Part shown: positions 1 through 64,000 of the stretch, piece by piece
How positions within the stretch are numbered: position 1 is the first letter of the stretch
Layout of the letters: the number at the start of each line of letters is the position of its first letter
Source of the DNA: an uncultured Bacilli bacterium
GTDB taxonomy: Bacteria; Bacillota_I; Bacilli_A; RF39; UBA660
NCBI GenBank assembly: GCA_934168005.1
Contig: CAKPMN010000003.1
Span: 1,100 to 65,099 of the forward strand
Length of the DNA stretch: 64,000 nucleotides
Direction: 5' to 3'
Position numbers and translations under genes: made by a program
Notes under the pieces: model-generated
What the model saw: only the letters and a program-made list of their open reading frames with translations
Databases searched by the model: none
What the model was told of the DNA's origin: nothing

Positions 1-128
1 CTGATGCGGTTAAGATTTTAGAAAAACATTTTCAAGATAAGATTAAAAACCCTCATTTAGTTATACCTAATTATTTAAAGAAAACAGAAGCGGAAGAAAA
101 ATTAAATGCTAATACACAAAATAACTGA
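1..128 (+). CDS. tsaB: tRNA t6A protein TsaB, C-terminal fragment (5' end outside window)
   Basis: The frame is open from the window edge (codons from nt 3) to a TGA at 126-128. The tail ...VIPNYLKKTEAEEKL resembles the TsaB C-terminus. It sits in the canonical tsaB-rimI-tsaD order. Confidence 0.55.
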   Translation, partial: DAVKILEKHFQDKIKNPHLVIPNYLKKTEAEEKLNANTQNN

Positions 129-501
129 AAATGATGTAGATAAAATTAAATTATGGATAAAAAAAGAATTTTCGACAGATACTTTTGAAAATACATTTTC
201 TACAACTATAGGCTGTTACGAAGATGATATTATAGCTTTTCTAACATACAGTTTTATGTATGATAGAGCTGAGATAGATTATATATATGTAGATTTAAAG
301 TATAGAAAAAATGGCATTGCCCAAGCTTTATTTAATGAGATGATTAATAACATAGGAAATGTTTCAATTTCTTTAGAAGTTAACGTTAATAATGAAGCAG
401 CAATAGAATTTTATAAAAAGAATGGTTTTAAAATAGTTTCAAAAAGAGAAAAATATTATCAAGATGTTGATGGATATTTAATGGTAAGAGGTGAAGTATG
501 A
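106..501 (+). CDS. rimI: GNAT acetyltransferase, ribosomal-protein-alanine N-acetyltransferase RimI-like
   Basis: 131 aa with a GNAT acetyl-CoA motif region ([11 protein letters not shown]...[10 protein letters not shown]). It overlaps tsaD by 4 nt, in the usual rimI position between tsaB and tsaD. Confidence 0.75.
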
Positions 502-1502
502 AAGATACATATATTTTAGCAATAGAATCTAGTTGTGATGAGACAAGCTGTAGCATTGTAAAAAACGGTGCTTATGAAATCTCTAATATTGTTTTGTCCC
601 AAATTGATGTTCATACATTATATGGTGGTGTTGTCCCTGAAATTGCATCGCGTATGCATATTGAGGTAATAACAAAAGTAATAGAAGAAGCTTTATTTAA
701 GTCAACTTTAACTATGAATGATATAGATGCGATTGCGGTAACATATGGCCCAGGTCTTATTGGTTCACTTCTTGTAGGTGTTACAGCGGCTAAAACACTA
801 GCATATGTTTATAATAAACCATTAGTTCCAGTACATCATATAGCAGGACATATATATGCTAATAACTTGGTTTCACCTATGGAATTTCCATTAATGGCTT
901 TAGTTGTTAGTGGAGGTCATACAGAGCTTGTTTATATGAAGGAAGATTATAATTTTGAAGTAATAGGATCAACTTTAGATGATGCTGTTGGAGAGGTATA
1001 TGATAAAGTTGCCAGAGTAATTGATATTGGATATCCTGGTGGTCCTAAAGTTGATGAATTAGCTCATATCGGCGAAGATACTTATGATTTACCTTTACCA
1101 CTAGATGATTCATCATTTAATTTTAGTTTCAGTGGATTAAAAAGTGCAGTTATAAACTTAAAACATAATGAAGAACAAAGAGAAAATACAATAAGAAAAG
1201 AAGATTTAGCAACATCTTTTCAAAATAGAGTTGTTGAGATAATTACTAAAAAAACTATGCATGCATTAAAAGAATATGATTGTAAAAATTTAATCATAGC
1301 AGGTGGTGTTTCTGCTAATAAAGGCTTAAGAGAGAAATTTAGCAATTTATGCAGTAGGGAAGGTATTAATTTAACTGTTCCAGATCTTAAATATTGTACT
1401 GATAATGCTGCTATGATAGGAGCAGCTGGATATTATGCATATAAATTAGGAAGAAGAGCGGATTTATCACTAAATGCTAAAGCAACCGATTCTTTAAAAT
1501 AA
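498..1502 (+). CDS. tsaD: tRNA N6-adenosine threonylcarbamoyltransferase TsaD (Kae1/Gcp family)
   Basis: 334 aa. Begins [12 protein letters not shown], contains the HIAGH metal motif, [11 protein letters not shown] and CTDNAAMIG. Confidence 0.95.
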
Positions 1503-1526
1503 AAAACTTCAAATGAAGTTTTTTTT
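1501..1526. terminator. Bidirectional intrinsic terminator between convergent tsaD and clpP
   Basis: Hairpin AAAAAACTTC-AAAT-GAAGTTTTTTTT, with an A-run on one side and a T-run on the other. Confidence 0.6.
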
Positions 1527-2094
1527 AGTCTAATATTTTATCAACAAGACCATAATCAACAGCTTCTTTTGCAGTTAAAAAATAATCTCTTTCTGTATCT
1601 TGTTCTATTTCTTTAATGTCTTTTCCTGTATTTTTTGCTAGCATTTGATTTAATTTTTCTTTCATTTTTAATATTCTTTCTGCTGCTATTTTGATTTCTG
1701 TTGCTTGACCTTCTACTCCTCCAAGTGGTTGATGAATCATTACTTCTGAATTAGGTAAAACAAATCTTTTTCCTTTTTTTCCACTGGATAATAAGAAAGC
1801 TGCCATTGATGCTGACATTCCGATGCATATAGTTGATACATCACTTTTAATAAAATTCATTGTATCATATATTGCCATTCCTGCAGTAACACTGCCTCCT
1901 GGTGAATTTATATATAAACTTATATCATTATTGTTAATAGAATCTAAATATAATAGTTCTGCAACTATTGTATTAGCTGATTCATCTTTTATTTCTCCAG
2001 ATAATATGATAATTCTATCTTTTAAAAGTCTTGAATAGATATCGTATGAATATTCTGTTCCACCTTTTTTTTCAATAATACTTGGTATGATCAT
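1525..2094 (-). CDS. clpP: ATP-dependent Clp protease proteolytic subunit
   Basis: 189 aa. Contains [12 protein letters not shown], the catalytic Ser context [11 protein letters not shown] and [16 protein letters not shown] lies upstream. Confidence 0.95.
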
Positions 2095-2213
2095 ATTTTA
2101 CCTTCTTTCTACTTTTATATTAGTTATAATTCTTGTTTTTATTCTAAAAAATATGTGACAAAGTTTTAAATATTTGATATACTTATATAGAATAAAAGAA
2201 TAGAGGGAAGCCT

Positions 2214-3875
2214 ATGGAAAAGAAGATTAGTGTAAATTTTAAAGATAGTGAAGTTAAAGAATTTGATTATGGTGTTACTTTATATGAAGTAAGTAAATCT
2301 TTTTCTCAGTATTATAATTATCCTATATTAATTGGAACTATTGATAATGATATAGCTGAATTGTCTGATAAGTTAACTAGAAGCTGTAAGGTTGACTTTT
2401 ATGATCGTAGTAGTGAAGTAGGAAATAGTATTTATTCTAGATCTACTCAATTTTTACTTGTATTAGCGGTAAAAGAGTTATTTGGAAGTAACATAGAAGT
2501 TACTATTGAACATTCAATTGATAAGGGATATTACTGTGAAATAGAAGGAATAGATATAGATAAACCAAATATATGTGATTTGGAAGATAAAATGCATGAG
2601 CTTGTTAAGGAAGATTTATTAATAAACAAATTTAGTGTTTCAAGACTTGATGCGATGAAATATTTTGAAAAGAAAAAGATGCTTGATAAAGTTAAAGTAT
2701 TAAAATACATAAGCAATACTTATATTAATCTATATAATATAAAAGGTTACTATGACTATTTTTATGGTAAACTTGCTTACTCAACTTCTCAAATTGATGA
2801 ATTTAAATTAACTTATATTAAAGGAAATGGTTTTGTTCTTTCTTATCCTACATATTATAATCCAGAATGTACATTAGATTATGTTCATCATCAAATGCTT
2901 TTTGATAAATTCTTAGATTATACTAACTGGGGAAAAAAGGTTGGAATAAGTAATGCGTATGATTTGAATAATGCAGTTTCACAAGGAAAAGCTGGAGATG
3001 TAATTAGATTAGCAGAAGCTTATTATGATAACCAAATTGCTGATATATCAGAAAAGATAGTGTCTAATAGTAATATTAAATTAGTTTTGATTGCTGGTCC
3101 TTCTTCTTCTGGAAAAACAACATCTTGTAAAAAATTAGCTGTAAGTCTTGAAAGCAAAGGGTTAAGACCACATCAAATATCTATGGATGATTATTTCTTT
3201 GATCGTGATAAAACTCCTAAGTTAGAAAATGGAGAGCTTGATACTGAATCAATAAATGCAATTGATATAACTTTATTTAATAAACATTTAATGAAACTAT
3301 TAAATGGTGAGAAAGTTGAAATTCCAACTTATAACTTTGTTTTAGGAAAAAGAGAATATAATGGACGCCACTTACAAATTGGAAAATCTGATATTATTTT
3401 AATTGAAGGTTTGCACTGTTTAAATGAAGATTTAACTATGGCGATTGATCGTAGTTTGAAATTTAAAATTTATATCAGTCCTTTGACTCAACTTAATATT
3501 GATAAACATAATCGAATTCATACAAGTGATACTAGAAAGCTTAGAAGAATTGTTAGAGATAATAAGTTTAGAGGTTATGGAGCTAGTGCTACTTTAAGAA
3601 AATGGAGAGATATACGTGATGGGGAGGAAAAATATATTTTCCCTTATCAAGATGATGCTGATTGTATGCTAAATTCTGCTTTAATATATGAAATAGGTGT
3701 TTTAAAGACATATGCTGAACCACTTTTGTTTAATGTAGAAGAAAGTGATCCTGCTTATCCAGAGGCTTTAAGACTTATTAATTTCTTAAGGAATTTCTTA
3801 CCAATTCCTTCTGAGGATATTCCAAATGATTCAGTTATTCGTGAGTTTATTGGAAATAGTTGTTTTTATAAATAG
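2214..3875 (+). CDS. Uridine-kinase-family nucleoside kinase with a ThrRS-like (TGS-type) N-terminal extension
   Basis: 553 aa. P-loop GPSSSGKTT and a PRK/udk-like C-terminal half. The N-terminal ~230 aa resemble the TGS/second-additional-domain region seen in this fusion family. Confidence 0.65.
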   Translation: MEKKISVNFKDSEVKEFDYGVTLYEVSKSFSQYYNYPILIGTIDNDIAELSDKLTRSCKVDFYDRSSEVGNSIYSRSTQFLLVLAVKELFGSNIEVTIEHSIDKGYYCEIEGIDIDKPNICDLEDKMHELVKEDLLINKFSVSRLDAMKYFEKKKMLDKVKVLKYISNTYINLYNIKGYYDYFYGKLAYSTSQIDEFKLTYIKGNGFVLSYPTYYNPECTLDYVHHQMLFDKFLDYTNWGKKVGISNAYDLNNAVSQGKAGDVIRLAEAYYDNQIADISEKIVSNSNIKLVLIAGPSSSGKTTSCKKLAVSLESKGLRPHQISMDDYFFDRDKTPKLENGELDTESINAIDITLFNKHLMKLLNGEKVEIPTYNFVLGKREYNGRHLQIGKSDIILIEGLHCLNEDLTMAIDRSLKFKIYISPLTQLNIDKHNRIHTSDTRKLRRIVRDNKFRGYGASATLRKWRDIRDGEEKYIFPYQDDADCMLNSALIYEIGVLKTYAEPLLFNVEESDPAYPEALRLINFLRNFLPIPSEDIPNDSVIREFIGNSCFYK

Positions 3876-3890
3876 AAAAGAGGATTTATT

Positions 3891-4892
3891 ATGATAAAAG
3901 TTGCTATTAATGGATTTGGACGTATAGGTCGTATAGTTTTTCGTATAATGGAAGAAGATCCTAGATTTGAAGTTGTTGCAATAAATGATTTAACTGATGC
4001 AGAACAACTTGCATATTTGTTAAAATATGATACTTCACATAGAAATTATAGAGTTGATGAAATATCTAATACTGATGATTCTATAATTGTTGGTGGTAGA
4101 AGTATTCGTGTTTATGCAGAAAAAGATCCTATTAATCTTCCATGGAAAGAACTTGGAATAGATGAAGTATTTGAATGTACTGGTTTATTTACTGATAAAG
4201 AAAAAGCTTATAGTCATATTAAAGCAGGTGCTAAGAAAGTTATTATTTCAGCTCCAGCAAAGGGTGATTTAAAGACTGTTGTTTACAATGTTAATGAATC
4301 AATTTTAGATGGTACAGAAGAAGTTATAAGTGCTGCAAGTTGTACAACTAACTGTTTGGCTCCAGTTTTAAATGTATTAGAGAAAACTTTTGGTGTTGAA
4401 AAAGGTTATATGACAACAGTACATGCTTATACCAATGATCAAGCTATATTAGATGTTGCTCATAAAAAAGGTATAAAGGCTCGCCGTGGTAGAGCGGGAG
4501 CTGCTAATATTATTCCATCTTCAACAGGAGCTGCTAAAGCAATAGGTCTTGTTATTCCATCATTACAAGGTAGATTGTCTGGTAGTGCTCTTAGGGTTCC
4601 AACTACTACTGGATCTGTTGTTGATTTAACAGTTGAGTTAAAGAAAAATGTAACAGTTGAAGAAGTTAATAATGCTATTAAAGCAAATGTTAATGAAACA
4701 TTAGGATATACTGAGGATCCAATTGTTTCTAGTGATATTATTGGCTCACATTTAGGATCTTTAGTTGATGGATTATTGACTGAAGTATTAGAAGTTGATG
4801 GAAAACAATTGGTTAAAGTTATTGCTTGGTATGATAATGAAATGGGATATAGTTCTCAAATGGTTCGTACAGCAGCATATTTAATGAAATAA
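3891..4892 (+). CDS. gap: Glyceraldehyde-3-phosphate dehydrogenase
   Basis: 333 aa. Contains INGFGRIGR (NAD binding), the catalytic SCTTNCLAP motif and WYDNEMGYS. Confidence 0.95.
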   Translation: MIKVAINGFGRIGRIVFRIMEEDPRFEVVAINDLTDAEQLAYLLKYDTSHRNYRVDEISNTDDSIIVGGRSIRVYAEKDPINLPWKELGIDEVFECTGLFTDKEKAYSHIKAGAKKVIISAPAKGDLKTVVYNVNESILDGTEEVISAASCTTNCLAPVLNVLEKTFGVEKGYMTTVHAYTNDQAILDVAHKKGIKARRGRAGAANIIPSSTGAAKAIGLVIPSLQGRLSGSALRVPTTTGSVVDLTVELKKNVTVEEVNNAIKANVNETLGYTEDPIVSSDIIGSHLGSLVDGLLTEVLEVDGKQLVKVIAWYDNEMGYSSQMVRTAAYLMK

Positions 4893-5056
4893 TTAAATTT
4901 AAAAAATGAAAAATAATTTCTTAATAGAAATTATTTTTTTTAATTGTATATAATATATTTTTCAAACTTAAAGATTCAAAAAATGTTAAATTGTTCATTT
5001 TTAAAATATTTAAGTGTATGTTAAAGTTTATTAGAAGATGTATAGAAAGGAGAGAT

Positions 5057-5239
5057 ATGGAACCGATAAAACCTTCTAAAATATGGGAAAGAATACTTAT
5101 GAGTGGTGATTTAGATGAAATAAATTTTTTACTTCATTTAGTGTTAACAGATGAAGAATCTATAAAAGTTATTTTAGAAAGATTAAAACAATTTACAATA
5201 GATGATTTAGATGTTAAAGTTAATATTAATTGTTTTTAA
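5057..5239 (+). CDS. Hypothetical small protein (60 aa from the internal ATG)
   Basis: The ORF-track entry is 4991-5239. The ATG at 5057 is preceded by AAAGGAGAG. I recognise no motif. Confidence 0.3.
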   Translation: MEPIKPSKIWERILMSGDLDEINFLLHLVLTDEESIKVILERLKQFTIDDLDVKVNINCF

Positions 5240-5277
5240 CTATTGATTATTTATTTTTAGATGCTATAATATATTTA

Positions 5278-5402
5278 TATATTGAAATGCGATGACTGGC
5301 TTGGAAACCAAGAGCAATATACTATTGAGAGATTCTAGTAGAATAAATAGAGTGGAACCGCGCTTATGCGTCTCTATAAAATGCATGGATCTCTCTTTTT
5401 TT
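5278..5402 (+). promoter_or_regulatory. T-box leader (glycine) upstream of glyQS
   Basis: Promoter-like TTGATT (5243-5248) and TATAAT (5265-5270). K-turn-like UGCGAUGA and the T-box core AGAGUGGAACCGCG at about 5350-5363. The UGGA bulge fits a U73 discriminator as in tRNA-Gly. A GGC triplet lies at about 5298-5300. A U-run ends at 5402. Confidence 0.7.
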
Positions 5403-5418
5403 ATGAAAGGGTGATTAT

Positions 5419-6783
5419 ATGGCTTCAATGGAAGAATTAGTAAATTATTGCAAACAATATGGATATATATTTCAAGGAAGTGAAATATATGGAGGACTTG
5501 CTAATACTTGGGATTATGGTCCACTAGGTTCTAGACTTAAAAATACAGTTAAAGATTGTTGGAGAAAACGTTTTATTCAACAAAGAAATAATGCTTATGA
5601 GGTAGATGCTGATATATTAATGCATCCTAGAGTTTGGGAAGCATCTGGACACGTTGGATCTTTCTCTGACCCTCTAGCTGATTGTAAAGAATGCAAAACT
5701 CGTCATAGAGTTGATAATTTAATTAATGATTTTTCATCTTCATCAATAGGTGATGCTATGAGTAATGAAGAAAGAATGGAATATATTAGAACTAATCATG
5801 TTCCATGTCCAAAATGTGGTAAGTGTAATTTTACAGATGTTAGGGAATTTAATTTAATGTTTTCAACTCAAAGAGGTGTAACAACTGATTCTAAAAACAC
5901 AATTTATTTAAGACCTGAAAATGCACAAGGAGAATATGTTAATTTTTTAAATGTTCAAAGAACTATGAGAGCTAAATTACCTTTTAGTATCGGTCAAATA
6001 GGTAAAGCTTTTAGAAATGAAATAACTCCAGGTAACTTTACTTTTAGAACAATTGAATTTGAACAAATGGAATATCAAACTTTTTGTAAAGAGGGTACTG
6101 ATTTAGAAATATATGAATATTTTAAAGAGTATGGTAAAAAATTCTTTATGGATTTGGGATTACCTGAGGAAAAATTAAGATTTCATGATCATGAAAAACT
6201 TGCTCATTATGCTAAAGCTGCTTGCGATATAGAATACAAGTTTAATTTTGGTTGGGGAGAAATTAATGGTACTCATAACCGTACAAATTTTGATTTAACT
6301 CGTCATCAAGATTATTCTGGAGTTGCTCAAACTTACTTAGATCCAGATACAAATGAAAAATATATACCATATATTATTGAGTCTACTTATGGACTTGATC
6401 GTACAATTTTAGCATTACTTGATGAGGCTTATACAGAAGAAACTTTAGAAAATGGTGATACAAGATTAGTATTAAAATTAAACCCTGTTTTAGCTCCATA
6501 TAAAGTGGCTGTATTACCTTTAATGAAGAAACTTCATAGTGATAAAGCTAAAGAAATATTAGAAGAGTTACAAAAACATTTTATGACTACTTATGATGAT
6601 GCTGGTAATATAGGAAAACGTTATCGTAGAAATGATGCGATAGGTACTCCTTATTGCATTACTGTAGATGATGATACCATAAATAATGGAACTGTTACAT
6701 TAAGAGATCGTGATACCATGGAACAAATTGTATTACCTTTGTCTGAAGTAGTATCTTATGTAGAAAAAAATATTCAATTTTAA
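5419..6783 (+). CDS. glyQS: Glycine--tRNA ligase (class II, alpha2 GlyQS type)
   Basis: 454 aa. Contains FQGSEIYGGLANTWDYGPLG, FRNEITPGNFTFRTIEFEQME and an anticodon-binding C-terminus. Confidence 0.95.
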   Translation: MASMEELVNYCKQYGYIFQGSEIYGGLANTWDYGPLGSRLKNTVKDCWRKRFIQQRNNAYEVDADILMHPRVWEASGHVGSFSDPLADCKECKTRHRVDNLINDFSSSSIGDAMSNEERMEYIRTNHVPCPKCGKCNFTDVREFNLMFSTQRGVTTDSKNTIYLRPENAQGEYVNFLNVQRTMRAKLPFSIGQIGKAFRNEITPGNFTFRTIEFEQMEYQTFCKEGTDLEIYEYFKEYGKKFFMDLGLPEEKLRFHDHEKLAHYAKAACDIEYKFNFGWGEINGTHNRTNFDLTRHQDYSGVAQTYLDPDTNEKYIPYIIESTYGLDRTILALLDEAYTEETLENGDTRLVLKLNPVLAPYKVAVLPLMKKLHSDKAKEILEELQKHFMTTYDDAGNIGKRYRRNDAIGTPYCITVDDDTINNGTVTLRDRDTMEQIVLPLSEVVSYVEKNIQF

Positions 6784-6866
6784 AATGAAAAAGAAATTTT
6801 ATATTTCTTTTTTTATTATTATGTGTTAAAATGGTTTTATAGTGAAGGAATATAAGGAGGAATAAA

Positions 6867-7280
6867 ATGGGAATTTTAAAAAAATGGATGAATGGTGATG
6901 ATCCAGATGTTTTTTCTACTAATACAGCTGTAGATGAATATTACGAATTAACTCCTGAAGACGCATTACAAGAAAATGATGGAAGAAGCAAAATGATTCT
7001 TTTAGAACCAAGAGCTTATTCTGAATCTCAACAAATAGCTGATCATTTAAAGATGAGAAATACTGTTGTTGTTAACTTAAAAAGAGTTACTTCAGATCAA
7101 GCTAAGAGAATAGTTGATTTTTTAGCGGGAACTATTTATGCAATTGGAGGAGATTTACAAAAAATTGGTAGTGGAATATTTTTATGTACTCCTAACAATA
7201 TAAATATTCAAGGAAAAATTACTGATGAAACTCAAGGAAAAGATATTCATGATAATAGTGATATAAATATTGAGTGGTAG
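6867..7280 (+). CDS. sepF: Cell division protein SepF
   Basis: 137 aa. Contains [27 protein letters not shown]...[23 protein letters not shown], typical of SepF, and lies upstream of divIVA. Confidence 0.85.
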
Positions 7281-7320
7281 AAAGGGTAAGTGTGCTACTA
7301 AGTAGCACTAGGGTTATAAT

Positions 7321-7779
7321 ATGGAAAAATTTAGTAGAACACTTCGTGGTTATAATCCAGATGAGGTTAATCGCTATTTAGATAAAGTTATTAATCAGGT
7401 AGAAGCTATTATTTCTGAAAACAAGAAAAAAGATGCTAAATTAAATGAACTTTCTAAATTAGAACAAGAAAACGAAAAATTAAAATCTAGATTAGAACAA
7501 TATGAAAAACTAGAAGAAACTATGAATAAAGCTATATTAATGGCTCAAAAAACTTCTGAACAGATTAAGTTAGCTGCTCATGATGAATCTGAAATTTTGT
7601 TAGAAGAAGCAAAAAAGAATGCTAATCGTATAGTTAATGAAGCATTACTTAGAGCTGAAAAAACAGAACATGAAGCAAATCTACTTAGAAGAAATATTAA
7701 TATCTTCAAAAAACGTGTTCGCGATATAGTAGAAGCACAATTAGAAGTAGTAGATGAGTTTGATAAGATAGATTTATAA
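7321..7779 (+). CDS. divIVA: DivIVA-domain cell division/polarity protein
   Basis: 152 aa. Has an N-terminal F..TLRGYNPDEVNRYLDKV DivIVA motif followed by a coiled coil. Confidence 0.85.
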   Translation: MEKFSRTLRGYNPDEVNRYLDKVINQVEAIISENKKKDAKLNELSKLEQENEKLKSRLEQYEKLEETMNKAILMAQKTSEQIKLAAHDESEILLEEAKKNANRIVNEALLRAEKTEHEANLLRRNINIFKKRVRDIVEAQLEVVDEFDKIDL

Positions 7780-7799
7780 AACAAATGAAAAAGACGGTA

Positions 7800-7984
7800 C
7801 TATGATAAATTTTTAGAGAGTATGTGGTTGGTGCAAACATATAATGAATTATAGTATAGATCACTTTGGATGTGTTTTTGTTAAAAGCAATTACCGGTAA
7901 CGCGTTATAGTTTTGAGATATCTTTTGATATAAAATAAGGTGGTACCACGTAATCACGTCCTTATATAGGATGTGATTTTTTTT
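7800..7984 (+). promoter_or_regulatory. T-box leader (isoleucine candidates AUU/AUC) controlling the antiporter-ileS operon
   Basis: AGAGAG bulge, distal UGGUGCAAAC, GAAUUAU and AGAUCAC specifier candidates. T-box core AAGGUGGUACCACG at 7937-7950. Terminator AATCACGTCC...GGATGTGATT plus a T-run ending at 7984. Confidence 0.75.
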
Positions 7985-7994
7985 GGAGGAAAAT

Positions 7995-8936
7995 ATGAAT
8001 ATAATTTTATTGATAATAGGTTTTATAATTTTAATTAAGGGTGCGGATATATTTGTAGATGGCGCATCAAGTTTAGCTAGCAACTTTAAAGTTCCAAAAA
8101 TATTGATAGGTCTTACAATTGTAGCATTTGGAACTAGTGCACCAGAGTTTGCTGTATCAATTAAATCTATGCTCTCAAATAATGGAGACATAGTTCTTGG
8201 AAATGTAATAGGAAGTAACATTTTTAATATTTTATTAATACTAGGTGTAGCAGGAATGATTTATCCTCTTACTGTAAAAAAGGATACTGTAAAAAAAGAG
8301 TTACCTATGGTCTTACTTATAACATTAGCTTTCTCTGTTTTACTATCTGATAATTTATTTGAAAATACTAAAAATATTTTTACAAGATCTGATGGTATAA
8401 TAATTTTACTTTTTTTCTCAATATTTTTATATTATTTAATTTCAATAGCTCTTAAAGATAGAGGAGTAAAAAAGGTAGAAGAGCCCAAATATAATTTATT
8501 AAAATCTATTATATTTACAAGTCTAGGAATAGGTGCTATTATACTTGGAAGTAATATGGTTGTGGAAGAAGCTGTTGTTTTAGCTAATAAAGTTGGTATA
8601 TCTGAAAAGATTATAGCTCTTACGATTATAGCTTTTGGTACATCCTTACCAGAGTTAGTTACTTCGGTAGTTGCTTCTATAAAAAAAGAAACAGATTTAG
8701 CTATTGGAAATGTAATAGGAAGTAATATCTTTAATATTTGTGTTGTTATAGGAATTCCTGCATTACTATTTGGAGATATAGAGGCTATTTCATTTACTTA
8801 TATAGATTTAGGAGTATTATTGCTTTCAAGTTTGATACTTTGGTTATTTACTTTTAGAGATTATAGAATATCTAAACGTGAAAGTTTAATATTATTAGTT
8901 ATATTTATAACTTATTATACTTATGTATTGATATAG
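7995..8936 (+). CDS. Ca2+/Na+ antiporter, CaCA (YrbG-like) family
   Basis: About 313 aa. Two alpha-repeat motifs (GTSAPEF...GNVIGSNIFNILL and GTSLPELVTS...GNVIGSNIFNI). Start taken as the ATG at 7995 after GGAGGA; the track's 7983 is a TTG. Confidence 0.8.
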   Translation: MNIILLIIGFIILIKGADIFVDGASSLASNFKVPKILIGLTIVAFGTSAPEFAVSIKSMLSNNGDIVLGNVIGSNIFNILLILGVAGMIYPLTVKKDTVKKELPMVLLITLAFSVLLSDNLFENTKNIFTRSDGIIILLFFSIFLYYLISIALKDRGVKKVEEPKYNLLKSIIFTSLGIGAIILGSNMVVEEAVVLANKVGISEKIIALTIIAFGTSLPELVTSVVASIKKETDLAIGNVIGSNIFNICVVIGIPALLFGDIEAISFTYIDLGVLLLSSLILWLFTFRDYRISKRESLILLVIFITYYTYVLI

Positions 8937-8944
8937 GAGGATTT

Positions 8945-11900
8945 ATGAAGAATTTTAAAGAATTGGACAAAAGAGATGCATTTAAAGTTGAAACTGATAT
9001 TTTAAATGATTGGAAGAAAAGAAATATTTTAAATGAAACTATTGAAAATAGAAAAGATGCGAAAAATTGGGTTTTTTATGATGGACCTGCTACTGCTAAT
9101 GGAATGCCAGGATTACATCATATGGTTGCCAAATTTTTAAAGGATAGTTTTTGTAAATATCAAACAATGAAAGGTAATAGAGTTCTAAGAAAAGTTGGAT
9201 GGGATACTCATGGCTTACCTGTTGAAGTAAATGTTGAAAAAAAACTAGGATTTACTGGTAAGAGTGATATTGAAAAGTATGGAATTGAAAAGTTTAACAA
9301 ATTATGTAAAGAGACAGTATGGGACAATGAGGCAGCATTCAGAAGATTAACTGAAGAAATGGGTCAATTTATTGATTTGGATAACAGATATATTACATAT
9401 GATAATAATTATATTGAAACTGAATGGTGGATATTAAAAAAGTTTTTTGATGAAGGATTATTTTATGAGGGTGTTAAGATTATGCCTTGGTGTCCAAGAT
9501 GTGGAACAGGTCTTGCTTCACATGAAGTTGCTCAAGGGTATAAAGAAGTAGACGCTAATACAGTTATAGTTCCTTTTAAAATGGTAGATGAGGATACTTA
9601 CTTTTTAGTTTGGACAACAACTCCTTGGACTTTAATTTCTAACGTTGCTTTGTGTGTTAATCCTGATGAAGATTATGTCAAGGTAGAATCAAAAGGATAT
9701 AAATTTATATTAGCTAAAGCTTTAGTAAACAGTGTTTTAGGTGATGAGTATCAAATACTTGATACATTTAAAGGTTCAAGCTTAGAATATGTTAAATATG
9801 AACAATTAATACCTTCATTAGAAGTTAATGGAAATGCTTTCTTTGTAACATGTGATAGTTATGTCACTATGTCTGATGGAACTGGTGTAGTTCATATTGC
9901 CCCAGCATTTGGAGAAGATGATGCTAAGGTTGGAAAGAAATATAAATTAGCTTATGTTAATCCGGTTGGAGAAGATGCTCGTTATACTGAAGGTTTATGG
10001 AAAGGTATGAATATCTTTGAAGCTGATTTGGAAGTTATTAAATATTTAAAAGAAAATGATAAATTATTTAAAAAACAAAAAATTAAACATGATTATCCAC
10101 ATTGTTGGAGATGCGATTCACCTTTAGTTTATTATTCTAGACCTTCTTATTATTTAGAGGTTACTAAATTAAAAGATAAAATTATAGAAGAAAATAATAA
10201 AGTTAATTGGTTCCCATCTTTTGTTGGTGAAAAACGTTTTGGAAATTGGCTTGAAAATATGAATGATTGGGCAATTTCTAGAAATAGATATTGGGGGACT
10301 CCTCTTCCTTTATGGAGATGTACTTGTGGACATATGGAAATGATTGGCTCAAGAGATGAATTAGCTGATAAAGCAATTGAAAAGGTAGATTCAAAAACTA
10401 TAGATTTACATAGACCTTTTGTTGATGATATTCATCTAACATGTCCAAAGTGTGGAAATAAAATGACTAGGGCAACTGAGGTTATTGATTGTTGGTTTGA
10501 TTCTGGTGCAATGCCATTTGCTCAATATCATTATCCTTTTGAAAATAAAGAACTATGGGAAAGTCAATATCCTGCAGATTTTATAGCTGAAGGTATTGAT
10601 CAAACAAGAGGATGGTTTTATTCATTATTAGTGTTGGGTGTTTTTGTAACAGGTAAAAGTCCTTATAAAAATGTTTTAGTAAATGAGTTATTACTTGATA
10701 AACATGGTCAAAAGATGCATAAGAGTAAAGGAAATGCTGTTGAACCATTTTCTATTATTGAAAAATATGGTGCTGATACTGTAAGATTTTATTTAGCTTA
10801 TGTATCACCAACTTGGACTCCTTTAAAATTTGATGAGGATGGTTTAAAAGAAGTATATTCTAAATTCTTTAACCCTTTAAAGAACACTTATTCATTCTTC
10901 CAAACTTATGCAAATATTGATGGTATTGATATTAATGAATGTAATGTTAATTACGAAGATAGAGAAGAAATTGATAAGTGGTTACTTTCTAAATATAATA
11001 AATTAGTACGTGATTGTACTAAAGCATATGATGAATATGATTTAAATCAAGTAGTAAGAGCTATTACAAATTTTGTATCAGAAGATTTATCTAATTGGTA
11101 TATTAGAAGAAATAGAAATCGTTTTTGGGCATCAGAACTTGATATTTCTAAAAAATCTGTTTATATAACTACTTATGAAGTACTAAATGGTATTTGCCGT
11201 TTAATAGCTCCTGTTGTACCTTATACTACTGAGGAAATATATAAAGATTTAACTGGGGAAGAATCTGTTCATTTAGCTGATTTTCCTAAATATAATGAAG
11301 CTTATATCAATGGAACTATTGAAGAAAAAATGGATTTGGTTCGTAGTTTGATTAGTATTGGAAGATTTGTTCGTGAAGAGACTAAAATAAAAGTTAGACA
11401 ACCTTTAAGTGAGGCTTTAATTGATGGTAAGTCAAAAAATATAATTGGTGATTTAGTAGATTTAATTAAAGAAGAATTAAATGTTAAGAAAATAGTATTT
11501 GTTTCTGATTTAGGTGAATATATGAATTTTTCTATTAAACCTAATTTTAAAGTTGTTGGAAAAGTTTTAGGTTCAAAAATGAAAGAATTCCAAGAAAAGC
11601 TAGAAAAATTAAATGAAGAAGAAATTAATAAATTAAATTCTGATCAAACTATAATGTTAACATTAGCTGGTGAAGAAATAGAAGTAACAAAAGAAATGAT
11701 TGAAATTAGAATAACAGCTAAGGAAGGCTTTGATGTTGCATCATTAAATAATAATTTCATTATTTTAAATACTACTTTAACAGATGATTTGATATTAGAA
11801 GGAATTGCTCGTGAGTTTATTTCAAAAATCCAAAATATGAGAAAAAATAATGATTATAATATTATGGATCGTATTAATGTTTTATATAGTGGCGATGATT

Positions 11901-12037
11901 TAGTGTTAGAAGCTATTTCTAAATATAGTAATGAAATAAAAAAAGAGATTTTAGCTGATAATATAACTATAAAAGAACAGCAAGAAAAAGTTGATTTAAA
12001 TGGTCATGATGCTACTATTAAAGTCGATAAAATATAA
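8945..12037 (+). CDS. ileS: Isoleucine--tRNA ligase, long type-2 (eukaryote-like) form
   Basis: 1030 aa. HIGH-region variant PGLHHMVAK, KMSKS variant KMHKSKGN, an editing CP1 insert (WTTTPWTL), and a long C-terminal extension typical of IleRS2. Confidence 0.95.
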   Translation: MKNFKELDKRDAFKVETDILNDWKKRNILNETIENRKDAKNWVFYDGPATANGMPGLHHMVAKFLKDSFCKYQTMKGNRVLRKVGWDTHGLPVEVNVEKKLGFTGKSDIEKYGIEKFNKLCKETVWDNEAAFRRLTEEMGQFIDLDNRYITYDNNYIETEWWILKKFFDEGLFYEGVKIMPWCPRCGTGLASHEVAQGYKEVDANTVIVPFKMVDEDTYFLVWTTTPWTLISNVALCVNPDEDYVKVESKGYKFILAKALVNSVLGDEYQILDTFKGSSLEYVKYEQLIPSLEVNGNAFFVTCDSYVTMSDGTGVVHIAPAFGEDDAKVGKKYKLAYVNPVGEDARYTEGLWKGMNIFEADLEVIKYLKENDKLFKKQKIKHDYPHCWRCDSPLVYYSRPSYYLEVTKLKDKIIEENNKVNWFPSFVGEKRFGNWLENMNDWAISRNRYWGTPLPLWRCTCGHMEMIGSRDELADKAIEKVDSKTIDLHRPFVDDIHLTCPKCGNKMTRATEVIDCWFDSGAMPFAQYHYPFENKELWESQYPADFIAEGIDQTRGWFYSLLVLGVFVTGKSPYKNVLVNELLLDKHGQKMHKSKGNAVEPFSIIEKYGADTVRFYLAYVSPTWTPLKFDEDGLKEVYSKFFNPLKNTYSFFQTYANIDGIDINECNVNYEDREEIDKWLLSKYNKLVRDCTKAYDEYDLNQVVRAITNFVSEDLSNWYIRRNRNRFWASELDISKKSVYITTYEVLNGICRLIAPVVPYTTEEIYKDLTGEESVHLADFPKYNEAYINGTIEEKMDLVRSLISIGRFVREETKIKVRQPLSEALIDGKSKNIIGDLVDLIKEELNVKKIVFVSDLGEYMNFSIKPNFKVVGKVLGSKMKEFQEKLEKLNEEEINKLNSDQTIMLTLAGEEIEVTKEMIEIRITAKEGFDVASLNNNFIILNTTLTDDLILEGIAREFISKIQNMRKNNDYNIMDRINVLYSGDDLVLEAISKYSNEIKKEILADNITIKEQQEKVDLNGHDATIKVDKI

Positions 12038-12047
12038 AAAGAATTGG

Positions 12048-12584
12048 TTATTTTTGACCAATTCTTTTTTCATCTAATAAGTTTTTATTTAAATATGTTA
12101 TTTCCATTAGTTTCCAAATTAAGAATTCATTGTAATTTCCTAGTTCTATATCATCTGCCATTAAATCGAATTGTGGAATATGGTATCTTACTAATCCTTC
12201 TAATGTTCCATTTAAGAAATCTCCATCTTTTCTATTTAAACTATCAATTACTTCTTTTAAATCTAGTATTTTCTTTTTATCAACTTTATAATCTTCTAAA
12301 ACTCTTTCTATAAAGTATTCATCATCTGGGAATATTATATTGTTTATGACTAATATTCTTTCAACTTTGCTTAAAGAAATTTTAGTGTTTATATCAATTC
12401 TTATCTCTTTGCCTGAATTTATTTTAGCTACTTCTAAAATATCTCTCATTTTAATATTTTTTTTATTTCTTCTCATATTGATTAGTTTTGCATTAGCAAA
12501 ACCTTTTATTAATTTATATCTTTCTTCTATTCCTGCATACTGGAAATCTTTTTCTTTTATTATATTTTGATAATGAAATGCCAT
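12048..12584 (-). CDS. Hypothetical protein (178 aa)
   Basis: Strong RBS (AAAGGAGGA 6 nt before the ATG). It is the lone reverse-strand gene between ileS and tgt. I recognise no motif. Confidence 0.5.
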   Translation of the reverse strand: MAFHYQNIIKEKDFQYAGIEERYKLIKGFANAKLINMRRNKKNIKMRDILEVAKINSGKEIRIDINTKISLSKVERILVINNIIFPDDEYFIERVLEDYKVDKKKILDLKEVIDSLNRKDGDFLNGTLEGLVRYHIPQFDLMADDIELGNYNEFLIWKLMEITYLNKNLLDEKRIGQK

Positions 12585-12663
12585 AAATCCTCCTTTGTAT
12601 TAAATATTATACATTAAAGTTTTTATATTTCAAGATTGTTTATCCATTATTTTTCCTGTATAA

Positions 12664-14602
<1,939 letters not shown>

Positions 14603-14611
14603 AAGAGCAGA

Positions 14612-14983
14612 CTATTTGTCTGCTTTTGCTTTAAAATTAATTCCAATCATACTTCCTAGAGTTGTTGATATAATAAGTATTATGTAATAAATAGTGTTTT
14701 TAAATTCGAATTTATTTTTTAGAATAAGAGATATTATAAACATTAATAATATTATTATAAGTCCCTGTTTAATTCCTTCTAGCCATCCTTTTTGTGTAGA
14801 TTTTTTTCCAGTTATTATTCCACCAATAAAAATAGATATTATAGGTATAAGTATTTTAAACAAAGCAGTTGTATTTCCTTTTATTATTTCAAAATAACTT
14901 AAAGTAGTTGTCATAAGAGTTAAAAGTAATATTAATAAAAATATTATACCAATACTAATACCTATTTTTTTTAAATAATTCAT
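14612..14983 (-). CDS. Small multi-TM membrane protein (YrzE/TIGR04086-like)
   Basis: 123 aa with 3-4 hydrophobic helices. RBS AGGTGA. Confidence 0.45.
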   Translation of the reverse strand: MNYLKKIGISIGIIFLLILLLTLMTTTLSYFEIIKGNTTALFKILIPIISIFIGGIITGKKSTQKGWLEGIKQGLIIILLMFIISLILKNKFEFKNTIYYIILIISTTLGSMIGINFKAKADK

Positions 14984-15053
14984 ATAATCACCTAATTTAC
15001 TTTATTCTTTGAATAAAAAAATATAACTGTTTCATAATTAAATAGGTGATAAT

Positions 15054-15683
15054 ATGTATATAACATTAGTAATAAAAACATTTATTTTGTATTTTTTTAT
15101 TGTTTTAGTTTATAGAATAATGGGAAAAAAAGAGGTTGGAGAATTAAGCATAATTGATCTTATTGTTACTATACTAATTGCTGAACTAGCTGCTATTAGT
15201 ATAGAAAACTATAAAAGTTCTATACTTATTTCAATACTTCCAATAGTTGTTTTGGTAATCATTCAGATTTCTTTAAGTTATCTAAGTATTAAATCAAATG
15301 GCATCAGGAATTTTATTGATGGGAAACCTAGTGTTATTATAAAAAATGGTAAAATTAATTTTTCTTTAATGAATAAAATTAGGTATAGTTTAGATGACTT
15401 ATTGAGTCAATTACGAGATAAAGAAATAAGAAGTCTAGATGAAGTTGAGTATGCAGTATTAGAAAACAGTGGAACATTATCTGTTTTTAAAAGTGGTAAA
15501 GATTATCCGATGCCTCTTATATTAGATGGTCAAATTGATTATGATACACTAAATGAAATTAATAAAACTGAATCGTGGTTGTATAGTCTTTTAAAGAAAA
15601 AAACATTATTAGTAGAAGATATTTTCTATGCTTTTTATAAAAATAACCAATTATATATAATTAAAAAGAGTGAAGTCATATAA
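15054..15683 (+). CDS. DUF421 (YetF-like) membrane protein
   Basis: 209 aa. Contains RIMGKKEVGELSIIDLIVTILIAE, plus a C-terminal soluble domain typical of the YetF/YdfS family. Confidence 0.7.
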   Translation: MYITLVIKTFILYFFIVLVYRIMGKKEVGELSIIDLIVTILIAELAAISIENYKSSILISILPIVVLVIIQISLSYLSIKSNGIRNFIDGKPSVIIKNGKINFSLMNKIRYSLDDLLSQLRDKEIRSLDEVEYAVLENSGTLSVFKSGKDYPMPLILDGQIDYDTLNEINKTESWLYSLLKKKTLLVEDIFYAFYKNNQLYIIKKSEVI

Positions 15684-15740
15684 CTGTTTTACATTTTTAT
15701 AATTTTTTGTTATAATGATAAAAATAGAAAGTGGTGGCTT

Positions 15741-16259
15741 ATGGATAATCAAAAAGATATTTTTGGAAGAGATTTAAGTGAATTAGAAAATAATAATACA
15801 CAAAATATTTCTAATACAAGTCAAGAAAATAGTTATATTCAAGTAGAACAACCTGTAATTAATCAACAAACAACTCAAACACCAATTTCACAAGTTCCTC
15901 AAAATCAAGGAATTTTTGTACAAAATGGTGCACAAACTGTAGAATCTACTAATCAAGATGTTAATACGCAAAATGTTGTAGAAGAAGTAGTTGAAAAACC
16001 AACTAGTGTTGTAGAGTTTGTTGATCCAAATATAAGTGTGAAAGATGATAGTTATAATGAGATGCCTTTTGTTGGTGTTAATCAAAGTGATATGACTGTA
16101 ACAGAAGAAAATATAATGGATAAACAAATAGAAGTTAATGATAATATGAAGCCAGTAGAAGAAGTTGTTGATGAGAATTCTGGATTAAAATTTTTATTAG
16201 TTATTGGGATAATTTTAGCAATTGCTATTATTTTATTACCTGTATTTTTAAAATTATAA
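15741..16259 (+). CDS. Hypothetical Q/N/T/V-rich protein with a C-terminal TM anchor
   Basis: 172 aa, low complexity, with a terminal helix LKFLLVIGIILAIAIILLPVFL. Confidence 0.45.
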   Translation: MDNQKDIFGRDLSELENNNTQNISNTSQENSYIQVEQPVINQQTTQTPISQVPQNQGIFVQNGAQTVESTNQDVNTQNVVEEVVEKPTSVVEFVDPNISVKDDSYNEMPFVGVNQSDMTVTEENIMDKQIEVNDNMKPVEEVVDENSGLKFLLVIGIILAIAIILLPVFLKL

Positions 16260-16280
16260 AAGAAGTACATTGTACTTCTT

Positions 16281-16583
16281 TTATTTTTGGATTGATAACT
16301 CTATTATTTTATTAATGTCATCATCATTTTCTTTAATATTCTTATGTAACTCATTACATTTATCGCACTTATATATTATTTTATAAGTATCTTTGAATTT
16401 TTCTATACCTATAGGTCTTAATAATCCTTTGCACTTATTCATCCTATCTCCAGGATTTATATCTACATGTTTAGAAAATAAACAATAAGGACAGTGATCT
16501 CTTGCTGTATATGATGATTTATCTACATGTTTTCCACAGTTTTCGCAAATAAATTCTTCATTAATCATATTAAATTTTTTCAT
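16281..16583 (-). CDS. RNHCP-domain zinc-ribbon protein
   Basis: 100 aa. Contains CENCGK...ARDHCPYCLFSKHVD...CKG...CDKC, matching the RNHCP domain pattern. Confidence 0.6.
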   Translation of the reverse strand: MKKFNMINEEFICENCGKHVDKSSYTARDHCPYCLFSKHVDINPGDRMNKCKGLLRPIGIEKFKDTYKIIYKCDKCNELHKNIKENDDDINKIIELSIQK

Positions 16584-16661
16584 AAAATCACCAAAAAAAT
16601 TATATCATAAGTCCATAAAAAAACAAAATGTATGATATAATATTTTTAATGTGGTGATATT

Positions 16662-17384
16662 ATGAAGTATGAGATTAAAATAAATGAATTTGAAGGACCT
16701 CTTGACTTACTTCTTCATTTAATAAAATCTTCTGATATGAATATTTTTGATATAAATCTAGCAGTTATAACTAATCAATATTTAGATTATATTGAGGCTA
16801 TGGAAGAAATGAATTTAAATGTTGCAAGTGAATATTTAGTTATGGCGGCAGAACTAATAGAAATAAAATCTTCTATACTTCTTCCAAAACCAGTTATAGA
16901 GGAAGATTCTTATGAAGAAGATCCAAGAGAAGCTTTAATTGAAAGATTGCTTGATTACAAAAAGTATAAAGAAGTTACTTCTTCATTTAAAGAGTTAGAA
17001 GAAAAAAGAAATCAAGTATATACAAAATGTCCTGAAAATTTGAAAGCTTATACAAATTATGATATTGATACAATGAGTAATATTGATTTATCAATGTTAG
17101 TTGAAGCTCTTAATAAATTTTTAGAAAGAAAAGAAGAAGAAAAGCCACTTCATACAACTGTTACTACAAAAGAATATTCTGTTAAAGAAAGAAGTAGAGA
17201 AATAAGATCTTTACTCCATCAAAAGAAAAAACTATCATTCAATGAATTATTTGATATACCAAGAAAAGATTATGTTATAGTTACATTTTTATCCATTCTT
17301 AGTATGTGTAAAAAAAGTGAGATAGAAATTAAGCAGGAAAATAATTTTGATGATATTTATTTAAGCCTAAGGAGTGATGATTAA
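16662..17384 (+). CDS. scpA: Segregation and condensation protein A
   Basis: 240 aa. Begins FEGPLDLLLHLIKSSDMNIFDINLAVITNQYLDYI. Confidence 0.9.
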   Translation: MKYEIKINEFEGPLDLLLHLIKSSDMNIFDINLAVITNQYLDYIEAMEEMNLNVASEYLVMAAELIEIKSSILLPKPVIEEDSYEEDPREALIERLLDYKKYKEVTSSFKELEEKRNQVYTKCPENLKAYTNYDIDTMSNIDLSMLVEALNKFLERKEEEKPLHTTVTTKEYSVKERSREIRSLLHQKKKLSFNELFDIPRKDYVIVTFLSILSMCKKSEIEIKQENNFDDIYLSLRSDD

Positions 17385-17944
17385 TGAAAACTGGTGTTTT
17401 AGAAGGCTTACTTTTCATAGTTGGAGAAGATGGTCTTGATATAAAACAAGTTGAAGATACATTGGAGTGTTCTTATGAAGATGTAAAAAAGATGATAGGT
17501 GAACTTTGTAATATATATAATGATGAAAAGAGAGGATTAAAATTAGTTGTATATGGCAATAGACTTAAGCTTACCACAAAGCCAGAACATAGAAAGTTTT
17601 ATGAAAAATTAGCAGCAGATGATGATTCATATTTATCACAAGCAGCTTTAGAAACTCTTGCAATAATTGCTTATAATGAACCTATAACTTGTATAAAGAT
17701 AGATGAGATAAGAGGAGTAAGCAGTAGACATATGGTTAGAAAACTTATTTCCAAAAATTTAATTAAAGAGGTTGGCAAATCAGATTTACCAGGTCGACCT
17801 TTAATGTATGGTGTTACAGATGAGTTTTTAGACCATTTTGGTTTATCTGCAACAAGTGAACTTCCAGAATTAAAAGAAGTTGAATTAACCAAGGAAGATG
17901 AAGATTTATATCAAACTAGGTATAACGATGAAAAAGAAAATTAG
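17384..17944 (+). CDS. scpB: Segregation and condensation protein B
   Basis: 186 aa. Contains LEGLLFIVGEDGL, LSQAALETLAIIAYNEPIT and GRPLMYGVTDEFLDHFGL. Start overlaps the scpA stop. Confidence 0.9.
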   Translation: MKTGVLEGLLFIVGEDGLDIKQVEDTLECSYEDVKKMIGELCNIYNDEKRGLKLVVYGNRLKLTTKPEHRKFYEKLAADDDSYLSQAALETLAIIAYNEPITCIKIDEIRGVSSRHMVRKLISKNLIKEVGKSDLPGRPLMYGVTDEFLDHFGLSATSELPELKEVELTKEDEDLYQTRYNDEKEN

Positions 17945-18017
17945 TTTATATAAATATAATTGAATATTAATTATTAATTGTGTTAAAGATGTGATATAAC
18001 ATTAACAAGGTGATTTT

Positions 18018-18410
18018 ATGAGTATTAGAATTGTACCAATGGATTTAAATAATTCAGAGTTTTTAGGAAAAGTTATTCCACAAATTCAAAATGATTATTT
18101 TGTCAATTATTTAAATAATGACGGATGGTATAAATATCAAAAGTCAGGTATTGAAGCAGAAAATGGAGATTTATTATTATTTCAAATAAATAATTTAATT
18201 ATTGCTTCAGCTATATATGACATGCCTATGTGTAAGATAAACCAATTTATTGTACGAAAAGGAACAGTTAAAGTATTTAAACCTATTGATAAAAATGAAT
18301 TTCAAAATATATTTGATGATTTTAAAAGATTTAGTAATGCAAAATATATATTTAAACCTACCAAAGAGCAAATGGATTTATTGACAAAAAGAATGGATGT
18401 TATTGAATAA
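18018..18410 (+). CDS. Hypothetical protein (130 aa)
   Basis: ORF with an AAGGTGA RBS. I recognise no motif. Confidence 0.45.
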   Translation: MSIRIVPMDLNNSEFLGKVIPQIQNDYFVNYLNNDGWYKYQKSGIEAENGDLLLFQINNLIIASAIYDMPMCKINQFIVRKGTVKVFKPIDKNEFQNIFDDFKRFSNAKYIFKPTKEQMDLLTKRMDVIE

Positions 18411-18479
18411 AATATAAATAGTATAAAAAATCATTATATCTTTTTAAAAAATTATGATATAATGATGTTGTACTCTTTT

Positions 18480-18565
18480 GCCAGCCTGGCGGAATGGTAG
18501 ACGCAGCAGACTCAAAATCTGCCGGTAGCAATACTGTGAGGGTTCAAGTCCCTTGGCTGGTACCA
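18480..18565 (+). tRNA. tRNA-Leu (anticodon CAA), encoded CCA
   Basis: Acceptor GCCAGCC/GGCTGGT, anticodon stem GCAGA/TCTGC with loop CTCAAAA, a long variable arm, TPsiC GGTTCAAGTCC and 3' ACCA. Confidence 0.9.
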
Positions 18566-18947
18566 ATGACAAATTTGTTCGTTTATTCGGACTTTTAATG
18601 TGAAATCAATCATATTTGATTGATTTTTTTTTATAAAAAAATAACGTAATATTTATTCGTTCTTTTTCTTAAATTGAAATTACAAAAAAGAATTATTTGT
18701 TAGTTAAAACAAGTTTATTCAATTTAAATATTATAAATAAAACTTTTTTTATATATTTTACAACTATATTTTATTATGTTATTTTTTTATTGGTGATATC
18801 ATGCACATAAGACAAGAAGAATTCCTAATGGAATATGTAAATTTAAAATTAATGGAATCATATTTGATTGAAGATATGATAATTATGCTTAATTCTTTAA
18901 ATTTATCTATAAATGTGTTATAATTTATTTCAAAAAAGAGGTGTAGT

Positions 18948-20126
18948 ATGGAACAAGTTATAATGATTAAATATGGTGAATTAACTACTAAGAAAGCTAA
19001 TCGCAAATTTTTTATCAATACATTAAATACGAATATACTTAAATTATTAAATGGACTTGATATAAAAATCAAAAAAGATAGAGTTCGTATGTATATTGAG
19101 TGCGATAAATCAATACTGGATGAAGTTGTTATGAGACTTAAAAAGGTTTTTGGATTACATGGTATAGTAATATGCCATAAAGTAGATAATAATATAGAAG
19201 CAATAGAACAAATGGCTTTAAAGTTAGTAAAAGAAAAAGACTATAAATCTTTTAAAGTTGAAACTAAAAGAGCTGATAAAGATTTTCCTATACATAGTCA
19301 AGATATGAATAGAAGAATAGGTGGACTTATTTTAAAAAATACTGATTTAAAAGTTGATGTTCATAATCCTGATTGCTTACTTCATATAGAAATAAGAAAA
19401 GAAGGAGTTTTTCTTTATACTAACGAAATTCCAGGGATAGGTGGATATCCTGTTGGAATCCAAGGTAAAGGATTACTTATGTTATCTGGAGGAATAGATT
19501 CTCCTGTTGCTGGATATCTTGCTTTAAAAAGAGGTGTTGATATAGATTGCTTATATTTTGAATCACCACCTCATACAAGTATAGAAGCTAAAAATAAAGT
19601 AAAAGAATTAGCTAGAATAATAAATGAATATTCTTCTAATATTCACTTAATAGTAGTTCCTTTTACTAACATCCAAGAAGCTATTTATAAAAATGTTCCT
19701 GATAGTTATATTATTACCATTATGCGTAGAATGATGTATCGTATAGGTGAAAAGATAGCTTTAAAAAATAAATGTAAAATTTTAATAAATGGTGAAAGCA
19801 TAGGACAAGTTGCCAGTCAAACATTAACTAGTATGAGTGTTATAAATGAAGTTGTTAAAATGCCTGTTATAAGACCAGTTGCTTGTATGGATAAATTAGA
19901 AATAATTGATATTGCAAATAAAATAGGAACTTACGAAACAAGTATTTTACCATATGAAGATTGTTGTACAATCTTTTTACCAAAACATCCTGTTATAAAT
20001 CCAGATTTAAAGAAATGTATAGAAGCTGAATCTAGGTTTGATTACATTAGTTTAATAGATGAAGCTGTTGATAATGTAGAAGTTATTAAAAATTTAGATC
20101 TTAAAAATTTTGAAGATTATTTATAA
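18948..20126 (+). CDS. thiI: tRNA 4-thiouridine synthase ThiI
   Basis: 392 aa. Has a THUMP-type N-terminus (KYGELTTKKANR) and the PP-loop SGGIDSPVAG. Confidence 0.9.
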   Translation: MEQVIMIKYGELTTKKANRKFFINTLNTNILKLLNGLDIKIKKDRVRMYIECDKSILDEVVMRLKKVFGLHGIVICHKVDNNIEAIEQMALKLVKEKDYKSFKVETKRADKDFPIHSQDMNRRIGGLILKNTDLKVDVHNPDCLLHIEIRKEGVFLYTNEIPGIGGYPVGIQGKGLLMLSGGIDSPVAGYLALKRGVDIDCLYFESPPHTSIEAKNKVKELARIINEYSSNIHLIVVPFTNIQEAIYKNVPDSYIITIMRRMMYRIGEKIALKNKCKILINGESIGQVASQTLTSMSVINEVVKMPVIRPVACMDKLEIIDIANKIGTYETSILPYEDCCTIFLPKHPVINPDLKKCIEAESRFDYISLIDEAVDNVEVIKNLDLKNFEDYL

Positions 20127-20203
20127 CCAAAAATTGCCAATAAAAAAATAGTATATAAAATATCTCCCGACGCATGTTATTAGTGTACGGGAGGTGAAAA
20201 CGT

Positions 20204-20410
20204 ATGAAAAATTCTATGAACAAATTTGCAGTTCCAGGAGCTAAACAAGCTATTGAAAAAATGAAATATGAAATAGCTTCAGAACTTGGAGTAAATATGG
20301 GACCTGATGCTACTAGCCGTGCTAACGGATCTGTTGGTGGTGAAATCACTAAGAGATTAGTTCAAATGGGTGAACAACATTTAGGTGGTTCAAACTATCA
20401 AACTAAATAG
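20204..20410 (+). CDS. Small acid-soluble spore protein, alpha/beta type
   Basis: 68 aa. Contains [10 protein letters not shown] and [12 protein letters not shown], the signature SASP motifs. Confidence 0.9.
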
Positions 20411-20489
20411 TTAATTAAGACAGTTTATCTGTCTTTTTTATGTATATAAAAACTTTTTTAGTAAATAATATAAATGGGAGGTAAGTTTT

Positions 20490-20681
20490 ATGAATCAAAA
20501 TAAATTTGTTGTTCCAGGAAGTAAAAATGCAATTGAAAATATGAAATATGAAATTGCTAAAGAATTTGGAATAACTTTAGGTGCAGAAACATCTTCTAGA
20601 TTAAACGGTAGTGTTGGTGGAGAAATCACAAAGCGTTTAGTCAGATTAGGTGAACAAAGTTTAGAAAACAGAAATTATTAA
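20490..20681 (+). CDS. Small acid-soluble spore protein, alpha/beta type (paralog)
   Basis: 63 aa. Contains [10 protein letters not shown] and [12 protein letters not shown]. Confidence 0.9.
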
Positions 20682-20759
20682 AAGCAAAGTCTTAGGACTT
20701 TGTTTTTTTTATTGATTTAGTCTACAAAATAACTTAAAATATATTATAAGGTGTAACGT

Positions 20760-20981
20760 ATGAAGTTAAAGAATAATAAGGGTTTTGTAGTAACTGTAGT
20801 TTTATACTTTTTATTTATAGTTTACTTGGCTTTAATAGCCAATCTTTTGGCGCTTATGAGTATTAGAAGGCAAATATTAGATAAAATGAAAAGAGAAATA
20901 CTTAATACTAGTTACGAAGAAATAGATGAATTTATAACTTATAAAGACACCGATATAGAAGAAAATGATATGGATGAATAG
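20760..20981 (+). CDS. Hypothetical small membrane protein
   Basis: 73 aa with one N-terminal TM helix and an acidic tail. Confidence 0.35.
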   Translation: MKLKNNKGFVVTVVLYFLFIVYLALIANLLALMSIRRQILDKMKREILNTSYEEIDEFITYKDTDIEENDMDE

Positions 20982-21041
20982 AATTCCTTATACATTGACA
21001 AAATTCTAAAAATCTTATAAAATGATTGTAATAGTTGAGAG

Positions 21042-21374
21042 GTGATATGTGTGTATCAAGATAGAATATTACTTACAGGTAAAGATATTTTAGAAAAAGA
21101 TTTTAAAATTGATACAAGAGGTTATAGACCACAAGAGGTAGATAAGTTTTTGGATGTCATCATCAGAGATTATGAAGAGTTTTTTGCCATAATCAAAGAA
21201 ATTGAGAATGAAAAAAAAGATTTAATTGAAGAAAATATAAAATTAAAACAAGAGATAAGAAATTTAAAAACTAAAATAGAAGTTTTAAGAGAAGATTCTG
21301 GTACTGATGTTAATAATGCAGATCTATTAAGAAGACTTTCTAATTTAGAAAAAATTATATATGGCAAAGAATAA
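21042..21374 (+). CDS. gpsB: GpsB (DivIVA-domain cell-cycle protein)
   Basis: Contains LTGKDILEKDFKIDTRGYRPQEVDKFLDVIIRDYEEF, then a coiled coil. GTG start at 21042 or 21051. rnpB follows, as in Bacillus. Confidence 0.8.
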   Translation: MICVYQDRILLTGKDILEKDFKIDTRGYRPQEVDKFLDVIIRDYEEFFAIIKEIENEKKDLIEENIKLKQEIRNLKTKIEVLREDSGTDVNNADLLRRLSNLEKIIYGKE

Positions 21375-21728
21375 TAATATTTTGACAAACGCTGCATTTT
21401 TTATAATGTAGAGGAAAGTCCATGCTCGCACTGTCTGAGATGATAGTAGTGTTCGTGCTTAGGGAAAAAATAACCTAAGGTAAGTTTTACTTAACGGCTT
21501 CGAAATAACCTAAGTCTTTTGATATGGTTAGAGTAGATATAAAAGTGCCATAGTGACGAATAAGACAGAAATGTTGGAAATGGAACGCGGTAAACCCCAC
21601 GAGCGAGAAACCCAAATTTTGGTAGGGGAGCTTAAACGAAGGAATCAAACGGAGTTTAGGAAGGGAAACCTTAGATAAATGTTTGTCGCCTGGTAACAGG
21701 AACGGAACATGGCTTATAAAATATTATT
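21373..21728 (+). ncRNA. rnpB: RNase P RNA (Firmicute type B)
   Basis: Contains GAGGAAAGTCCATGCTCGCAC, AGTGCCATAGTGACGAA, GGAACGCGGTAAACCCCACGAGCGAGAAACCCAAATTTTGGTAGGGG and ACATGGCTTA. P1 is AATAATATTTT/AAAATATTATT and P2 is GACAAAC/GTTTGTC. Ends are approximate. Confidence 0.85.
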
Positions 21729-21753
21729 TTTTTTATTTGAAAGGAAGTGGCCA

Positions 21754-22233
21754 ATGAAAGAGATAGGCGAAGCTTTGAGGGAGCAACGCGAAAGCATTGG
21801 TATTACGATAGAAGAAGCGGCAGCAGATTTAAAACTTAAACCTAGCCAGATAGAAGACATAGAATCTGGAAATAAAGATGCGTTCCCTGATATTTTTTAT
21901 TTAAAATACTTTATAAGGGATTACTCAAAGTATTTGGGTTTAAATTATGAAGATATGATAGATGAGTTTAATGAATTTTTATTTGATTATACTTCAAAAA
22001 TTAGCATTGATGATATAAAAAAAGCTCGTAAGCAGGTTGAACTTAATAAAGCAAAAGAGGAAAAGAGAATAGCTTCACCTTATACGATGGAAAGAAAAAG
22101 AAAATATAATTATTCAAAAATATTATTTATAATTGTATTAATAATTTTAATTATTGGTGTTATATTTGTTGGAATTTCAAAAATTAATAATTCTAATAGT
22201 AATAATAACAATGTCGATAATATAATTAAATAG
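21754..22233 (+). CDS. rodZ: RodZ-like cytoskeleton protein (XRE HTH + TM)
   Basis: Begins MKEIGEALREQRESIGITIEEAAADLKLKPSQIEDIE, with a later TM helix. Start moved to the ATG at 21754 because the track start overlaps rnpB. Confidence 0.7.
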   Translation: MKEIGEALREQRESIGITIEEAAADLKLKPSQIEDIESGNKDAFPDIFYLKYFIRDYSKYLGLNYEDMIDEFNEFLFDYTSKISIDDIKKARKQVELNKAKEEKRIASPYTMERKRKYNYSKILFIIVLIILIIGVIFVGISKINNSNSNNNNVDNIIK

Positions 22234-22241
22234 GAGGAAAT

Positions 22242-22868
22242 ATGAATACACCTAATAAAATTACTTTAACTAGAATAATGTTATCTTTATTTATAATATT
22301 ATTACTACTTTTTCCATTTGATGCGACAGGCATATCTATTCCACAACTTTTTATTAACGAATCAATAGTTGTAGATATCAGATATTTTATTGCAGGTGTT
22401 GTATTTATTATCGCATCACTTACAGATTTTGTGGATGGTTATTTAGCTAGAAAATATAATCAAGTAACAGACTTTGGAAAAATGATTGATGCAATTGCTG
22501 ATAAAGTTTTAGTAGATTCAATTTTAATAATTCTTGCATCAACAGGATTTATTTCAGCAGTAATTCCAGTTATTATTGTTGTAAGAGATATAGCTATTGA
22601 TTCAATTAAAATGGTTGCTGGAAGTAAGGGAAACGTTGTAGCTGCAATAAAGACAGGAAAATATAAAACAGCTTGTCTTATGATTGGTATAACTTTAACT
22701 CTATTTTATAACTTGCCATTTGAACTATTAAATTTACGTGTTGCGGATGCATTTTTAGTAATAGCATGTGTTTTATCAATTATTTCTGGAATTCAGTATT
22801 ATAATATGAATAAAAAATATATTTCAACAAAATCAGATGATTCAGAAAAAATAGAAATTGATTCTTAA
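22242..22868 (+). CDS. pgsA: CDP-diacylglycerol--glycerol-3-phosphate 3-phosphatidyltransferase
   Basis: 208 aa with the CDP-alcohol phosphatidyltransferase motif DFVDGYLARKYNQVTDFGKMIDAIADK. Confidence 0.9.
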   Translation: MNTPNKITLTRIMLSLFIILLLLFPFDATGISIPQLFINESIVVDIRYFIAGVVFIIASLTDFVDGYLARKYNQVTDFGKMIDAIADKVLVDSILIILASTGFISAVIPVIIVVRDIAIDSIKMVAGSKGNVVAAIKTGKYKTACLMIGITLTLFYNLPFELLNLRVADAFLVIACVLSIISGIQYYNMNKKYISTKSDDSEKIEIDS

Positions 22869-23004
22869 GAATTTGTTAAATCAAATTCTTTTTTTTGTTA
22901 AAATATAGTTTCAAAATTATTCGAACAAATGTTTGCAAAAAGTGTTGACTTTGTAAAAATATTGATATATACTTAATTTGTAACGATGTTAGGAGGATAA
23001 AAAC

Positions 23005-24012
23005 ATGGTAAAATCAACAAATGATAAAACATTAGATCAAGTTTTGGCTGATATAGAAAAACAATTTGGTAAAGGTTCAGTTATGAAGTTAGGTGATCAT
23101 GAACATAGAGAAATAGATGTTATCCCTAGTGGGTCTTTATCTTTAGATATAGCTTTAGGAATAGGTGGATATCCAAAAGGAAGAATTATAGAAATATATG
23201 GTCCAGAATCAAGTGGTAAAACTACTTTTGCACTTCATGCAATTGCAGAAGCCCAAAAAAAAGGTGGAAGAGCGGCGTTCATTGATGCAGAACATGCACT
23301 AGATCCACAATATGCTGCTAAGATAGGCGTTAATATAGATGAGTTATTATTATCTCAACCTGACAATGGGGAGCAAGCTTTAGAGATATGTGAGGCATTA
23401 GTTCGTAGTGGCGCCATTAGTGTAATAGTAATTGACTCAGTAGCTGCTTTAGTTCCACAAGCTGAAATTGAAGGTGAAATGGGAGATTCTCATGTTGGAC
23501 TTCAAGCAAGACTTATGAGCCAAGCTTTGCGAAAACTTTCTGGAATTATTAATAAAACAAATACTATAGCAATCTTTATAAATCAGTTAAGAGAAAAAGT
23601 TGGAGTTATGTTTGGTAATCCTGAAGTAACACCAGGTGGACGTGCGTTAAAATTTTATTCTTCTATAAGACTTGAAATTAGACGTTCTGAACAAATCAAA
23701 GCTGGTACTGATATAGTTGGTAATAAAACAAGTATTAAAGTTGTAAAAAATAAAATGGCTCCACCTTTTAAATCATGTTCTGTAGATATTATGTATGGTG
23801 AAGGTGTATCTAAAGAAGGCGAAATAGTTGATATTGCAAGTGATATTGGAGCTTTAGAAAAAAGCGGCGCTTGGTATGCTTATAATGGCGAAAAACTAGG
23901 TCAAGGAAAAGAAAATGTTAAAGAACTTTTAAGAAAAAATACAGCTTTAAAAGATGAACTTGAAGAAAAGATTCGTAATCATTATGAATTAATAAATAAG
24001 AAAGAATCATAG
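23005..24012 (+). CDS. recA: Recombinase A
   Basis: 335 aa. Contains [19 protein letters not shown] and VIDSVAAL. Confidence 0.97.
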
Positions 24013-24015
24013 TAG

Positions 24016-24037
24016 AAAAACGGGAAACCGTTTTTTT
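24016..24037 (+). terminator. Intrinsic terminator after recA
   Basis: AAAAACGG-GAAA-CCGTTTTTTT. Confidence 0.6.
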
Positions 24038-24126
24038 CTTGATTTATAGAATGATAAATGTTAAAATTGAATTAGTAAAGATAATTTTGTTACTTTATGT
24101 ATTATATATAGAAATGGAGTGATTTT

Positions 24127-25680
24127 ATGGAAAATATGATTTTCTCCATTCTGCTAGTCCTAATGGGATTATTTATTGGAATTATTTTAATTACAATTAT
24201 AAATTATGTTAGAGAACTTTCAGCAACACGAAAAGCAGACAAGATAATTGAAACTGCTAAATTGGAAGCTGATAAAATTAAACGTGATAACATGCTAGAG
24301 TGTAAAGAAGAAGCACATCGCATGAAGGTTGAGTTGGATAAGGAAATTAAAGAAAGAAAATCAGAAATAAAAGATTCTGAAGAACGTTTACTTACTCGTG
24401 AAGCAAGTATGGATCGTAGAGATCAAATTCTTCAAAACCGTGAGGAAATGTTAGAAGAAAAAGAAAATAATTTAATTTCAAATCAAAAGACTGTCCAATT
24501 AGAACAAGCTGAAGTGGAAAAAATAAAACAAGAACAAGTTGATTTACTAGGAAAAATAGCTGGTTATACTAAAGAACAAGCTAAGGATCTCGTTTTAAAA
24601 CGAGTTGAAGAAATGATGAACTTAGAGTTAGCTGCTTATATTAAAGAACGTGAATCTGTGGCTAAGATAGAGGCAGATAAACAAGCTAAGAGTTTACTTA
24701 TTTCATGCATGCAAAAATATGCGAGTGATGTTGCTAATGAGCAAACTGTAACTGTAGTGACATTACCAAACGATGAAATGAAGGGTCGTATTATTGGACG
24801 TGAAGGTAGAAATATACGTACAATAGAGGCTGTAACAGGTGTTGATTTAATAATTGATGATACACCAGAAGCTATTGTACTTTCTTCATTTGATCCTTTT
24901 AGAAGAGAAATAGCTAAAGTTACAATTGAAACTTTAATTAAAGATGGACGTATTCATCCAACGCGTATTGAAGAAATATATGATAAAGTTTCAAAAGATA
25001 TGAATGCAAAACTTAGGGAGTATGGTGAATCAGCACTATTTGAACTTGGAATAACTAAGGTAGATAGTGAATTAGTTGAACTTATTGGTAGATTACACTT
25101 CCGTACAAGTTTTGGTCAAAATGCTTTGATGCATTCTATAGAAGTAGCACAACTTTCTGGTTTAATAGCTGCTGAGGTTGGGGAAAATGTTGCTCTTGCT
25201 AAAAGGGCTGGTTTATTACATGATATAGGAAAAGCTGTTGATCATGAAATAGAAGGAAGTCATGTCACAATAGGTTCTGAATTAGCTAGAAAATATAAGG
25301 AAAATGATGTTGTTATAAATGCTATTGAATCTCATCATGGTGATGCTGAGGCTACATCTTTTATATCTGTTATAGTAGCTATCGCTGATGCTTTATCTGC
25401 ATCTCGTCCAGGAGCTAGAAGTGATTCATTAGAAAACTATGTAAAACGTTTACAAGACTTAGAAGCCATAGCTAATGGTATTAAAGGTGTAGATAAATCA
25501 TATGCTGTTCAAGCAGGACGTGAAATTCGTGTGGTTGTAAAACCTGAAGAAATAGATGATTTAGGAAGCTATAAAGTAGCTCGTGATATAAAAACAGAAA
25601 TAGAAAATAACTTACAATATCCTGGAACAATTAAGGTTACAGTCATAAGAGAAGTTAGAGCACAAGAAGAAGCTAAATAG
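24127..25680 (+). CDS. rny: Ribonuclease Y
   Basis: 517 aa. Has an N-terminal TM helix, a coiled coil, a KH domain ([12 protein letters not shown]) and an HD domain (LLHDIGKA). Confidence 0.95.
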
Positions 25681-25767
25681 CTTCTTTTTTCGTTTAATAT
25701 GTCTAGTTTTGTCGAAACTATTTTTAAGTATTAAAAAAAGTGATAGAGTATAGAAAAGAGGTGATAT

Positions 25768-26112
25768 ATGTTAAAGATAAGTCAAGAATTTCGTCATGGA
25801 ATTTTATTTATTAGATTAAGTGGTAAATTGACTGCTAAAGAAAGCCCTTATTTTCATGAAATGGTAATTGATAAAATAAAGGAAAATGGAATTCGTAGTG
25901 TTGTCTTTAATATTTATGGTTTAGAAGATATAGATTTGAAAGGGGTTCATGATTTTTATTATGCTTATGAGCTATGTAATGCCAATTTAGGTAAAGTTTT
26001 GTTATGTGAAGTTTATAGCTCTTGTTTTTCAACGTTAAGAAAAAATAGATTATTTCAATATATTGATGTTGTAAGAAGTGAACTTGATGCATTTTCATTT
26101 ATTAGAATATAG
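25768..26112 (+). CDS. STAS-domain anti-sigma-factor-antagonist-like protein (divergent SpoIIAA)
   Basis: 114 aa with a STAS layout (LFIRLSGKL...VVFNIYGLEDIDLKGV...). It lies 9 nt upstream of the sigF-like gene. The DSSG phospho-site reads DLKG. Confidence 0.65.
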   Translation: MLKISQEFRHGILFIRLSGKLTAKESPYFHEMVIDKIKENGIRSVVFNIYGLEDIDLKGVHDFYYAYELCNANLGKVLLCEVYSSCFSTLRKNRLFQYIDVVRSELDAFSFIRI

Positions 26113-26121
26113 GAGATATTT

Positions 26122-26775
26122 ATGGACAATAACTTTATATTAAAGTATAGTAAGCTTATTTATTCTTTAACGCATTATTTTGAATTTTATAATAATAAAG
26201 AAGATTTATATCAGGCTGGATGTGTTGGGCTTATACAAGCATATCAAAATTTTGATGAAAGTTATGGTGTTAAGTTTTCTACTTATGCTTATTCTTATAT
26301 ATTAGGTGAGATGAAAAAATTAGTAAGATTAGATAAAGGCATAAAGGTTAGCAAAAGTTTATATCAATTAAATTCAAAAATTGATAAAGTTAGAAGTGTT
26401 TTATCTCAAAAACTTATGAGAGATCCAACAATGGATGAAATAGCAAACTTTTTAGATGTTGATGTTTCTTTAGTTAATGAAGCAGTTTTAGTTAGTAATA
26501 GTTTACTTTGTTTAGATAAACCAATTGAAATGGATGAGTCTAGTGTTTTATTAGCAGATGTAATAGCCTCTAATGAAATGGATTTTAATACTAGATTAGC
26601 ATTAAAAGAAGAACTTTCTAATTTATCTTTTGAAGAAAAAGAATTAGTATTAAAACGTTTTATAGAATCGAAAACTCAAAGTGAGGTTGCATCGTCAATT
26701 GGTGTTTCACAAGGTAAAATATCTAGAATGGAGAATAAAATAAAAGAAAAAATTAAAACAAGATTAGTAGCATAA
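26122..26775 (+). CDS. Sporulation-type group-3 sigma factor (SigF/SigG-like)
   Basis: 217 aa. Region 2 DLYQAGCVGLIQAYQNFDESYGVKFSTYAYSYILGEMKK, and region 4 ESKTQSEVASSIGVSQGKISRMENK. Position between the spoIIAA-like gene and the spoVA genes matches sigF. Confidence 0.8.
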   Translation: MDNNFILKYSKLIYSLTHYFEFYNNKEDLYQAGCVGLIQAYQNFDESYGVKFSTYAYSYILGEMKKLVRLDKGIKVSKSLYQLNSKIDKVRSVLSQKLMRDPTMDEIANFLDVDVSLVNEAVLVSNSLLCLDKPIEMDESSVLLADVIASNEMDFNTRLALKEELSNLSFEEKELVLKRFIESKTQSEVASSIGVSQGKISRMENKIKEKIKTRLVA

Positions 26776-26844
26776 AAGTAGAAAATTTCTACTTTTTTTG
26801 TATGATATTTTTAAATCATTCCATAATATTTTTAGGAGGATTTT

Positions 26845-27291
26845 ATGGAAAAAGTTAGATATCAGAAATTAGTTAAAAAATATAAACCAAAAGAAAATAG
26901 ATTGTTTAATGCGATGATTGCTTTTTTTGTTGGGGGAATAATGGGTGTAATAGGAGAGTTACTTGTGGAATTTTATGTTAACATATTGGAAATTTCAACT
27001 AAGGAAGCTGGTACTTTTATGATAATAACACTTATATTTATAGGTTGTTTGTTTACTTGTTTAGGCTTTTTTGACAAATGGGTTCATTTTGCTAAGGCGG
27101 GATTATTTGTTCCTATAACTGGATTTGCTCATGCGATGATGAGCGCTAGTTTGGATTATAGAAAAGAAGGATTAGTTACTGGTCTTGGAGCAAATATGTT
27201 TAAATTGACAGGTTCTGTTATTGTATTTGGTGTAGTTGCGGCTTATGTATTTGGTATTATAAGAATCTTACTATTTGGAGGTGCCGTATGA
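26845..27291 (+). CDS. spoVAC: Stage V sporulation protein AC
   Basis: 148 aa, 4 TM, SpoVAC-like (NAMIAFFVGGIMGVIGE...PITGFAHAM). Confidence 0.9.
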   Translation: MEKVRYQKLVKKYKPKENRLFNAMIAFFVGGIMGVIGELLVEFYVNILEISTKEAGTFMIITLIFIGCLFTCLGFFDKWVHFAKAGLFVPITGFAHAMMSASLDYRKEGLVTGLGANMFKLTGSVIVFGVVAAYVFGIIRILLFGGAV

Positions 27292-28277
27292 CATTTAAAT
27301 ATAACAATGTTTATGTTGAAGATACTGCTTTAGTTGCTGGACCATATGAAAAAAAAGGGCCTCTTCAATCTTATTTTGATATGAGTTACGATGATTTAAA
27401 AATGGGAGAAAAAACTTGGGAGGATGCTGAAAGTAGAATATTAGAAGAAAGTGTAGATATATTACTTTTAAAATGTCATAAAAAAAATACTGATGTTGAC
27501 TTATTGATAGCAGGAGATTTGCTTTCGCAAATTGTTTCATCATCTTATGCTGCTACAAGACTTGGAATACCTTTTTTTGGAATTTATAATGCTTGTGCTA
27601 CTAGTGTTGAGGGAATTATATTAGCTTCTAATATGATAGAGGCCAATCAAATTAAAAATGCAGTTGTATCTGTTTCATCTCATAATAATGCAGCAGAGAA
27701 ACAATTTAGATATCCTGTTGAATATGGTGGACCTAAGCCTAAGACTACTACTTTTACAACTACAGGTGGAGCATCAATTCTTTTAAGTAGTGAACTTTCT
27801 AGTATAAGAGTTGAAAGTGGTACGGTTGGAACTCCTATTGATATGGGAATAAAGGACGCTTATAATATGGGAGCTGTAATGGCCCCTGCATGTGCTGAAG
27901 TGTTATATAAACATTTAAAAGATACATCAAGAGAAGTTGGATATTATGACATGATATTTAGTGGAGATCTAGGTATTTATGGTAAAAAAATATTTAAAGA
28001 TTATATGAAATTAGAATATGCAATTGATCTTAAAAATTATGATGATACTGCTTGTATGATTTTTGATATTGATTCTCAAAGTGTTTATGCTGGAGGATCA
28101 GGTCCTGCTTGTTTACCTTTAGTTAGTTATGGATATGTATTTTCACTTATGAAGAAAAAGGAATTGAAAAGGGTTTTATTGATTGCTACTGGTGCATTGA
28201 TGTCATCAGCTATGGTTAATGAAAAACATACTATTCCTGCTATAGCTCATGCAATTAGTTTGGAGGTGGTAGAATGA
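27288..28277 (+). CDS. spoVAD: Stage V sporulation protein AD
   Basis: 329 aa, thiolase-like SpoVAD (GIYNACATS, GGSGPAC). Confidence 0.9.
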   Translation: MTFKYNNVYVEDTALVAGPYEKKGPLQSYFDMSYDDLKMGEKTWEDAESRILEESVDILLLKCHKKNTDVDLLIAGDLLSQIVSSSYAATRLGIPFFGIYNACATSVEGIILASNMIEANQIKNAVVSVSSHNNAAEKQFRYPVEYGGPKPKTTTFTTTGGASILLSSELSSIRVESGTVGTPIDMGIKDAYNMGAVMAPACAEVLYKHLKDTSREVGYYDMIFSGDLGIYGKKIFKDYMKLEYAIDLKNYDDTACMIFDIDSQSVYAGGSGPACLPLVSYGYVFSLMKKKELKRVLLIATGALMSSAMVNEKHTIPAIAHAISLEVVE

Positions 28278-28624
28278 TTTATTTAAATTCATTCTTAGCT
28301 GCTGGTATTATTTGTTTAATAGGTCAGATTATACTTGATAACACAACTTTTACAGCAGGTCATGTAACTACTTTATTTGTTGTTATAGGAGCTTTCTTAG
28401 ATACCTTTAGTATTTATGATAAAATTGTATTATGGGCTGGAGGTGGAGCTTTAGTCCCAATTACAAGTTTTGGTCATTTATTAATTCATGGTGCATTAGA
28501 GAAAGCAAATGAATTTGGTTTGATTGGTCTTCTTATGGGAATGTTTGATTTAACATCATCTGGAATAATATCTGCAATTGTTATTTCATTCTTTTTATGT
28601 TTTATTTTTTCTCCTAAAGATTAA
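28274..28624 (+). CDS. spoVAE: Stage V sporulation protein AE (AEb)
   Basis: 116 aa membrane protein (GALVPITSFGH). Overlaps spoVAD. Confidence 0.85.
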   Translation: MIYLNSFLAAGIICLIGQIILDNTTFTAGHVTTLFVVIGAFLDTFSIYDKIVLWAGGGALVPITSFGHLLIHGALEKANEFGLIGLLMGMFDLTSSGIISAIVISFFLCFIFSPKD

Positions 28625-28711
28625 TATAGAGTATTCTATATTTTTTTTATTTTTTCTTGACATATATAATGGTTATGTTTATAATTATGGGGAAGTAAAG
28701 AGAGGTTTATT

Positions 28712-29071
28712 ATGTCAGTGATTAAAGTAACATCAAAGATAAAAAATCTAATTAATGATGAAGAAGAAGTTTATGTTGGAAATGCTTTATTTCATAGTGA
28801 CAAAATAAATTATAATGACTCTTTAGCTTCTTATGAAATTAGAATTTTACCTAAAAAAATTGTTTTAAAGAAAACCAGAAAAGATGGGGTTTCTTTGATA
28901 TTTTGTTTTATAGAAAATGAAAAGACTGATGTTTTACTTAAAGAAAATGAAATGCATCTTTCTATACCGCTATATACTTCTTCTATTAACTTAGAAGATG
29001 GTAAAATAGAAATTTCTTATTTGTTGAATGATACTGAAAAATTTTCTTTTCAATTTCAGTATGAAATGTAG
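28712..29071 (+). CDS. DUF1934 (YwiB-like) beta-barrel protein
   Basis: 119 aa in the conserved position directly upstream of argS in Firmicutes. Confidence 0.55.
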   Translation: MSVIKVTSKIKNLINDEEEVYVGNALFHSDKINYNDSLASYEIRILPKKIVLKKTRKDGVSLIFCFIENEKTDVLLKENEMHLSIPLYTSSINLEDGKIEISYLLNDTEKFSFQFQYEM

Positions 29072-29079
29072 GTGATTAA

Positions 29080-30768
29080 ATGATTACATCTTTATTGGAA
29101 GAAAAGTTAAAGGAAGTAATAAAAGATATAGATGATATTAAAGTTATTATATCTAATAGACCTGATTTATGTGACTATCAGTTTGACGGTGCTTTTAAAT
29201 TGGCCAAAGTTTTACATAAAGCTCCTATGGAAATAGCTTCAGATATAGTTGATTCTATTAATTCTATGAGTGATTTTGATGATTACTTTAAAAATGTAGA
29301 AGCTTGTAATCCTGGGTTTGTTAATATGACATTGAGTGATAGATTTATTAATGAACAGTTGAATTTAATGATTAAAAATGATAAATTTAATTTAAAAAAA
29401 TTAGATCATGTTGATACTTATGTTATAGACTATGGTGGACCTAATATAGCTAAACCATTACATGTTGGTCATATGCGTCCTGCTATAGTTGGAGAATCAA
29501 TAAAAAGAATTATTAAATATGTTGGTCATAATGTTATTAGTGATGTTCATTTTGGTGATTTTGGACTTCAAATAGGTCAAGTAATTTATGGTCTTCAAAT
29601 GAAAAATATATCTATAGATGATGTTACTATGGATGATTTAAATGAGATATATCCTTATATGAGTAAGTTTTGTAAAGAAGATGATGATATAAAGGAAAAA
29701 TGTGCTTCAATAACTAAGATGCTACAAGATGGGGATGCATTATATGAGAAGTATTACAAAAAAATATTTGAATTATCTAGTAATGATATAAAAAGAATAT
29801 ATAAGTATTTAGATGTTGATTTTGATTTGTGGTATGGTGAGATGTCTTCTAGAAAATATATACCTTATGTTGAAGATATTTTAAATAAAAAAAATTTAGC
29901 TACAATTAGTGATGGGGCAATGGTTGTTGATGTTAGTGATTCATCTGACAGTAAAGAAATACCACCTTTAATATTTAAAAAGAGTAATGGTGCTTATTTG
30001 TATGGCTCTACTGATATGGCTACAATTTATCAAAGGGAGATTGATTATAAACCTGATTATATCTTATATGTAGCTGATTTAAGACAATCTCTACATTTTA
30101 AACAGGTATTTAGAGCTAGCTTAAAATCAGGAATAACTGATGCTTCACTAGAACATTTAGGATTTGGCACTATAAATGGTGTTGATGGTAAACCTTATAA
30201 AACAAGAAGTGGTGAAACTCCAAAGCTTTCTTCTTTATTTGAAGAAATAAAAGAAATACTCATTTCTAATCGTGAACAAAATCAAAATATGAGTGATGCT
30301 GATTTACGTATTTTAGTAAACGCAATTATAAAGTTTGCTGATTTACAGAATAACCGTGAAAAAGATTATATTTTTGATATAAAGAAATTTAGCGAAGTTG
30401 TTGGAAAAACAGGACCTTATGTTTTGTATACAACTCTTCGTATTTCTAAAATACTTGAAAATGAAAAGATAGATAATACTTTAATAACAGGTGATATTTA
30501 TAATATACAAGATCGTAATTTACGTCTTAAGTTATTAGAGTTTAATGACACTGTTTTATCTAGCTTTTCTAATAGACTTCCAAGTATAATTGCTTCATAT
30601 ATATATGAATTATGTATGCTTTTAAACACTTTTTACCAAAATAATCATATAAATGGTATAGAGGAAATGGATAAGAAAAGCAACTGGCTTAATGTATTAA
30701 AACTTTCTCATGGAATTTTAGTAGATTTATTAAATCTTTTAGGTATGGAAATTCCATCAATTATGTAA
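29080..30768 (+). CDS. argS: Arginine--tRNA ligase
   Basis: 562 aa. Has the HIGH region PNIAKPLHVGHMR and a DALR anticodon-binding C-terminus. Confidence 0.95.
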   Translation: MITSLLEEKLKEVIKDIDDIKVIISNRPDLCDYQFDGAFKLAKVLHKAPMEIASDIVDSINSMSDFDDYFKNVEACNPGFVNMTLSDRFINEQLNLMIKNDKFNLKKLDHVDTYVIDYGGPNIAKPLHVGHMRPAIVGESIKRIIKYVGHNVISDVHFGDFGLQIGQVIYGLQMKNISIDDVTMDDLNEIYPYMSKFCKEDDDIKEKCASITKMLQDGDALYEKYYKKIFELSSNDIKRIYKYLDVDFDLWYGEMSSRKYIPYVEDILNKKNLATISDGAMVVDVSDSSDSKEIPPLIFKKSNGAYLYGSTDMATIYQREIDYKPDYILYVADLRQSLHFKQVFRASLKSGITDASLEHLGFGTINGVDGKPYKTRSGETPKLSSLFEEIKEILISNREQNQNMSDADLRILVNAIIKFADLQNNREKDYIFDIKKFSEVVGKTGPYVLYTTLRISKILENEKIDNTLITGDIYNIQDRNLRLKLLEFNDTVLSSFSNRLPSIIASYIYELCMLLNTFYQNNHINGIEEMDKKSNWLNVLKLSHGILVDLLNLLGMEIPSIM

Positions 30769-30796
30769 TATCAATATTAATTTTTAGGAGGAAAAT

Positions 30797-31240
30797 ATGA
30801 AATTAAAAGATATGAAATTAGAGGAGTTAGAACTTATGTCATATACTGATATAACATATATGATTTTAAAAGAAAATAAAAAGACTATGAATACTCCAAC
30901 AATTTTTAAGGAAATTTGTAATTTACTTGATTATAGTGAAGATGAATATGTTGCTAAAATAGGTGACTATTATACTTCTCTAACTATGGATAAACGTTTT
31001 ATTCTTTTAGATAATAATGAATGGGATATTCGTGATAATCATTCTGTAGAATTAGTATTAGATGAAGAAGATGATGAAGAGGTAGAACCAACTGATGATG
31101 AAGAAAACATGGATTCTGAATTTGAAGATGATATGGAAGAAGATTTAGATAATGTTGATTCTATTGATGATGATTTAGATACTTCTGATATAGATGATTT
31201 AGCTATTGTTACAGATGATGAATTAGAAGAAGACAATTAA
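30797..31240 (+). CDS. rpoE: RNA polymerase delta subunit
   Basis: 147 aa. Has an N-terminal HARE-HTH-like domain (SYTDITYMILKE...) plus a long D/E-rich tail. Confidence 0.85.
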   Translation: MKLKDMKLEELELMSYTDITYMILKENKKTMNTPTIFKEICNLLDYSEDEYVAKIGDYYTSLTMDKRFILLDNNEWDIRDNHSVELVLDEEDDEEVEPTDDEENMDSEFEDDMEEDLDNVDSIDDDLDTSDIDDLAIVTDDELEEDN

Positions 31241-31304
31241 GCTCTTAATGAGCTTTTTTTGTATGAATTTTTCATAAAAACTTATACTATAAAAAGGTGA
31301 TGAT

Positions 31305-31808
31305 ATGTACTATATTAATATCTTTTTTATATATTCTATATTAGGTTTTATTGTTGAAACTTTTTTTGTACCAATGGAAAGTGGGATATTATATGGCCCT
31401 TGGACTATTGTATATGGATTTGGTATGACTTTTATTTATTTAGTTTATGATAAGTTTTTGCATAAATTTAAATGCAGATATTTATATTTATTTTTAATTT
31501 CGTTTGTATTTTTACCTATTTTTGAGATAATAGGAGGCAATATTATAGAAAAATTATTTGGGGTTATATATTGGGATTATGAGATAGAATTATTTAGTAT
31601 TGGTAAATACACTTCATTATTTATGGCTCTTTTATGGGGAATATCATCAGTTATAACATTTTATTTTATAAGGGATTTTTTAGATAAAATTGTAAAAAAA
31701 ATACCCAAGTTTATTACTTGGATAGTCATTATATTATTTATTATTGATATTGTATGTTCACTTATTTTTAAATCTAAGTTAATTTCTTTCTTTAAAATAC
31801 TCTTCTAA
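31305..31808 (+). CDS. Polytopic membrane protein of unknown function
   Basis: 167 aa with 4-5 TM helices. Confidence 0.45.
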   Translation: MYYINIFFIYSILGFIVETFFVPMESGILYGPWTIVYGFGMTFIYLVYDKFLHKFKCRYLYLFLISFVFLPIFEIIGGNIIEKLFGVIYWDYEIELFSIGKYTSLFMALLWGISSVITFYFIRDFLDKIVKKIPKFITWIVIILFIIDIVCSLIFKSKLISFFKILF

Positions 31809-32450
31809 AGTTATATTCTTATTGTGTATTTGTTCTGCTATATCTTTACCAACATATCTATAGTGCCATGGTTCGTATTTAAATCCTGTTATGTTTTCTT
31901 TTCCTTTAGGATATCTTAATATAAATCCATACTTATAAGCATTATCCTTCATCCATTTAAATTCTTCTGTCTCTTCAAATAGGTTATAGTCTTTATTTGA
32001 TCCCATAACGTCTATTGCAAGACCTGTTTGATGTTCAGAATGACCTGCTTTTGCACTGCAGTTTAAAGCATATTTTTTTGAATATTCTTTTATATAATTC
32101 TTAAATAGTGTTTCTTGATAATTATAACTTCTATATGCCGAAACTATTTTAATTGATAGTTTTTTCTTTTTAGCTTGTTTTACTAATTGTTCAAAGGCCT
32201 CTTTTGCTTCTTTTCTTAAATATTTATTATCGTTTGAATATGATGTATCTAATTTTACTAATTCTGGAATATAATCTCTTTTTAGTTTATTGTTTTTATT
32301 TACTAACACTAAGATACTTTCTGGTTTTTCAACAATTTTGACATTATGATAAAATTTATTATCATTCATATTTATATCTTTTGTATAAAATAAAAGTATT
32401 AATATAGAAAGTACTATATAATATGCTTTTTTAAATGTTTCTTTTTTCAT
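31779..32450 (-). CDS. VanY/M15B-family D-alanyl-D-alanine carboxypeptidase, membrane-anchored (paralog 1)
   Basis: Contains SAYRSYNYQ, SEHQTGLAIDV and EPWHYRYVG. Start taken at MKKETFKK (32450) after AGGTGA. Confidence 0.85.
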   Translation of the reverse strand: MKKETFKKAYYIVLSILILLFYTKDINMNDNKFYHNVKIVEKPESILVLVNKNNKLKRDYIPELVKLDTSYSNDNKYLRKEAKEAFEQLVKQAKKKKLSIKIVSAYRSYNYQETLFKNYIKEYSKKYALNCSAKAGHSEHQTGLAIDVMGSNKDYNLFEETEEFKWMKDNAYKYGFILRYPKGKENITGFKYEPWHYRYVGKDIAEQIHNKNITLEEYFKERN

Positions 32451-32496
32451 AGAATCACCTATAAAATTATATGAAAAAAGAATACTTTTGTGTATT

Positions 32497-33552
32497 CTAA
32501 TAAAAATATTCATAATATTCATCAAATGTTATATCTAATTTTTTTATTTCTTCTGCTACTTCTGTACCTACATATCTATAGTGCCACGCTTCATAATTAT
32601 ATCCTGTTATATTTTCTTTTCCTTTAGGATATCTTTGTATGAATCCGTATTTATAAGCATTATTATATAACCAGGTACTTGCTTTTGTAGATTGGAATGT
32701 TTTTATAGTTGCACCTTTAGTAAATATGTCTAGTACTAAACCTGTTTGATGTTCTGAAAAACCAGCTTTAGCAGCGTGATTCAATGCTTCTTTTTCTCCT
32801 AATTTATCTTTATATTCATTGAATATTTCCAATTGTTCATCATAACTTCTATATCCGCTTGTTACATAAAATGTGATACCTTCTTTTAAAGCATCATTGT
32901 ACATTTTTGTAAAGGCTTCATAAGTTTTTTTTGTTACTTTTACGTTCTTATTACCATATTTACTATCTAGCGTTACTAAAGATGGTTTATAATCTTCTAG
33001 GTAGTTATATTTATTGACAAGCATTACGTTTTCTTTTGATACATCTGTTTTTTTGGTGTGTGTATAATATTCATAGTCTCTATTTGTATTTACTTTTTCT
33101 ACTATATCTCTAGCTTTGCCATTTAGACTAAAGTAACGTTTTTTATTTGATGATATATAATATTTATCATATAAAATATCTACCATGGTTTTGGTATATG
33201 TTCCATTAGTATAGTCTTTATGATTTACTAATCTAATTTTATCTTTTACTTCTAAATCATTTTTATCTTCTAAATATTTTACTAATGATTCACTTTTGAA
33301 GTTTTCATCGTTTATATATTCTAATATATTTTCTTGATAATTATTTTTTAAATAATAAATACTTTCATCATCTAACTTGATTATTTCATTTATTTCATTG
33401 TCATTATATCCTGCTTTTTTAAGTTTATCTTTTGTTGATTCGAAAAGATAGGAAAATAAGTTTTCTTCATGTGTTACATTATATATTACTGTTATTGTAG
33501 ATAATACAAGAAATAATGTTACTGTGATTATAATTAGCTTATTTTTTTTCAT
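32497..33552 (-). CDS. VanY/M15B-family D-alanyl-D-alanine carboxypeptidase, membrane-anchored (paralog 2)
   Basis: 351 aa. Has an N-terminal TM helix and contains SGYRSYDEQ, SEHQTGLVLDI and EAWHYRYVG. Confidence 0.85.
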   Translation of the reverse strand: MKKNKLIIITVTLFLVLSTITVIYNVTHEENLFSYLFESTKDKLKKAGYNDNEINEIIKLDDESIYYLKNNYQENILEYINDENFKSESLVKYLEDKNDLEVKDKIRLVNHKDYTNGTYTKTMVDILYDKYYISSNKKRYFSLNGKARDIVEKVNTNRDYEYYTHTKKTDVSKENVMLVNKYNYLEDYKPSLVTLDSKYGNKNVKVTKKTYEAFTKMYNDALKEGITFYVTSGYRSYDEQLEIFNEYKDKLGEKEALNHAAKAGFSEHQTGLVLDIFTKGATIKTFQSTKASTWLYNNAYKYGFIQRYPKGKENITGYNYEAWHYRYVGTEVAEEIKKLDITFDEYYEYFY

Positions 33553-33607
33553 AACTTCACCTTAATGAAATTATAATATATTATTAAAAAAAAAGAAATA
33601 GATTTCT

Positions 33608-34552
33608 CTATTTCAAATAATATTCATAGTATTCATCATATGTAATACCTAAATTATGTATTTCTTCAGCTACTTTTTTTCCAACATAACGGTAGTGCCA
33701 TGGTTCATAGCTATATCCTGTTATATTTTCTTTGTCTTTAGGATATCTTAATATAAATCCATATTTGTAGGCATTATTTGTCATCCATGTAAATTCATCA
33801 GTTTTTTCAAAATCTCCTTGTTGTTTTGCATTGTATGTTGTTACGTCTATTGCAAGACCTGTTTGATGTTCTGATGATCCTGCTCTTGCAGCATACTTAT
33901 CTGCCCATTCTTCACCATTTTCTCTAGCATATCTATTCCATAAATTTTCTTGGTAATCATATGGTCTATATGAAGAGTTAATTATAATTGTTAGATTTTC
34001 TAATTTAGCGGCATTAAACATTTCTATGAATTTATCATATACTTCTTTTCTAATTGATTGTTCTCCATAACAGTGTCTATTAGATACTTCAACAATATCA
34101 TCAAACTTAAAATCTTTGTCTAATTGGTAATATTTATTAACAAGTATTAAATTCTCTAATTCTATGTTTGTTTTATTCATCTCTGTATAATAATCACGAT
34201 CTCTATTTACATTTACAAGTGAAACAATATCATTTATTTTATCTTTTGGATTTAGTTTTTTATATTTTATATATCTATCTAAATTATCATATATAAAGTA
34301 TTTTTCTTTTAAAAATTCTACTATATTTTTATCATAATCTTTAGTAAGGATATCTTCTTGTTTAGAATGATCAAGCGTTTTAATTGTCTCTATTTCTTCT
34401 TTATCATAGCCTAGTTTTCCTAGTTTATACGAAATAGTACTTGTATGTTTTTTATAATTAACAAAAAATATTATAAAAATTAAAATAATGAAAATAATAA
34501 AAATAGTAATTTTAACAGATTTCTTTAGTTTTCTAACTTTTTTAGTATTCAT
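33608..34552 (-). CDS. VanY/M15B-family D-alanyl-D-alanine carboxypeptidase, membrane-anchored (paralog 3)
   Basis: 314 aa. Has an N-terminal TM helix and contains SSYRPYDYQ, SEHQTGLAIDV and EPWHYRYVG. Confidence 0.85.
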   Translation of the reverse strand: MNTKKVRKLKKSVKITIFIIFIILIFIIFFVNYKKHTSTISYKLGKLGYDKEEIETIKTLDHSKQEDILTKDYDKNIVEFLKEKYFIYDNLDRYIKYKKLNPKDKINDIVSLVNVNRDRDYYTEMNKTNIELENLILVNKYYQLDKDFKFDDIVEVSNRHCYGEQSIRKEVYDKFIEMFNAAKLENLTIIINSSYRPYDYQENLWNRYARENGEEWADKYAARAGSSEHQTGLAIDVTTYNAKQQGDFEKTDEFTWMTNNAYKYGFILRYPKDKENITGYSYEPWHYRYVGKKVAEEIHNLGITYDEYYEYYLK

Positions 34553-34611
34553 ATTATCACCAATATTATTATAGCTTTTTTATTTTTAAATTTCAAATTA
34601 TAGGAGGAATT

Positions 34612-35124
34612 ATGGAATTATTATTTTTATGTCTAAAAATATTTTTTGTTCGTATTATAGATGTTTCACTTGGAACTATTTGTACAATTTTAACTGTTAG
34701 AAATAAGAAATTTTTAGCTTCTTTTTTAGGCTTTATTGAAATATTTATTTGGTTTGTAATAGTTAAGGAAGCTTTGAATACAGATTCTACAAGTATTTTT
34801 ATTGCGATAAGTTATGCTTTGGGTTTTGCAACAGGTACGTATATTGGAAGTTTTTTATCTGAAAAATATATAAAAGGGGATATTACTGTACAAGTAATTA
34901 CTAAAAGAGAAAATTCTATGGTTGATGAACTTAGAAAAATGGGGTATGCAGTTAGTGTTATTGATATTAAAGGGCAAGACTTGGAAAATGAAAAATATAT
35001 GCTTTTTTTAGAGTTAGATAAAAATCATTTTAATAAAGTTAGATCAATTATAAAAAAGAATGATCCGAATGCTTTTGTTGTTGTTAATGAGACAAAAGCT
35101 GTCTTTAATGGACATTTTATTTAA
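34612..35124 (+). CDS. UPF0316/DUF2179 membrane protein
   Basis: 170 aa. The N-terminal TM pair with IDVSLGT and the C-terminal DUF2179-like domain are typical of the family. Confidence 0.65.
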   Translation: MELLFLCLKIFFVRIIDVSLGTICTILTVRNKKFLASFLGFIEIFIWFVIVKEALNTDSTSIFIAISYALGFATGTYIGSFLSEKYIKGDITVQVITKRENSMVDELRKMGYAVSVIDIKGQDLENEKYMLFLELDKNHFNKVRSIIKKNDPNAFVVVNETKAVFNGHFI

Positions 35125-35175
35125 ATTTATCGTCTTTTTTTGATACTTCTTCATACATTTAATTAGAGGTGAATT

Positions 35176-36333
35176 ATGAAGAAGTTTTTGTTATTATTAT
35201 TTTGTATTTTTCCTTTTTCTGTTTTAGCGTCTTCTACTGAGATGGTTGATGCTGATTTAACACCTAAAGCTAAGAGTTCTATTTTAATAGAAGCGTCTAC
35301 GGGTAAAGTTTTATATGAAAAGAATTCTCATGAAAAATTAGCTCCCGCTAGTATGACTAAGATTATGAGTATGCTTATCATAATTGAACATATTGAGTCT
35401 GGGGCTTTAAAGTGGGATGATTTGGTTACTGTATCAGAAAATGCTTCTAGTATGGGTGGAAGTCAAATTTTACTTGAAACAGGGGAACAGATGAGTGTTG
35501 AAGATTTGTTTAAAGGTGTTGCTGTTGGAAGTGGAAATGATGCTGTTGTTGCTTTAGCTGAAGCTGTTAGTGGTAGTGTTGATTCTTTTGTTGAATTAAT
35601 GAATAATAAAGTAAAAGAATTAGGGCTTAATGACACAATGTTTCAAAATCCACATGGGCTTGATCAAGAAAATCATTATTCTAGTGCATATGATATGGTT
35701 ATGATTGGTAGAGAACTTGTAAAGCATGAAAAAGTTTTGACTTTTACTTCTATATATGAGGATTATTTAAGAAAGGGTACTAAAAGAGAATTCTGGCTTG
35801 TAAATACAAATAAGTTAGTTAGATTTAATCCTATTGTAGATGGACTAAAGACTGGTTATACAAGTGGTGCTGGATATTGTCTAACAGCAACAGCATTAAA
35901 AAATGATATGAGATTACTTGCTACTGTAATGGGTGAGGAGTCTACTACTGATAGAACTAATGAGGTTACTAGTTTGCTTGACTTTGGATATGCTTCATAC
36001 AAGGTTGATGTTCTTGCTAATAAAGAAAGTGTAGTAGGTGAAAAAGAATATGATTTGTCATTAGATAAAATTAAATTTGTTCCTATAAATGATGTAAAAG
36101 TTTTGAATAAAAAAACAGATAAGATAGGTTCTATTACTTATGAAATGGATATTAATGATATAAAATTTCCTGTTAAAAAAGGTGATGTTGTTGGTAAACT
36201 AAATATAAAAGAAGATGGAAAACAATTATCCAGTGTAGATATTACTGTGTTAAATGATACAAATAAAATAGGTTTTGGAAGTCTTCTTTATAGATATTTG
36301 AAAGATATTTTTGGAGGAAAAATAATAATATAA
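35176..36333 (+). CDS. Serine-type D-Ala-D-Ala carboxypeptidase (PBP5/S11 family)
   Basis: 385 aa. Has a signal peptide and the SMTK, SGND and KTGYT motifs. Confidence 0.9.
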   Translation: MKKFLLLLFCIFPFSVLASSTEMVDADLTPKAKSSILIEASTGKVLYEKNSHEKLAPASMTKIMSMLIIIEHIESGALKWDDLVTVSENASSMGGSQILLETGEQMSVEDLFKGVAVGSGNDAVVALAEAVSGSVDSFVELMNNKVKELGLNDTMFQNPHGLDQENHYSSAYDMVMIGRELVKHEKVLTFTSIYEDYLRKGTKREFWLVNTNKLVRFNPIVDGLKTGYTSGAGYCLTATALKNDMRLLATVMGEESTTDRTNEVTSLLDFGYASYKVDVLANKESVVGEKEYDLSLDKIKFVPINDVKVLNKKTDKIGSITYEMDINDIKFPVKKGDVVGKLNIKEDGKQLSSVDITVLNDTNKIGFGSLLYRYLKDIFGGKIII

Positions 36334-36357
36334 AAAAGGTGCTTCTTTTGCATCTTT

Positions 36358-36906
36358 TTATATTAAACGTATTTCATATTCACTAAAGAATGGTTTTTGT
36401 TTATTTATTCTATCATAAAATAATATTCCGTCTAGATGGTCTATTTCATGTTGAAAAGCTATTGATAATTCTTCTCTAGCTCTTATACTTATTTTATTAC
36501 CATCTATATCATATCCTTCAACTGTTACTCTAGCGTATCTTGGAACATGACCTTCTACTTCTCTATTTACACTTAAACATCCTTCACCAACATCTGCTGC
36601 TATCATTTCTTCTGAATTACTTACTATCTTTGGATTTATAACAACATAGTTATCAAATTTTCCTTCTTGATATTCATCTACTATAACAATTATTCTCTTT
36701 AGAATTCCAAGTTGTACGAATGCTAGTCCAGTTCCTGGTCTTAAATCGTATTTTTTTGAATATTTTTCTATTTGACTATATGTTAAATGTTTAATAATTT
36801 TATCTATTGTCTTTTTGTCTTCATCTGACAGTGGGAAAGTTACTTCTTTACTTTTTTGTCTTATTCTTTTATCTTTTTCATCTATTATATTAAGTTTTTC
36901 AAACAT
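36358..36906 (-). CDS. def: Peptide deformylase
   Basis: 182 aa. Contains GLAFVQLG, EGCLS and HEIDHLDG. Confidence 0.9.
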   Translation of the reverse strand: MFEKLNIIDEKDKRIRQKSKEVTFPLSDEDKKTIDKIIKHLTYSQIEKYSKKYDLRPGTGLAFVQLGILKRIIVIVDEYQEGKFDNYVVINPKIVSNSEEMIAADVGEGCLSVNREVEGHVPRYARVTVEGYDIDGNKISIRAREELSIAFQHEIDHLDGILFYDRINKQKPFFSEYEIRLI

Positions 36907-37034
36907 ACCATCACCTCTTGATTCATGTGGTATTATATCACATTTTGTATTATTTGTAAAAATAGTTTAACAAATATAGAAATTTCACTTTTTTTTCATA
37001 ATTTGGTAATATATTATATAGTAGAGGTGGTTAT

Positions 37035-38108
37035 ATGAAATGTCCAAAGTGTAAAAATGAAGTAGTAAATGATAGCAAATTTTGTGATCAATGTGGATAT
37101 TCTTTTAAAGGAAAAAAATTTAAATTAGTTATAATTATAACATTAGTATTAGCTGTAATAGGATTTAGTATAGGATTATCTTTTTCTTATTTTTTATCCC
37201 CATCTTATGTTGCGAATAAATATTTTAAAGCAGTTATAAGTAATGACGCAAACAATGTATATAAATACGTTAAGAGTGATAGTCCTTTTGTAACAAAAGA
37301 ATCATTTTTAAAGAAATATGAGACAGTAGGTAATGTTACTGATTATAAGATAGAAAGTATGGAAAGAGAAAACAACTATATAAAAGTTAATTATACTTAT
37401 AAATTAGATGGTAATGCGGCTAATTCTTATGTAAAACTAAATGAAAAGAAATTTTTAGGTATATTTACTTATTATAAAGTTGAAACTGGTAGTATAGCTA
37501 GAAATGTTGAACTTCGTGTTTTAAAGGGTTCTAAAGTTAGTATTGATTCAACAGATATGACAAAATATTTAAAAAATAGTGAAGAATATTTTGATGTTTA
37601 TGTTTTACCAGACCTTATTTCAGGAGAATATACTGTAGAAGTTGATATGCCAATAGGAATTTCTGTTACAAAAAATATTTCATTTACAGATTCTTCTAAA
37701 TATACTATAGCTAAAATCAAGTTAGAAAATGATTTAAAAGACAAATTAAGCGATGATTTAATTGATAAGTTAAATGTTTTATATAAAGCCGGTGTAGAAG
37801 GCAAAAAGTATAAAGAAATATCTGATAATTTTTATAATGATTTATCTAGTTTATATAGAAGCATTAAAAGAAGTTTAGGATCAAACATAACATCATTTAA
37901 TTTTACTGATATTAGTATTAGTTCTGCTTCATTAGATGATGAAGGTAAATTGAGTTTAGAAGTTATTGCTGATTATGATGCTCGTGTAAATGATGAAGAT
38001 AAGAGTGACTATCTATCATTTAAAGTTACATATAGTTATGATGATAATGAATTTAATTTATATGATATAGATAATTCTTATCAAGTTAAAACAGAAAATT
38101 ATCAGTAA
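37035..38108 (+). CDS. Zinc-ribbon membrane protein with an extracellular domain
   Basis: 357 aa. Has the N-terminal ribbon CPKCKN...CDQCG, then a TM helix. Confidence 0.5.
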   Translation: MKCPKCKNEVVNDSKFCDQCGYSFKGKKFKLVIIITLVLAVIGFSIGLSFSYFLSPSYVANKYFKAVISNDANNVYKYVKSDSPFVTKESFLKKYETVGNVTDYKIESMERENNYIKVNYTYKLDGNAANSYVKLNEKKFLGIFTYYKVETGSIARNVELRVLKGSKVSIDSTDMTKYLKNSEEYFDVYVLPDLISGEYTVEVDMPIGISVTKNISFTDSSKYTIAKIKLENDLKDKLSDDLIDKLNVLYKAGVEGKKYKEISDNFYNDLSSLYRSIKRSLGSNITSFNFTDISISSASLDDEGKLSLEVIADYDARVNDEDKSDYLSFKVTYSYDDNEFNLYDIDNSYQVKTENYQ

Positions 38109-38132
38109 AAAAAGAGAAAAAATTTCTCTTTT

Positions 38133-38288
38133 TTAGTTATTCCAAGCTCTTGCGCCAATTATAATTACTAATAAAATAAATAGAACTAAAATAATAGCAG
38201 CGCCGTATCCTGATTGGTATCCTCCATTTTGGTAACCATAGCTTGGAGCGCCACAGCCGTAGCCTTGATAGCCGCCATAATAATACAT
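38133..38288 (-). CDS. YjcZ-like small sporulation protein (51 aa; below the ORF-track cutoff)
   Basis: Hand translation gives MYYYGGYQGYGCGAPSYGYQNGGYQSGYGAAIILVLFILLVIIIGARAWNN. GGAGGC lies 7 nt upstream of the ATG. The Gly/Tyr-rich head plus hydrophobic tail is typical of the YjcZ family. Confidence 0.6.
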   Translation of the reverse strand: MYYYGGYQGYGCGAPSYGYQNGGYQSGYGAAIILVLFILLVIIIGARAWNN

Positions 38289-38429
38289 ATTTTTGCCTCC
38301 ATTCTCTAATATAGTTTACTCTTTAACTTTTATTTGGTGCGTGATATTTGTTTAATAAACGATATTTTTTCTAAAACTAGTTCTTAGTTTGTTAAAAATA
38401 TGGTATTATATAGAAAATAGGTGAGAATA

Positions 38430-39587
38430 ATGAAGAAAGTTTTTAATACGATTAAAGATATGGATAGAGTAATACTTTTTATATCTATAGGGTTATTTAT
38501 ATTTGGTTTATTCAATATATTAACAGCTTCTAGTCAAGCTTCTGTTTTGAGATATAATGCTTCACTTTATAAATATTTTATTAAACAATTAGAATTCTTA
38601 TCTATGGGTTTATTTGCTACTTTCTTTATTTTATCTGTTCCAACAAAAAAATATCATTTCTTAGGTAAAATAGCTTTTTATGGTGTTTTATTCTTATGTG
38701 TTTTAGTAATTTTTAAGGGTAATAATTATAGTGGTAACCAAAACTGGATATCAATACTCGGCTTTTCATTACAACCAAGTGAATTTGCTAAACCTGTTTT
38801 GATTCTTTATTTAGCTATTTTATTTGAAAAATATTATAAACAGTTAAGAAATAAAAATGTACCACATGCGAACATGATTGCTCATATAGTGTTTGTATGT
38901 ATCATATTTCCTACTCTTATTATATTTACTCAACATGATTTAGGTACAGGTATTATTGTAACTTGTATAGCAGGCCTTTTATTTTTAGCTAGTCCAATAA
39001 TGCGTCGTGAAAAGACTGCAACTGTTGGACTTATGGGAATAGTTGTCATTATAATGGGTTTAATTTATATATTTGGTTCTAAGAGTGTTTTATCTAATAG
39101 TCAAAGTAGTAGACTTGATTTTTTTGATCCTTGTAGTAAGTATGAAAATGGCGGATATCAAATATGTAATGGATTTATTGCGATAAATTCAGGAGGATTA
39201 TTTGGAGTTGGAATAGGCGAGAGCAGACAAAAGTCTTATATTCCAGAATCACATACAGACTCTGTTTTTGCAATTGTTGCTGAGGAATATGGCCTTATAG
39301 TAACAACTATTATATTTTTCTTATATATAGTATTACTTTATAGAATACTTCATCTATCTAGTGTCGTTGGAACTATTAGAGGAAAATATATCTGTTATGG
39401 GGTAGCAATCTATATGTTTTTACATATATTTGTTAATTTAGGTGGTCTATTTGGCAGTATGCCTCTTACCGGTGTTCCACTTCCATATTTATCTTATGGT
39501 GGTTCATTTACTATATCTTTTATGATTGCGCTCGCTCTTGTTCAAAGAGTTCATGTTGAATATAAAAATGAAAAAATTAAAATTTAA
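38430..39587 (+). CDS. SEDS-family peptidoglycan glycosyltransferase (FtsW/RodA/SpoVE)
   Basis: About 385 aa, 10 TM. Contains QPSEFAKP, PESHTDSVFA and PLTGVPLPYLSYGGS. Start taken as the ATG at 38430. Confidence 0.9.
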   Translation: MKKVFNTIKDMDRVILFISIGLFIFGLFNILTASSQASVLRYNASLYKYFIKQLEFLSMGLFATFFILSVPTKKYHFLGKIAFYGVLFLCVLVIFKGNNYSGNQNWISILGFSLQPSEFAKPVLILYLAILFEKYYKQLRNKNVPHANMIAHIVFVCIIFPTLIIFTQHDLGTGIIVTCIAGLLFLASPIMRREKTATVGLMGIVVIIMGLIYIFGSKSVLSNSQSSRLDFFDPCSKYENGGYQICNGFIAINSGGLFGVGIGESRQKSYIPESHTDSVFAIVAEEYGLIVTTIIFFLYIVLLYRILHLSSVVGTIRGKYICYGVAIYMFLHIFVNLGGLFGSMPLTGVPLPYLSYGGSFTISFMIALALVQRVHVEYKNEKIKI

Positions 39588-39647
39588 AAGAGTCTAACTC
39601 TTTTTTTATTGGGGTTAATATGTTAAACTATTGGCGGAGGAATATGT

Positions 39648-40937
39648 ATGATTAAAGAAAGAGTACTACCAGCAGATCTGTTTACTGTGGTTAATAAAAC
39701 AGTTATAAGTGATACTGATTACAAAATATTATTTATGTTATATCAACCTATTATAGGTTCAGATGCGGTAAGTTTGTATCTTACTTTAATAACATATTTG
39801 GATAAACTAGAACTTATAAGTGAGGTGTGGAGTCATCACCATTTAATGACTAGCTTAAAATCTAGATTAGATTTAATTATTGAAGCTCGTGAAAAATTAG
39901 AAGCAGTTGGGCTCATTAAAACATTTTTGAAAAAGGGGAGTGTTAATCAATTTATATATGAAATATATTCTCCACTTTCTCCTATGGAATTTTTTTCTAA
40001 TCCACTTTTAGATACTATTTTATATAATGAAATAGGTGAAATGGAGTATGAAAAAGTTAAAGAATATTATACTTTACCTAAGATTAATTTAAATGATTAT
40101 GAAGATATTACTTGTAGATTTCAAGATGTATTTTCTGTTACTGATATGACTGATTTTGAAGGTGCTTTAGCTGATTTAAAAAACACTACTAAAAATAAGA
40201 TATCAATTATGTCTACAATCAATTTAGATGAAGTTTTATCTTCAATACCAGAAGAAATCTTAAATCCTAGAACTATAACTTTGGATACTAAAGACTTTTT
40301 ATATAGAATGGATTTTGTATATGGATTTAATGATGATGAAATGATTGAATTAGTGAAATCTTCTTGTAATATAAAAAGGGTTTTGGATAAAGAAAAGTTT
40401 AAGGAAAATGCAAAAAATTATTATAAATTTGAACATTTAGGAAATCTTCCTACTTTAGCTTTAAAGACACAGCCAGAGTATTTAAGAAAAAAGAATTTAT
40501 CTAATAATTTAAGAGATAAAAAGATATATGAGTATGAAACTACAACTCCTTATGATTATTTATATAGCAAACATACTGGTACTAGAATAACTTCTTCTGA
40601 AACTGCTATATTGCAATATTTGCTTGTTGAAATGAATTTAAATCCGGGTGTTGTTAATGTTATAATAGATTATGTTTTACAGGAAAGTAAAAATAAACTT
40701 GTTCCAACTTATGTTGAAAGTGTAGCTGGACTATTTTCTCGTAATAATATAAAAACAGTAGAAGAAGCAATGTCTCTAGCTAAAGAAGAACATAAAAATA
40801 GAGTAAAACGAGAAAGCAAGAAACAAGTTAAAAAGGAAATAAAACCTGAATGGATTGATAAGAATTTTGAGGTAAAAGAAGCTAGCAATGAAGAAATATC
40901 AAAGATGAGGGATATGTTAAGTAAGGTGGTAAAATGA
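39648..40937 (+). CDS. dnaB: Replication initiation/membrane attachment protein DnaB (DnaD-like domains)
   Basis: 429 aa. It precedes and overlaps dnaI as in Bacillus, with DnaB_2-like repeats in the C-terminal half. Confidence 0.7.
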   Translation: MIKERVLPADLFTVVNKTVISDTDYKILFMLYQPIIGSDAVSLYLTLITYLDKLELISEVWSHHHLMTSLKSRLDLIIEAREKLEAVGLIKTFLKKGSVNQFIYEIYSPLSPMEFFSNPLLDTILYNEIGEMEYEKVKEYYTLPKINLNDYEDITCRFQDVFSVTDMTDFEGALADLKNTTKNKISIMSTINLDEVLSSIPEEILNPRTITLDTKDFLYRMDFVYGFNDDEMIELVKSSCNIKRVLDKEKFKENAKNYYKFEHLGNLPTLALKTQPEYLRKKNLSNNLRDKKIYEYETTTPYDYLYSKHTGTRITSSETAILQYLLVEMNLNPGVVNVIIDYVLQESKNKLVPTYVESVAGLFSRNNIKTVEEAMSLAKEEHKNRVKRESKKQVKKEIKPEWIDKNFEVKEASNEEISKMRDMLSKVVK

Positions 40938-41851
40938 AAACAGATACATTTTTTAAAAAATATGAAAAAGGTGATTTAGATACTAAGTTAATAGCAGAAT
41001 TTAGAAAATCTATGGAAAATCCAGATTTTGCCAAACTTATTTCTAAAGTTAAACTTCCTTATGAAGAGTTAGCTAAGTATACTTCATTATTAGAAGATTC
41101 TAAGGCTGAATATTCTAATTGCTTAAAGTGTAAAAATTTAATGGAATGTAAGAATAAAATATGTGGACATGCTTTTTTACCTGATGTAAGAGATTCAAAG
41201 ATAACTTTTTTATATAAACCTTGCAAATACATGTTAAAAAAAGAAAAAGAAGAGGCTTATTTGAAAAATGTTTATTGTTCTAATGAACCTGATTCTATAG
41301 TTCATGCATCAATTTCTGATATTGATTTAAGGGATAAAACAAGATTACATGTTATAAAAGTATTAACTGAATTTATAGAGGATTATCGTGATGGTAAAAA
41401 TCCTAAAGGTTTCTATTTACATGGCAGTTTTGGTTCAGGGAAATCTTATTTAATAAGTGCTTTATTTAATGAACTTGCAAAGGATGGAGTTAAAAGTTGT
41501 ATTGTTTTTTGGCAAGAATTTTTAACTGAATTGAAAGGTAATTTTGGAACAAGTGATTTTAATGAAAAAATTGAAAGATTAAAGAAAACTAAGTTACTTT
41601 TAATTGATGACATAGGAGCAGAAAATGTTACTTCTTGGAGTAGGGATGATGTTTTATGTCCAATACTTCAATATCGTATGCAAGAAAAATTACCAACTTT
41701 TTTCACATCTAACTTTACTTTAGAAGAGTTAGAAAATCATTTTTCAATTACAAGAGATGGTGTTGAGGTAGTTAAAGCTAAACGTTTAATGGAGAGAATT
41801 CGTCAACTTGGTATTGATATAGAATTAAATAGTAAAAATTTAAGAAATTAA
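40934..41851 (+). CDS. dnaI: Primosomal helicase loader DnaI
   Basis: 305 aa. Has an N-terminal Cys-rich Zn module, Walker A GSFGSGKSY and Walker B LLLIDDIG. Confidence 0.85.
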   Translation: MKTDTFFKKYEKGDLDTKLIAEFRKSMENPDFAKLISKVKLPYEELAKYTSLLEDSKAEYSNCLKCKNLMECKNKICGHAFLPDVRDSKITFLYKPCKYMLKKEKEEAYLKNVYCSNEPDSIVHASISDIDLRDKTRLHVIKVLTEFIEDYRDGKNPKGFYLHGSFGSGKSYLISALFNELAKDGVKSCIVFWQEFLTELKGNFGTSDFNEKIERLKKTKLLLIDDIGAENVTSWSRDDVLCPILQYRMQEKLPTFFTSNFTLEELENHFSITRDGVEVVKAKRLMERIRQLGIDIELNSKNLRN

Positions 41852-41889
41852 AATATTGACTTTATAATATGTTTTGTTTAAAATAGTCT

Positions 41890-42090
41890 TATAAAGATTT
41901 TGATTAGGACATGACTTTTAATGTGTCTATTATAGAGACTTTGTGGATGGTGTAAACAAAGATAGAACTTAGAAGCTACTACCTATGAATTGTACTCGAA
42001 AGAGTTTCCGGGTAAAACCGTTATCTAATTAAGTTAAAAGGTAGGATGGTACCGCGTATAGACGCTCCTTAAGTAGGGTGTCTTTTTTGT
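41890..42090 (+). promoter_or_regulatory. T-box leader (threonine) controlling ORF147-thrS
   Basis: Promoter-like TTGACT (41856-41861) and TAAAAT (41879-41884). AGAGA, distal GGAUGGUGUAAAC and specifier region GCUACUACCU (ACU/ACC). T-box core AGGAUGGUACCGCG at about 42043-42056. Terminator AGACGCTCC...GGGTGTCT plus a T-run. Confidence 0.75.
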
Positions 42091-42104
42091 TTTAGGGGGA
42101 TTTT

Positions 42105-42548
42105 ATGGCACTATTTACGAGTAGAAAGAATATTATTTCTACAAAATATTTTTTATCTAATTACTATGGAATCAGTTATAGTAAGAAGAATTTATCACAT
42201 GATACAATGCTTGATGTATTAGTATCTAAGGGGAAGAGACTACCTAAATCTGTTCTTTTAGATAGTATTGACCAGATTGATATAACGTCTGGTAAAGTAG
42301 TTCTTGTAAGAGATGTTTTAGGAAGAGTCGTGGCTTACAAAAGTCCAATGATTGGTTTAAAACAACTAGAATGGGAACTAAAGAGTGATGTTGATTCTTT
42401 AAGAGAGATTAGAAGAAGGATTTTACTTGAACAAGGTCTTTATTTGCAAGAAGATGATTCTATTTTAACAGAAGAAGAGTTATCTTTAGATAAAGAATAT
42501 GATGAAATGTCATATCAGAGAGTACGTAAAAATAAAAGGAGAAGATAA
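42105..42548 (+). CDS. Hypothetical 147-aa protein encoded between the Thr T-box and thrS
   Basis: RBS AGGGGGA lies before the ATG. The stop is 1 nt before the thrS ATG. It has a basic C-terminus (RVRKNKRRR) and no motif I recognise. Confidence 0.5.
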   Translation: MALFTSRKNIISTKYFLSNYYGISYSKKNLSHDTMLDVLVSKGKRLPKSVLLDSIDQIDITSGKVVLVRDVLGRVVAYKSPMIGLKQLEWELKSDVDSLREIRRRILLEQGLYLQEDDSILTEEELSLDKEYDEMSYQRVRKNKRRR

Positions 42549-42549
42549 T

Positions 42550-44301
42550 ATGGTAAATTTTAAAGAAGATGAACGTTTAAATAAGTTAAATCATAGTTGT
42601 GCACATTTAATGGCTCAAGCTGTTAAACATTTGTGGCCTGATGCTAAATTCTGGGTTGGACCAGTAATTGAAAGTGGTTTTTATTATGATATTGACTTAG
42701 GAGACAAAGTTATTAACGATGATGATATTTTAGCAATCGAAAAAGAAATGAAAAAATTAGCTAAAGATGGTAAGAGAATAGTTCGTAATGAAATAACAAA
42801 AGAAGAAGCATTAGAAATGTTTAAGAATGATCCTTATAAGGTTGATTTAATTGAAAGAATGGATGAAGAAAGTGTTATTTCTACTTATACACAAGGAGAT
42901 TTTACTGATTTATGTCGTGGTCCACATGTTGATAGTGTAAAGGAATGTAAAAACTTTAAACTTGTTAAATTTAGTGGAGCTTATTGGAAAGGAGATTCCT
43001 CTAATAAAGTTTTACAAAGAATTTATGGAGTTTGTTTTCCAACAAAAGAAGAATTAGACGATTATCTAACTGAATTAGAAGAAGCTAAATTAAGAGATCA
43101 TAGAAAGTTAGGAAAAGATCTAGGAATATTTTTATTAAATGATACTGTTGGTAAAGGTTTACCAATGTATTTACCTAATGGTTATATAATTTGGCAAGAG
43201 TGTGAGAACTATATTAAAACTAAGGAAAGAAAACGCGGATATAAACATGTTTTAACTCCACCTTTAGCAAGTACAGAATTATATAAAACTTCAGGTCATT
43301 TGGAACATTATAAGGATTCTATGTTTCCTATTATGGAAGTTGAAGGGGAAGACTATGTATTAAGACCAATGAACTGTCCACATCATATGATGATTTATGG
43401 TAATGATATTCATTCTTACCGTGACTTACCTTTAAGAATAGCAGAAGTAGCTAGAGATTGTAGATATGAAGCAAGTGGTGCATTAAAAGGAATTGAAAGA
43501 ACTAGAGCATTCTGTCAAAATGATTCTCATATATTTTGTACACCAGAACAAATTGAATCTGAATTTAAAGGTGTTGTTGATTTGATACTTGAAGTATATA
43601 AAGAACTTGGTATTAAAAACTTTAGATTTGAATTATCTTTAAGAGATCCTAACGATAAAGTAAAATATCATCCAGATGATGAAATGTGGGATAATGCAGA
43701 AAATAAATTAAGAGATGTTTTGAATGATTTAGGAATTGAATATAAAGAAATGATAGGAGAAGCGGCTTTTTATGGACCTAAGTTAGATGTTCAAGTAAAA
43801 CCAGCTGTTGGAAATGAAATTACTTTATCAACTTGTCAATTAGATTTTTGTTTACCAGCTAAGTTTAATCTTGAATATGTTGATAAAGATGGTTCTAAAA
43901 AAACTCCAGTAGTAATTCATAGAGCTATATTAGGTTCTCTTGATAGATTTATAGCATTTTACTTAGAAGAAACTAAGGGCGCTTTACCTTTATGGATGAG
44001 TCCAACTCAAGTAAATATTATTCCGGTTAATAATGAATATCATTTAGATTACGCAAAATCTATATTTGATGAGTTAAATGATTTAGATATTCGTTGTTCA
44101 TTAGATGATAGAGATGAAAAACTAGGATATAAAATGAGAGAATCTGTTATAAAGAAAAATCCTATTACTTTAATTTTAGGCCAAAAAGAAGTTGATGATA
44201 AAACAATTTCATTTAGAAGATATGGAAGTAATGATACTGAAACTATATCAAAAGATGATTTTGTTAAGTTAGTCTTAGAAGAAATAGCTAAAAAGAAATA
44301 G
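42550..44301 (+). CDS. thrS: Threonine--tRNA ligase lacking the N-terminal TGS domain
   Basis: 583 aa from MVNFKED (RBS AAAGGAGAAG). The editing-domain HSCAHL motif is already at residues 14-19. Class II motifs and an anticodon-binding domain are present. Confidence 0.95.
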   Translation: MVNFKEDERLNKLNHSCAHLMAQAVKHLWPDAKFWVGPVIESGFYYDIDLGDKVINDDDILAIEKEMKKLAKDGKRIVRNEITKEEALEMFKNDPYKVDLIERMDEESVISTYTQGDFTDLCRGPHVDSVKECKNFKLVKFSGAYWKGDSSNKVLQRIYGVCFPTKEELDDYLTELEEAKLRDHRKLGKDLGIFLLNDTVGKGLPMYLPNGYIIWQECENYIKTKERKRGYKHVLTPPLASTELYKTSGHLEHYKDSMFPIMEVEGEDYVLRPMNCPHHMMIYGNDIHSYRDLPLRIAEVARDCRYEASGALKGIERTRAFCQNDSHIFCTPEQIESEFKGVVDLILEVYKELGIKNFRFELSLRDPNDKVKYHPDDEMWDNAENKLRDVLNDLGIEYKEMIGEAAFYGPKLDVQVKPAVGNEITLSTCQLDFCLPAKFNLEYVDKDGSKKTPVVIHRAILGSLDRFIAFYLEETKGALPLWMSPTQVNIIPVNNEYHLDYAKSIFDELNDLDIRCSLDDRDEKLGYKMRESVIKKNPITLILGQKEVDDKTISFRRYGSNDTETISKDDFVKLVLEEIAKKK

Positions 44302-44317
44302 TCTATTTCTTTTTTTT
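44294..44317 (+). terminator. Intrinsic terminator after thrS
   Basis: AGAAATA-GTC-TATTTCT followed by a T-run. Confidence 0.6.
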
Positions 44318-44370
44318 ATAAAAAATTATTGACAATTAATTTTATTGTATGTTATAATCAATTTGCGTCT

Positions 44371-44447
44371 GGGGGATTAGCTCAGCTGGCTAGAGCGCCA
44401 CGTTTGCACCGTGGAGGTCAAGGGTTCGAATCCCTTATCCTCCACCA
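44371..44447 (+). tRNA. tRNA-Ala (anticodon UGC), encoded CCA
   Basis: Acceptor GGGGGAT/ATCCTCC with the G3:U70 identity pair, anticodon stem CCACG/CGTGG with loop TTTGCAC, and GGTTCGAATCC. Confidence 0.9.
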
Positions 44448-44780
44448 GATTGTTTAAAATGCTCAAACTTTTATAGTTTGAGTTTTTTTTGTGCCCAAAT
44501 TTAGAAAAGTTTTTGAATCTAAGCTATAGTATATTAAAATTATAATACATTATTATTGATTTTTGTTTGGGTGCTATGCTTATGCTTAATTTTAAAATTA
44601 AAGTAGTAAGTTTTTCGTGGTATGTTTTATTATTTTTACCTTTAGGCATTCATAGTGCCAAATACGTTCAATTTATTTTGAATGTATTTGGCTTTTTTTT
44701 GTTATGCATTAATTATTTTAATAGGGCTAGAAGTCCTCCTTTTATCAATAAAAATTTTTATGTTGATAAGGAGGATATAG

Positions 44781-45266
44781 ATGGACAAGTTTCCAAAAAG
44801 AAGAAAAGATAGAGATAACCCATATGCTTTAGGGTTTAATACAAATACTAACATGTATACAGTTACTTTTTTAGATTCATTTAAAGTATCACAAACTATT
44901 GAAATAACAAAAGAAATGTATTTAGAATTTAATAAGTTTGAACTAGAAGATTTATCATATATGAATAAATTTGACAGACATATTGAACATTTAGAACAAA
45001 CAGAAGAATCAATTTATAACAGGACTTTAAGATCAAATGATGATATATGTGATTTAATATTCAATGATATTCTATCTAAAGAACTAAAAAAAGAAATAAA
45101 CAATTTACCTGATATTCAAAAAAGAAGAGTTAAAATGTATTTTTTTGATAGTCTTACATTAAAAAAAATTTCTGAAATAGAAGGCTGTTCTATTAGATCT
45201 GTAAAATACAGTGTTGATATAGCTATTGATAAATTAGCAAAAAAATTAAAAAAATATAAATTTTAG
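44781..45266 (+). CDS. Sigma-70 region-4-type HTH regulator (ICE/conjugative-transposon-style sigma-like protein)
   Basis: 161 aa with RBS AAGGAGGA. The C-terminus LPDIQKRRVKMYFFDSLTLKKISEIEGCSIRSVKYSVDIAIDKL is sigma region 4-like. The N-terminus DNPY...FELEDLSYMNKFDRHIEH resembles sigma-like proteins of Firmicute mobile elements. Confidence 0.6.
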   Translation: MDKFPKRRKDRDNPYALGFNTNTNMYTVTFLDSFKVSQTIEITKEMYLEFNKFELEDLSYMNKFDRHIEHLEQTEESIYNRTLRSNDDICDLIFNDILSKELKKEINNLPDIQKRRVKMYFFDSLTLKKISEIEGCSIRSVKYSVDIAIDKLAKKLKKYKF

Positions 45267-45496
45267 ACTTCAAAAAATTGATTTGTGTGAGGAATATGTT
45301 GAAGAAGATAATCTTCTTCGCATATTCCTTATTTTTTTGAGGTAAAGTTCTTTGACAATTAAATAAATTTGATTGAATGTGTTTTTTTACTATGTATGTA
45401 AGTAAACTTATTGCGATAAAAAATATTAAATTATTTTAAATAATATAGTAGAGAATTTGTTGAATTTTATTTTAAATTAATGAATGGAGGTAAAAG

Positions 45497-48400
45497 GTGA
45501 AAGAAATAGAGTTAAAAAGTTTAAGAAAAGAAAGGGAAAAACATTTTTTAAGAGAAGATGGTCTTATTGTTGCTAAAATGTATGATGATGATATTCATTA
45601 TAAAAATGGCAATGAATATATAGAAATTGATAATACTTTAATAAAAGAAAAAGGTTATTATTATAATAAAGATAACTCATATAAGGTATATTTTCCAGAA
45701 GTCAGTGATAAAGTTTTGATGAGAACGGAAAATAATAATCATTATATCTGTTACACATTACAAGATTCTAATATAGTTGAAGCAAAGATAGATGTAAACG
45801 GTTCAAAATTGTATAAAGATATTAAATATATAAATATTTTAAATGGTATTGATTTTGAATATAATGTTATGCCAAAAAAAGTTAAAGAAAATATTATTAT
45901 TAATAACAAGGAATCTGTTGTTGATAGCATTAATTTTTTGCTTGACACAGATTTAGATTTAATTTTAAATAATGATTCTAGCATTGATGCAAAGTATGAT
46001 GGAAAAACAGTTTTTAAAATAGAATCACCTTATATTATTGGAAAAAATGGACAAATGTTAAATAGTGTTTCATATAGACTTATAAAAAATGATACACATT
46101 ATATTTTAAAGTTACTCTTAAATAAAGAAGAAATACTTAAAAGTACTATAGATTATCCTATTATAATTGATCCAACAATAACAAATTATGGAAGTAGCAA
46201 TAGTGTATATGATGTTTATATTTATGAAGGAGACTCAAATTCTGATAGAAATAGTCAATCATTTTTAAAAGTTGGTGTAGAAAAGATAGATAATCAGTAT
46301 ATTACTAATAGAACTTTGTTAAAGTTTGATTTACCTAAAATATCAACTGGAAGCCAAATTATATATGCAGAGTTAACCTTAATAGGGTATCCAATAGTAC
46401 CTTATTCTTATGATAGTTCGATTGTTAATGTACATCAATTAACTCAAGATTGGGATGAGACGACTGCTGATTGGAATTCAATGAATGATAAATTTAATTC
46501 TAGAATAGAAGGATCTTTTGAAAGCTCAAGAAGTGGTGTATCTAGTGATAATAATTTAATAACTTATCTGTCTGGATGTGAACTCACAGGATTGGTAAAA
46601 AAATGGTATACAGATACTCCAAATTATGGCATTATGTTGAAGTTAAACAAAGAAGTTTACACAACTGATGTCATTCCAATGTTTTATTCTAAAAATAATA
46701 CTGTAAATGGAGCAAATCCTAAACCAATTTTAACGATTATTTATAGAAATCAAAATGGTATAGAAAACTATATGAATTATAAAGAGCAATTATTTATGCA
46801 GGGAAAAAGCTATTTGAATACGTATAATGGAAATTTAACTAGTATTTTTGAAATTGGTTCTACTAAAACTGGAAAATTGCCAATAAATTTAAACATTGTA
46901 TATAATACTAATGATGTTATTTTAAATAAAAATTTAGGTTATGGAGTGGGATGTAATTTAAGTTTAAATCAAATCATAAAAGAAACAATTATTGATGAAA
47001 CTAATTATTTGGAGTATATGGACGAAGACGGTACTCTTCATTATTTTAGAATGATTGATAATGTTTATAAAGATGAAGATGGTCTTGATATGATTATAGA
47101 TAAAAAAGACAATGAATGCATTTTAAAAGATAAAAATAATAATAAAATGTATTTTACAAGGAATGATTCTCTTTATTATTTGACTAAGTTAGAAGATGTA
47201 AGTAATAATGTTACAAGTATTATGTATGATGAAAATGTACGTATTAGTAAGATTATTGATCCATCTTTGTTTGAAATTAATTTATCATATAGTGATAATA
47301 AAATTGTTATCACTAGTCCTAAAGATTTAGTTTCTTTAAATTATAATAATAATAGACTTGTTTCTTTAATTACGAAGAGTGGTATAACATCATTTGAATA
47401 TAACAATAATGGACTAATTTCTGGAATTATAGATGAGAATGGGAAGCGAATAGAGTATGAATATTATGATATATTTCCATATAGAGTTAAAAAAGTAAGT
47501 GAAATAGGATTAGAAAATACAAGTGGTAATTATTTTAGTTTAACTTATAATTTTAATTCAACTACGATAATTGATTACAAAAATAATGCCGAAACAATTA
47601 CTTTTAACAATTATGGTAATGTTGCATCTATTACAACTTTAAAAGAACATAATGATATTTTAGATGCTTATGGTAAATGTGTAGAATATGGTGATGATAA
47701 CTATAGTGATGGAAGTACTTATATTCCTACAAAAAATAAATTATTAAATTCTGATATTTCATGTAAATATGTAAAAAATTATTTATCAAATTCTAGTTTT
47801 GAAGAATCTAATATTTTGTTTTCTAAAACTAATGATGTAGTTTTATCAATATCTAGTGATGATTCGGTTTCCGGATTTAAAAGTTTAAAAGCAGTATCGT
47901 CTTCATCTAATCAGATAATTTATCAGGATATTGTAGTTCCAAAGGGCGATTATTATACGTTTAGTTTATATATAAAGAATTCTAGTATGGCAAAAATCTC
48001 TATATGCTATACAGATGAAAATAATCAAATACAGGAAAAACTTGAACAAATTATAATAAACAATTCTTTTGAGAGATATGATACAACTATTTATTATCCA
48101 AATAGTGCAACTAGTGATTTAACAATTAAAGTCATTTTAGAAGACGCTGGACTATATTATATTGATGATATTCAATTGGAAAAGGGCGAGGTAGCAAATT
48201 TTTACAATCTATTAGATAACTCTGATTTTTCAAAAGGTTTAGATGGTTGGCAATTGACGGCAGAAGATAGAGAAACTTTTGAAAGTATTAATACTTCTGA
48301 TATTTTTTCTAAAGTAATTTTAGAAAAAGGAATAACAGCCTTAAAAATAGATATGAATCCAGCAAATTCTACAAGTATAGCTAAAACATTTAATGTAAAA

Positions 48401-51400
48401 GGAAAGGCAGGAGATAAATATGCTATTTCATTTTGGTACAAAAATGAAGGTTATCCAGCTTATGATACGGAAGGGTCACCTATTTCAAATAACGTTATTA
48501 TAAGTTTTTATTATTCAGATAATGAAAATGGGCATGGAATAGCTCCTTCAAAAGGATTTAATCCTAATGAAAATGAATGGCAATATTTTGTGACTAATTT
48601 TCAATCAGAACAAGATTTTGAATCTATGACTTTAAATTTTTTTCAATATAATAATGCTAATGCTTTATATATTACAAATATTTGTTTATTTAAAGATGTT
48701 AGAAATATAAATTATGAATACGATGATGCAGGAAATTTGACAAGTGTAAATGATTTAACAAATAAAACTACTTCATTTGATCATAATAGCAATAATGAGC
48801 TTGTTAAGATGACGGACCCTAAAGGGAATAATTTAACTTATGAATATAATAGAGATATAACTAGTCAAGTTATAAATGGTATTAGTGAGACAGGAATTTT
48901 AAATAAATTTTTTTATGATGTAAATAATAATCCTATTCGTAACACAATTTCTAAATTAGATTCTTCAAATACAACTAAAAAAAAGTATTATAAAATTAAA
49001 ATATATGGGACAAATAAATATATCAGATGTACTCCGACAGGTATTGTAATTACTGAAGATGATTCACCTCTTAATAAATGGCGTACTAAAGAGGAAAAAG
49101 AATGGGAAAAATTAAGCCATTGTGTATTAGAGAGTTTGTATTTGAATGCAGATGATAATCATGCATTTTTAAGTGGATTATATTGCTATATAAATTTTCA
49201 TCCAAATAGTGATCATACTTATTTAATGGAAATATCAAATATTGGATTGTATTTAAAGTTTGATGGTACAAATATTGTTGTTTCTCAATTAGAAGATAAT
49301 ATAGATCCCTTTAAATTCTATATAGAAACATATGATGATCTATTTATTGAAAATGATGCTACATATTCTGCAAGTGGAAAAGTAATTACTAGTACAAAAG
49401 ATTCTCTTCTTCATAAAACAATTTATAATATAGATGAAGAGACTGGACTTACTAATTCCATTACTGATCCAAATGGAACAGTAACTTCATATACATACAA
49501 TGATAAAGATGAATTAGTTTCAATTACAATGAAAGATAAATCTGTAACATATTCATATAATAATCAAAATTTACTTGATAAAATTAATCAAGGAGCAAAA
49601 GAATATGCATTTGTTTATGATAATTTCTTTAATACTAAACAGATAAAATTAAATAATATTGTTTTAGTAACAAATAATTATGAAGAAAATAATGGTAATC
49701 TATCTTCTAGTACATATGGTAATAATCAAGCAATCTCATTTGAGTATGATAATTTCGATAGACTTATTAAAAAAGTAAAATCTGACGATATTTATCAATA
49801 TAAATATGACAGTAATGGGTCATTAACGAAGGTATTATCTAATAATGATATTATTAAATATACATATGATATGGCTAAAAGAGTTAGAGAATATAGATGC
49901 AATGATTTTAGAGTCAAGTATACATATGATTCAAATGGCAACGTAGTTTTAAAAAAATATATTTTAAACGCAATAGAACATGAAATAGAACATACTTTAA
50001 ATGATGAAGATGAAGTAATTAAAACTATGTTTGATAGTTCAGAACTTAACTATAAATATGATGATTTAGAACGATTAAAATCTATTTCAGGAATTATAGA
50101 TGAAGAATATTCTTATGTAACAAATGGAAAAAGAACATCTATGCTAATAAAAACAAATGGAAATTATTCATATATCTATAATCGTTTAAATAATATAACT
50201 CATATTTATAACGATGGTGTATTGGAACATAGATATTATTATGATGAATATTCACAACTTATTAAAGAACATGATTATATACAAAATCAAACTATAACTT
50301 ATACATATAATAGTTCAGGTAACTTATTATCTAAAAAAATATATGTGTTAAATACAACAGCTTTAATTAATGAAAATACATATGAATACACAAATACTAA
50401 TTGGGAAGATCAATTAACTAAATTTAATAATACAGCCATTACATATGATGAAATAGGCAATCCATTAACAATTGGTGATACACATCTAACATGGATTAAT
50501 GGTAGACAACTAAATAAATATCAAGATTCTGATTATACAATCAATTATAAATATAATGATAATGGGATTAGAACTAAAAAAATAGTTAACAACGTTGAAG
50601 TAAATTATCATTTAGAAGGATCTAAAATAATTTTTGAACAACGTGGTGATAATGTGTTATACTATATGTATAGTGAAGCTGATGAGCTAATAGGATTTGA
50701 ATATAATAGTATACCTTACTATTATTTGAAAAATAATCAAAATGATATTATAGGAATAATTGATGCCAATAAAAATGTATTAGCAAAATATACATACGAT
50801 TCTTGGGGAAAAATTATTTCTATAAAAGATAATAATAATACTGAAATAACATCAAATACTCACATAGCAAATATAAACTCATTTAGATATAGAAGTTATT
50901 ACTATGATTCAGAAACTAAACTATATTATTTAAATAGTAGATATTATAATCCAGAATGGGGAAGATTTATAAATGCAGATGGAACAATAGGAGCAAATGA
51001 AGATATCTTATCTTATAACTTATATATTTATGTAAGTAATAATCCAGTTAATAATGTTGATATAGATGGACATTTTGCATTAACAATGTTTTCTAATATG
51101 ATATATACAGCAATTGTGGTAGTAACAGCGATAGTGGTTAGTAAAACTATAAGCAATACTTTATCTGGTACAAGCTTAGCTTTTCCGACGCGAAAACGAC
51201 TTGAAATGCCAGATTTGACAAAGGTCAAATCTAAAGCTGAAGCCAAATCAAAAACAAAATCTAAGGTTACTTCTAAAGTTGCCGCTGTTTCAAAAGCTAA
51301 AGAAGATGTTACTAAGAAAGATGTAACTAAACCTTGTACGCGTGCTAAATTAGTAAAAAATGATGTTAAAAGATATGGCGAAAGACTTAGTGTTGAAGAG

Positions 51401-51592
51401 ACAGCTAATATTGTTATGAGAGGGAATGATGTAATGTGTGATACCGAACTTGATGTTTTAGCAGTTGGAGTTAGTCTTCCTTTTGGATTTACTAAAAATA
51501 GTGCTGAAAAACATGGAGAAAGTGGCACATATTATTATCATTATCATCCAGTAGGAGTCTCAAGTCGTCCACATATTTGGTTTTATAGTTAA
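45497..51592 (+). CDS. Rhs/YD-repeat polymorphic toxin (2031 aa)
   Basis: GTG start after GGAGG.
- N-terminal DNRLRE-like domain (NRTLLKFDL...).
- Two CBM-like modules at about residues 745-1035.
- Many YD repeats (YEYDDAGNLTSV, YTYNDKDELVSI, YKYDSNGSLTKV, YTYDSWGKIISI).
- Rhs core FRYRSYYYDSETKLYYLNSRYYNPEWGRFINAD.
- Cleavage-type motif NPVNNVDIDGH.
- A roughly 172-aa C-terminal tip. Confidence 0.9.
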   Translation: MKEIELKSLRKEREKHFLREDGLIVAKMYDDDIHYKNGNEYIEIDNTLIKEKGYYYNKDNSYKVYFPEVSDKVLMRTENNNHYICYTLQDSNIVEAKIDVNGSKLYKDIKYINILNGIDFEYNVMPKKVKENIIINNKESVVDSINFLLDTDLDLILNNDSSIDAKYDGKTVFKIESPYIIGKNGQMLNSVSYRLIKNDTHYILKLLLNKEEILKSTIDYPIIIDPTITNYGSSNSVYDVYIYEGDSNSDRNSQSFLKVGVEKIDNQYITNRTLLKFDLPKISTGSQIIYAELTLIGYPIVPYSYDSSIVNVHQLTQDWDETTADWNSMNDKFNSRIEGSFESSRSGVSSDNNLITYLSGCELTGLVKKWYTDTPNYGIMLKLNKEVYTTDVIPMFYSKNNTVNGANPKPILTIIYRNQNGIENYMNYKEQLFMQGKSYLNTYNGNLTSIFEIGSTKTGKLPINLNIVYNTNDVILNKNLGYGVGCNLSLNQIIKETIIDETNYLEYMDEDGTLHYFRMIDNVYKDEDGLDMIIDKKDNECILKDKNNNKMYFTRNDSLYYLTKLEDVSNNVTSIMYDENVRISKIIDPSLFEINLSYSDNKIVITSPKDLVSLNYNNNRLVSLITKSGITSFEYNNNGLISGIIDENGKRIEYEYYDIFPYRVKKVSEIGLENTSGNYFSLTYNFNSTTIIDYKNNAETITFNNYGNVASITTLKEHNDILDAYGKCVEYGDDNYSDGSTYIPTKNKLLNSDISCKYVKNYLSNSSFEESNILFSKTNDVVLSISSDDSVSGFKSLKAVSSSSNQIIYQDIVVPKGDYYTFSLYIKNSSMAKISICYTDENNQIQEKLEQIIINNSFERYDTTIYYPNSATSDLTIKVILEDAGLYYIDDIQLEKGEVANFYNLLDNSDFSKGLDGWQLTAEDRETFESINTSDIFSKVILEKGITALKIDMNPANSTSIAKTFNVKGKAGDKYAISFWYKNEGYPAYDTEGSPISNNVIISFYYSDNENGHGIAPSKGFNPNENEWQYFVTNFQSEQDFESMTLNFFQYNNANALYITNICLFKDVRNINYEYDDAGNLTSVNDLTNKTTSFDHNSNNELVKMTDPKGNNLTYEYNRDITSQVINGISETGILNKFFYDVNNNPIRNTISKLDSSNTTKKKYYKIKIYGTNKYIRCTPTGIVITEDDSPLNKWRTKEEKEWEKLSHCVLESLYLNADDNHAFLSGLYCYINFHPNSDHTYLMEISNIGLYLKFDGTNIVVSQLEDNIDPFKFYIETYDDLFIENDATYSASGKVITSTKDSLLHKTIYNIDEETGLTNSITDPNGTVTSYTYNDKDELVSITMKDKSVTYSYNNQNLLDKINQGAKEYAFVYDNFFNTKQIKLNNIVLVTNNYEENNGNLSSSTYGNNQAISFEYDNFDRLIKKVKSDDIYQYKYDSNGSLTKVLSNNDIIKYTYDMAKRVREYRCNDFRVKYTYDSNGNVVLKKYILNAIEHEIEHTLNDEDEVIKTMFDSSELNYKYDDLERLKSISGIIDEEYSYVTNGKRTSMLIKTNGNYSYIYNRLNNITHIYNDGVLEHRYYYDEYSQLIKEHDYIQNQTITYTYNSSGNLLSKKIYVLNTTALINENTYEYTNTNWEDQLTKFNNTAITYDEIGNPLTIGDTHLTWINGRQLNKYQDSDYTINYKYNDNGIRTKKIVNNVEVNYHLEGSKIIFEQRGDNVLYYMYSEADELIGFEYNSIPYYYLKNNQNDIIGIIDANKNVLAKYTYDSWGKIISIKDNNNTEITSNTHIANINSFRYRSYYYDSETKLYYLNSRYYNPEWGRFINADGTIGANEDILSYNLYIYVSNNPVNNVDIDGHFALTMFSNMIYTAIVVVTAIVVSKTISNTLSGTSLAFPTRKRLEMPDLTKVKSKAEAKSKTKSKVTSKVAAVSKAKEDVTKKDVTKPCTRAKLVKNDVKRYGERLSVEETANIVMRGNDVMCDTELDVLAVGVSLPFGFTKNSAEKHGESGTYYYHYHPVGVSSRPHIWFYS
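50767..51456 (+). repeat. Upstream homology arm, copy 1 (3' Rhs core plus proximal toxin region)
   Basis: 690 nt matching 52708-53397 with only 3 substitutions by direct comparison (offset 1941). Confidence 0.95.
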
Positions 51593-51608
51593 TAGAGGAG
51601 AAAAAAAT

Positions 51609-52328
51609 ATGTTAGTGAAAAATATATCTGTTAATAGCTTTATTTTGCTATTAAAATATGCATTTGAGACATGCAACTATATCTCATTATTTGAACATTA
51701 TTATAATGATCGTTGTGGAGAAGATATTAGAAATTTAATACTAGAAGAAGAAAATTTAAACAGGAAAGAATTTTTTCAGAAATATGTATTTGATGATATA
51801 TCTAATATATGTAAATTATATGAAGATAATAAAAAAATTCAATTTCTTGTGAAACCGTTTTATGAACAAATTAGTTTTAAAGAATTTTCAATAGAGAAAG
51901 TTACAAATATGTATATAAAAAGAGCTATTGAGAATTATTTTTATAAATATAATATAAGAAACTTTTTGTATCAGCATTTTTGTTGCATTAAATGTGTGAA
52001 AAATGTATACCCTGAGCTTACAAGAGGAATTGAGCCATATGGAATAACTTATTATTTAAGTATTGATAATAAAACGAAAAATTCGTTATTAGATAAAAAA
52101 AATATCTGGGATTGGAAATATCCATACAGCTTAGAAGATCTTTGCTTTTTAAGAAATAATCAATATTGGCTTAAATCCGTTGCTCATGAAAAAATATGCA
52201 ATATTTATTGTGAATCAGAGGAAGAATATGAATATTTGAAGTCTATAGGTATTGAATTTTATGATAATAAATACGTACCTATATCTGAAATAGAGAAAAA
52301 GGAATTGATAGTAGCTGGATTAAATTAA
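51609..52328 (+). CDS. Candidate cognate immunity protein 1 (239 aa)
   Basis: Starts 17 nt after the rhs stop with RBS GAGGAG. It is a cytoplasmic-looking paralog of 53555-54274. Confidence 0.6.
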   Translation: MLVKNISVNSFILLLKYAFETCNYISLFEHYYNDRCGEDIRNLILEEENLNRKEFFQKYVFDDISNICKLYEDNKKIQFLVKPFYEQISFKEFSIEKVTNMYIKRAIENYFYKYNIRNFLYQHFCCIKCVKNVYPELTRGIEPYGITYYLSIDNKTKNSLLDKKNIWDWKYPYSLEDLCFLRNNQYWLKSVAHEKICNIYCESEEEYEYLKSIGIEFYDNKYVPISEIEKKELIVAGLN

Positions 52329-52348
52329 TAGTTACTTTGGAAAATATA
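52146..52348 (+). repeat. Downstream homology arm, copy 1 (3' end of immunity gene 1 plus its trailer)
   Basis: About 200 nt matching 54092-54294, with roughly a dozen substitutions and one indel by eye. Confidence 0.85.
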
Positions 52349-52350
52349 GT

Positions 52351-52707
52351 ATGATCAAGAAAATTAATGTAAATTGGAAAAGAATAGTATTATTGATTAT
52401 AATCATACTTATAGCTTATCTTTTGTTTTTTAGTAAATTAAGAATGATGTGGTTACCTGAAGGAGAATATATTGAGAGTGTTACTTCTCCTAATGGTAAA
52501 TATACGTTAAGGTCTTATAAATATAGTGGTGGAGCTACAACAGATTGGCATTTAAGAGTAGAAGTAGTGGAAAATGAAACTAGAAAATCATTTAATATAT
52601 ATTATAAGTATCATGAATACGATTCAGATATGAAATGGATTGATAATGAAAATGTTATAATTAATGATCGGAAAATGAACATTCATAAAGACTATGTTTT
52701 AGAATGA
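52351..52707 (+). CDS. DUF5412-like small membrane-anchored protein
   Basis: 118 aa. Has an N-terminal TM helix, then LPEGEYIESVTSPNGKYTLRSYKYSGGATT...KWIDNENVIIN, which resembles DUF5412 proteins of Firmicutes. Confidence 0.55.
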   Translation: MIKKINVNWKRIVLLIIIILIAYLLFFSKLRMMWLPEGEYIESVTSPNGKYTLRSYKYSGGATTDWHLRVEVVENETRKSFNIYYKYHEYDSDMKWIDNENVIINDRKMNIHKDYVLE

Positions 52708-53539
52708 CAATAAAGATGTATTAGCAAACTATACATACGATTCTTGGGGAAAAATTATTTCTATAAAAGATAATAATAATACTGAAATAACATCAAATAC
52801 TCACATAGCAAATATAAACTCATTTAGATATAGAAGTTATTACTATGATTCAGAAACTAAACTATATTATTTAAATAGTAGATATTATAATCCAGAATGG
52901 GGAAGATTTATAAATGCAGATGGAACAATAGGAGCAAATGAAGATATCTTATCTTATAACTTATATATTTATGTAAGTAATAATCCAGTTAATAATGTTG
53001 ATATAGATGGACATTTTGCATTAACAATGTTTTCTAATATGATATATACAGCAATTGTGGTAGTAACAGCGATAGTGGTTAGTAAAACTATAAGCAATAC
53101 TTTATCTGGTACAAGCTTAGCTTTTCCGACGCGAAAACGACTTGAAATGCCAGATTTGACAAAGGTCAAATCTAAAGCTGAAGCCAAATCAAAAACAAAA
53201 TCTAAGGTTACTTCTAAAGTTGCCGCTGTTTCAAAAGCTAAAGAAGATGTTACTAAGAAAGATGTAACTAAACCTTGTACGCGTGCTAAATTAGTAAAAA
53301 ATGATGTTAAAAGATATGGCGAAAGACTTAGTGTTGAAGAGACAGCTAATATTGTTATGAGAGGGAATGATGTAATGTGTGATACTGAACTTGATGTATG
53401 GCTTGTTGGAAATGAAATAAATGGTGGCATATACTATGACGGTAAACATAGGGAATTACCTAATTACTATTTTCATTATCATCCAAATATTTGGAACTCT
53501 TCGAATGGTGAACATCCACACATATGGTATTTAAATTAG
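52703..53539 (+). pseudogene. Orphan rhs 3' fragment with an alternative toxin tip (no start codon or RBS of its own)
   Basis: The frame opens right after a TAG at 52700-52702 and encodes ..YTYDSWGKIISI...RYYNPEWGRFINAD...DIDGH plus the toxin region. The last ~45 aa differ from the main gene. The first in-frame ATG (53027) has no RBS. Confidence 0.75.
52708..53397 (+). repeat. Upstream homology arm, copy 2
   Basis: See 50767-51456. Confidence 0.95.
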
Positions 53540-53554
53540 AAAAGAGATGAAAAA

Positions 53555-54274
53555 ATGCTTGTAAAAAATTTTTCTAAAGATAGTTTTATTAAATTGAAAA
53601 AATATGCTATTGACAGAAGCAATTATATTTCTTTCTTTATTCAATATAACCGTTGTCATGAGTGTAGTGCTTCGATAATTCAAACTATTCTTGAAATAGA
53701 AAAAAATGATGAAAACTCATTTTTTAAAACCTATACAATAGATGACATTTCAAATTTGAGTGAAAAATATAAGAATATTTATAAGATTAAAAAAATAGTT
53801 GAAATGTATTTGAAAAATTATATTAAAAATGATATTTGCATTGAAAAAGTTACTGAAAGTTACATCTATATAGCACTTACTGACGCATTTTATAAGTATT
53901 ATTCAAAAGAAAATTTAAAAAATTATATGAGTGAGTTAGTATATGAAGAAAAACAATTTTATGGGCAAAATAATTATTTGTTTGGAATAACTTATTATTT
54001 CAAGAATACAGGAAAAGTAAAGAAAGATATTTTGGAAAGTGATAAGATTTTATGGGAATGGATTTTTCCGTATTGTCAGGAAAATATTTGTTTTTTAAGA
54101 AATAATCAATATTGGCTTAAATCAGTTGCTCATGAAAAAATATGCAATATTTATTGCGAATCAGAGGAAGAATATGAATATCTGAAGTCTATAGGTATTG
54201 AATTTTATGAAGATAAATATGTACCTATATCTGAAATAGAGAGAAAAGAATTGATGGTAGCTGGATTAGATTAA
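53555..54274 (+). CDS. Candidate immunity protein 2, paired with the orphan tip (239 aa)
   Basis: Same length and spacing as immunity 1. The N-terminal ~175 aa are diverged, and the last ~65 aa are nearly identical (CFLRNNQYWLKSVAHEKICNIYCESEEEYEYLKSIGIEFY). Confidence 0.6.
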   Translation: MLVKNFSKDSFIKLKKYAIDRSNYISFFIQYNRCHECSASIIQTILEIEKNDENSFFKTYTIDDISNLSEKYKNIYKIKKIVEMYLKNYIKNDICIEKVTESYIYIALTDAFYKYYSKENLKNYMSELVYEEKQFYGQNNYLFGITYYFKNTGKVKKDILESDKILWEWIFPYCQENICFLRNNQYWLKSVAHEKICNIYCESEEEYEYLKSIGIEFYEDKYVPISEIERKELMVAGLD

Positions 54275-54294
54275 TAGTTACTTAGAAAAATATA
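54092..54294 (+). repeat. Downstream homology arm, copy 2
   Basis: See 52146-52348. Confidence 0.85.
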
Positions 54295-54388
54295 ATATAA
54301 AAATAATTATATGTTAAAATTATTTTGTAAAACATTCTGAAGAGATTCTAAAAAAATAGAATTTCTTTTTATATAGAGGAGAGTTAAA

Positions 54389-54688
54389 ATGGTACAAATT
54401 ATTTTTGAATATTGGTTGGAACTTTTATTAACTTCTTTAACAACAGGAATAATATATATATTTAAACAATATGTTGGTCTAAAAAATGGTGTAAAGGCAA
54501 TGCTTAGAAATGAAATTGTGAGAATATATGAAAATTATTCAAAATTAGGGTATTGCCCTAGTTATATGAAAGAAAATGTAAGCGAAATATATGTAAGTTA
54601 TCATAAATTAAAAGGAAATGGAATGGCTACTTATATGATAAATGAAATTTATAAATTACCAAATGAATTTAAGGAGAGTGATGTATGA
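54389..54688 (+). CDS. Hypothetical single-TM protein, first gene of the lysis cassette
   Basis: 99 aa with an N-terminal hydrophobic helix. Its stop overlaps the start of the holin-like gene (ATGA). Confidence 0.45.
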   Translation: MVQIIFEYWLELLLTSLTTGIIYIFKQYVGLKNGVKAMLRNEIVRIYENYSKLGYCPSYMKENVSEIYVSYHKLKGNGMATYMINEIYKLPNEFKESDV

Positions 54689-54888
54689 AAGAAAAAATAA
54701 TCATCCAATTTTGTGAATTATTAAAAGTAAAATCTATTATTACATTAATAGCCTTTATAGCTTTTTTCTACTTGGCTATTAATTCGAAATTAGACACTGA
54801 TAATTTTATGTTAGTGTTAGGAATGATTACAACTTATTTTTTTAATAAAGATCAAAAAGAAGAGGAGCACCATGAAGAAGGCAATTGA
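54685..54888 (+). CDS. Holin-like protein (67 aa, two TM, charged tail)
   Basis: Two hydrophobic segments (SIITLIAFIAFFYLAI and FMLVLGMITTYFF) plus the tail NKDQKEEEHHEEGN. It overlaps the endolysin start. Confidence 0.6.
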   Translation: MKEKIIIQFCELLKVKSIITLIAFIAFFYLAINSKLDTDNFMLVLGMITTYFFNKDQKEEEHHEEGN

Positions 54889-55729
54889 TATATCTTATTA
54901 TCAAAAAAATGTTGATTATAAAAAAGTAAAAGAATCTGGTATTGAAATGGTAATTCTTAGAGCAGGTTTTACAGGCTATGGAATTAATAAACTAAAAAAT
55001 AAAGATAAGCTATTTGAAGAACATTACAATGGTTTTAAAAATGTAGGTATTCCAATAGGTGTCTATTGGTATTCTTGTGCATATACAGAAGAAGAAGCGG
55101 AAGAAGAAGCGTTAAAAGTTCTAGAAATTGTGAAAAACAAAGAAATTGAACTACCTATATTTATTGATGTTGAAGACAATCATGATATTACAAAATCAGG
55201 TTTAGCAAAGCAAAATCAATATGAACTCAGTCGTAATGAGTTAACTAAAGTAGTTGCAAGATTCTGTGAAATAATAGAAAAAAATGGCTATTATGTTGGA
55301 ATATATGCTAGTACGCATTGGTTAAATAAAAAGCTAGACATGAATATTTTAAAAAGATATGATATTTGGGTAGCTCATTATAATGTAAAGAAACCAACCT
55401 ATAATGGAACTTATGGGATATGGCAATATACATCAAAAGGAAATGTTAGTGGCATAAATGGCAATGTTGATTTGGATTACATATATAAAGCATATCCAGA
55501 TATTATTAGGAATAAAGGGCTTAATAACTTATCACAGAAAAAATATGATAAAAATAATTCAGAAGAAAATATATATTACAAAGTTCAGAAAGGTGACAAC
55601 CTTACCAAAATAGCTAAAAAATATAATATTGATTTAAGAATATTGTATGAAGAAAATAAAAATATTATTGGTAATAATCCTAATTTAATTTATCCGAATC
55701 AAATTTTAAAAATAACAAAAAAATATTAA
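54872..55729 (+). CDS. GH25 muramidase with a C-terminal LysM domain (endolysin-type)
   Basis: 285 aa. GH25 N-terminus AIDISYYQKNVDYKKVKESGIEMVILRAG...IFIDVED, no signal peptide, and LysM YYKVQKGDNLTKIAKKYNIDL...IYPNQILKI. Confidence 0.85.
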   Translation: MKKAIDISYYQKNVDYKKVKESGIEMVILRAGFTGYGINKLKNKDKLFEEHYNGFKNVGIPIGVYWYSCAYTEEEAEEEALKVLEIVKNKEIELPIFIDVEDNHDITKSGLAKQNQYELSRNELTKVVARFCEIIEKNGYYVGIYASTHWLNKKLDMNILKRYDIWVAHYNVKKPTYNGTYGIWQYTSKGNVSGINGNVDLDYIYKAYPDIIRNKGLNNLSQKKYDKNNSEENIYYKVQKGDNLTKIAKKYNIDLRILYEENKNIIGNNPNLIYPNQILKITKKY

Positions 55730-55824
55730 AAATACACTTCAAAAAATGTTTTCTAGTGAGGAATATAGTGAAGAGTTTGTCCTCTTCGTTTGACTAAAAA
55801 AATAATAGAAGGGAGAGAGTATAT

Positions 55825-56481
55825 ATGATAGAAAGTAATTCATCTGATTTTACAATGGATGATATTTATTTTAAAGATGCATTTACTATTGAAAATGATA
55901 AGTTAAATTTAGAAGTAAATGATATAACTGCTGATTCGATAATCTCAAAAAATAATAAATTTAGTTTAGATTCTGAAGGTAATTTAGTGGTAAAAACTAT
56001 TACCCCAACAGATGGTATTGCTAATATATCAGGTTTAGGTAATTTGATATATCCAGTTGGAAGTATATATATTTCAACAAACTCTGTTGATCCATCTGTC
56101 TTATTTGGAGGAATGTGGGAATTAAAGAAGAATCGTTTTCTAATTGGAGCAGGCGATAATTATTCTATTGGTGCAATAGGTGGCGATACTACTTTTAATA
56201 CAAGTTCTTATTCAGGTTTGACAGGTAGTACAGCACTTACAATAAATCAAATTCCAAGTCATCAACATAATATTCAAGGTTATAATAATTCTGGATCATC
56301 AGTTACTTGGACAGATAGAGCTATAAGTTATCAAGCTAATTCAAAAGGTTATAGTTCTGGCATTAGGACTAGTTATGTTGGAGGTAGCGAAGGTCATAAT
56401 CACACTTTAGAGCCTCATCAACATAGTGTGTCTGTTTTGCCTCCTTACCTAGCAGTTAATATTTGGGAAAGAATTAGATAA
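55825..56481 (+). CDS. Phage tail-collar-domain (MdpB/COG4675-like) protein
   Basis: 218 aa. Contains PVGSIYIS...GGMWELKKNRFLIGAG, the HxH motifs SHQHNI and GHNHTLEPHQHSV, and the ending PPYLAVNIWERI. Confidence 0.7.
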   Translation: MIESNSSDFTMDDIYFKDAFTIENDKLNLEVNDITADSIISKNNKFSLDSEGNLVVKTITPTDGIANISGLGNLIYPVGSIYISTNSVDPSVLFGGMWELKKNRFLIGAGDNYSIGAIGGDTTFNTSSYSGLTGSTALTINQIPSHQHNIQGYNNSGSSVTWTDRAISYQANSKGYSSGIRTSYVGGSEGHNHTLEPHQHSVSVLPPYLAVNIWERIR

Positions 56482-56560
56482 TTATTTTTTTAGTACGAAT
56501 AACCCTCGGATTATTTTCCGGGGGTTATTTTGAAAAGTTTTTGCATTAAAAAGAAAGTCA

Positions 56561-57178
56561 TTAGACTTTCTTTAATTTTCCTTCTTTTAGTAGATTCAAT
56601 AATTTTATATTTTGTGTTGCGGTTCCTTTATATGAAGTTATACCATTTTTTAAAGCTATTTTTTTTCTAAATGTATAGCTACTATCAATTTTTAAACTTT
56701 TTAATGCATCTACTAATGAATTTGTGTTTCCTATGTATTTTTTATAATATATATCAGTATTTTTATTAGTATTTTCTTCAAATGAATTACTTAAATAATA
56801 AGTTGGATTGATTCTACTTTTTTCTTTCCATACTTCAAAATGTAGGTGTTTTCCATATGCATTTCCTGAGTCACCCATATATCCTAAAATATCACCTTTT
56901 TTGACTTTTTGATTCTTTTTTACTTTCACATATTCTAAGTGAGCATATAATGTATAATAGTTATTATTATGTTTGATTTTTATAAAATTTCCATATGATT
57001 CATTTCCTTTTGAATTTTTATTATTAGTTTTGCCTGTCTGTATTAATATAACTGTTCCATCACTGTGAGCTGTTATAAAATCAAGAGTGTGGTTTTTACC
57101 TACAATATCAATAGCTTGATGACTTTTAGAATATTTATTTGTAATAATTGCTTCTTTACTTTTTAATACTCTATTCAT
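56561..57178 (-). CDS. M23-family peptidoglycan endopeptidase
   Basis: 205 aa. Contains HQAIDI, YAHL and GDSGNAYGKHLHFEV. No signal peptide. Confidence 0.85.
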   Translation of the reverse strand: MNRVLKSKEAIITNKYSKSHQAIDIVGKNHTLDFITAHSDGTVILIQTGKTNNKNSKGNESYGNFIKIKHNNNYYTLYAHLEYVKVKKNQKVKKGDILGYMGDSGNAYGKHLHFEVWKEKSRINPTYYLSNSFEENTNKNTDIYYKKYIGNTNSLVDALKSLKIDSSYTFRKKIALKNGITSYKGTATQNIKLLNLLKEGKLKKV

Positions 57179-57344
57179 TTTTATCCTTCTTTCTCGTAAA
57201 AAAATAGGTTATTGTCATTGTTATAATATTGCTGAAGAGTAAGAAAATATCTTTGTTTAGTTCTACTCCTTTTATAATTGCTATATTTAAAGTGATAATT
57301 AGTGAAATAGCAATTATACTTTTAGTATTAAAAATTCTTTTCAT
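57171..57344 (-). CDS. Holin-like small membrane protein (57 aa, unannotated), translationally coupled to the M23 peptidase
   Basis: Hand translation gives MKRIFNTKSIIAISLIITLNIAIIKGVELNKDIFLLFSNIITMTITYFFTRKKDKNE. RBS AGGAGG is present. Its TAG overlaps the M23 ATG. It is a paralog of the 54685-54888 product (KSII.., L.[KT]D.F.L, IT.YFF + charged tail). Confidence 0.55.
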   Translation of the reverse strand: MKRIFNTKSIIAISLIITLNIAIIKGVELNKDIFLLFSNIITMTITYFFTRKKDKNE

Positions 57345-57463
57345 ATTCCTCCTTTCTTACAATACATTATGCATATTAGAATTTATTGTTTGTTTTAAAG
57401 TAACATGTGTTCTAAATTTTATATAAAAACATATCTTTAAATAGGTAAAACTGGAGGAAAGAT

Positions 57464-57958
57464 ATGATTAATAAGAAAAATTTATGGTTTTTAACATTAT
57501 TTAGTTTGATTTTAGTATTAAGCGTTTATTACATAACTATGCCATCTGAATTATTACTTCCAAGCGCTTATACTGGAAATGATGATTCTAAAAGTACTGT
57601 TACATCTTTAGAAAGTGAAATTTTAACTGCTCTTAGAACTTCTTCTGATCAAGAACTTATGGAAGAGATGGATGCCTTAAAATTAGTTCTAAATGATTCT
57701 AATGCAAGTGCACAATCTAAAAATGAAGCTTTTGATAAAATGAAGAATTTGAATATTAATAAATCAAAAGAAATAGAAATAGAAAAAATTATAAAAGATA
57801 AACTTAAAGTTGATACTTTTGTTAAAATAAAAGATGACAAAGTTAAAGTAACAGTTGATAAAAAAGAACACGATGTATCATTTTCTAACTCTATTATGAG
57901 ATTAGTTCAAGAACAATTTGATACAAAAAAATATATAACAGTAGAATTTAAAGGATAA
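57464..57958 (+). CDS. spoIIIAH: Stage III sporulation protein AH
   Basis: 164 aa. The N-terminus KKNLWFLTLFSLILVLSVYYI closely resembles the B. subtilis SpoIIIAH anchor. YscJ-like C-terminal domain. Confidence 0.8.
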   Translation: MINKKNLWFLTLFSLILVLSVYYITMPSELLLPSAYTGNDDSKSTVTSLESEILTALRTSSDQELMEEMDALKLVLNDSNASAQSKNEAFDKMKNLNINKSKEIEIEKIIKDKLKVDTFVKIKDDKVKVTVDKKEHDVSFSNSIMRLVQEQFDTKKYITVEFKG

Positions 57959-58061
57959 CTCCTTTTTTTCTTTTGGGTTTTTATATACACTAAAATTTCT
58001 TTTTAACATAGAATAATATGAATAAATATAAACCACCCAACTTAGAAAGTGAGGGAGTAAA

Positions 58062-58268
58062 GTGAGTAAAAATATTTTGACTAAGCGTGAACATGAAGTT
58101 TTTGAACTTTTAATTTTGAATAAAACAACATCTGAGATAGCTACAAAATTAAATATAAGTGAAAAGACTGTTAGAAATCATATTTCTAATGCGATGCAAA
58201 AGCTTGGTGTAAAGGGAAGAGCAAGTGCTGTTGTTGAACTTTTAAAATTAGGAGAACTTTCTTTATAA
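58062..58268 (+). CDS. gerE: LuxR-type spore transcription regulator GerE
   Basis: 68 aa. Contains LTKREHEVFELL...KTTSEIATKLNISEKTVRNHISNAMQKLGVKGRASAVVELLKLGEL, nearly collinear with GerE. Confidence 0.85.
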   Translation: MSKNILTKREHEVFELLILNKTTSEIATKLNISEKTVRNHISNAMQKLGVKGRASAVVELLKLGELSL

Positions 58269-58318
58269 AAGTCGCATTTATGCGATTTTTTTTCATAGAA
58301 TTTATTAAGAGGTGTTTT

Positions 58319-59269
58319 ATGCTAAAACGTAAATTTACAAAAAAAATTTTAATAACAACTGCTATACTTTTCTCATATTTTTTAATGACTTTTTTTCCGA
58401 AAGATAATAATAAAATAAAACAGTCGTTAGAATATGTATCTAGTTATCCTAAAAGTTCTATTTATCTTATTGATCAATATAATATGGTTTCTAGGACGAA
58501 TGTTTATGTAGAAAATGAAAAAGATATAGTAAAAAAAGCTAAGAATATGATTAATATGTTGATATTAGAAGGTGAAAGTGAAGTTAAATTACCAAGTGGT
58601 TTTAAAGGAATTATTCCAAATGATACTAAAATATTAGATATAAGTTTGGATAATTCTCTTTTAAAGATTAATTTTAGTAAAGATATTTTGAATGTTGATA
58701 AGTCAAATGAAGAAAAGATGATAGAAGCCATAGTATTTACTTTGACTGAAATAGATGGTATAGATAAAATTATTATTTATGTAGAAGGAGATATTTTAAG
58801 TAAATTACCTAAGTCTAAAATAAATTTACCTGGTGTTTTAGATAGAAGTTTTGGAATAAATAAAGAATTTGCTTGTTCTACTTATAATGATTTAAATAAA
58901 GTAACTATATATTATGTTAGTAAATATAATGATGATTACTATTATGTTCCAGTAACTAAATATTTAGATAATAATGATGATAAAATTAAAATAATAATAG
59001 ATGAATTATCAAGTAGTTCATTAAGTTCTACTAACCTAATGAGTTTCTTAAATGATGATGTTAAACTTTTAGCAACATTAGAAGATGTTGATAGTTTAAA
59101 TTTAGTTTTTAATGAGTATATATTTAGTGATGTTAATACTAAAAATATATTGGAAGAAGTTATTTATTCTATAAGTTTATCTGTTAGAGATAATTACGAT
59201 GTTAAACAGGTTATTTTTAAATATAATGATGATGAAATTTACAAAAGTGTGTTAAAAACTCTTGAATAA
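58319..59269 (+). CDS. gerM: GerM-like germination/sporulation protein (GerMN domains)
   Basis: About 316 aa from MLKRKF (RBS AGAGGTG). Has an N-terminal anchor and two GerMN-like halves. Adjacent to gerE and spoIIIAH. Confidence 0.6.
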   Translation: MLKRKFTKKILITTAILFSYFLMTFFPKDNNKIKQSLEYVSSYPKSSIYLIDQYNMVSRTNVYVENEKDIVKKAKNMINMLILEGESEVKLPSGFKGIIPNDTKILDISLDNSLLKINFSKDILNVDKSNEEKMIEAIVFTLTEIDGIDKIIIYVEGDILSKLPKSKINLPGVLDRSFGINKEFACSTYNDLNKVTIYYVSKYNDDYYYVPVTKYLDNNDDKIKIIIDELSSSSLSSTNLMSFLNDDVKLLATLEDVDSLNLVFNEYIFSDVNTKNILEEVIYSISLSVRDNYDVKQVIFKYNDDEIYKSVLKTLE

Positions 59270-59313
59270 ATAAAATAAATATTATATAATGTTAATGTTC
59301 TTAAGGAACATTT

Positions 59314-59390
<77 letters not shown>

Positions 59391-59519
59391 TTTATGAAAA
59401 TAGCCGTTGAAATTCAACGGTTTTTCTTTTATGTTGAACACTTATAATTAGAATTATAAATTTTAAAAAAATATTTATAATTTTTTTATTTTGTGTTATA
59501 TTTATAATAGAGGTGTTAT

Positions 59520-60926
59520 ATGAAAAGGATAAGTTGTCTTTTTGTAGCTTTTATGATTTTTATGGCTACAGGATGTGTCAAAATGGATTATTCTATGACA
59601 GTAGGAAAGGACAAAAGTGTAGATTTTAAAATCATAGAAGCAGTAAATAAAAAAGTATTAGAGTCATCAGGTCAAAATGCTTTTAATGAAACTGATTTAG
59701 AGCAATATAGAAAAGATGGATACTCTATTAGAGAATACGATGATGGAACTAATGCAGGATATGTATTTTCTTTAAAAATAGATGATATAAATGAAATTAG
59801 TACAGAAGAAAGTATTAATTCAAAATTAGAAATGTATACTACAAAAGATGGAAAAAAATACTTTTTTACTGTAAAAAAAGGATTATTTAGAAATAAATAT
59901 ACTGCAGTTTTTGTATCTGATGTTAGTGATTCTATAAAAGATTCTATAAATGATATTGAAACAAAAGATAATACAACAAATACTAAAGATACAACAACAA
60001 CTGTAACTGATAAAGAAACTAATGTAACAGATAAAGCTACTGATAATAAGACAGATAGTACAACTGTGGATAAAACAACAGATAGCACTACAACTAAAGA
60101 TACTTTAAGTGATAGTGATCTAACTGATCTTATGAATACTATGGAAGCTAAGTTTAGTATAAATTTACCTTATGGTGCGATTAAATCAAATGCTAAAGAC
60201 GTTAGTGAAGATGGTAAAACATTAACATGGGATTTGATTAGTTTAGATGGAAACATAGAATTTGAATTTTATTTATATAATATTATTCCATTATTTGTTT
60301 TAGCTGGATCTACTTTATTATTATTAATTATAATAATTGTTTTAATTATTCGACACATTCAAAACAAGAAATATTTAAAATTAGCTCTTGAAAGAGAAAG
60401 AAGAGAACAAGAAGAATTAAAAAAAGCTGATGATAGTGAAGAAGAAAATACAAAAGATGAAGTTTTATCTAGCAACACTAGTTTAAATGATATTTCTACT
60501 GATGAAAATAAATATGAAGAAGAATTGACTGAACAAGTTGGTTTGGATGAATCAGATGAAAATGCTTTTGGAGCTGATGAGGTAGATAATTCATCAGAAA
60601 ATTTAGAAACTAACGAATTAGAAGAACCAAAAAATTTGGAAGTAAATAATGATTATTATTCAAATAATGTTGAAGATACTTTTGAACCTGTTGAATCTAG
60701 TGATGTAGAAAGTGTGGATAATTCAGATATAAATAATGATGATGTTTCAAATAGTGATGAAGATACTTTTGAATCTAATGAAACAAAACAAGATGTAGAA
60801 GAGGTAGAAAACAAACCAAATTTTCATTTCGAAGAGATAGTTACTCCAGAAAATGTAAATAATTTTCATGTAGAGGAAATTATAACTCCAGAAAATGTTG
60901 ATAAGTTAGAAAATAAAGAGAAATAG
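59520..60926 (+). CDS. LppM-like lipoprotein with a C-terminal TM helix and a long acidic cytoplasmic tail
   Basis: 468 aa. Has the lipobox FMATGC, a Thr/Asp-rich linker, the TM helix IIPLFVLAGSTLLLLIIIIVLII, and an acidic repetitive tail. Confidence 0.5.
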   Translation: MKRISCLFVAFMIFMATGCVKMDYSMTVGKDKSVDFKIIEAVNKKVLESSGQNAFNETDLEQYRKDGYSIREYDDGTNAGYVFSLKIDDINEISTEESINSKLEMYTTKDGKKYFFTVKKGLFRNKYTAVFVSDVSDSIKDSINDIETKDNTTNTKDTTTTVTDKETNVTDKATDNKTDSTTVDKTTDSTTTKDTLSDSDLTDLMNTMEAKFSINLPYGAIKSNAKDVSEDGKTLTWDLISLDGNIEFEFYLYNIIPLFVLAGSTLLLLIIIIVLIIRHIQNKKYLKLALERERREQEELKKADDSEEENTKDEVLSSNTSLNDISTDENKYEEELTEQVGLDESDENAFGADEVDNSSENLETNELEEPKNLEVNNDYYSNNVEDTFEPVESSDVESVDNSDINNDDVSNSDEDTFESNETKQDVEEVENKPNFHFEEIVTPENVNNFHVEEIITPENVDKLENKEK

Positions 60927-60991
60927 ATTATCTATTTCTTTTTTTGTATACTATTTTTTCAATTTTTGATAAAATAAGTAAAGGTGGTACT

Positions 60992-63529
60992 ATGAACAGA
61001 AAAGATGTAGATAAAACAAAAGTAACTCCTATGATGCAACAATATTTGGAAATAAAAGAACAAAATCCAGATATTATTTTATTTTTTCGTTTAGGGGATT
61101 TTTATGAAATGTTTTTTGAAGATGCTTATACAGCGTCTCGTGAACTTGAGTTAACTTTAACTGGTAAAAGTGCAGGTCTTGATGAGAAGATTCCTATGTG
61201 TGGAATACCATATCATGCTGCTAATGTATATATAGAAAAAATGGTTGATAAAGGATATAAGATTGGTATATGTGAACAAGTTGAAGATCCTAAATTAGCT
61301 AAAGGAATTGTAAAAAGAGAAGTAATCCAAATAATAAGTAAAGGTACTTTGATAGATGATGAGTCCCTAACTTCTTATTTAAACAATTATGTTGGAAGTA
61401 TTTTAGATTTTGGACATTGTTATGTTGTAAGTTATGCGGATATATCAACAGGTGAAGTTAATGCTAAAATGATACCTCATAATAAAAATCTACTTACATC
61501 AGAAGTTATTTCACTTAATATAGGTGAGGTAATACTTTCTGATAAAGTTGATAAGGGTATTTTATCATTATTTAAAAATCAGTTTCATTTGACAGTTACC
61601 GTTACTGATCAAATATCTGATTTAAAAGGATATGAATATATTTACGAAGATGTATCTGATATGCGCTATATTGAAGGTGTAAAACATTTACTTACATATA
61701 TTTTTAACACACAAAAAAGAGATTTATCACATTTACAAAAACTAGTTATTCATGAAAATAAAAATTATTTAAAAATGGATATTCATACTAAAAGAAACCT
61801 TGAACTTACTGAGACACTTAGATTAAAACAGAGAAATTATTCTTTAATCTGGTTACTTGATAAAACAAAAACAGCAATGGGCTCACGTATGCTTAAGACA
61901 TTTATTGAAAATCCTTTAATTAATAAAGATGAAATAAATAGACGTTTAGATGTTGTTGATACATTTTTAACTGAATTTATTTTGAAAGATGATTTAGTTA
62001 AATGTTTAATGGAAGTATATGACTTGGAACGATTAAGTGGCCGTATTGCTTTTGGTAATGCTAATGCAAGAGATTTATTACAACTTAAAAGTTCTCTTAG
62101 GGTTTTACCTCAAATTCATACAATATTAGATGAAATTCATTATGATAAAAATATTTTAGTTTTAGATGAATTATATGATTTATTAGATAGAAGTATTTAT
62201 GAAAATCCTCCTGTATCTGTTAAGGAAGGCTATTTGATAAAAGAAGGTTATAGTAGTGAACTTGACGAATTAAAGAGTTTACGTAAAGGTGGTAAAGACT
62301 TTGTAGCTGACTTTGAAGAACAAGAACGTGAAAGAACTGGTATTAAAAATCTAAAAATTGGTTATAACAGAGTTTTTGGATATTATATTGAAGTTTCTAA
62401 AGGAAATGTTTCTCTAATTAAAGATGAATATGGTTATGAGAGAAAACAAACTCTAGCAAATGCAGAACGTTATATAAGTCCTATTTTAAAAGAAAAAGAA
62501 GCTCTTATTTTAAATGCTGAGGAAAGAATTATAGAGTTAGAATATAATTTGTTTATGCAAGTTAGAGATAAAATAAAAGAATACATCCCATCTCTTCAAG
62601 ATATTGCGAAAGTTATTAGTGAAGTAGATGTTTTACAAAGTTTTGCAACTGTAACAGAAGAGAATAATTATGTTAGACCAATAATAAATGATAATAGAGA
62701 TGTAAGAATAATAGATGATAGACATCCTGTTGTTGAAAAGGTTTTATCAAATGAATTTGTAAGTAATGATATTATAATGGATCCTAATACTAATATTCTT
62801 CTAATAACTGGACCTAATATGGCTGGTAAATCAACATATATGAGGCAAATGGCTATAACTGTTATTATGGCCCAAATTGGTTGTTTTGTTCCTGCACGTG
62901 AAGCTACTCTTCCTATATTTGACGCTATATTTACTCGTATTGGTGCTAGTGACGATTTAGTTAGTGGTGAATCTACTTTTATGGTAGAGATGAATGAGGC
63001 TAATATGGCTATTAGTAATGCTACAGCAAATAGTTTAATTTTATTTGATGAATTAGGAAGAGGAACTGCTACTTTTGATGGTATGGCTTTAGCTCAATCC
63101 ATAATTGAATATATTCATGATTCTATTGGTTGTAAGACTTTCTTTTCAACACACTATCATGAGTTAACAGATCTTGAAAATAATTTACCTCATTTACATA
63201 ATGTTCATGTAAGTGCACGTGAAGAGAATGGTAATTTAATATTCTTACATAAAATACAAGATGGAAGTATAGATAAAAGTTATGGTATTCATGTTGCTAA
63301 ATTAGCTAATTTACCTGCTAAAGTTATTAATAGAGCTGATCAAGTTCTTAAGATATATGAGGGAAAAGAATTAAAAAGAGATATATGTATTCAGGAAGCT
63401 TTACCAATTGATGAGTTAATAGAAACTCATTCTAAAGTAGAAGAAGAAATAAAAAAAATAGATCCTTTAACTATAACTCCTATGGAAGCTTTAAATATTT
63501 TATATCACTTAAAAGAAGAGGTTAAATAA
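60992..63529 (+). CDS. mutS: DNA mismatch repair protein MutS
   Basis: About 845 aa from MNRKDV (RBS AAAGGTGG). Contains TPMMQQYLEIKE, GDFYEMFFEDA, Walker A GPNMAGKST and DELGRGT. Confidence 0.95.
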   Translation: MNRKDVDKTKVTPMMQQYLEIKEQNPDIILFFRLGDFYEMFFEDAYTASRELELTLTGKSAGLDEKIPMCGIPYHAANVYIEKMVDKGYKIGICEQVEDPKLAKGIVKREVIQIISKGTLIDDESLTSYLNNYVGSILDFGHCYVVSYADISTGEVNAKMIPHNKNLLTSEVISLNIGEVILSDKVDKGILSLFKNQFHLTVTVTDQISDLKGYEYIYEDVSDMRYIEGVKHLLTYIFNTQKRDLSHLQKLVIHENKNYLKMDIHTKRNLELTETLRLKQRNYSLIWLLDKTKTAMGSRMLKTFIENPLINKDEINRRLDVVDTFLTEFILKDDLVKCLMEVYDLERLSGRIAFGNANARDLLQLKSSLRVLPQIHTILDEIHYDKNILVLDELYDLLDRSIYENPPVSVKEGYLIKEGYSSELDELKSLRKGGKDFVADFEEQERERTGIKNLKIGYNRVFGYYIEVSKGNVSLIKDEYGYERKQTLANAERYISPILKEKEALILNAEERIIELEYNLFMQVRDKIKEYIPSLQDIAKVISEVDVLQSFATVTEENNYVRPIINDNRDVRIIDDRHPVVEKVLSNEFVSNDIIMDPNTNILLITGPNMAGKSTYMRQMAITVIMAQIGCFVPAREATLPIFDAIFTRIGASDDLVSGESTFMVEMNEANMAISNATANSLILFDELGRGTATFDGMALAQSIIEYIHDSIGCKTFFSTHYHELTDLENNLPHLHNVHVSAREENGNLIFLHKIQDGSIDKSYGIHVAKLANLPAKVINRADQVLKIYEGKELKRDICIQEALPIDELIETHSKVEEEIKKIDPLTITPMEALNILYHLKEEVK

Positions 63530-63530
63530 T

Positions 63531-63908
63531 ATGAGTTTATTGAAAAAAGAAAATTGGTTTATGTATATTATATTAACTTTTTTTACTTTTGGTTTTTTTG
63601 CTTTCGTAATAGCTAAAGATTTGAATTTATATGAAAAAGGTGCTTGGTATACTAAATGGTATTATTGGTTTATAGGCTTCTTATTAATGATTTATCCTGG
63701 TATTATTATGCTTCTTGTTCTTAATATAACAATGCAGATAAAAATATGTAAATATTTATCTGTTCCGGGAAGTGATTATTATGCAATACCTTATACTTGG
63801 CTTTTATGTTTAATTGTTCCAGTAATTGGGTGGTCTACTTTAATTGTAATGTTACTTCATATATATTATTATCCTGCTGTTATGATTTATAAAGGAAATT
63901 TTAAATGA
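63531..63908 (+). CDS. Hypothetical polytopic membrane protein
   Basis: 125 aa with 4 hydrophobic helices. It starts 2 nt after the mutS stop. Confidence 0.45.
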   Translation: MSLLKKENWFMYIILTFFTFGFFAFVIAKDLNLYEKGAWYTKWYYWFIGFLLMIYPGIIMLLVLNITMQIKICKYLSVPGSDYYAIPYTWLLCLIVPVIGWSTLIVMLLHIYYYPAVMIYKGNFK

Positions 63909-64000
63909 TTTCTTTGGTTATATTAGCGGCTGGATTTGGAAGTAGATTTAAAGGTGGAGTAAAACAAGATTATCCTGTACTTGATGGATATAATTTGATG
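63905..64000 (+). CDS. Nucleotidyltransferase-fold protein, 5' fragment (runs off the window)
   Basis: The N-terminus ISLVILAAGFGSRFKGG matches the NTP-transferase G-rich loop. It has an ATGA overlap with the upstream gene. Confidence 0.45.
   Translation, partial: MISLVILAAGFGSRFKGGVKQDYPVLDGYNLM

Follow-up and report, generated by a model that had tools for sequence, protein, structure and literature searches.

The 64-kb stretch of gut Firmicute DNA analysed here (the window) contains an island of ~12 kb that we interpret, with a probability of about 0.55, as a self-contained module for toxin release that spreads horizontally, has the layout of a colicin operon and frees its toxin by lysis in the manner of a type 10 secretion system (T10SS). 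The reading draws on gene content, missing export signals and conserved linkage, on the folds predicted for the proteins and on a co-inherited clade of lysis genes, all of which the analysis shows. The island is flanked by housekeeping genes, with thrS and tRNA-Ala on one side and sporulation genes on the other. No phage structural genes were found within it, and the window has no phage genes beyond those of the island. Independent gene calls on the source contig recovered, at the same positions, every element of the original prediction, which had proposed a leaderless Rhs toxin dependent on a sigma-like regulator and a lysis cassette. The leaderless toxin and its linkage to lysis genes stand, but the regulator does not belong with the TcdR/UviA-type sigma factors, and the cassette is not family-wide. 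The features are summarized in Table 1.

Table 1. Features of the island and its edges, in window coordinates
Feature	Position	Strand	Evidence or remark
tRNA-Ala, left edge of the ~12-kb island	44371..44447	+	ARAGORN, Rfam; thrS upstream
SIG, 161 aa, sigma region-4-type HTH and non-sigma N-terminal domain (beta-sheet, long helix)	44781..45266	+	Pfam, NCBIfam, AF2
Intrinsic terminator after SIG	45284..45339	+	Long hairpin GAGGAATATG...CATATTCCTT, then U-run
Promoter-like box GTTCTTTGACAATTAAAT, weak -10	45347..45366	+	TTGACA at 45352-45357
Leaderless Rhs/YD polymorphic toxin, 2031 aa, GTG start	45497..51592	+	Begins MKEIELKSLRKEREKHFLRED
Putative immunity protein for the resident C-terminal toxin, 239 aa	51609..52328	+	Directly after rhs; without Pfam match
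DUF5412 membrane protein, 118 aa, accessory/immunity-type	52351..52707	+	Pfam E=1.1e-28, one TM segment
Orphan toxin cassette	52704..53539	+	Repeat D1; translations
Second 239-aa immunity paralogue, belonging to the orphan toxin	53555..54274	+	Repeat D2; translation
Weak hairpin and U-run between immunity and lysis genes	54339..54375	+	Free energy -11.3 kcal/mol, z = -2.2
TM99, first lysis-cassette gene, 99 aa, N-terminal hydrophobic segment	54389..54688	+	phrog_4105, E=6e-16
Holin-like protein, 67 aa, two hydrophobic segments, acidic/basic C-terminal tail	54685..54888	+	phrog_13256, E=6e-11
Signal-less endolysin, GH25 muramidase and LysM	54872..55729	+	Pfam E=6e-32 and 2e-10; phrog_291 endolysin, E=2.5e-54
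Truncated copy of the post-SIG element, left half only	55730..55790	+	Repeat D3, 76% identity; alignment
GP10C, 218-aa signal-less tail-fibre/receptor-binding-like protein, HxH motifs	55825..56481	+	Pfam Gp10_C E=6e-17
Terminator-like hairpin closing the + strand unit	56550..56573	+	Free energy -11.2 kcal/mol, z = -4.3
M23 peptidase	56561..57178	-	Pfam Peptidase_M23; module membership uncertain

The Rhs protein matches the RHS_repeat profile (E=1.6e-28), a DNRLRE domain (1.4e-23) and the Rhs-associated core (1e-18). It has an N-terminal beta domain (aa 1-225), a CBM96-like DNRLRE domain (aa 236-420) and a YD shell with inserted lectin-like modules. The core ends in DIDGH at about aa 1858, and the C-terminal toxin opens with a hydrophobic helix (aa 1860-1883). 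A Kyte-Doolittle scan of the first 40 residues found no hydrophobic stretch (maximum over 12 residues 0.58, family median 0.45), and the N-terminal 420 aa are predicted to be all-beta (pLDDT 87), a fold that rules out a helical LXG/WXG domain. No Sec or T7 targeting domain was found by hydrophobicity or predicted fold of the N-terminus, as expected of a toxin described as having neither a signal peptide nor an LXG/WXG N-terminus. N-terminal hydrophobic segments are absent family-wide from Rhs, GP10C and the lysins.

The immunity genes predicted after rhs are present, in a region that holds two 239-aa paralogues, the DUF5412 protein and an orphan C-terminal toxin. Homologues of the first 239-aa protein follow Rhs in 6-7 related loci, and the DUF5412 gene also recurs after Rhs in related loci. 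The orphan cassette opens with 300 nt (52704-53003) that repeat the rhs 3' core at 99%, followed by an alternative C-terminal toxin ORF (53027-53539). The 3' 280 nt of the second immunity gene are 85% identical to the first.

Coordinates, Pfam and PHROG all agree with the predicted overlapping unit of a TM protein, a two-TM holin-like protein and a signal-less GH25-LysM endolysin. The holin-like gene overlaps both of its neighbours, by 4 and 17 nt, and all three proteins match phage families. No N-terminal hydrophobic stretch was found in the endolysin. Homologues of the holin-like gene hold the same position in loci L001, L047, L054 and L070. Firmicute prophages carry three-gene lysis cassettes of membrane protein, holin and endolysin, for example xhlA-xhlB-xlyA of PBSX, and by gene order (small membrane protein, holin, signal-less endolysin) the window cassette is like these. 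The hairpin preceding it gives a weak signal, and one might speculate that it is a partial terminator.

GP10C, a gene overlooked in the original prediction, also matches PHROG tail proteins and the tail fibre of PDB 9nxk. It is the most constant partner of the Rhs family. Of 58 loci, 50 have a Gp10_C gene no more than three genes upstream of Rhs and 53 have one anywhere in the locus; these counts are 48 and 51 plus L010 and L033, whose longer Gp10_C proteins were found separately. In the window the gene is displaced to the 3' end of the module, where the + strand unit closes. No strong + strand terminator was found between 45340 and 56550. The M23 peptidase on the opposite strand clusters with M23-type lysins that take the place of the endolysin in related modules.

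The C-terminus of SIG matches Sigma70_r4_2 with E=2.1e-5 and 24.5 bits, slightly below the Pfam cut-off of 25.7, and NCBIfam sigma-70 matches are partial. The AF2 model (pLDDT 83) superposes on region 4 of sigmaE bound to -35 DNA with ~1 A over 63 residues (Foldseek), in keeping with the region-4 HTH originally noted. Sigma region 2 was found neither by Pfam/NCBIfam search nor in the model. With region 4 only and a non-sigma N-terminal domain, SIG is not a TcdR-type (group-5) sigma factor, and the TcdR/UviA comparison must be given up in this respect. It belongs to a family of 155-160-aa proteins with conserved motifs PKRRK-NPY...FEL-DLS...DRHIEH, relatives of which sit on integrative or mobilizable elements, adjoining serine recombinases or tet(O).

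The distance from SIG to rhs, put earlier at about 230 nt, is exactly 230 nt. Within it lies a conserved terminator-plus-promoter element (45267-45366), which had also escaped notice and which links SIG to the toxin operon. The hairpin is strong (free energy -25.4 kcal/mol, z = -7.5), and related loci have a hairpin of different sequence at the same position. At least 11 loci keep the box TCTTTGACAATTTA downstream of SIG, also where the copy stands in front of recombinase genes. In the window the toxin operon probably starts at the promoter-like box, which is a candidate target of SIG. The truncated copy of the element after the endolysin gene (free energy -9.2 kcal/mol, z = -0.96) was rejected as a terminator because it is missing the outer stem and the U-run.

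We compared 63 Rhs-family loci, mostly one per species. A holin or lysin occurs within about 6-8 genes of Rhs in 25 of them, and a lysin adjoining a small TM protein in 20. SIG is present in 14. Lysis genes are found in 12/14 SIG-type loci versus 13/49 loci without SIG (p=1e-4 by a Fisher test, which overstates independence since the loci are related by descent), so that rhs, holin-lysin and the sigma-like gene do co-occur as anticipated. About 60% of the loci have no recognisable adjacent holin or lysin by our cluster-based detection, which may miss some, and the cassette is therefore not defining for the whole family. Where there is one, the same slot holds varied holins (Phage_holin_4_1, holin-5-like and two others) and lysins (M23/LAS-type and GH25), which argues for selection on function and not descent of one remnant. 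In the sub-lineage L029, L055, L078 and L079 the cassette comes after a 649-aa phage tail protein, and may be a prophage's own lysis module. Serine recombinases adjoin several modules, and the lysis genes beside them could serve a mobile element.

The reverse test started from TM99, the homologues of which split into an Rhs-linked clade (60-87% identity) and a phage clade (32-47%). Thirteen close homologues (>=60% identity) have at least 3 kb of upstream DNA; 10 are beside Rhs-family sequence and 3 beside an immunity fragment. Neither was found beside any of 56 distant homologues (31 with >=3 kb upstream). The distant homologues occupy exactly the place of the prophage cassette, in tail-lysis modules 3' of phage tail genes, and 3/5 sampled come after genes for tape-measure or tail-fibre proteins. 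The Rhs-linked clade is no longer in a phage setting. The cassette is thus not confined to intact prophages, and rhs homologues do carry it.

The mobile setting allows a reading in which the module is cargo of an integrative element or prophage, where the lysis cassette serves the element, Rhs and GP10C ride along and release is incidental. In its favour, the module of L001, L047, L010 and L054 is followed by large serine recombinases and another copy of SIG, the cassette of L055, L078 and L079 comes after a phage tail protein, the lysis proteins are of phage families and tRNA-Ala stands at the island edge. Yet no recombinase, capsid, tail or conjugation genes were found in the window island, and an integrative conjugative element has no need of a lysis cassette. 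TM99 of the Rhs-linked clade stands apart from its phage counterparts and always occurs with Rhs or an immunity remnant. Moreover 2.9 million IMG/VR contigs contain only 3 full-length family members, and the genomes of cultured phages none. We consider this reading unlikely.

Another concerns the manner of release. The holin could be a conduit for non-lytic export, as proposed for TcdE with TcdA/TcdB, with the endolysin loosening the wall locally and the producer surviving. The layout is like that of the Clostridioides difficile PaLoc, and the holin of 12 related loci is of Pfam family Phage_holin_4_1, to which we take TcdE to belong. Holin-mediated secretion has published precedent. However, the endolysins here are full-length and intact, unlike TcdL, which is described as an endolysin remnant, and the cargo would be a folded ~230-kDa cocoon plus a trimeric fibre. 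Lytic and non-lytic use look the same in sequence. Overall such export seems decidedly unlikely.

Very improbable is export of Rhs by machinery encoded elsewhere, a T7SS or one not yet described, that reads the conserved N-terminal beta domain, the cassette having another role. The very strong conservation of the first ~60 residues across the family (M1, E5, R10, E14-L18) would suit such a system, as would the ~60% of loci without adjacent lysis genes. But the N-terminus is all-beta with no helical LXG/WXG domain, the 64-kb window has no EssC/WXG100 gene, and across 64 loci no other conserved gene or secretion ATPase was found to recur within 10 kb of Rhs. The competing reading offered with the original prediction, that the lysis genes are the remnant of an unrelated prophage, here taken to be in decay and beside rhs by chance, could appeal to the phage families of all three lysis proteins, the tail-fibre-like gene after them and the tRNA gene typical of prophage debris, but is close to untenable, largely refuted by a linkage that repeats in 20 to 25 loci of mostly different species with differing flanks and holin/lysin families, by the strongly positive reverse test, by the intact, overlapping lysis ORFs and by the tail-fibre-like gene being a constant Rhs partner.

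Release by lysis from a toxin module has counterparts in known systems. Colicin operons have toxin, immunity and lysis gene in this order in one unit, such that the producer is sacrificed and its kin are immune. The window module has the same order and is likewise mobile; its producers, too, would be sacrificed and their kin protected, and a weak terminator may precede its lysis genes. Colicin operons are found on plasmids of Gram-negative bacteria, are under SOS control and have a lipoprotein as lysis gene, and colicins bring their own receptor-binding and translocation domains; in the window module the lysis genes are for a holin and an endolysin, and the fibre-like protein is separate from the toxin, an Rhs cocoon. 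The PaLoc (tcdR, toxin, tcdE holin, tcdL) and other large clostridial toxin loci likewise combine a signal-less large toxin with a small dedicated upstream regulator and an adjoining phage-type holin and lysin. The differences are that the window regulator has only region 4, the toxin is a polymorphic Rhs protein with immunity genes and not a glucosyltransferase, the endolysin is intact and the holin is of a different family.

The Tc toxin of Yersinia entomophaga is released by a T10SS, a holin/endolysin/spanin lysis cassette (PMC10847048, PMC10847046). It too is very large and signal-less, with an Rhs-type cocoon and a phage-derived lysis cassette alongside; it is freed by lysis of the producer cell, and release in the window module may be analogous. 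That system is Gram-negative, requires a spanin and targets insects, and its toxin is assembled from three parts, A, B and C, with a pentamer as injector. In contrast the window Rhs is a single chain without TcA, in a Gram-positive genome, with immunity genes that mark an interbacterial toxin and a small Gp10_C fibre-like partner. WapA-type Rhs toxins of Bacillus subtilis and Streptococcus suis share the YD shell, DNRLRE domain, polymorphic C-terminal toxin, immunity genes and orphan cassettes, and carry a Sec signal peptide and wall-anchoring (LysM) domains (PMC12704120). The window family has neither signal peptide nor wall anchor; its linkage is to lysis genes and GP10C. We found no earlier description of Rhs with a regulator and lysis cassette in Firmicutes in the searchable literature.

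From layout and co-inheritance we infer that expression and release of the toxin depend on SIG and the lysis genes. SIG, as a small sigma-region-4-type DNA-binding protein, would be transcribed alone up to its strong terminator, and may activate the conserved TTGACA-type promoter immediately 3' of its own gene. From there a single long unit would be transcribed, comprising Rhs, the immunity genes, the orphan toxin/immunity pair as possible material for swapping, the lysis cassette and GP10C as a putative trimeric, signal-less fibre-like protein. The holin would give the endolysin access to the wall, and the cell would lyse or leak, freeing Rhs, as a ~230-kDa cocoon, together with the fibre. 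Neighbouring cells might then be bound at their surface by the fibre and by the CBM96-like and other lectin-like modules of Rhs, and the C-terminal toxin would kill cells without the immunity protein. The recurrence of the gene set in many species suggests that these toxins are released by lysis, and not by a secretion system.

The island lies in a metagenome contig, in a window of low GC content (~26%), and occupies ~12 kb between thrS/tRNA-Ala (44371-44447) and sporulation genes. All its genes are on the + strand except the last. The rest of the window is housekeeping in character, including tRNA synthetases, recA, RNase Y, spoIIIAH, gerE, gerM and mutS. Gene families assigned using Pfam, NCBIfam and PHROGs are summarized in the table. 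These and the gene layout bear out every detail of genes, coordinates and features in the original prediction, and add a gene absent from it and lying just beyond its coordinates, encoding the Gp10_C protein GP10C.

Genes of the island, with coordinates in the window
Feature	Position	Strand	Product
SIG	44781-45266	+	161 aa
Rhs	45497-51592	+	2031 aa, GTG start
Immunity candidate	51609-52328	+	239 aa
DUF5412	52351-52707	+	118 aa
Orphan toxin cassette	52704-53539	+	contains 99% copy of rhs 3' core, 52704-53003
Second immunity paralogue	53555-54274	+	239 aa
TM99	54389-54688	+	99 aa
Holin-like	54685-54888	+	67 aa
GH25 + LysM	54872-55729	+	285 aa
GP10C	55825-56481	+	Gp10_C domain protein
M23 peptidase	56561-57178	-	

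The 218-aa fiber-like GP10C is the only phage-tail-type content of the island. No genes of an intact prophage (terminase, portal, capsid, tail or integrase) were found in the island or elsewhere in the window. Tailocin or eCIS genes (tube, sheath or tape-measure, baseplate) were absent from the island, and none is conserved across related loci. Apart from the tRNA-Ala that marks its left end, the island gave no Rfam match; thrS is preceded by a T-box leader (41891-42072; 87.9 bits, just below the gathering score of 93). The M23 peptidase gene is convergent with that of GP10C and its product has a DUF3597-like tail. It groups with the M23-type endolysins of related modules, and may therefore be a leftover of a second lysis cassette.

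By its sequence the Rhs protein is classed as an Rhs/YD polymorphic toxin. The shell repeats match RHS_repeat (E = 1.6e-28) and YD_repeat_2x (E = 6e-29), with a precomputed TEN_YD-shell assignment. The Rhs-associated core (TIGR03696, E = 1e-18, aa 1767-1859), with its C-terminal autoproteolysis motif, ends in NNVDIDGH, beyond which conservation in the family alignment is lost entirely, ahead of the variable toxin. A putative immunity gene lies downstream, and an orphan toxin/immunity cassette is present, consistent with a polymorphic-toxin layout. The orphan pair is flanked by a 300-nt repeat of 99% identity (50763-51062 / 52704-53003) and a 280-nt repeat of 85% (52073-52352 / 54019-54298), as would be expected if C-terminal toxins are exchanged by recombination. 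The resident (51074-51145, Rhs aa 1860-1883) and orphan (53027-53086) toxins share a hydrophobic helix at their start, MFSNMIYTAIVVVTAIVV, with a Lys/Ser-rich linker after it; the helix may be a membrane-insertion or translocation segment.

Rhs was originally proposed to have neither a hydrophobic signal peptide nor an N-terminus of LXG/WXG type, and both points are upheld. The first 40 residues contain no hydrophobic stretch, and the N-terminal end is modelled as beta strands; a hydrophobic stretch there is missing across the whole family with the exception of one outlier. GP10C and the endolysins similarly have no N-terminal hydrophobic stretch, and so no signal peptide. AlphaFold2 with a 61-sequence alignment gave an all-beta model for residues 1-420 (pLDDT 87), including residues 1-225 (pLDDT about 90). 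Since this region is modelled as all-beta, and no LXG or WXG family match was found in Pfam or NCBIfam, a helical T7SS domain of this type is excluded. On Foldseek analysis residues 236-420 match CBM96 polysaccharide-binding modules (7vbo, 8wab), i.e. a DNRLRE domain; no convincing match was obtained for residues 1-225, so that the CBM96-like half alone is explained. No wall-anchoring domain (LysM, SLH or sortase signal) was matched in Pfam or NCBIfam, and Rhs thus has neither the Sec signal nor the wall anchor of the WapA type. There are no EssC ATPase or WXG100 genes within the 64-kb window, and across 64 loci no secretion-machine gene is conserved within 10 kb of Rhs.

The Rhs family is large, its members keep to a length of ~2030-2100 aa, and the N-terminus is strongly conserved. 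Scanning a single genome from each species gave at least 586 matching stretches, from which 75 loci were kept, mostly gut MAGs of "uncultured Bacilli/Tenericutes", and all their ORFs were clustered. The most common neighbor of Rhs is GP10C. A Gp10_C gene lies no more than three genes upstream in 50 of the 58 loci with room to see it, and anywhere in the locus in 53; the initial counts were 48 and 51, with L010 and L033 added on detection of longer Gp10_C proteins. Fifteen loci have an ORF of ~105-135 aa between GP10C and Rhs (L001 9573-9980, L047 9576-9980, L053 3493-3849 and 12 others). It is not present in the window and has no Pfam or PHROG match, and could encode a fiber chaperone or adaptor.

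SIG is found in 14 of 63 full-length Rhs loci, at two or three genes' distance on the upstream side. Within ~6-8 genes of Rhs, 25 of the 63 have a holin or lysin, and 20 have a lysin with an adjoining small TM protein. The cassette occupies either of two places: after the immunity genes, the arrangement of the window, or directly upstream of GP10C; in L014 it is slightly farther from Rhs than elsewhere. The holins are Phage_holin_4_1, which we take to be the Pfam family of TcdE, holin-5-like and two unnamed types, and the lysins are M23/LAS-type peptidases or GH25. The representative of the commonest lysin cluster has no Pfam match; proteins of this cluster have M23/LAS-type HxH motifs and hit endolysin families in PHROGs. 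When 150 genes preceding the modules were scanned with Pfam, most matches were to unrelated housekeeping families, and lysins were under-counted. Lysis genes are present in 12/14 SIG loci vs 13/49 of the others (p = 1e-4, a value that overstates independence because the loci share descent). About 60% of the family have no adjoining lysis genes by cluster-based detection. Linkage of cassette and cargo is conserved in one subtype and not in the whole family, and it is for this subtype that the predicted co-occurrence of Rhs with SIG and holin/lysin genes holds. L034 contains four copies of TM99, the first gene of the cassette (860-5500 and 16600-18000), of which two lead into holin and lysin genes and the other two are truncated. 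This pattern points to lysis cassettes having been duplicated in tandem, or having decayed, around a single Rhs module.

Within the window the holin-like protein has hydrophobic segments, an EEEHHEEGN tail and a 17-nt overlap with the lysin gene downstream. It matches a phage family of unknown function; no curated holin family was matched, and its assignment as a holin is therefore one of features alone. The endolysin, comprising GH25 and LysM domains, has no hydrophobic stretch at its N-terminus. A holin-like protein and a signal-less hydrolase linked to a signal-less cargo are the sequence features of a putative T10SS-like holin/endolysin cassette.

The competing explanation given with the original prediction is that these lysis genes are an unrelated prophage remnant. 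We examined this in reverse, searching metagenomes with the TM99 alignment, and obtained 80 matches that fall into two groups separated by a gap. Among the distant relatives (32-47% identity) none of 56 lies near Rhs, GP10C, SIG or the immunity gene, and three of five sampled (L114, L142, L155) come after tape-measure, minor-tail or tail-fiber genes. The close relatives (60-87% identity) include 13 with at least 3 kb of upstream DNA. In seven of these a full-length Rhs is closely preceded by GP10C, and six of the seven also have SIG; three carry Rhs fragments, and in the remaining three the conserved end of the 239-aa immunity gene lies directly upstream. The differing neighbors of the two groups therefore indicate that the cassette is of phage origin, and that one subclade, now outside the phage context, is inherited together with the Rhs module. 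The forward and reverse analyses together answer in favor of linkage: the cassette is not confined to intact prophages, and a subset of the Rhs homologues have it. L055 (6019-9960), L078, L079 and L029 have the order 649-aa phage tail protein with a Gp10_C C-terminus, TM protein, holin, lysin, short GP10C, Rhs. Given the tail protein ahead of the cassette, in these four loci it may still be a prophage's own. Rhs as phage cargo was rejected; the family is rare in viral collections, with one partial match in phage records and three full-length matches in IMG/VR.

SIG had been described as a sigma-like regulator, with the tcdR and uviA loci as precedent, and this was only partly correct. Members of its family (155-160 aa) are named sigma-70 family sigma factors by the NCBI pipeline, and the C-terminus contains region 4 (Sigma70_r4_2, E = 2e-5, just under the gathering cut-off). 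SIG is modelled as a three-stranded sheet and one long helix followed by the region-4 HTH; in Foldseek the HTH aligns at about 1 A with region 4 of sigmaE in complex with -35 DNA. There is no Sigma70_r2 match, the N-terminal half being modelled as the sheet and helix, and low-rmsd alignment of sigma structures with the SIG model never extends beyond about 60-80 residues. With region 2 missing from both sequence and predicted structure, the model places SIG outside the sigma factors, including the TcdR group. SIG may act at -35-like sites. A role as phage late regulator was rejected, with no homologue among 50,697 phage records. Mobilizable Enterococcus plasmids encode a weak homologue downstream of tet(O). 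SIG may be a homologue of Tn916 Orf7.

Alignment of the regions downstream of SIG revealed a conserved cis element after the stop codon in most loci. It opens with a long hairpin and U-run (-25.4 kcal/mol, z = -7.5 for the window copy), whose arms differ in sequence in other loci with pairing kept. The promoter-like box TCTTTGACAATTTA, which contains TTGACA, comes after the hairpin, and in several loci TAAATA follows ~15-17 nt farther on. In the window the box is at 45347-45366, ~130 nt ahead of rhs. Hairpin and box together (window 45267-45366) are also seen in L001, L010, L015, L035, L047, L050, L054, L058 and L074, including SIG copies that precede recombinases. The folds are of single sequences; RNAalifold predicted none because MAFFT misaligned the 3' arms. 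A fuzzy search for the D3 repeat motif ahead of GP10C genes yielded no useful signal, the DNA being AT-rich. A truncated copy of the element, missing the outer stem and U-run, lies between the endolysin and GP10C genes (55730-55790). This suggests that GP10C, normally located between SIG and Rhs, has been relocated here to the module's 3' end. From 45340 to 56550 the terminator-like hairpins on the + strand are all weak (one lies within the endolysin gene, the other ahead of TM99), and a single long transcript over this interval is plausible. About 90 nt upstream of SIG is a perfect 15-bp inverted repeat with a T-run (44657-44692; -21.3 kcal/mol, z = -7.9), which may be an operator, or simply a terminator. 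It contains AAATACGTTC; this motif recurs immediately past the TTGACA box of L010, L015 and L035, and L050 has it there in the form AAATACATTC.

Second copies of SIG in L001, L047, L010 and L054 precede large serine recombinases. In L001 (20137-23109), L047 (18432-22990) and L010 (20211-23684) the second SIG comes after the Rhs module and is accompanied by the same element downstream, by small ORFs and by one or two genes for large serine recombinases. The 545-aa genes that follow second copies were considered as terminases, but are large serine recombinases. In these three loci the Rhs module therefore looks like the cargo of an integrative element.

The closest known systems are Tc toxin release by the T10SS in Yersinia (PMC10847048, PMC10847046), PaLoc-type loci, colicin operons and WapA (PMC12704120), yet none joins a leaderless Gram-positive Rhs toxin, a dedicated lysis cassette and a fiber partner. 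Full-text literature searches found no description of this combination, and holins are never mentioned in the parts consulted of a 2012 survey of polymorphic toxins. Gram-positive Rhs proteins of WapA type typically have a Sec signal, and the 2025 study of S. suis WapA regarded passage of Rhs across the Gram-positive membrane and thick wall as unresolved (PMC12704120). Signal-less members for which no delivery route is known are noted in a 2026 study of teneurin-like proteins of bacteria, which are related to Rhs/YD toxins.

From what the sequences show (layout, predicted folds, missing export signals and co-inheritance), the best-supported interpretation is a mobile module with a colicin-operon-like layout, resembling T10SS-type release. 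We infer that SIG would switch on an operon encoding toxin, immunity, lysis genes and fiber. Cells expressing it would lyse or leak, setting free the Rhs cocoon and fiber; the lectin-like modules of Rhs and the fiber would attach to target cells, and the C-terminal toxin, with the hydrophobic helix at its start, would kill those without immunity. That freed endolysin attacks target walls from outside is speculation. A bolder reading, to which we give roughly one chance in three, is of a "tailless tailocin", a previously unrecognised class of Gram-positive bacteriocin, independent of secretion systems and widespread in gut Bacilli. Here GP10C, as a trimeric fiber of phage receptor-binding type, would dock the leaderless Rhs cocoon on target cells. 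The dedicated cassette would free Rhs, GP10C and an endolysin that may breach the target wall externally, under the control of a sigma-region-4-type activator borrowed from integrative elements.

How Rhs cocoons of 200-300 kDa exit Gram-positive cells is an unresolved question, and the module is of interest because it offers a testable answer. For an Rhs family without export signals, one subtype of which is co-inherited with a lysis-gene clade of its own, lytic release of the kind known for colicins and Tc toxins is such an answer in concrete form. It also brings forward two unstudied parts, a near-universal fiber-like partner that may set the target range, and a regulator and promoter unit that integrative elements also carry. 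If true, bacteria of the gut microbiota would have a newly recognised way of antagonising each other.

Follow-up and report, generated by a model that had tools for sequence, protein, structure and literature searches.

A tandem Rhs toxin/immunity locus of mosaic age with a probably silent orphan toxin end in uncultured gut Bacilli

Known toxin/immunity systems and the present locus

Orphan modules called cdiA-CT and rhs-CT have been described previously (PMC3150448, Poole et al. 2011). [quoted passage not shown] 2014), for which an intracellular toxin–antitoxin-like role has also been reported (PMC7043789). Effector/immunity modules of the Vibrio cholerae type VI secretion system (T6SS) undergo sequential displacement (PMC5361080, Kirchberger et al. 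2017). Among tandem T7SS immunity paralogues, homology blocks at the ends of esaG and tipC genes recombine to yield chimeric genes and copy-number changes, and the variable part is the proposed toxin-binding surface (PMC9484751, Garrett et al. 2022).

[quoted passage not shown] Near-identity between this fragment and the 3′ core of the main gene extends over 694 nt (99.4%), compared with 522 bp (95%) in Salmonella, and recombination in this common stretch, demonstrated experimentally in Salmonella, would place the orphan tip on the delivery part. In contrast to Salmonella, the homology runs 383 nt beyond the cleavage motif and ends within the toxin domain, the toxins and immunity proteins are diverged homologues instead of unrelated families, and a second homology block lies at the 3′ end of the immunity gene. 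The host is also Gram-positive-type, without a T6SS and without a signal peptide, and switching here is a prediction from sequence.

As in Vibrio, new toxin-end/immunity modules may enter by homologous recombination in a conserved 5′ part while old ones are kept downstream as orphans; the Vibrio modules are T6SS-linked, however, mainly orphan immunity genes are kept, and an internal toxin-domain breakpoint is not noted there. As with esaG and tipC, conserved nucleotide blocks border a variable centre in the immunity genes, and strains carry chimeric alleles. Those arrays are immunity-only, whereas the exchanged unit here takes in the end of the toxin gene, and the strong block here is 3′ only (219 nt), with a 5′ block of a few codons (MLVKN). 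The locus belongs to the esaG/tipC mechanism class, not to the esaG or tipC protein families.

Colicins are similar in that the immunity gene varies together with a sub-domain specificity segment, and both are exchangeable via conserved flanks. Divergence in colicin operons sits in the 3′ end of the toxin gene and in the immunity gene, between conserved colicin and lysis-gene sequence, and Riley's work on E-group nuclease colicin operons reportedly places the immunity region under diversifying selection and recombination. Colicins differ in being plasmid-borne, in not being Rhs proteins and in belonging to unrelated protein families; a silent orphan toxin end is lacking in them, but orphan immunity genes do exist. 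Colicin work is cited in PMC9484751 for interface divergence.

An earlier sequence-only reading of this DNA had presented the internal switch point and the two-sided bracketing of the cassette as unusual. Both have precedents (PMC9484751, PMC3967940 and colicin immunity regions), and the concept is already established by Salmonella Rhs orphans, T7SS immunity homology blocks and colicin immunity regions; the locus represents a well-known strategy in uncharacterised protein families. Our interpretation, to which we assign a probability of roughly 80%, is that the locus encodes an Rhs polymorphic toxin and holds two toxin/immunity pairs, one of them expressed and the other a silent orphan, and that the toxin-tip/immunity segment was exchanged by recombination in the conserved DNA flanking it.

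Organization of the locus

The window, meaning the whole 64,000-nt stretch of DNA that was analysed, derives from an uncultured, very AT-rich gut Bacilli host with a G+C content of 26.6%. After the gene for a 2031-aa Rhs toxin come, in this order, an immunity gene, a DUF5412 gene, an orphan toxin end that lacks a start codon and another immunity gene. The genes and related features are as follows.

44781–45266, + strand: gene for a small factor of the sigma-70 family (161 aa), with which the island opens (Pfam Sigma70_r4/r4_2; NCBIfam sigma70-ECF superfamily below cut-off)
45497–51592, + strand: main Rhs toxin gene, 2031 aa (domain matches below)
51059–51073, + strand: DIDGH within PVNNVDIDGH, a putative variant of the PxxxxDPxGL-type Rhs C-terminal autocleavage motif (sequence; end of the TIGR03696 match)
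51074–51303, + strand: pre-toxin module, a hydrophobic helix and Lys-rich linker (common to an unrelated toxin in strain L022)
51609–52328, + strand: immunity gene 1, 239 aa, cytoplasmic, with a GAGGAG ribosome-binding site (RBS); adjoins the toxin domain in more than 20 loci
52351–52707, + strand: DUF5412 gene, 118 aa, with an N-terminal transmembrane (TM) helix
52703–53539, + strand: orphan rhs-CT reading frame, 278 codons open, following TAG at 52700–52702
53555–54274, + strand: immunity gene 2, 239 aa, intact (sequence)
54389–54888, + strand: overlapping pair of small genes encoding 99 and 67 aa, the shorter product being holin-like, with TM segments and a charged tail
54872–55729, + strand: GH25 muramidase with a LysM domain, endolysin type (domain matches)
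55825–56481, + strand: Gp10_C/phage tail-fibre-like protein, last gene before the terminator (domain matches)

The proposed tandem of two units around a DUF5412-like gene was recovered by BLASTN and MAFFT with small coordinate corrections, and the intervening gene product matches Pfam DUF5412 (E 1.1e-28). The window contains two unit copies only. An origin of this tandem structure in mixed-strain assembly is extremely improbable. Short contigs of several samples do end at the arm boundaries, as any repeat that confuses assemblers would cause, but the break positions are exactly those predicted from a true 694-nt repeat. Moreover, the same layout with identical junctions is carried by at least six contigs of 50–200 kb from independent metagenome assemblies, made by different projects with different assemblers, and thus is not an assembly artefact.

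The main Rhs protein consists of a DNRLRE domain, YD/RHS repeats, an Rhs-associated core, a cleavage-type motif, a TM helix, a Lys-rich linker and a C-terminal toxin domain. It matches Pfam RHS_repeat (E 1.6e-28), and an identical database protein carries a TEN_YD-shell match. The Rhs-associated core (TIGR03696, E 1e-19, above cut-off) covers aa 11–103 of the arm translation (50795–51073) and directly precedes the variable C terminus. The sequence PVNNVDIDGH appears to be a PxxxxDxDG-like variant of the putative autoproteolysis motif. In L022, the same pre-toxin module bears an unrelated toxin with DUF5071-type immunity genes. The toxin and immunity roles proposed here for the window's proteins derive entirely from context.

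Neither an N-terminal signal peptide nor a hydrophobic N terminus was found in the main Rhs protein, and its Pfam and NCBIfam matches include no delivery signal (PAAR/VgrG for T6SS, a Sec signal as in WapA, or LXG for T7SS). In place of such a signal, the locus holds the sigma factor, holin-like genes and endolysin; a tRNA-Ala (44371–44447) lies just upstream of the sigma-factor gene, and the PHROG matches of the 67-aa holin-like protein are families of unknown function. The one convincing terminator (56550–56573) follows the Gp10_C gene. A sigma factor, a signal-less Rhs protein, holin-like genes and an endolysin together suggest lysis-type release in a Gram-positive-type cell, of which we found no description for an Rhs toxin. 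In T10SS-like (TcdE/TcdL-like) release, a holin and a peptidoglycan hydrolase are encoded with a signal-less toxin and are needed for its release; the possible counterparts here are the GH25-LysM endolysin and the 67-aa TM protein in a terminator-free block.

Homology arms of different age flank a variable cassette

Aligning both units with BLASTN and MAFFT gave sharp identity breakpoints rather than uniform divergence, as had been anticipated, and divides each unit into the following segments.

50763–51456, + strand: upstream homology arm, copy 1 (BLASTN/MAFFT; dS 0.007)
51329–51589, + strand: toxin domain type 1, an uncharacterised family of about 90 aa (profile; KPCT..RG.RLT..VMCD before the switch and ..YY.HYHP..H.HIW after it)
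51457–52133, + strand: variable cassette 1, comprising the final 44 aa of the toxin, the RBS between the genes and aa 1–175 of immunity protein 1 (MAFFT, dS)
52134–52352, + strand: downstream homology arm, copy 1, the immunity C-terminal domain plus 24 nt past the stop (BLASTN; dS 0.20)
52704–53397, + strand: upstream homology arm, copy 2 (BLASTN/MAFFT)
53398–54079, + strand: variable cassette 2, comprising toxin tip type 2 and roughly aa 1–175 of immunity protein 2 (MAFFT, dS)
54080–54298, + strand: downstream homology arm, copy 2 (BLASTN)

The near-identity of the upstream arms described from sequence is real, but their size of 690 nt and their three substitutions require revision: the arms measure 694 nt with 4 mismatches, all in the first 26 or last 12 nt, and positions 50789–51444 are 100% identical. 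Copy 1 spans the Rhs-associated core, DIDGH, the TM helix, the Lys-rich linker and the N-terminal 43 aa of the toxin domain. The downstream arms exist where they had been placed, with corrected dimensions of 219 nt and 16 mismatches (92.7%) in place of ~200 nt and about a dozen substitutions. This arm ends exactly at the DUF5412 start codon, and ATA occupies that place in unit 2.

The cassettes align with few gaps at about 45–65% identity and thus are diverged homologues, not unrelated DNA. The strong divergence noted earlier therefore stands, and the description of these segments as barely alignable does not. Values of dS are 0.007 for the upstream arm, 1.41 for the toxin tip, 2.2 for the variable part of the immunity gene and 0.20 for the downstream arm, and dN in the variable part is high (0.52–0.65). 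The roughly 200-fold gap in dS between segments indicates that three ages are real and do not just reflect unequal protein constraint.

The two immunity proteins are 50% identical overall, with 38% identity over aa 1–175 and 89% over aa 176–239. Their C-terminal domain, which coincides with the downstream arm, is conserved at the protein level across the whole immunity family. The downstream arm is therefore not purely a recombination handle, and this family-wide conservation accounts for part of it without recombination. The ORF of immunity gene 2 is 100% conserved in 11 contigs.

The switch point lies within the toxin domain, as proposed. A profile search (25 representatives out of 1.84 billion) matched residues 1–90 as a single stretch in the 25 representative proteins, with invariant residues flanking the switch (P, C, A, R, C and V before; Y, H, H, H, I and W after). 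The toxin HMM match is directly upstream of the immunity HMM match in more than 20 loci of gut Bacilli metagenome-assembled genomes (MAGs). Searches of Pfam, PDB sequences and PDB folds gave no match for either the toxin domain or the immunity protein; the immunity fold was modelled with confidence, and the toxin-fold model is poor (pLDDT 40). A switch after VMCD is also present in two other genomes, L038 and L028. The N-terminal halves group by genome (89–100%), and one tip type is common across genomes (77%) as against 42–52% within a genome.

Strain comparison reveals recombination in both conserved parts

L022 is a MAG of the same species whose flank is 99.19% identical to the window, and its cassette is of unit-1 type at 315 of 316 diagnostic sites. 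In its downstream arm, 4 unit-1 sites are followed by 12 unit-2 sites, with the switch between 52178 and 52211, and the sequence then runs on into the unit-2 flank. The probability of such a clean 4/12 partition by chance is 0.001. The reciprocal combination occurs in L061, which joins a unit-2-type cassette to a unit-1-type arm end and DUF5412 start. The among-strain comparison that the sequence-only reading had called for thus reveals that the arrangement is not fixed, and the two chimeras support its view that the cassette is flanked on each side and can be exchanged. Over the history of the species and its relatives, both conserved parts have undergone homologous recombination, and consequently a given cassette type is not tied to one chromosomal slot across strains.

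An old tandem duplication without recombination, shaped by diversifying selection at the interface and purifying selection elsewhere, could draw on the high variable-part dN and on the protein-level conservation of the immunity C-terminal domain and toxin N-terminal half across the family. It is contradicted by the dS profile, in which adjacent segments with sharp boundaries lie some 200-fold apart, and by the clean chimeras of both arm types in L022 and L061; the groupings of N-terminal halves and tips are also incongruent. We consider this explanation highly improbable.

How the upstream arms came to be near-identical has two candidate answers, which are not mutually exclusive. Recent gene conversion is plausible; recent acquisition of the module by homologous recombination would give the same picture. 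For acquisition, which we regard as possible, though less likely than not, a block comprising the core, arm, tip 1, immunity 1, DUF5412 gene and arm start would have entered from a close strain by homologous recombination and pushed the tip-2 module to the orphan position by sequential displacement. It is accepted that orphan arrays arise by such displacement (PMC3150448, PMC5361080). The type-1 downstream arm, DUF5412 gene and arm start (from 50763) also form a unit elsewhere, in L059, L060 and the L061 flank, and the SNP-free stretch of 47.6–55.4 kb in two strains whose flanks differ fits a segment that spread recently. Weak counterevidence is that the central 656 nt of the arms are identical yet the orthologous L022 arm differs at 7 of ~540 sites, that the two L022 arm copies have one private SNP in common, and that the N-terminal half beside the unit-2-like tip of L061 is 82% identical to the window arm, which fits an overwritten orphan arm. 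The case for concerted evolution rests on few sites.

A stronger proposal is that the family has evolved a split-domain specificity cassette, which pairs the toxin domain's C-terminal half with the helical N-terminal region of the immunity protein. This cassette would be exchanged as a matter of routine by way of the toxin's conserved N-terminal half and the immunity protein's conserved C-terminal domain, both between the silent and expressed slots of a single chromosome and between strains. Populations of these gut Bacilli would change toxin specificity at appreciable frequency, in the manner of pilE/pilS gene conversion, and L015 would be a switched cell line. In contig L015 alone is tip 2 attached to the Rhs core, a junction that could equally arise from an assembler running through the 694-nt repeat. 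The identical layout of the long contigs and the SNP-free interval provide no evidence of ongoing switching, and we judge this proposal unlikely.

In our favoured interpretation of one expressed and one silent pair, the two units are mosaics. Their conserved parts, which are young (dS 0.007 and 0.20), comprise the stretch from the end of the Rhs core through the N-terminal half of the toxin domain and, separately, the C-terminal domain of the immunity protein; the anciently diverged part (dS >1.4) is the second half of the toxin domain with the first 175 aa of the immunity protein. The variable cassette probably carries the toxin–immunity recognition surface. Immunity protein 2 would be expressed and guard against neighbours deploying tip 2, and, by analogy with the Salmonella rhs orphan, crossing over in the upstream arms would attach tip 2 to the Rhs shell. 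Intragenomic gene conversion or very recent recombinational acquisition would explain the near-identity of these arms, whose ends probably mark the onset of ancient heterology rather than a dedicated recombination site.

With this locus, the main/orphan Rhs arrangement is seen in uncultured, spore-forming gut Bacilli as well, and recombination breakpoints on either side of a toxin-tip/immunity cassette can be mapped in a clean natural case. The locus also brings to light a small toxin domain that is uncharacterised (invariant P, C, R, C ... Y.H.H ... HIW) and an immunity fold that is modelled with confidence and lacks a PDB match. Short variable loops are the predicted determinants of specificity, and the pair is thus well suited to studying the evolution of toxin–immunity specificity. 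Should recombinants appear within populations, the locus would act as a kin-discrimination switch in the gut.

The orphan toxin end is probably silent

The orphan is a 5′-truncated copy homologous to the 3′ part of the main gene, located downstream of the main pair. It begins at the Rhs-associated core and lacks the delivery region. No ATG, GTG or TTG occurs in its frame before the ATG at 53027, and no Shine–Dalgarno sequence precedes this codon. With the upstream TAG, these observations confirm a second copy without a start codon or RBS; together with the RHS repeats of the main gene and the core domain over the arm, they support the proposed pairing of a main Rhs gene with a silent orphan.

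Alternatively, a 170-aa protein made from ATG 53027 could form an intracellular toxin–antitoxin-like module with immunity protein 2, which we think improbable. Gene callers annotate this ORF in every assembly, and a role of this kind has been reported for the Salmonella orphan (PMC7043789). No terminator was found between the Rhs gene and 56550, and thus the orphan region is probably transcribed. Besides lacking a Shine–Dalgarno sequence, however, the same ATG occurs in the same context inside the main gene, and the 170-aa ORF merely begins at the first Met after the cleavage motif. The point at which the orphan begins also varies by strain, lying at 50903 in L022 and at about 51048 in L060.

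Two tandem units built from segments of different age

The two toxin/immunity units were compared by BLASTN and MAFFT. The alignments confirm the tandem structure claimed in a sequence-only reading of this DNA, with unit 1 comprising the end of the main Rhs toxin gene and immunity gene 1, and unit 2 an orphan toxin end and immunity gene 2. Synonymous (dS) and non-synonymous (dN) divergence was estimated for each segment by the Nei-Gojobori method.

Features of the locus, in window coordinates
45497-51592: main Rhs ORF, 2031 aa, with RHS repeats and a DNRLRE domain
50763-51456 and 52704-53397: upstream arm, 694 nt, 4 mismatches; dS 0.007, dN 0.006
51457-52133 and 53398-54079: middle (variable) segment, few gaps, roughly 45-65% identity; toxin tip dS 1.41, dN 0.65; immunity variable part dS 2.2, dN 0.52
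52134-52352 and 54080-54298: downstream arm, 219 nt, 16 mismatches; dS 0.20, dN 0.046
51329-51589 (tip 1) and 53270-53536 (tip 2): toxin domains of an unannotated family of ~90 aa
52351-52707: DUF5412 gene between the units (DUF5412 match E 1.1e-28), an N-terminal TM helix plus ~90 aa

The near-identity of the upstream arm stands, with the measured values replacing the claimed 690 nt and 3 substitutions, as does the downstream arm, previously put at roughly 200 nt with about a dozen substitutions. The variable segment is indeed divergent, yet it aligns with few gaps and is not, as had been claimed, barely alignable. The segment boundaries are sharp, and the units are not uniformly diverged duplicates. 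All four upstream-arm mismatches are confined to its first 26 and last 12 nt, leaving 50789-51444 identical, and the downstream arm stops right at the DUF5412 start codon (ATG), the equivalent unit-2 site reading ATA. The Nei-Gojobori values differ so strongly by segment that three segment ages are visible at synonymous sites. The locus shows a main/orphan Rhs arrangement with segments of mosaic age. The arm ends probably mark the onset of ancient heterology rather than special sites.

Only two copies of the unit occur in the window. At least six contigs of 50-200 kb, drawn from independent assemblies, carry the tandem arrangement, and short contigs end at the sites predicted by a true 694-nt repeat. 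Inside both arms are long antisense ORFs, at 51028-51528 (-) with 166 aa and at 52969-53430 (-) with 153 aa; they were rejected as genes and probably arise as a by-product of the Lys-rich coding strand. A similar antisense ORF was annotated by a gene caller in L016, a contig from a related species.

The switch point lies inside one toxin domain

The Rhs-associated core (TIGR03696) of the main Rhs ORF spans 50795-51073 and is followed by the motif PVNNVDIDGH, a hydrophobic helix, a Lys-rich linker and the C-terminal domain of ~90 aa. The boundary between pre-toxin and toxin lies at ~51303, where an unrelated toxin begins on the same linker in strain L022. No hydrophobic N-terminal signal was found in the main Rhs protein.

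A profile built from the two tips matched 25 of 1.84 billion representative proteins. Nearly all of these matches cover profile positions 1-90 in one stretch at the C-terminus, many of them behind Rhs core sequence. The switch from upstream arm to cassette falls after toxin-domain residue 43 (VMCDTELDV). In the family alignment, invariant residues flank this position on both sides (P2, C3, A6, R19, C37 and V46 before it; Y68, H71, H73, H82, I83 and W84 after it), which places the switch inside one toxin domain. Together with the single-stretch matches, this bears out the claim of a toxin-internal switch point. Two loops, V46-Y68 and H73-H82, are hypervariable.

The family carries two invariant Cys and three invariant His residues (PC...R...C...Y.H.H...HIW), a pattern that suggests a metal site in the domain. 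Neither the toxin domain nor the immunity protein matched a family in Pfam (E up to 10), NCBIfam, PHROGs or PDB sequences, and an AlphaFold2 model of the toxin domain from a 5-sequence alignment was unusable (pLDDT 40). Tox-REHH (bioRxiv 10.64898/2026.09.22.753552) was considered for the histidine motif; no sequence link to any PDB chain was found, and membership is not claimed.

The same toxin-internal boundary recurs in other genomes, represented by contigs L038 and L028, where again two tandem units have in common an arm that runs ~145-165 nt into the toxin domain and stops directly behind VMCD. The N-terminal halves of the toxin domain cluster by genome, at 89-100% in L038 and in the window, whereas one tip type common to L038 and L028 is 77% identical, against 42-52% within a genome. 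The N-terminal-half alleles are themselves mosaic.

Cassettes and arms have recombined among strains

Strain comparisons support the claim that the cassette is exchangeable through its bracketing arms. Over 9.2 kb of flank, L022 (GCA_977047725.1) and the window share 99.19% identity. The main Rhs gene of L022 encodes another toxin and is accompanied by two DUF5071-type genes. Its orphan starts at the equivalent of 50903, and 315 of 316 diagnostic sites in the orphan cassette are of unit-1 type. Along the downstream arm, unit-1 alleles at the first 4 diagnostic sites give way to unit-2 alleles at the following 12, and the holin-side flank comes next; this places a crossover between 52178 and 52211 (chance of so clean a partition 0.001). 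The reciprocal combination occurs in L061, where an 87-89% allele of unit 2 is joined to a 3' arm of unit-1 type and the DUF5412 start. Slot and cassette type are therefore uncoupled both ways, and these haplotypes show recombination in the downstream arm. Contigs L067, L068 and L070, which start inside that arm, were rejected as recombinant evidence because diagnostic sites there are separated by 32 identical nt, enough to break k=31 graphs in any case. Scanning JGI metagenome contigs for exact patterns of the downstream-arm haplotypes gave 0 matches.

A contig from a Hadza sample, L002, has the same structure as the window, with 0 SNPs across 47591-55392 (7.8 kb, the Rhs 3' half and both units), 29 differing sites in 44025-47590 and 4 in 55393-55555. 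This distribution suggests a recent spread or exchange of the SNP-free stretch.

The block of type-1 arm, DUF5412 gene and arm start also occurs in other contexts in L059 and L060. L060, from a close relative, encodes a third tip type (1427-1852; P0028) in an ORF truncated before HYHP/HIW, of which P0033 is the intact form; the third-tip immunity gene (270 aa) shares the conserved C-terminal domain. In L059, L060 and L061 as in the window, the DUF5412 gene always lies 3' of the type-1 downstream arm, whatever cassette precedes it, and an Rhs-core fragment starts behind it. It might encode a second immunity protein, an accessory protein or a passenger; a literature search gave no paper mentioning the name DUF5412. 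In L016 (114-6100), the main Rhs ORF ends before the toxin domain, apparently by frameshift. The toxin/immunity unit is present twice there in near-identical form, with immunity ORFs frameshifted before the conserved C-terminal domain, and several more orphan modules of other families follow.

Origin of the upstream-arm identity

The 99.4% identity of the upstream arm had been attributed to recent gene conversion. The central 656 nt of the window's two copies are identical, against 7 differences in ~540 sites to L022; the two copies in L022 have one private SNP in common; and the L061 N-terminal half matches the window's arm at only 82% identity. These observations argue weakly for conversion, and the near-identity may instead stem from recent recombinational acquisition of the arm.

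By analogy with Salmonella, in which recombination through a 522-bp arm of 95% identity has been demonstrated (PMC3967940), crossing-over between the two upstream-arm copies would bring tip 2 into use. The 2976-nt contig L015 (sample ERZ28618678) joins window 49608-51456 to 53398-54524, giving core, arm, tip 2 and immunity 2, with unit-1 alleles at 50766, 50774 and 50788 and a unit-2 allele at 51445. It is read equally well as a real deletion recombinant or as an assembler path through the repeat. The same sample also gives a loop contig, L008 (51390-52677).

Behind a TAG at 52700, the orphan reading frame opens at 52703. Within it no ATG, GTG or TTG precedes ATG 53027, which itself has no Shine-Dalgarno sequence, in agreement with the claim that the second copy lacks a start codon and ribosome-binding site. 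No terminator was found between 45320 and 56550, and immunity 2 is probably expressed.

The immunity proteins form a small family, probably cognate to the toxin domain

Both 239-aa ORFs belong to one small family (24 proteins in 5.8 billion). HMM matches to the toxin domain and the immunity protein adjoin, 10-50 nt apart, in more than 20 loci of gut Bacilli MAGs, which supports their being a cognate pair. An AlphaFold2 model of the immunity protein (51609-52328, m8e6d6b023581; pLDDT 91, pTM 0.84) confidently predicts a single fold, in which N- and C-terminal strands would form a beta-sheet and aa 37-122 a helical insert; short family members (170-190 aa) lack this insert. A Foldseek search of the model against the PDB returned nothing below E 0.26, and the predicted fold may be new. 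The variable segment is likely to hold the recognition surface.

Relation to known systems

In the classical picture of nuclease colicins, a variable toxin 3' end and an immunity gene lie between conserved flanks, a layout that the window's cassette resembles. The arrangement has the defining features of the Rhs orphan module (PMC3150448, PMC3967940), and its immunity genes behave like esaG/tipC, in which conserved blocks recombine (PMC9484751). What is new here is the protein families and the host lineage, along with homology that reaches into the toxin domain and an exchange mapped on two sides.

Gene content around the Rhs island

Within 44371-56573, the Rhs island lies immediately behind tRNA-Ala (44371-44447) and has no convincing internal terminator. 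Its first gene encodes a small sigma factor; next come the signal-less Rhs gene, both toxin/immunity units and a pair of small genes, one of which is holin-like, and the series closes with genes for a GH25-LysM endolysin and a Gp10_C tail-fibre-like protein. In L016 the order is Rhs, orphan array, small gene, M23 peptidase and Gp10_C. These gene orders suggest lysis- or holin-dependent release of the Rhs toxin in a Gram-positive-type spore former, for which Tc toxins/T10SS (PMC10847048) and TcdE (PMC3369941) would be analogues. No description of lysis- or holin-dependent Rhs release of this type was found in the literature, and a search for Rhs together with TcdR, UviA or holin returned no paper containing 'Rhs'. 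The TcdR family (UviA/TetR/BotR-type relatives) was considered for the sigma factor and is not supported; tblastn against plasmids gave only two weak Enterococcus matches.

The window also contains RNase P RNA class B (21377-21721), tRNA-Leu(CAA) (18480-18565) and tRNA-Arg(TCT) (59314-59390). The source fits a spore-forming lineage, of Bacilli or Erysipelotrichales-like type, for which gut MAGs are the only known genomes. Sporulation genes in the window are spoVE-like, spoIIIAH and gerM, and the overall G+C content is 26.6%.
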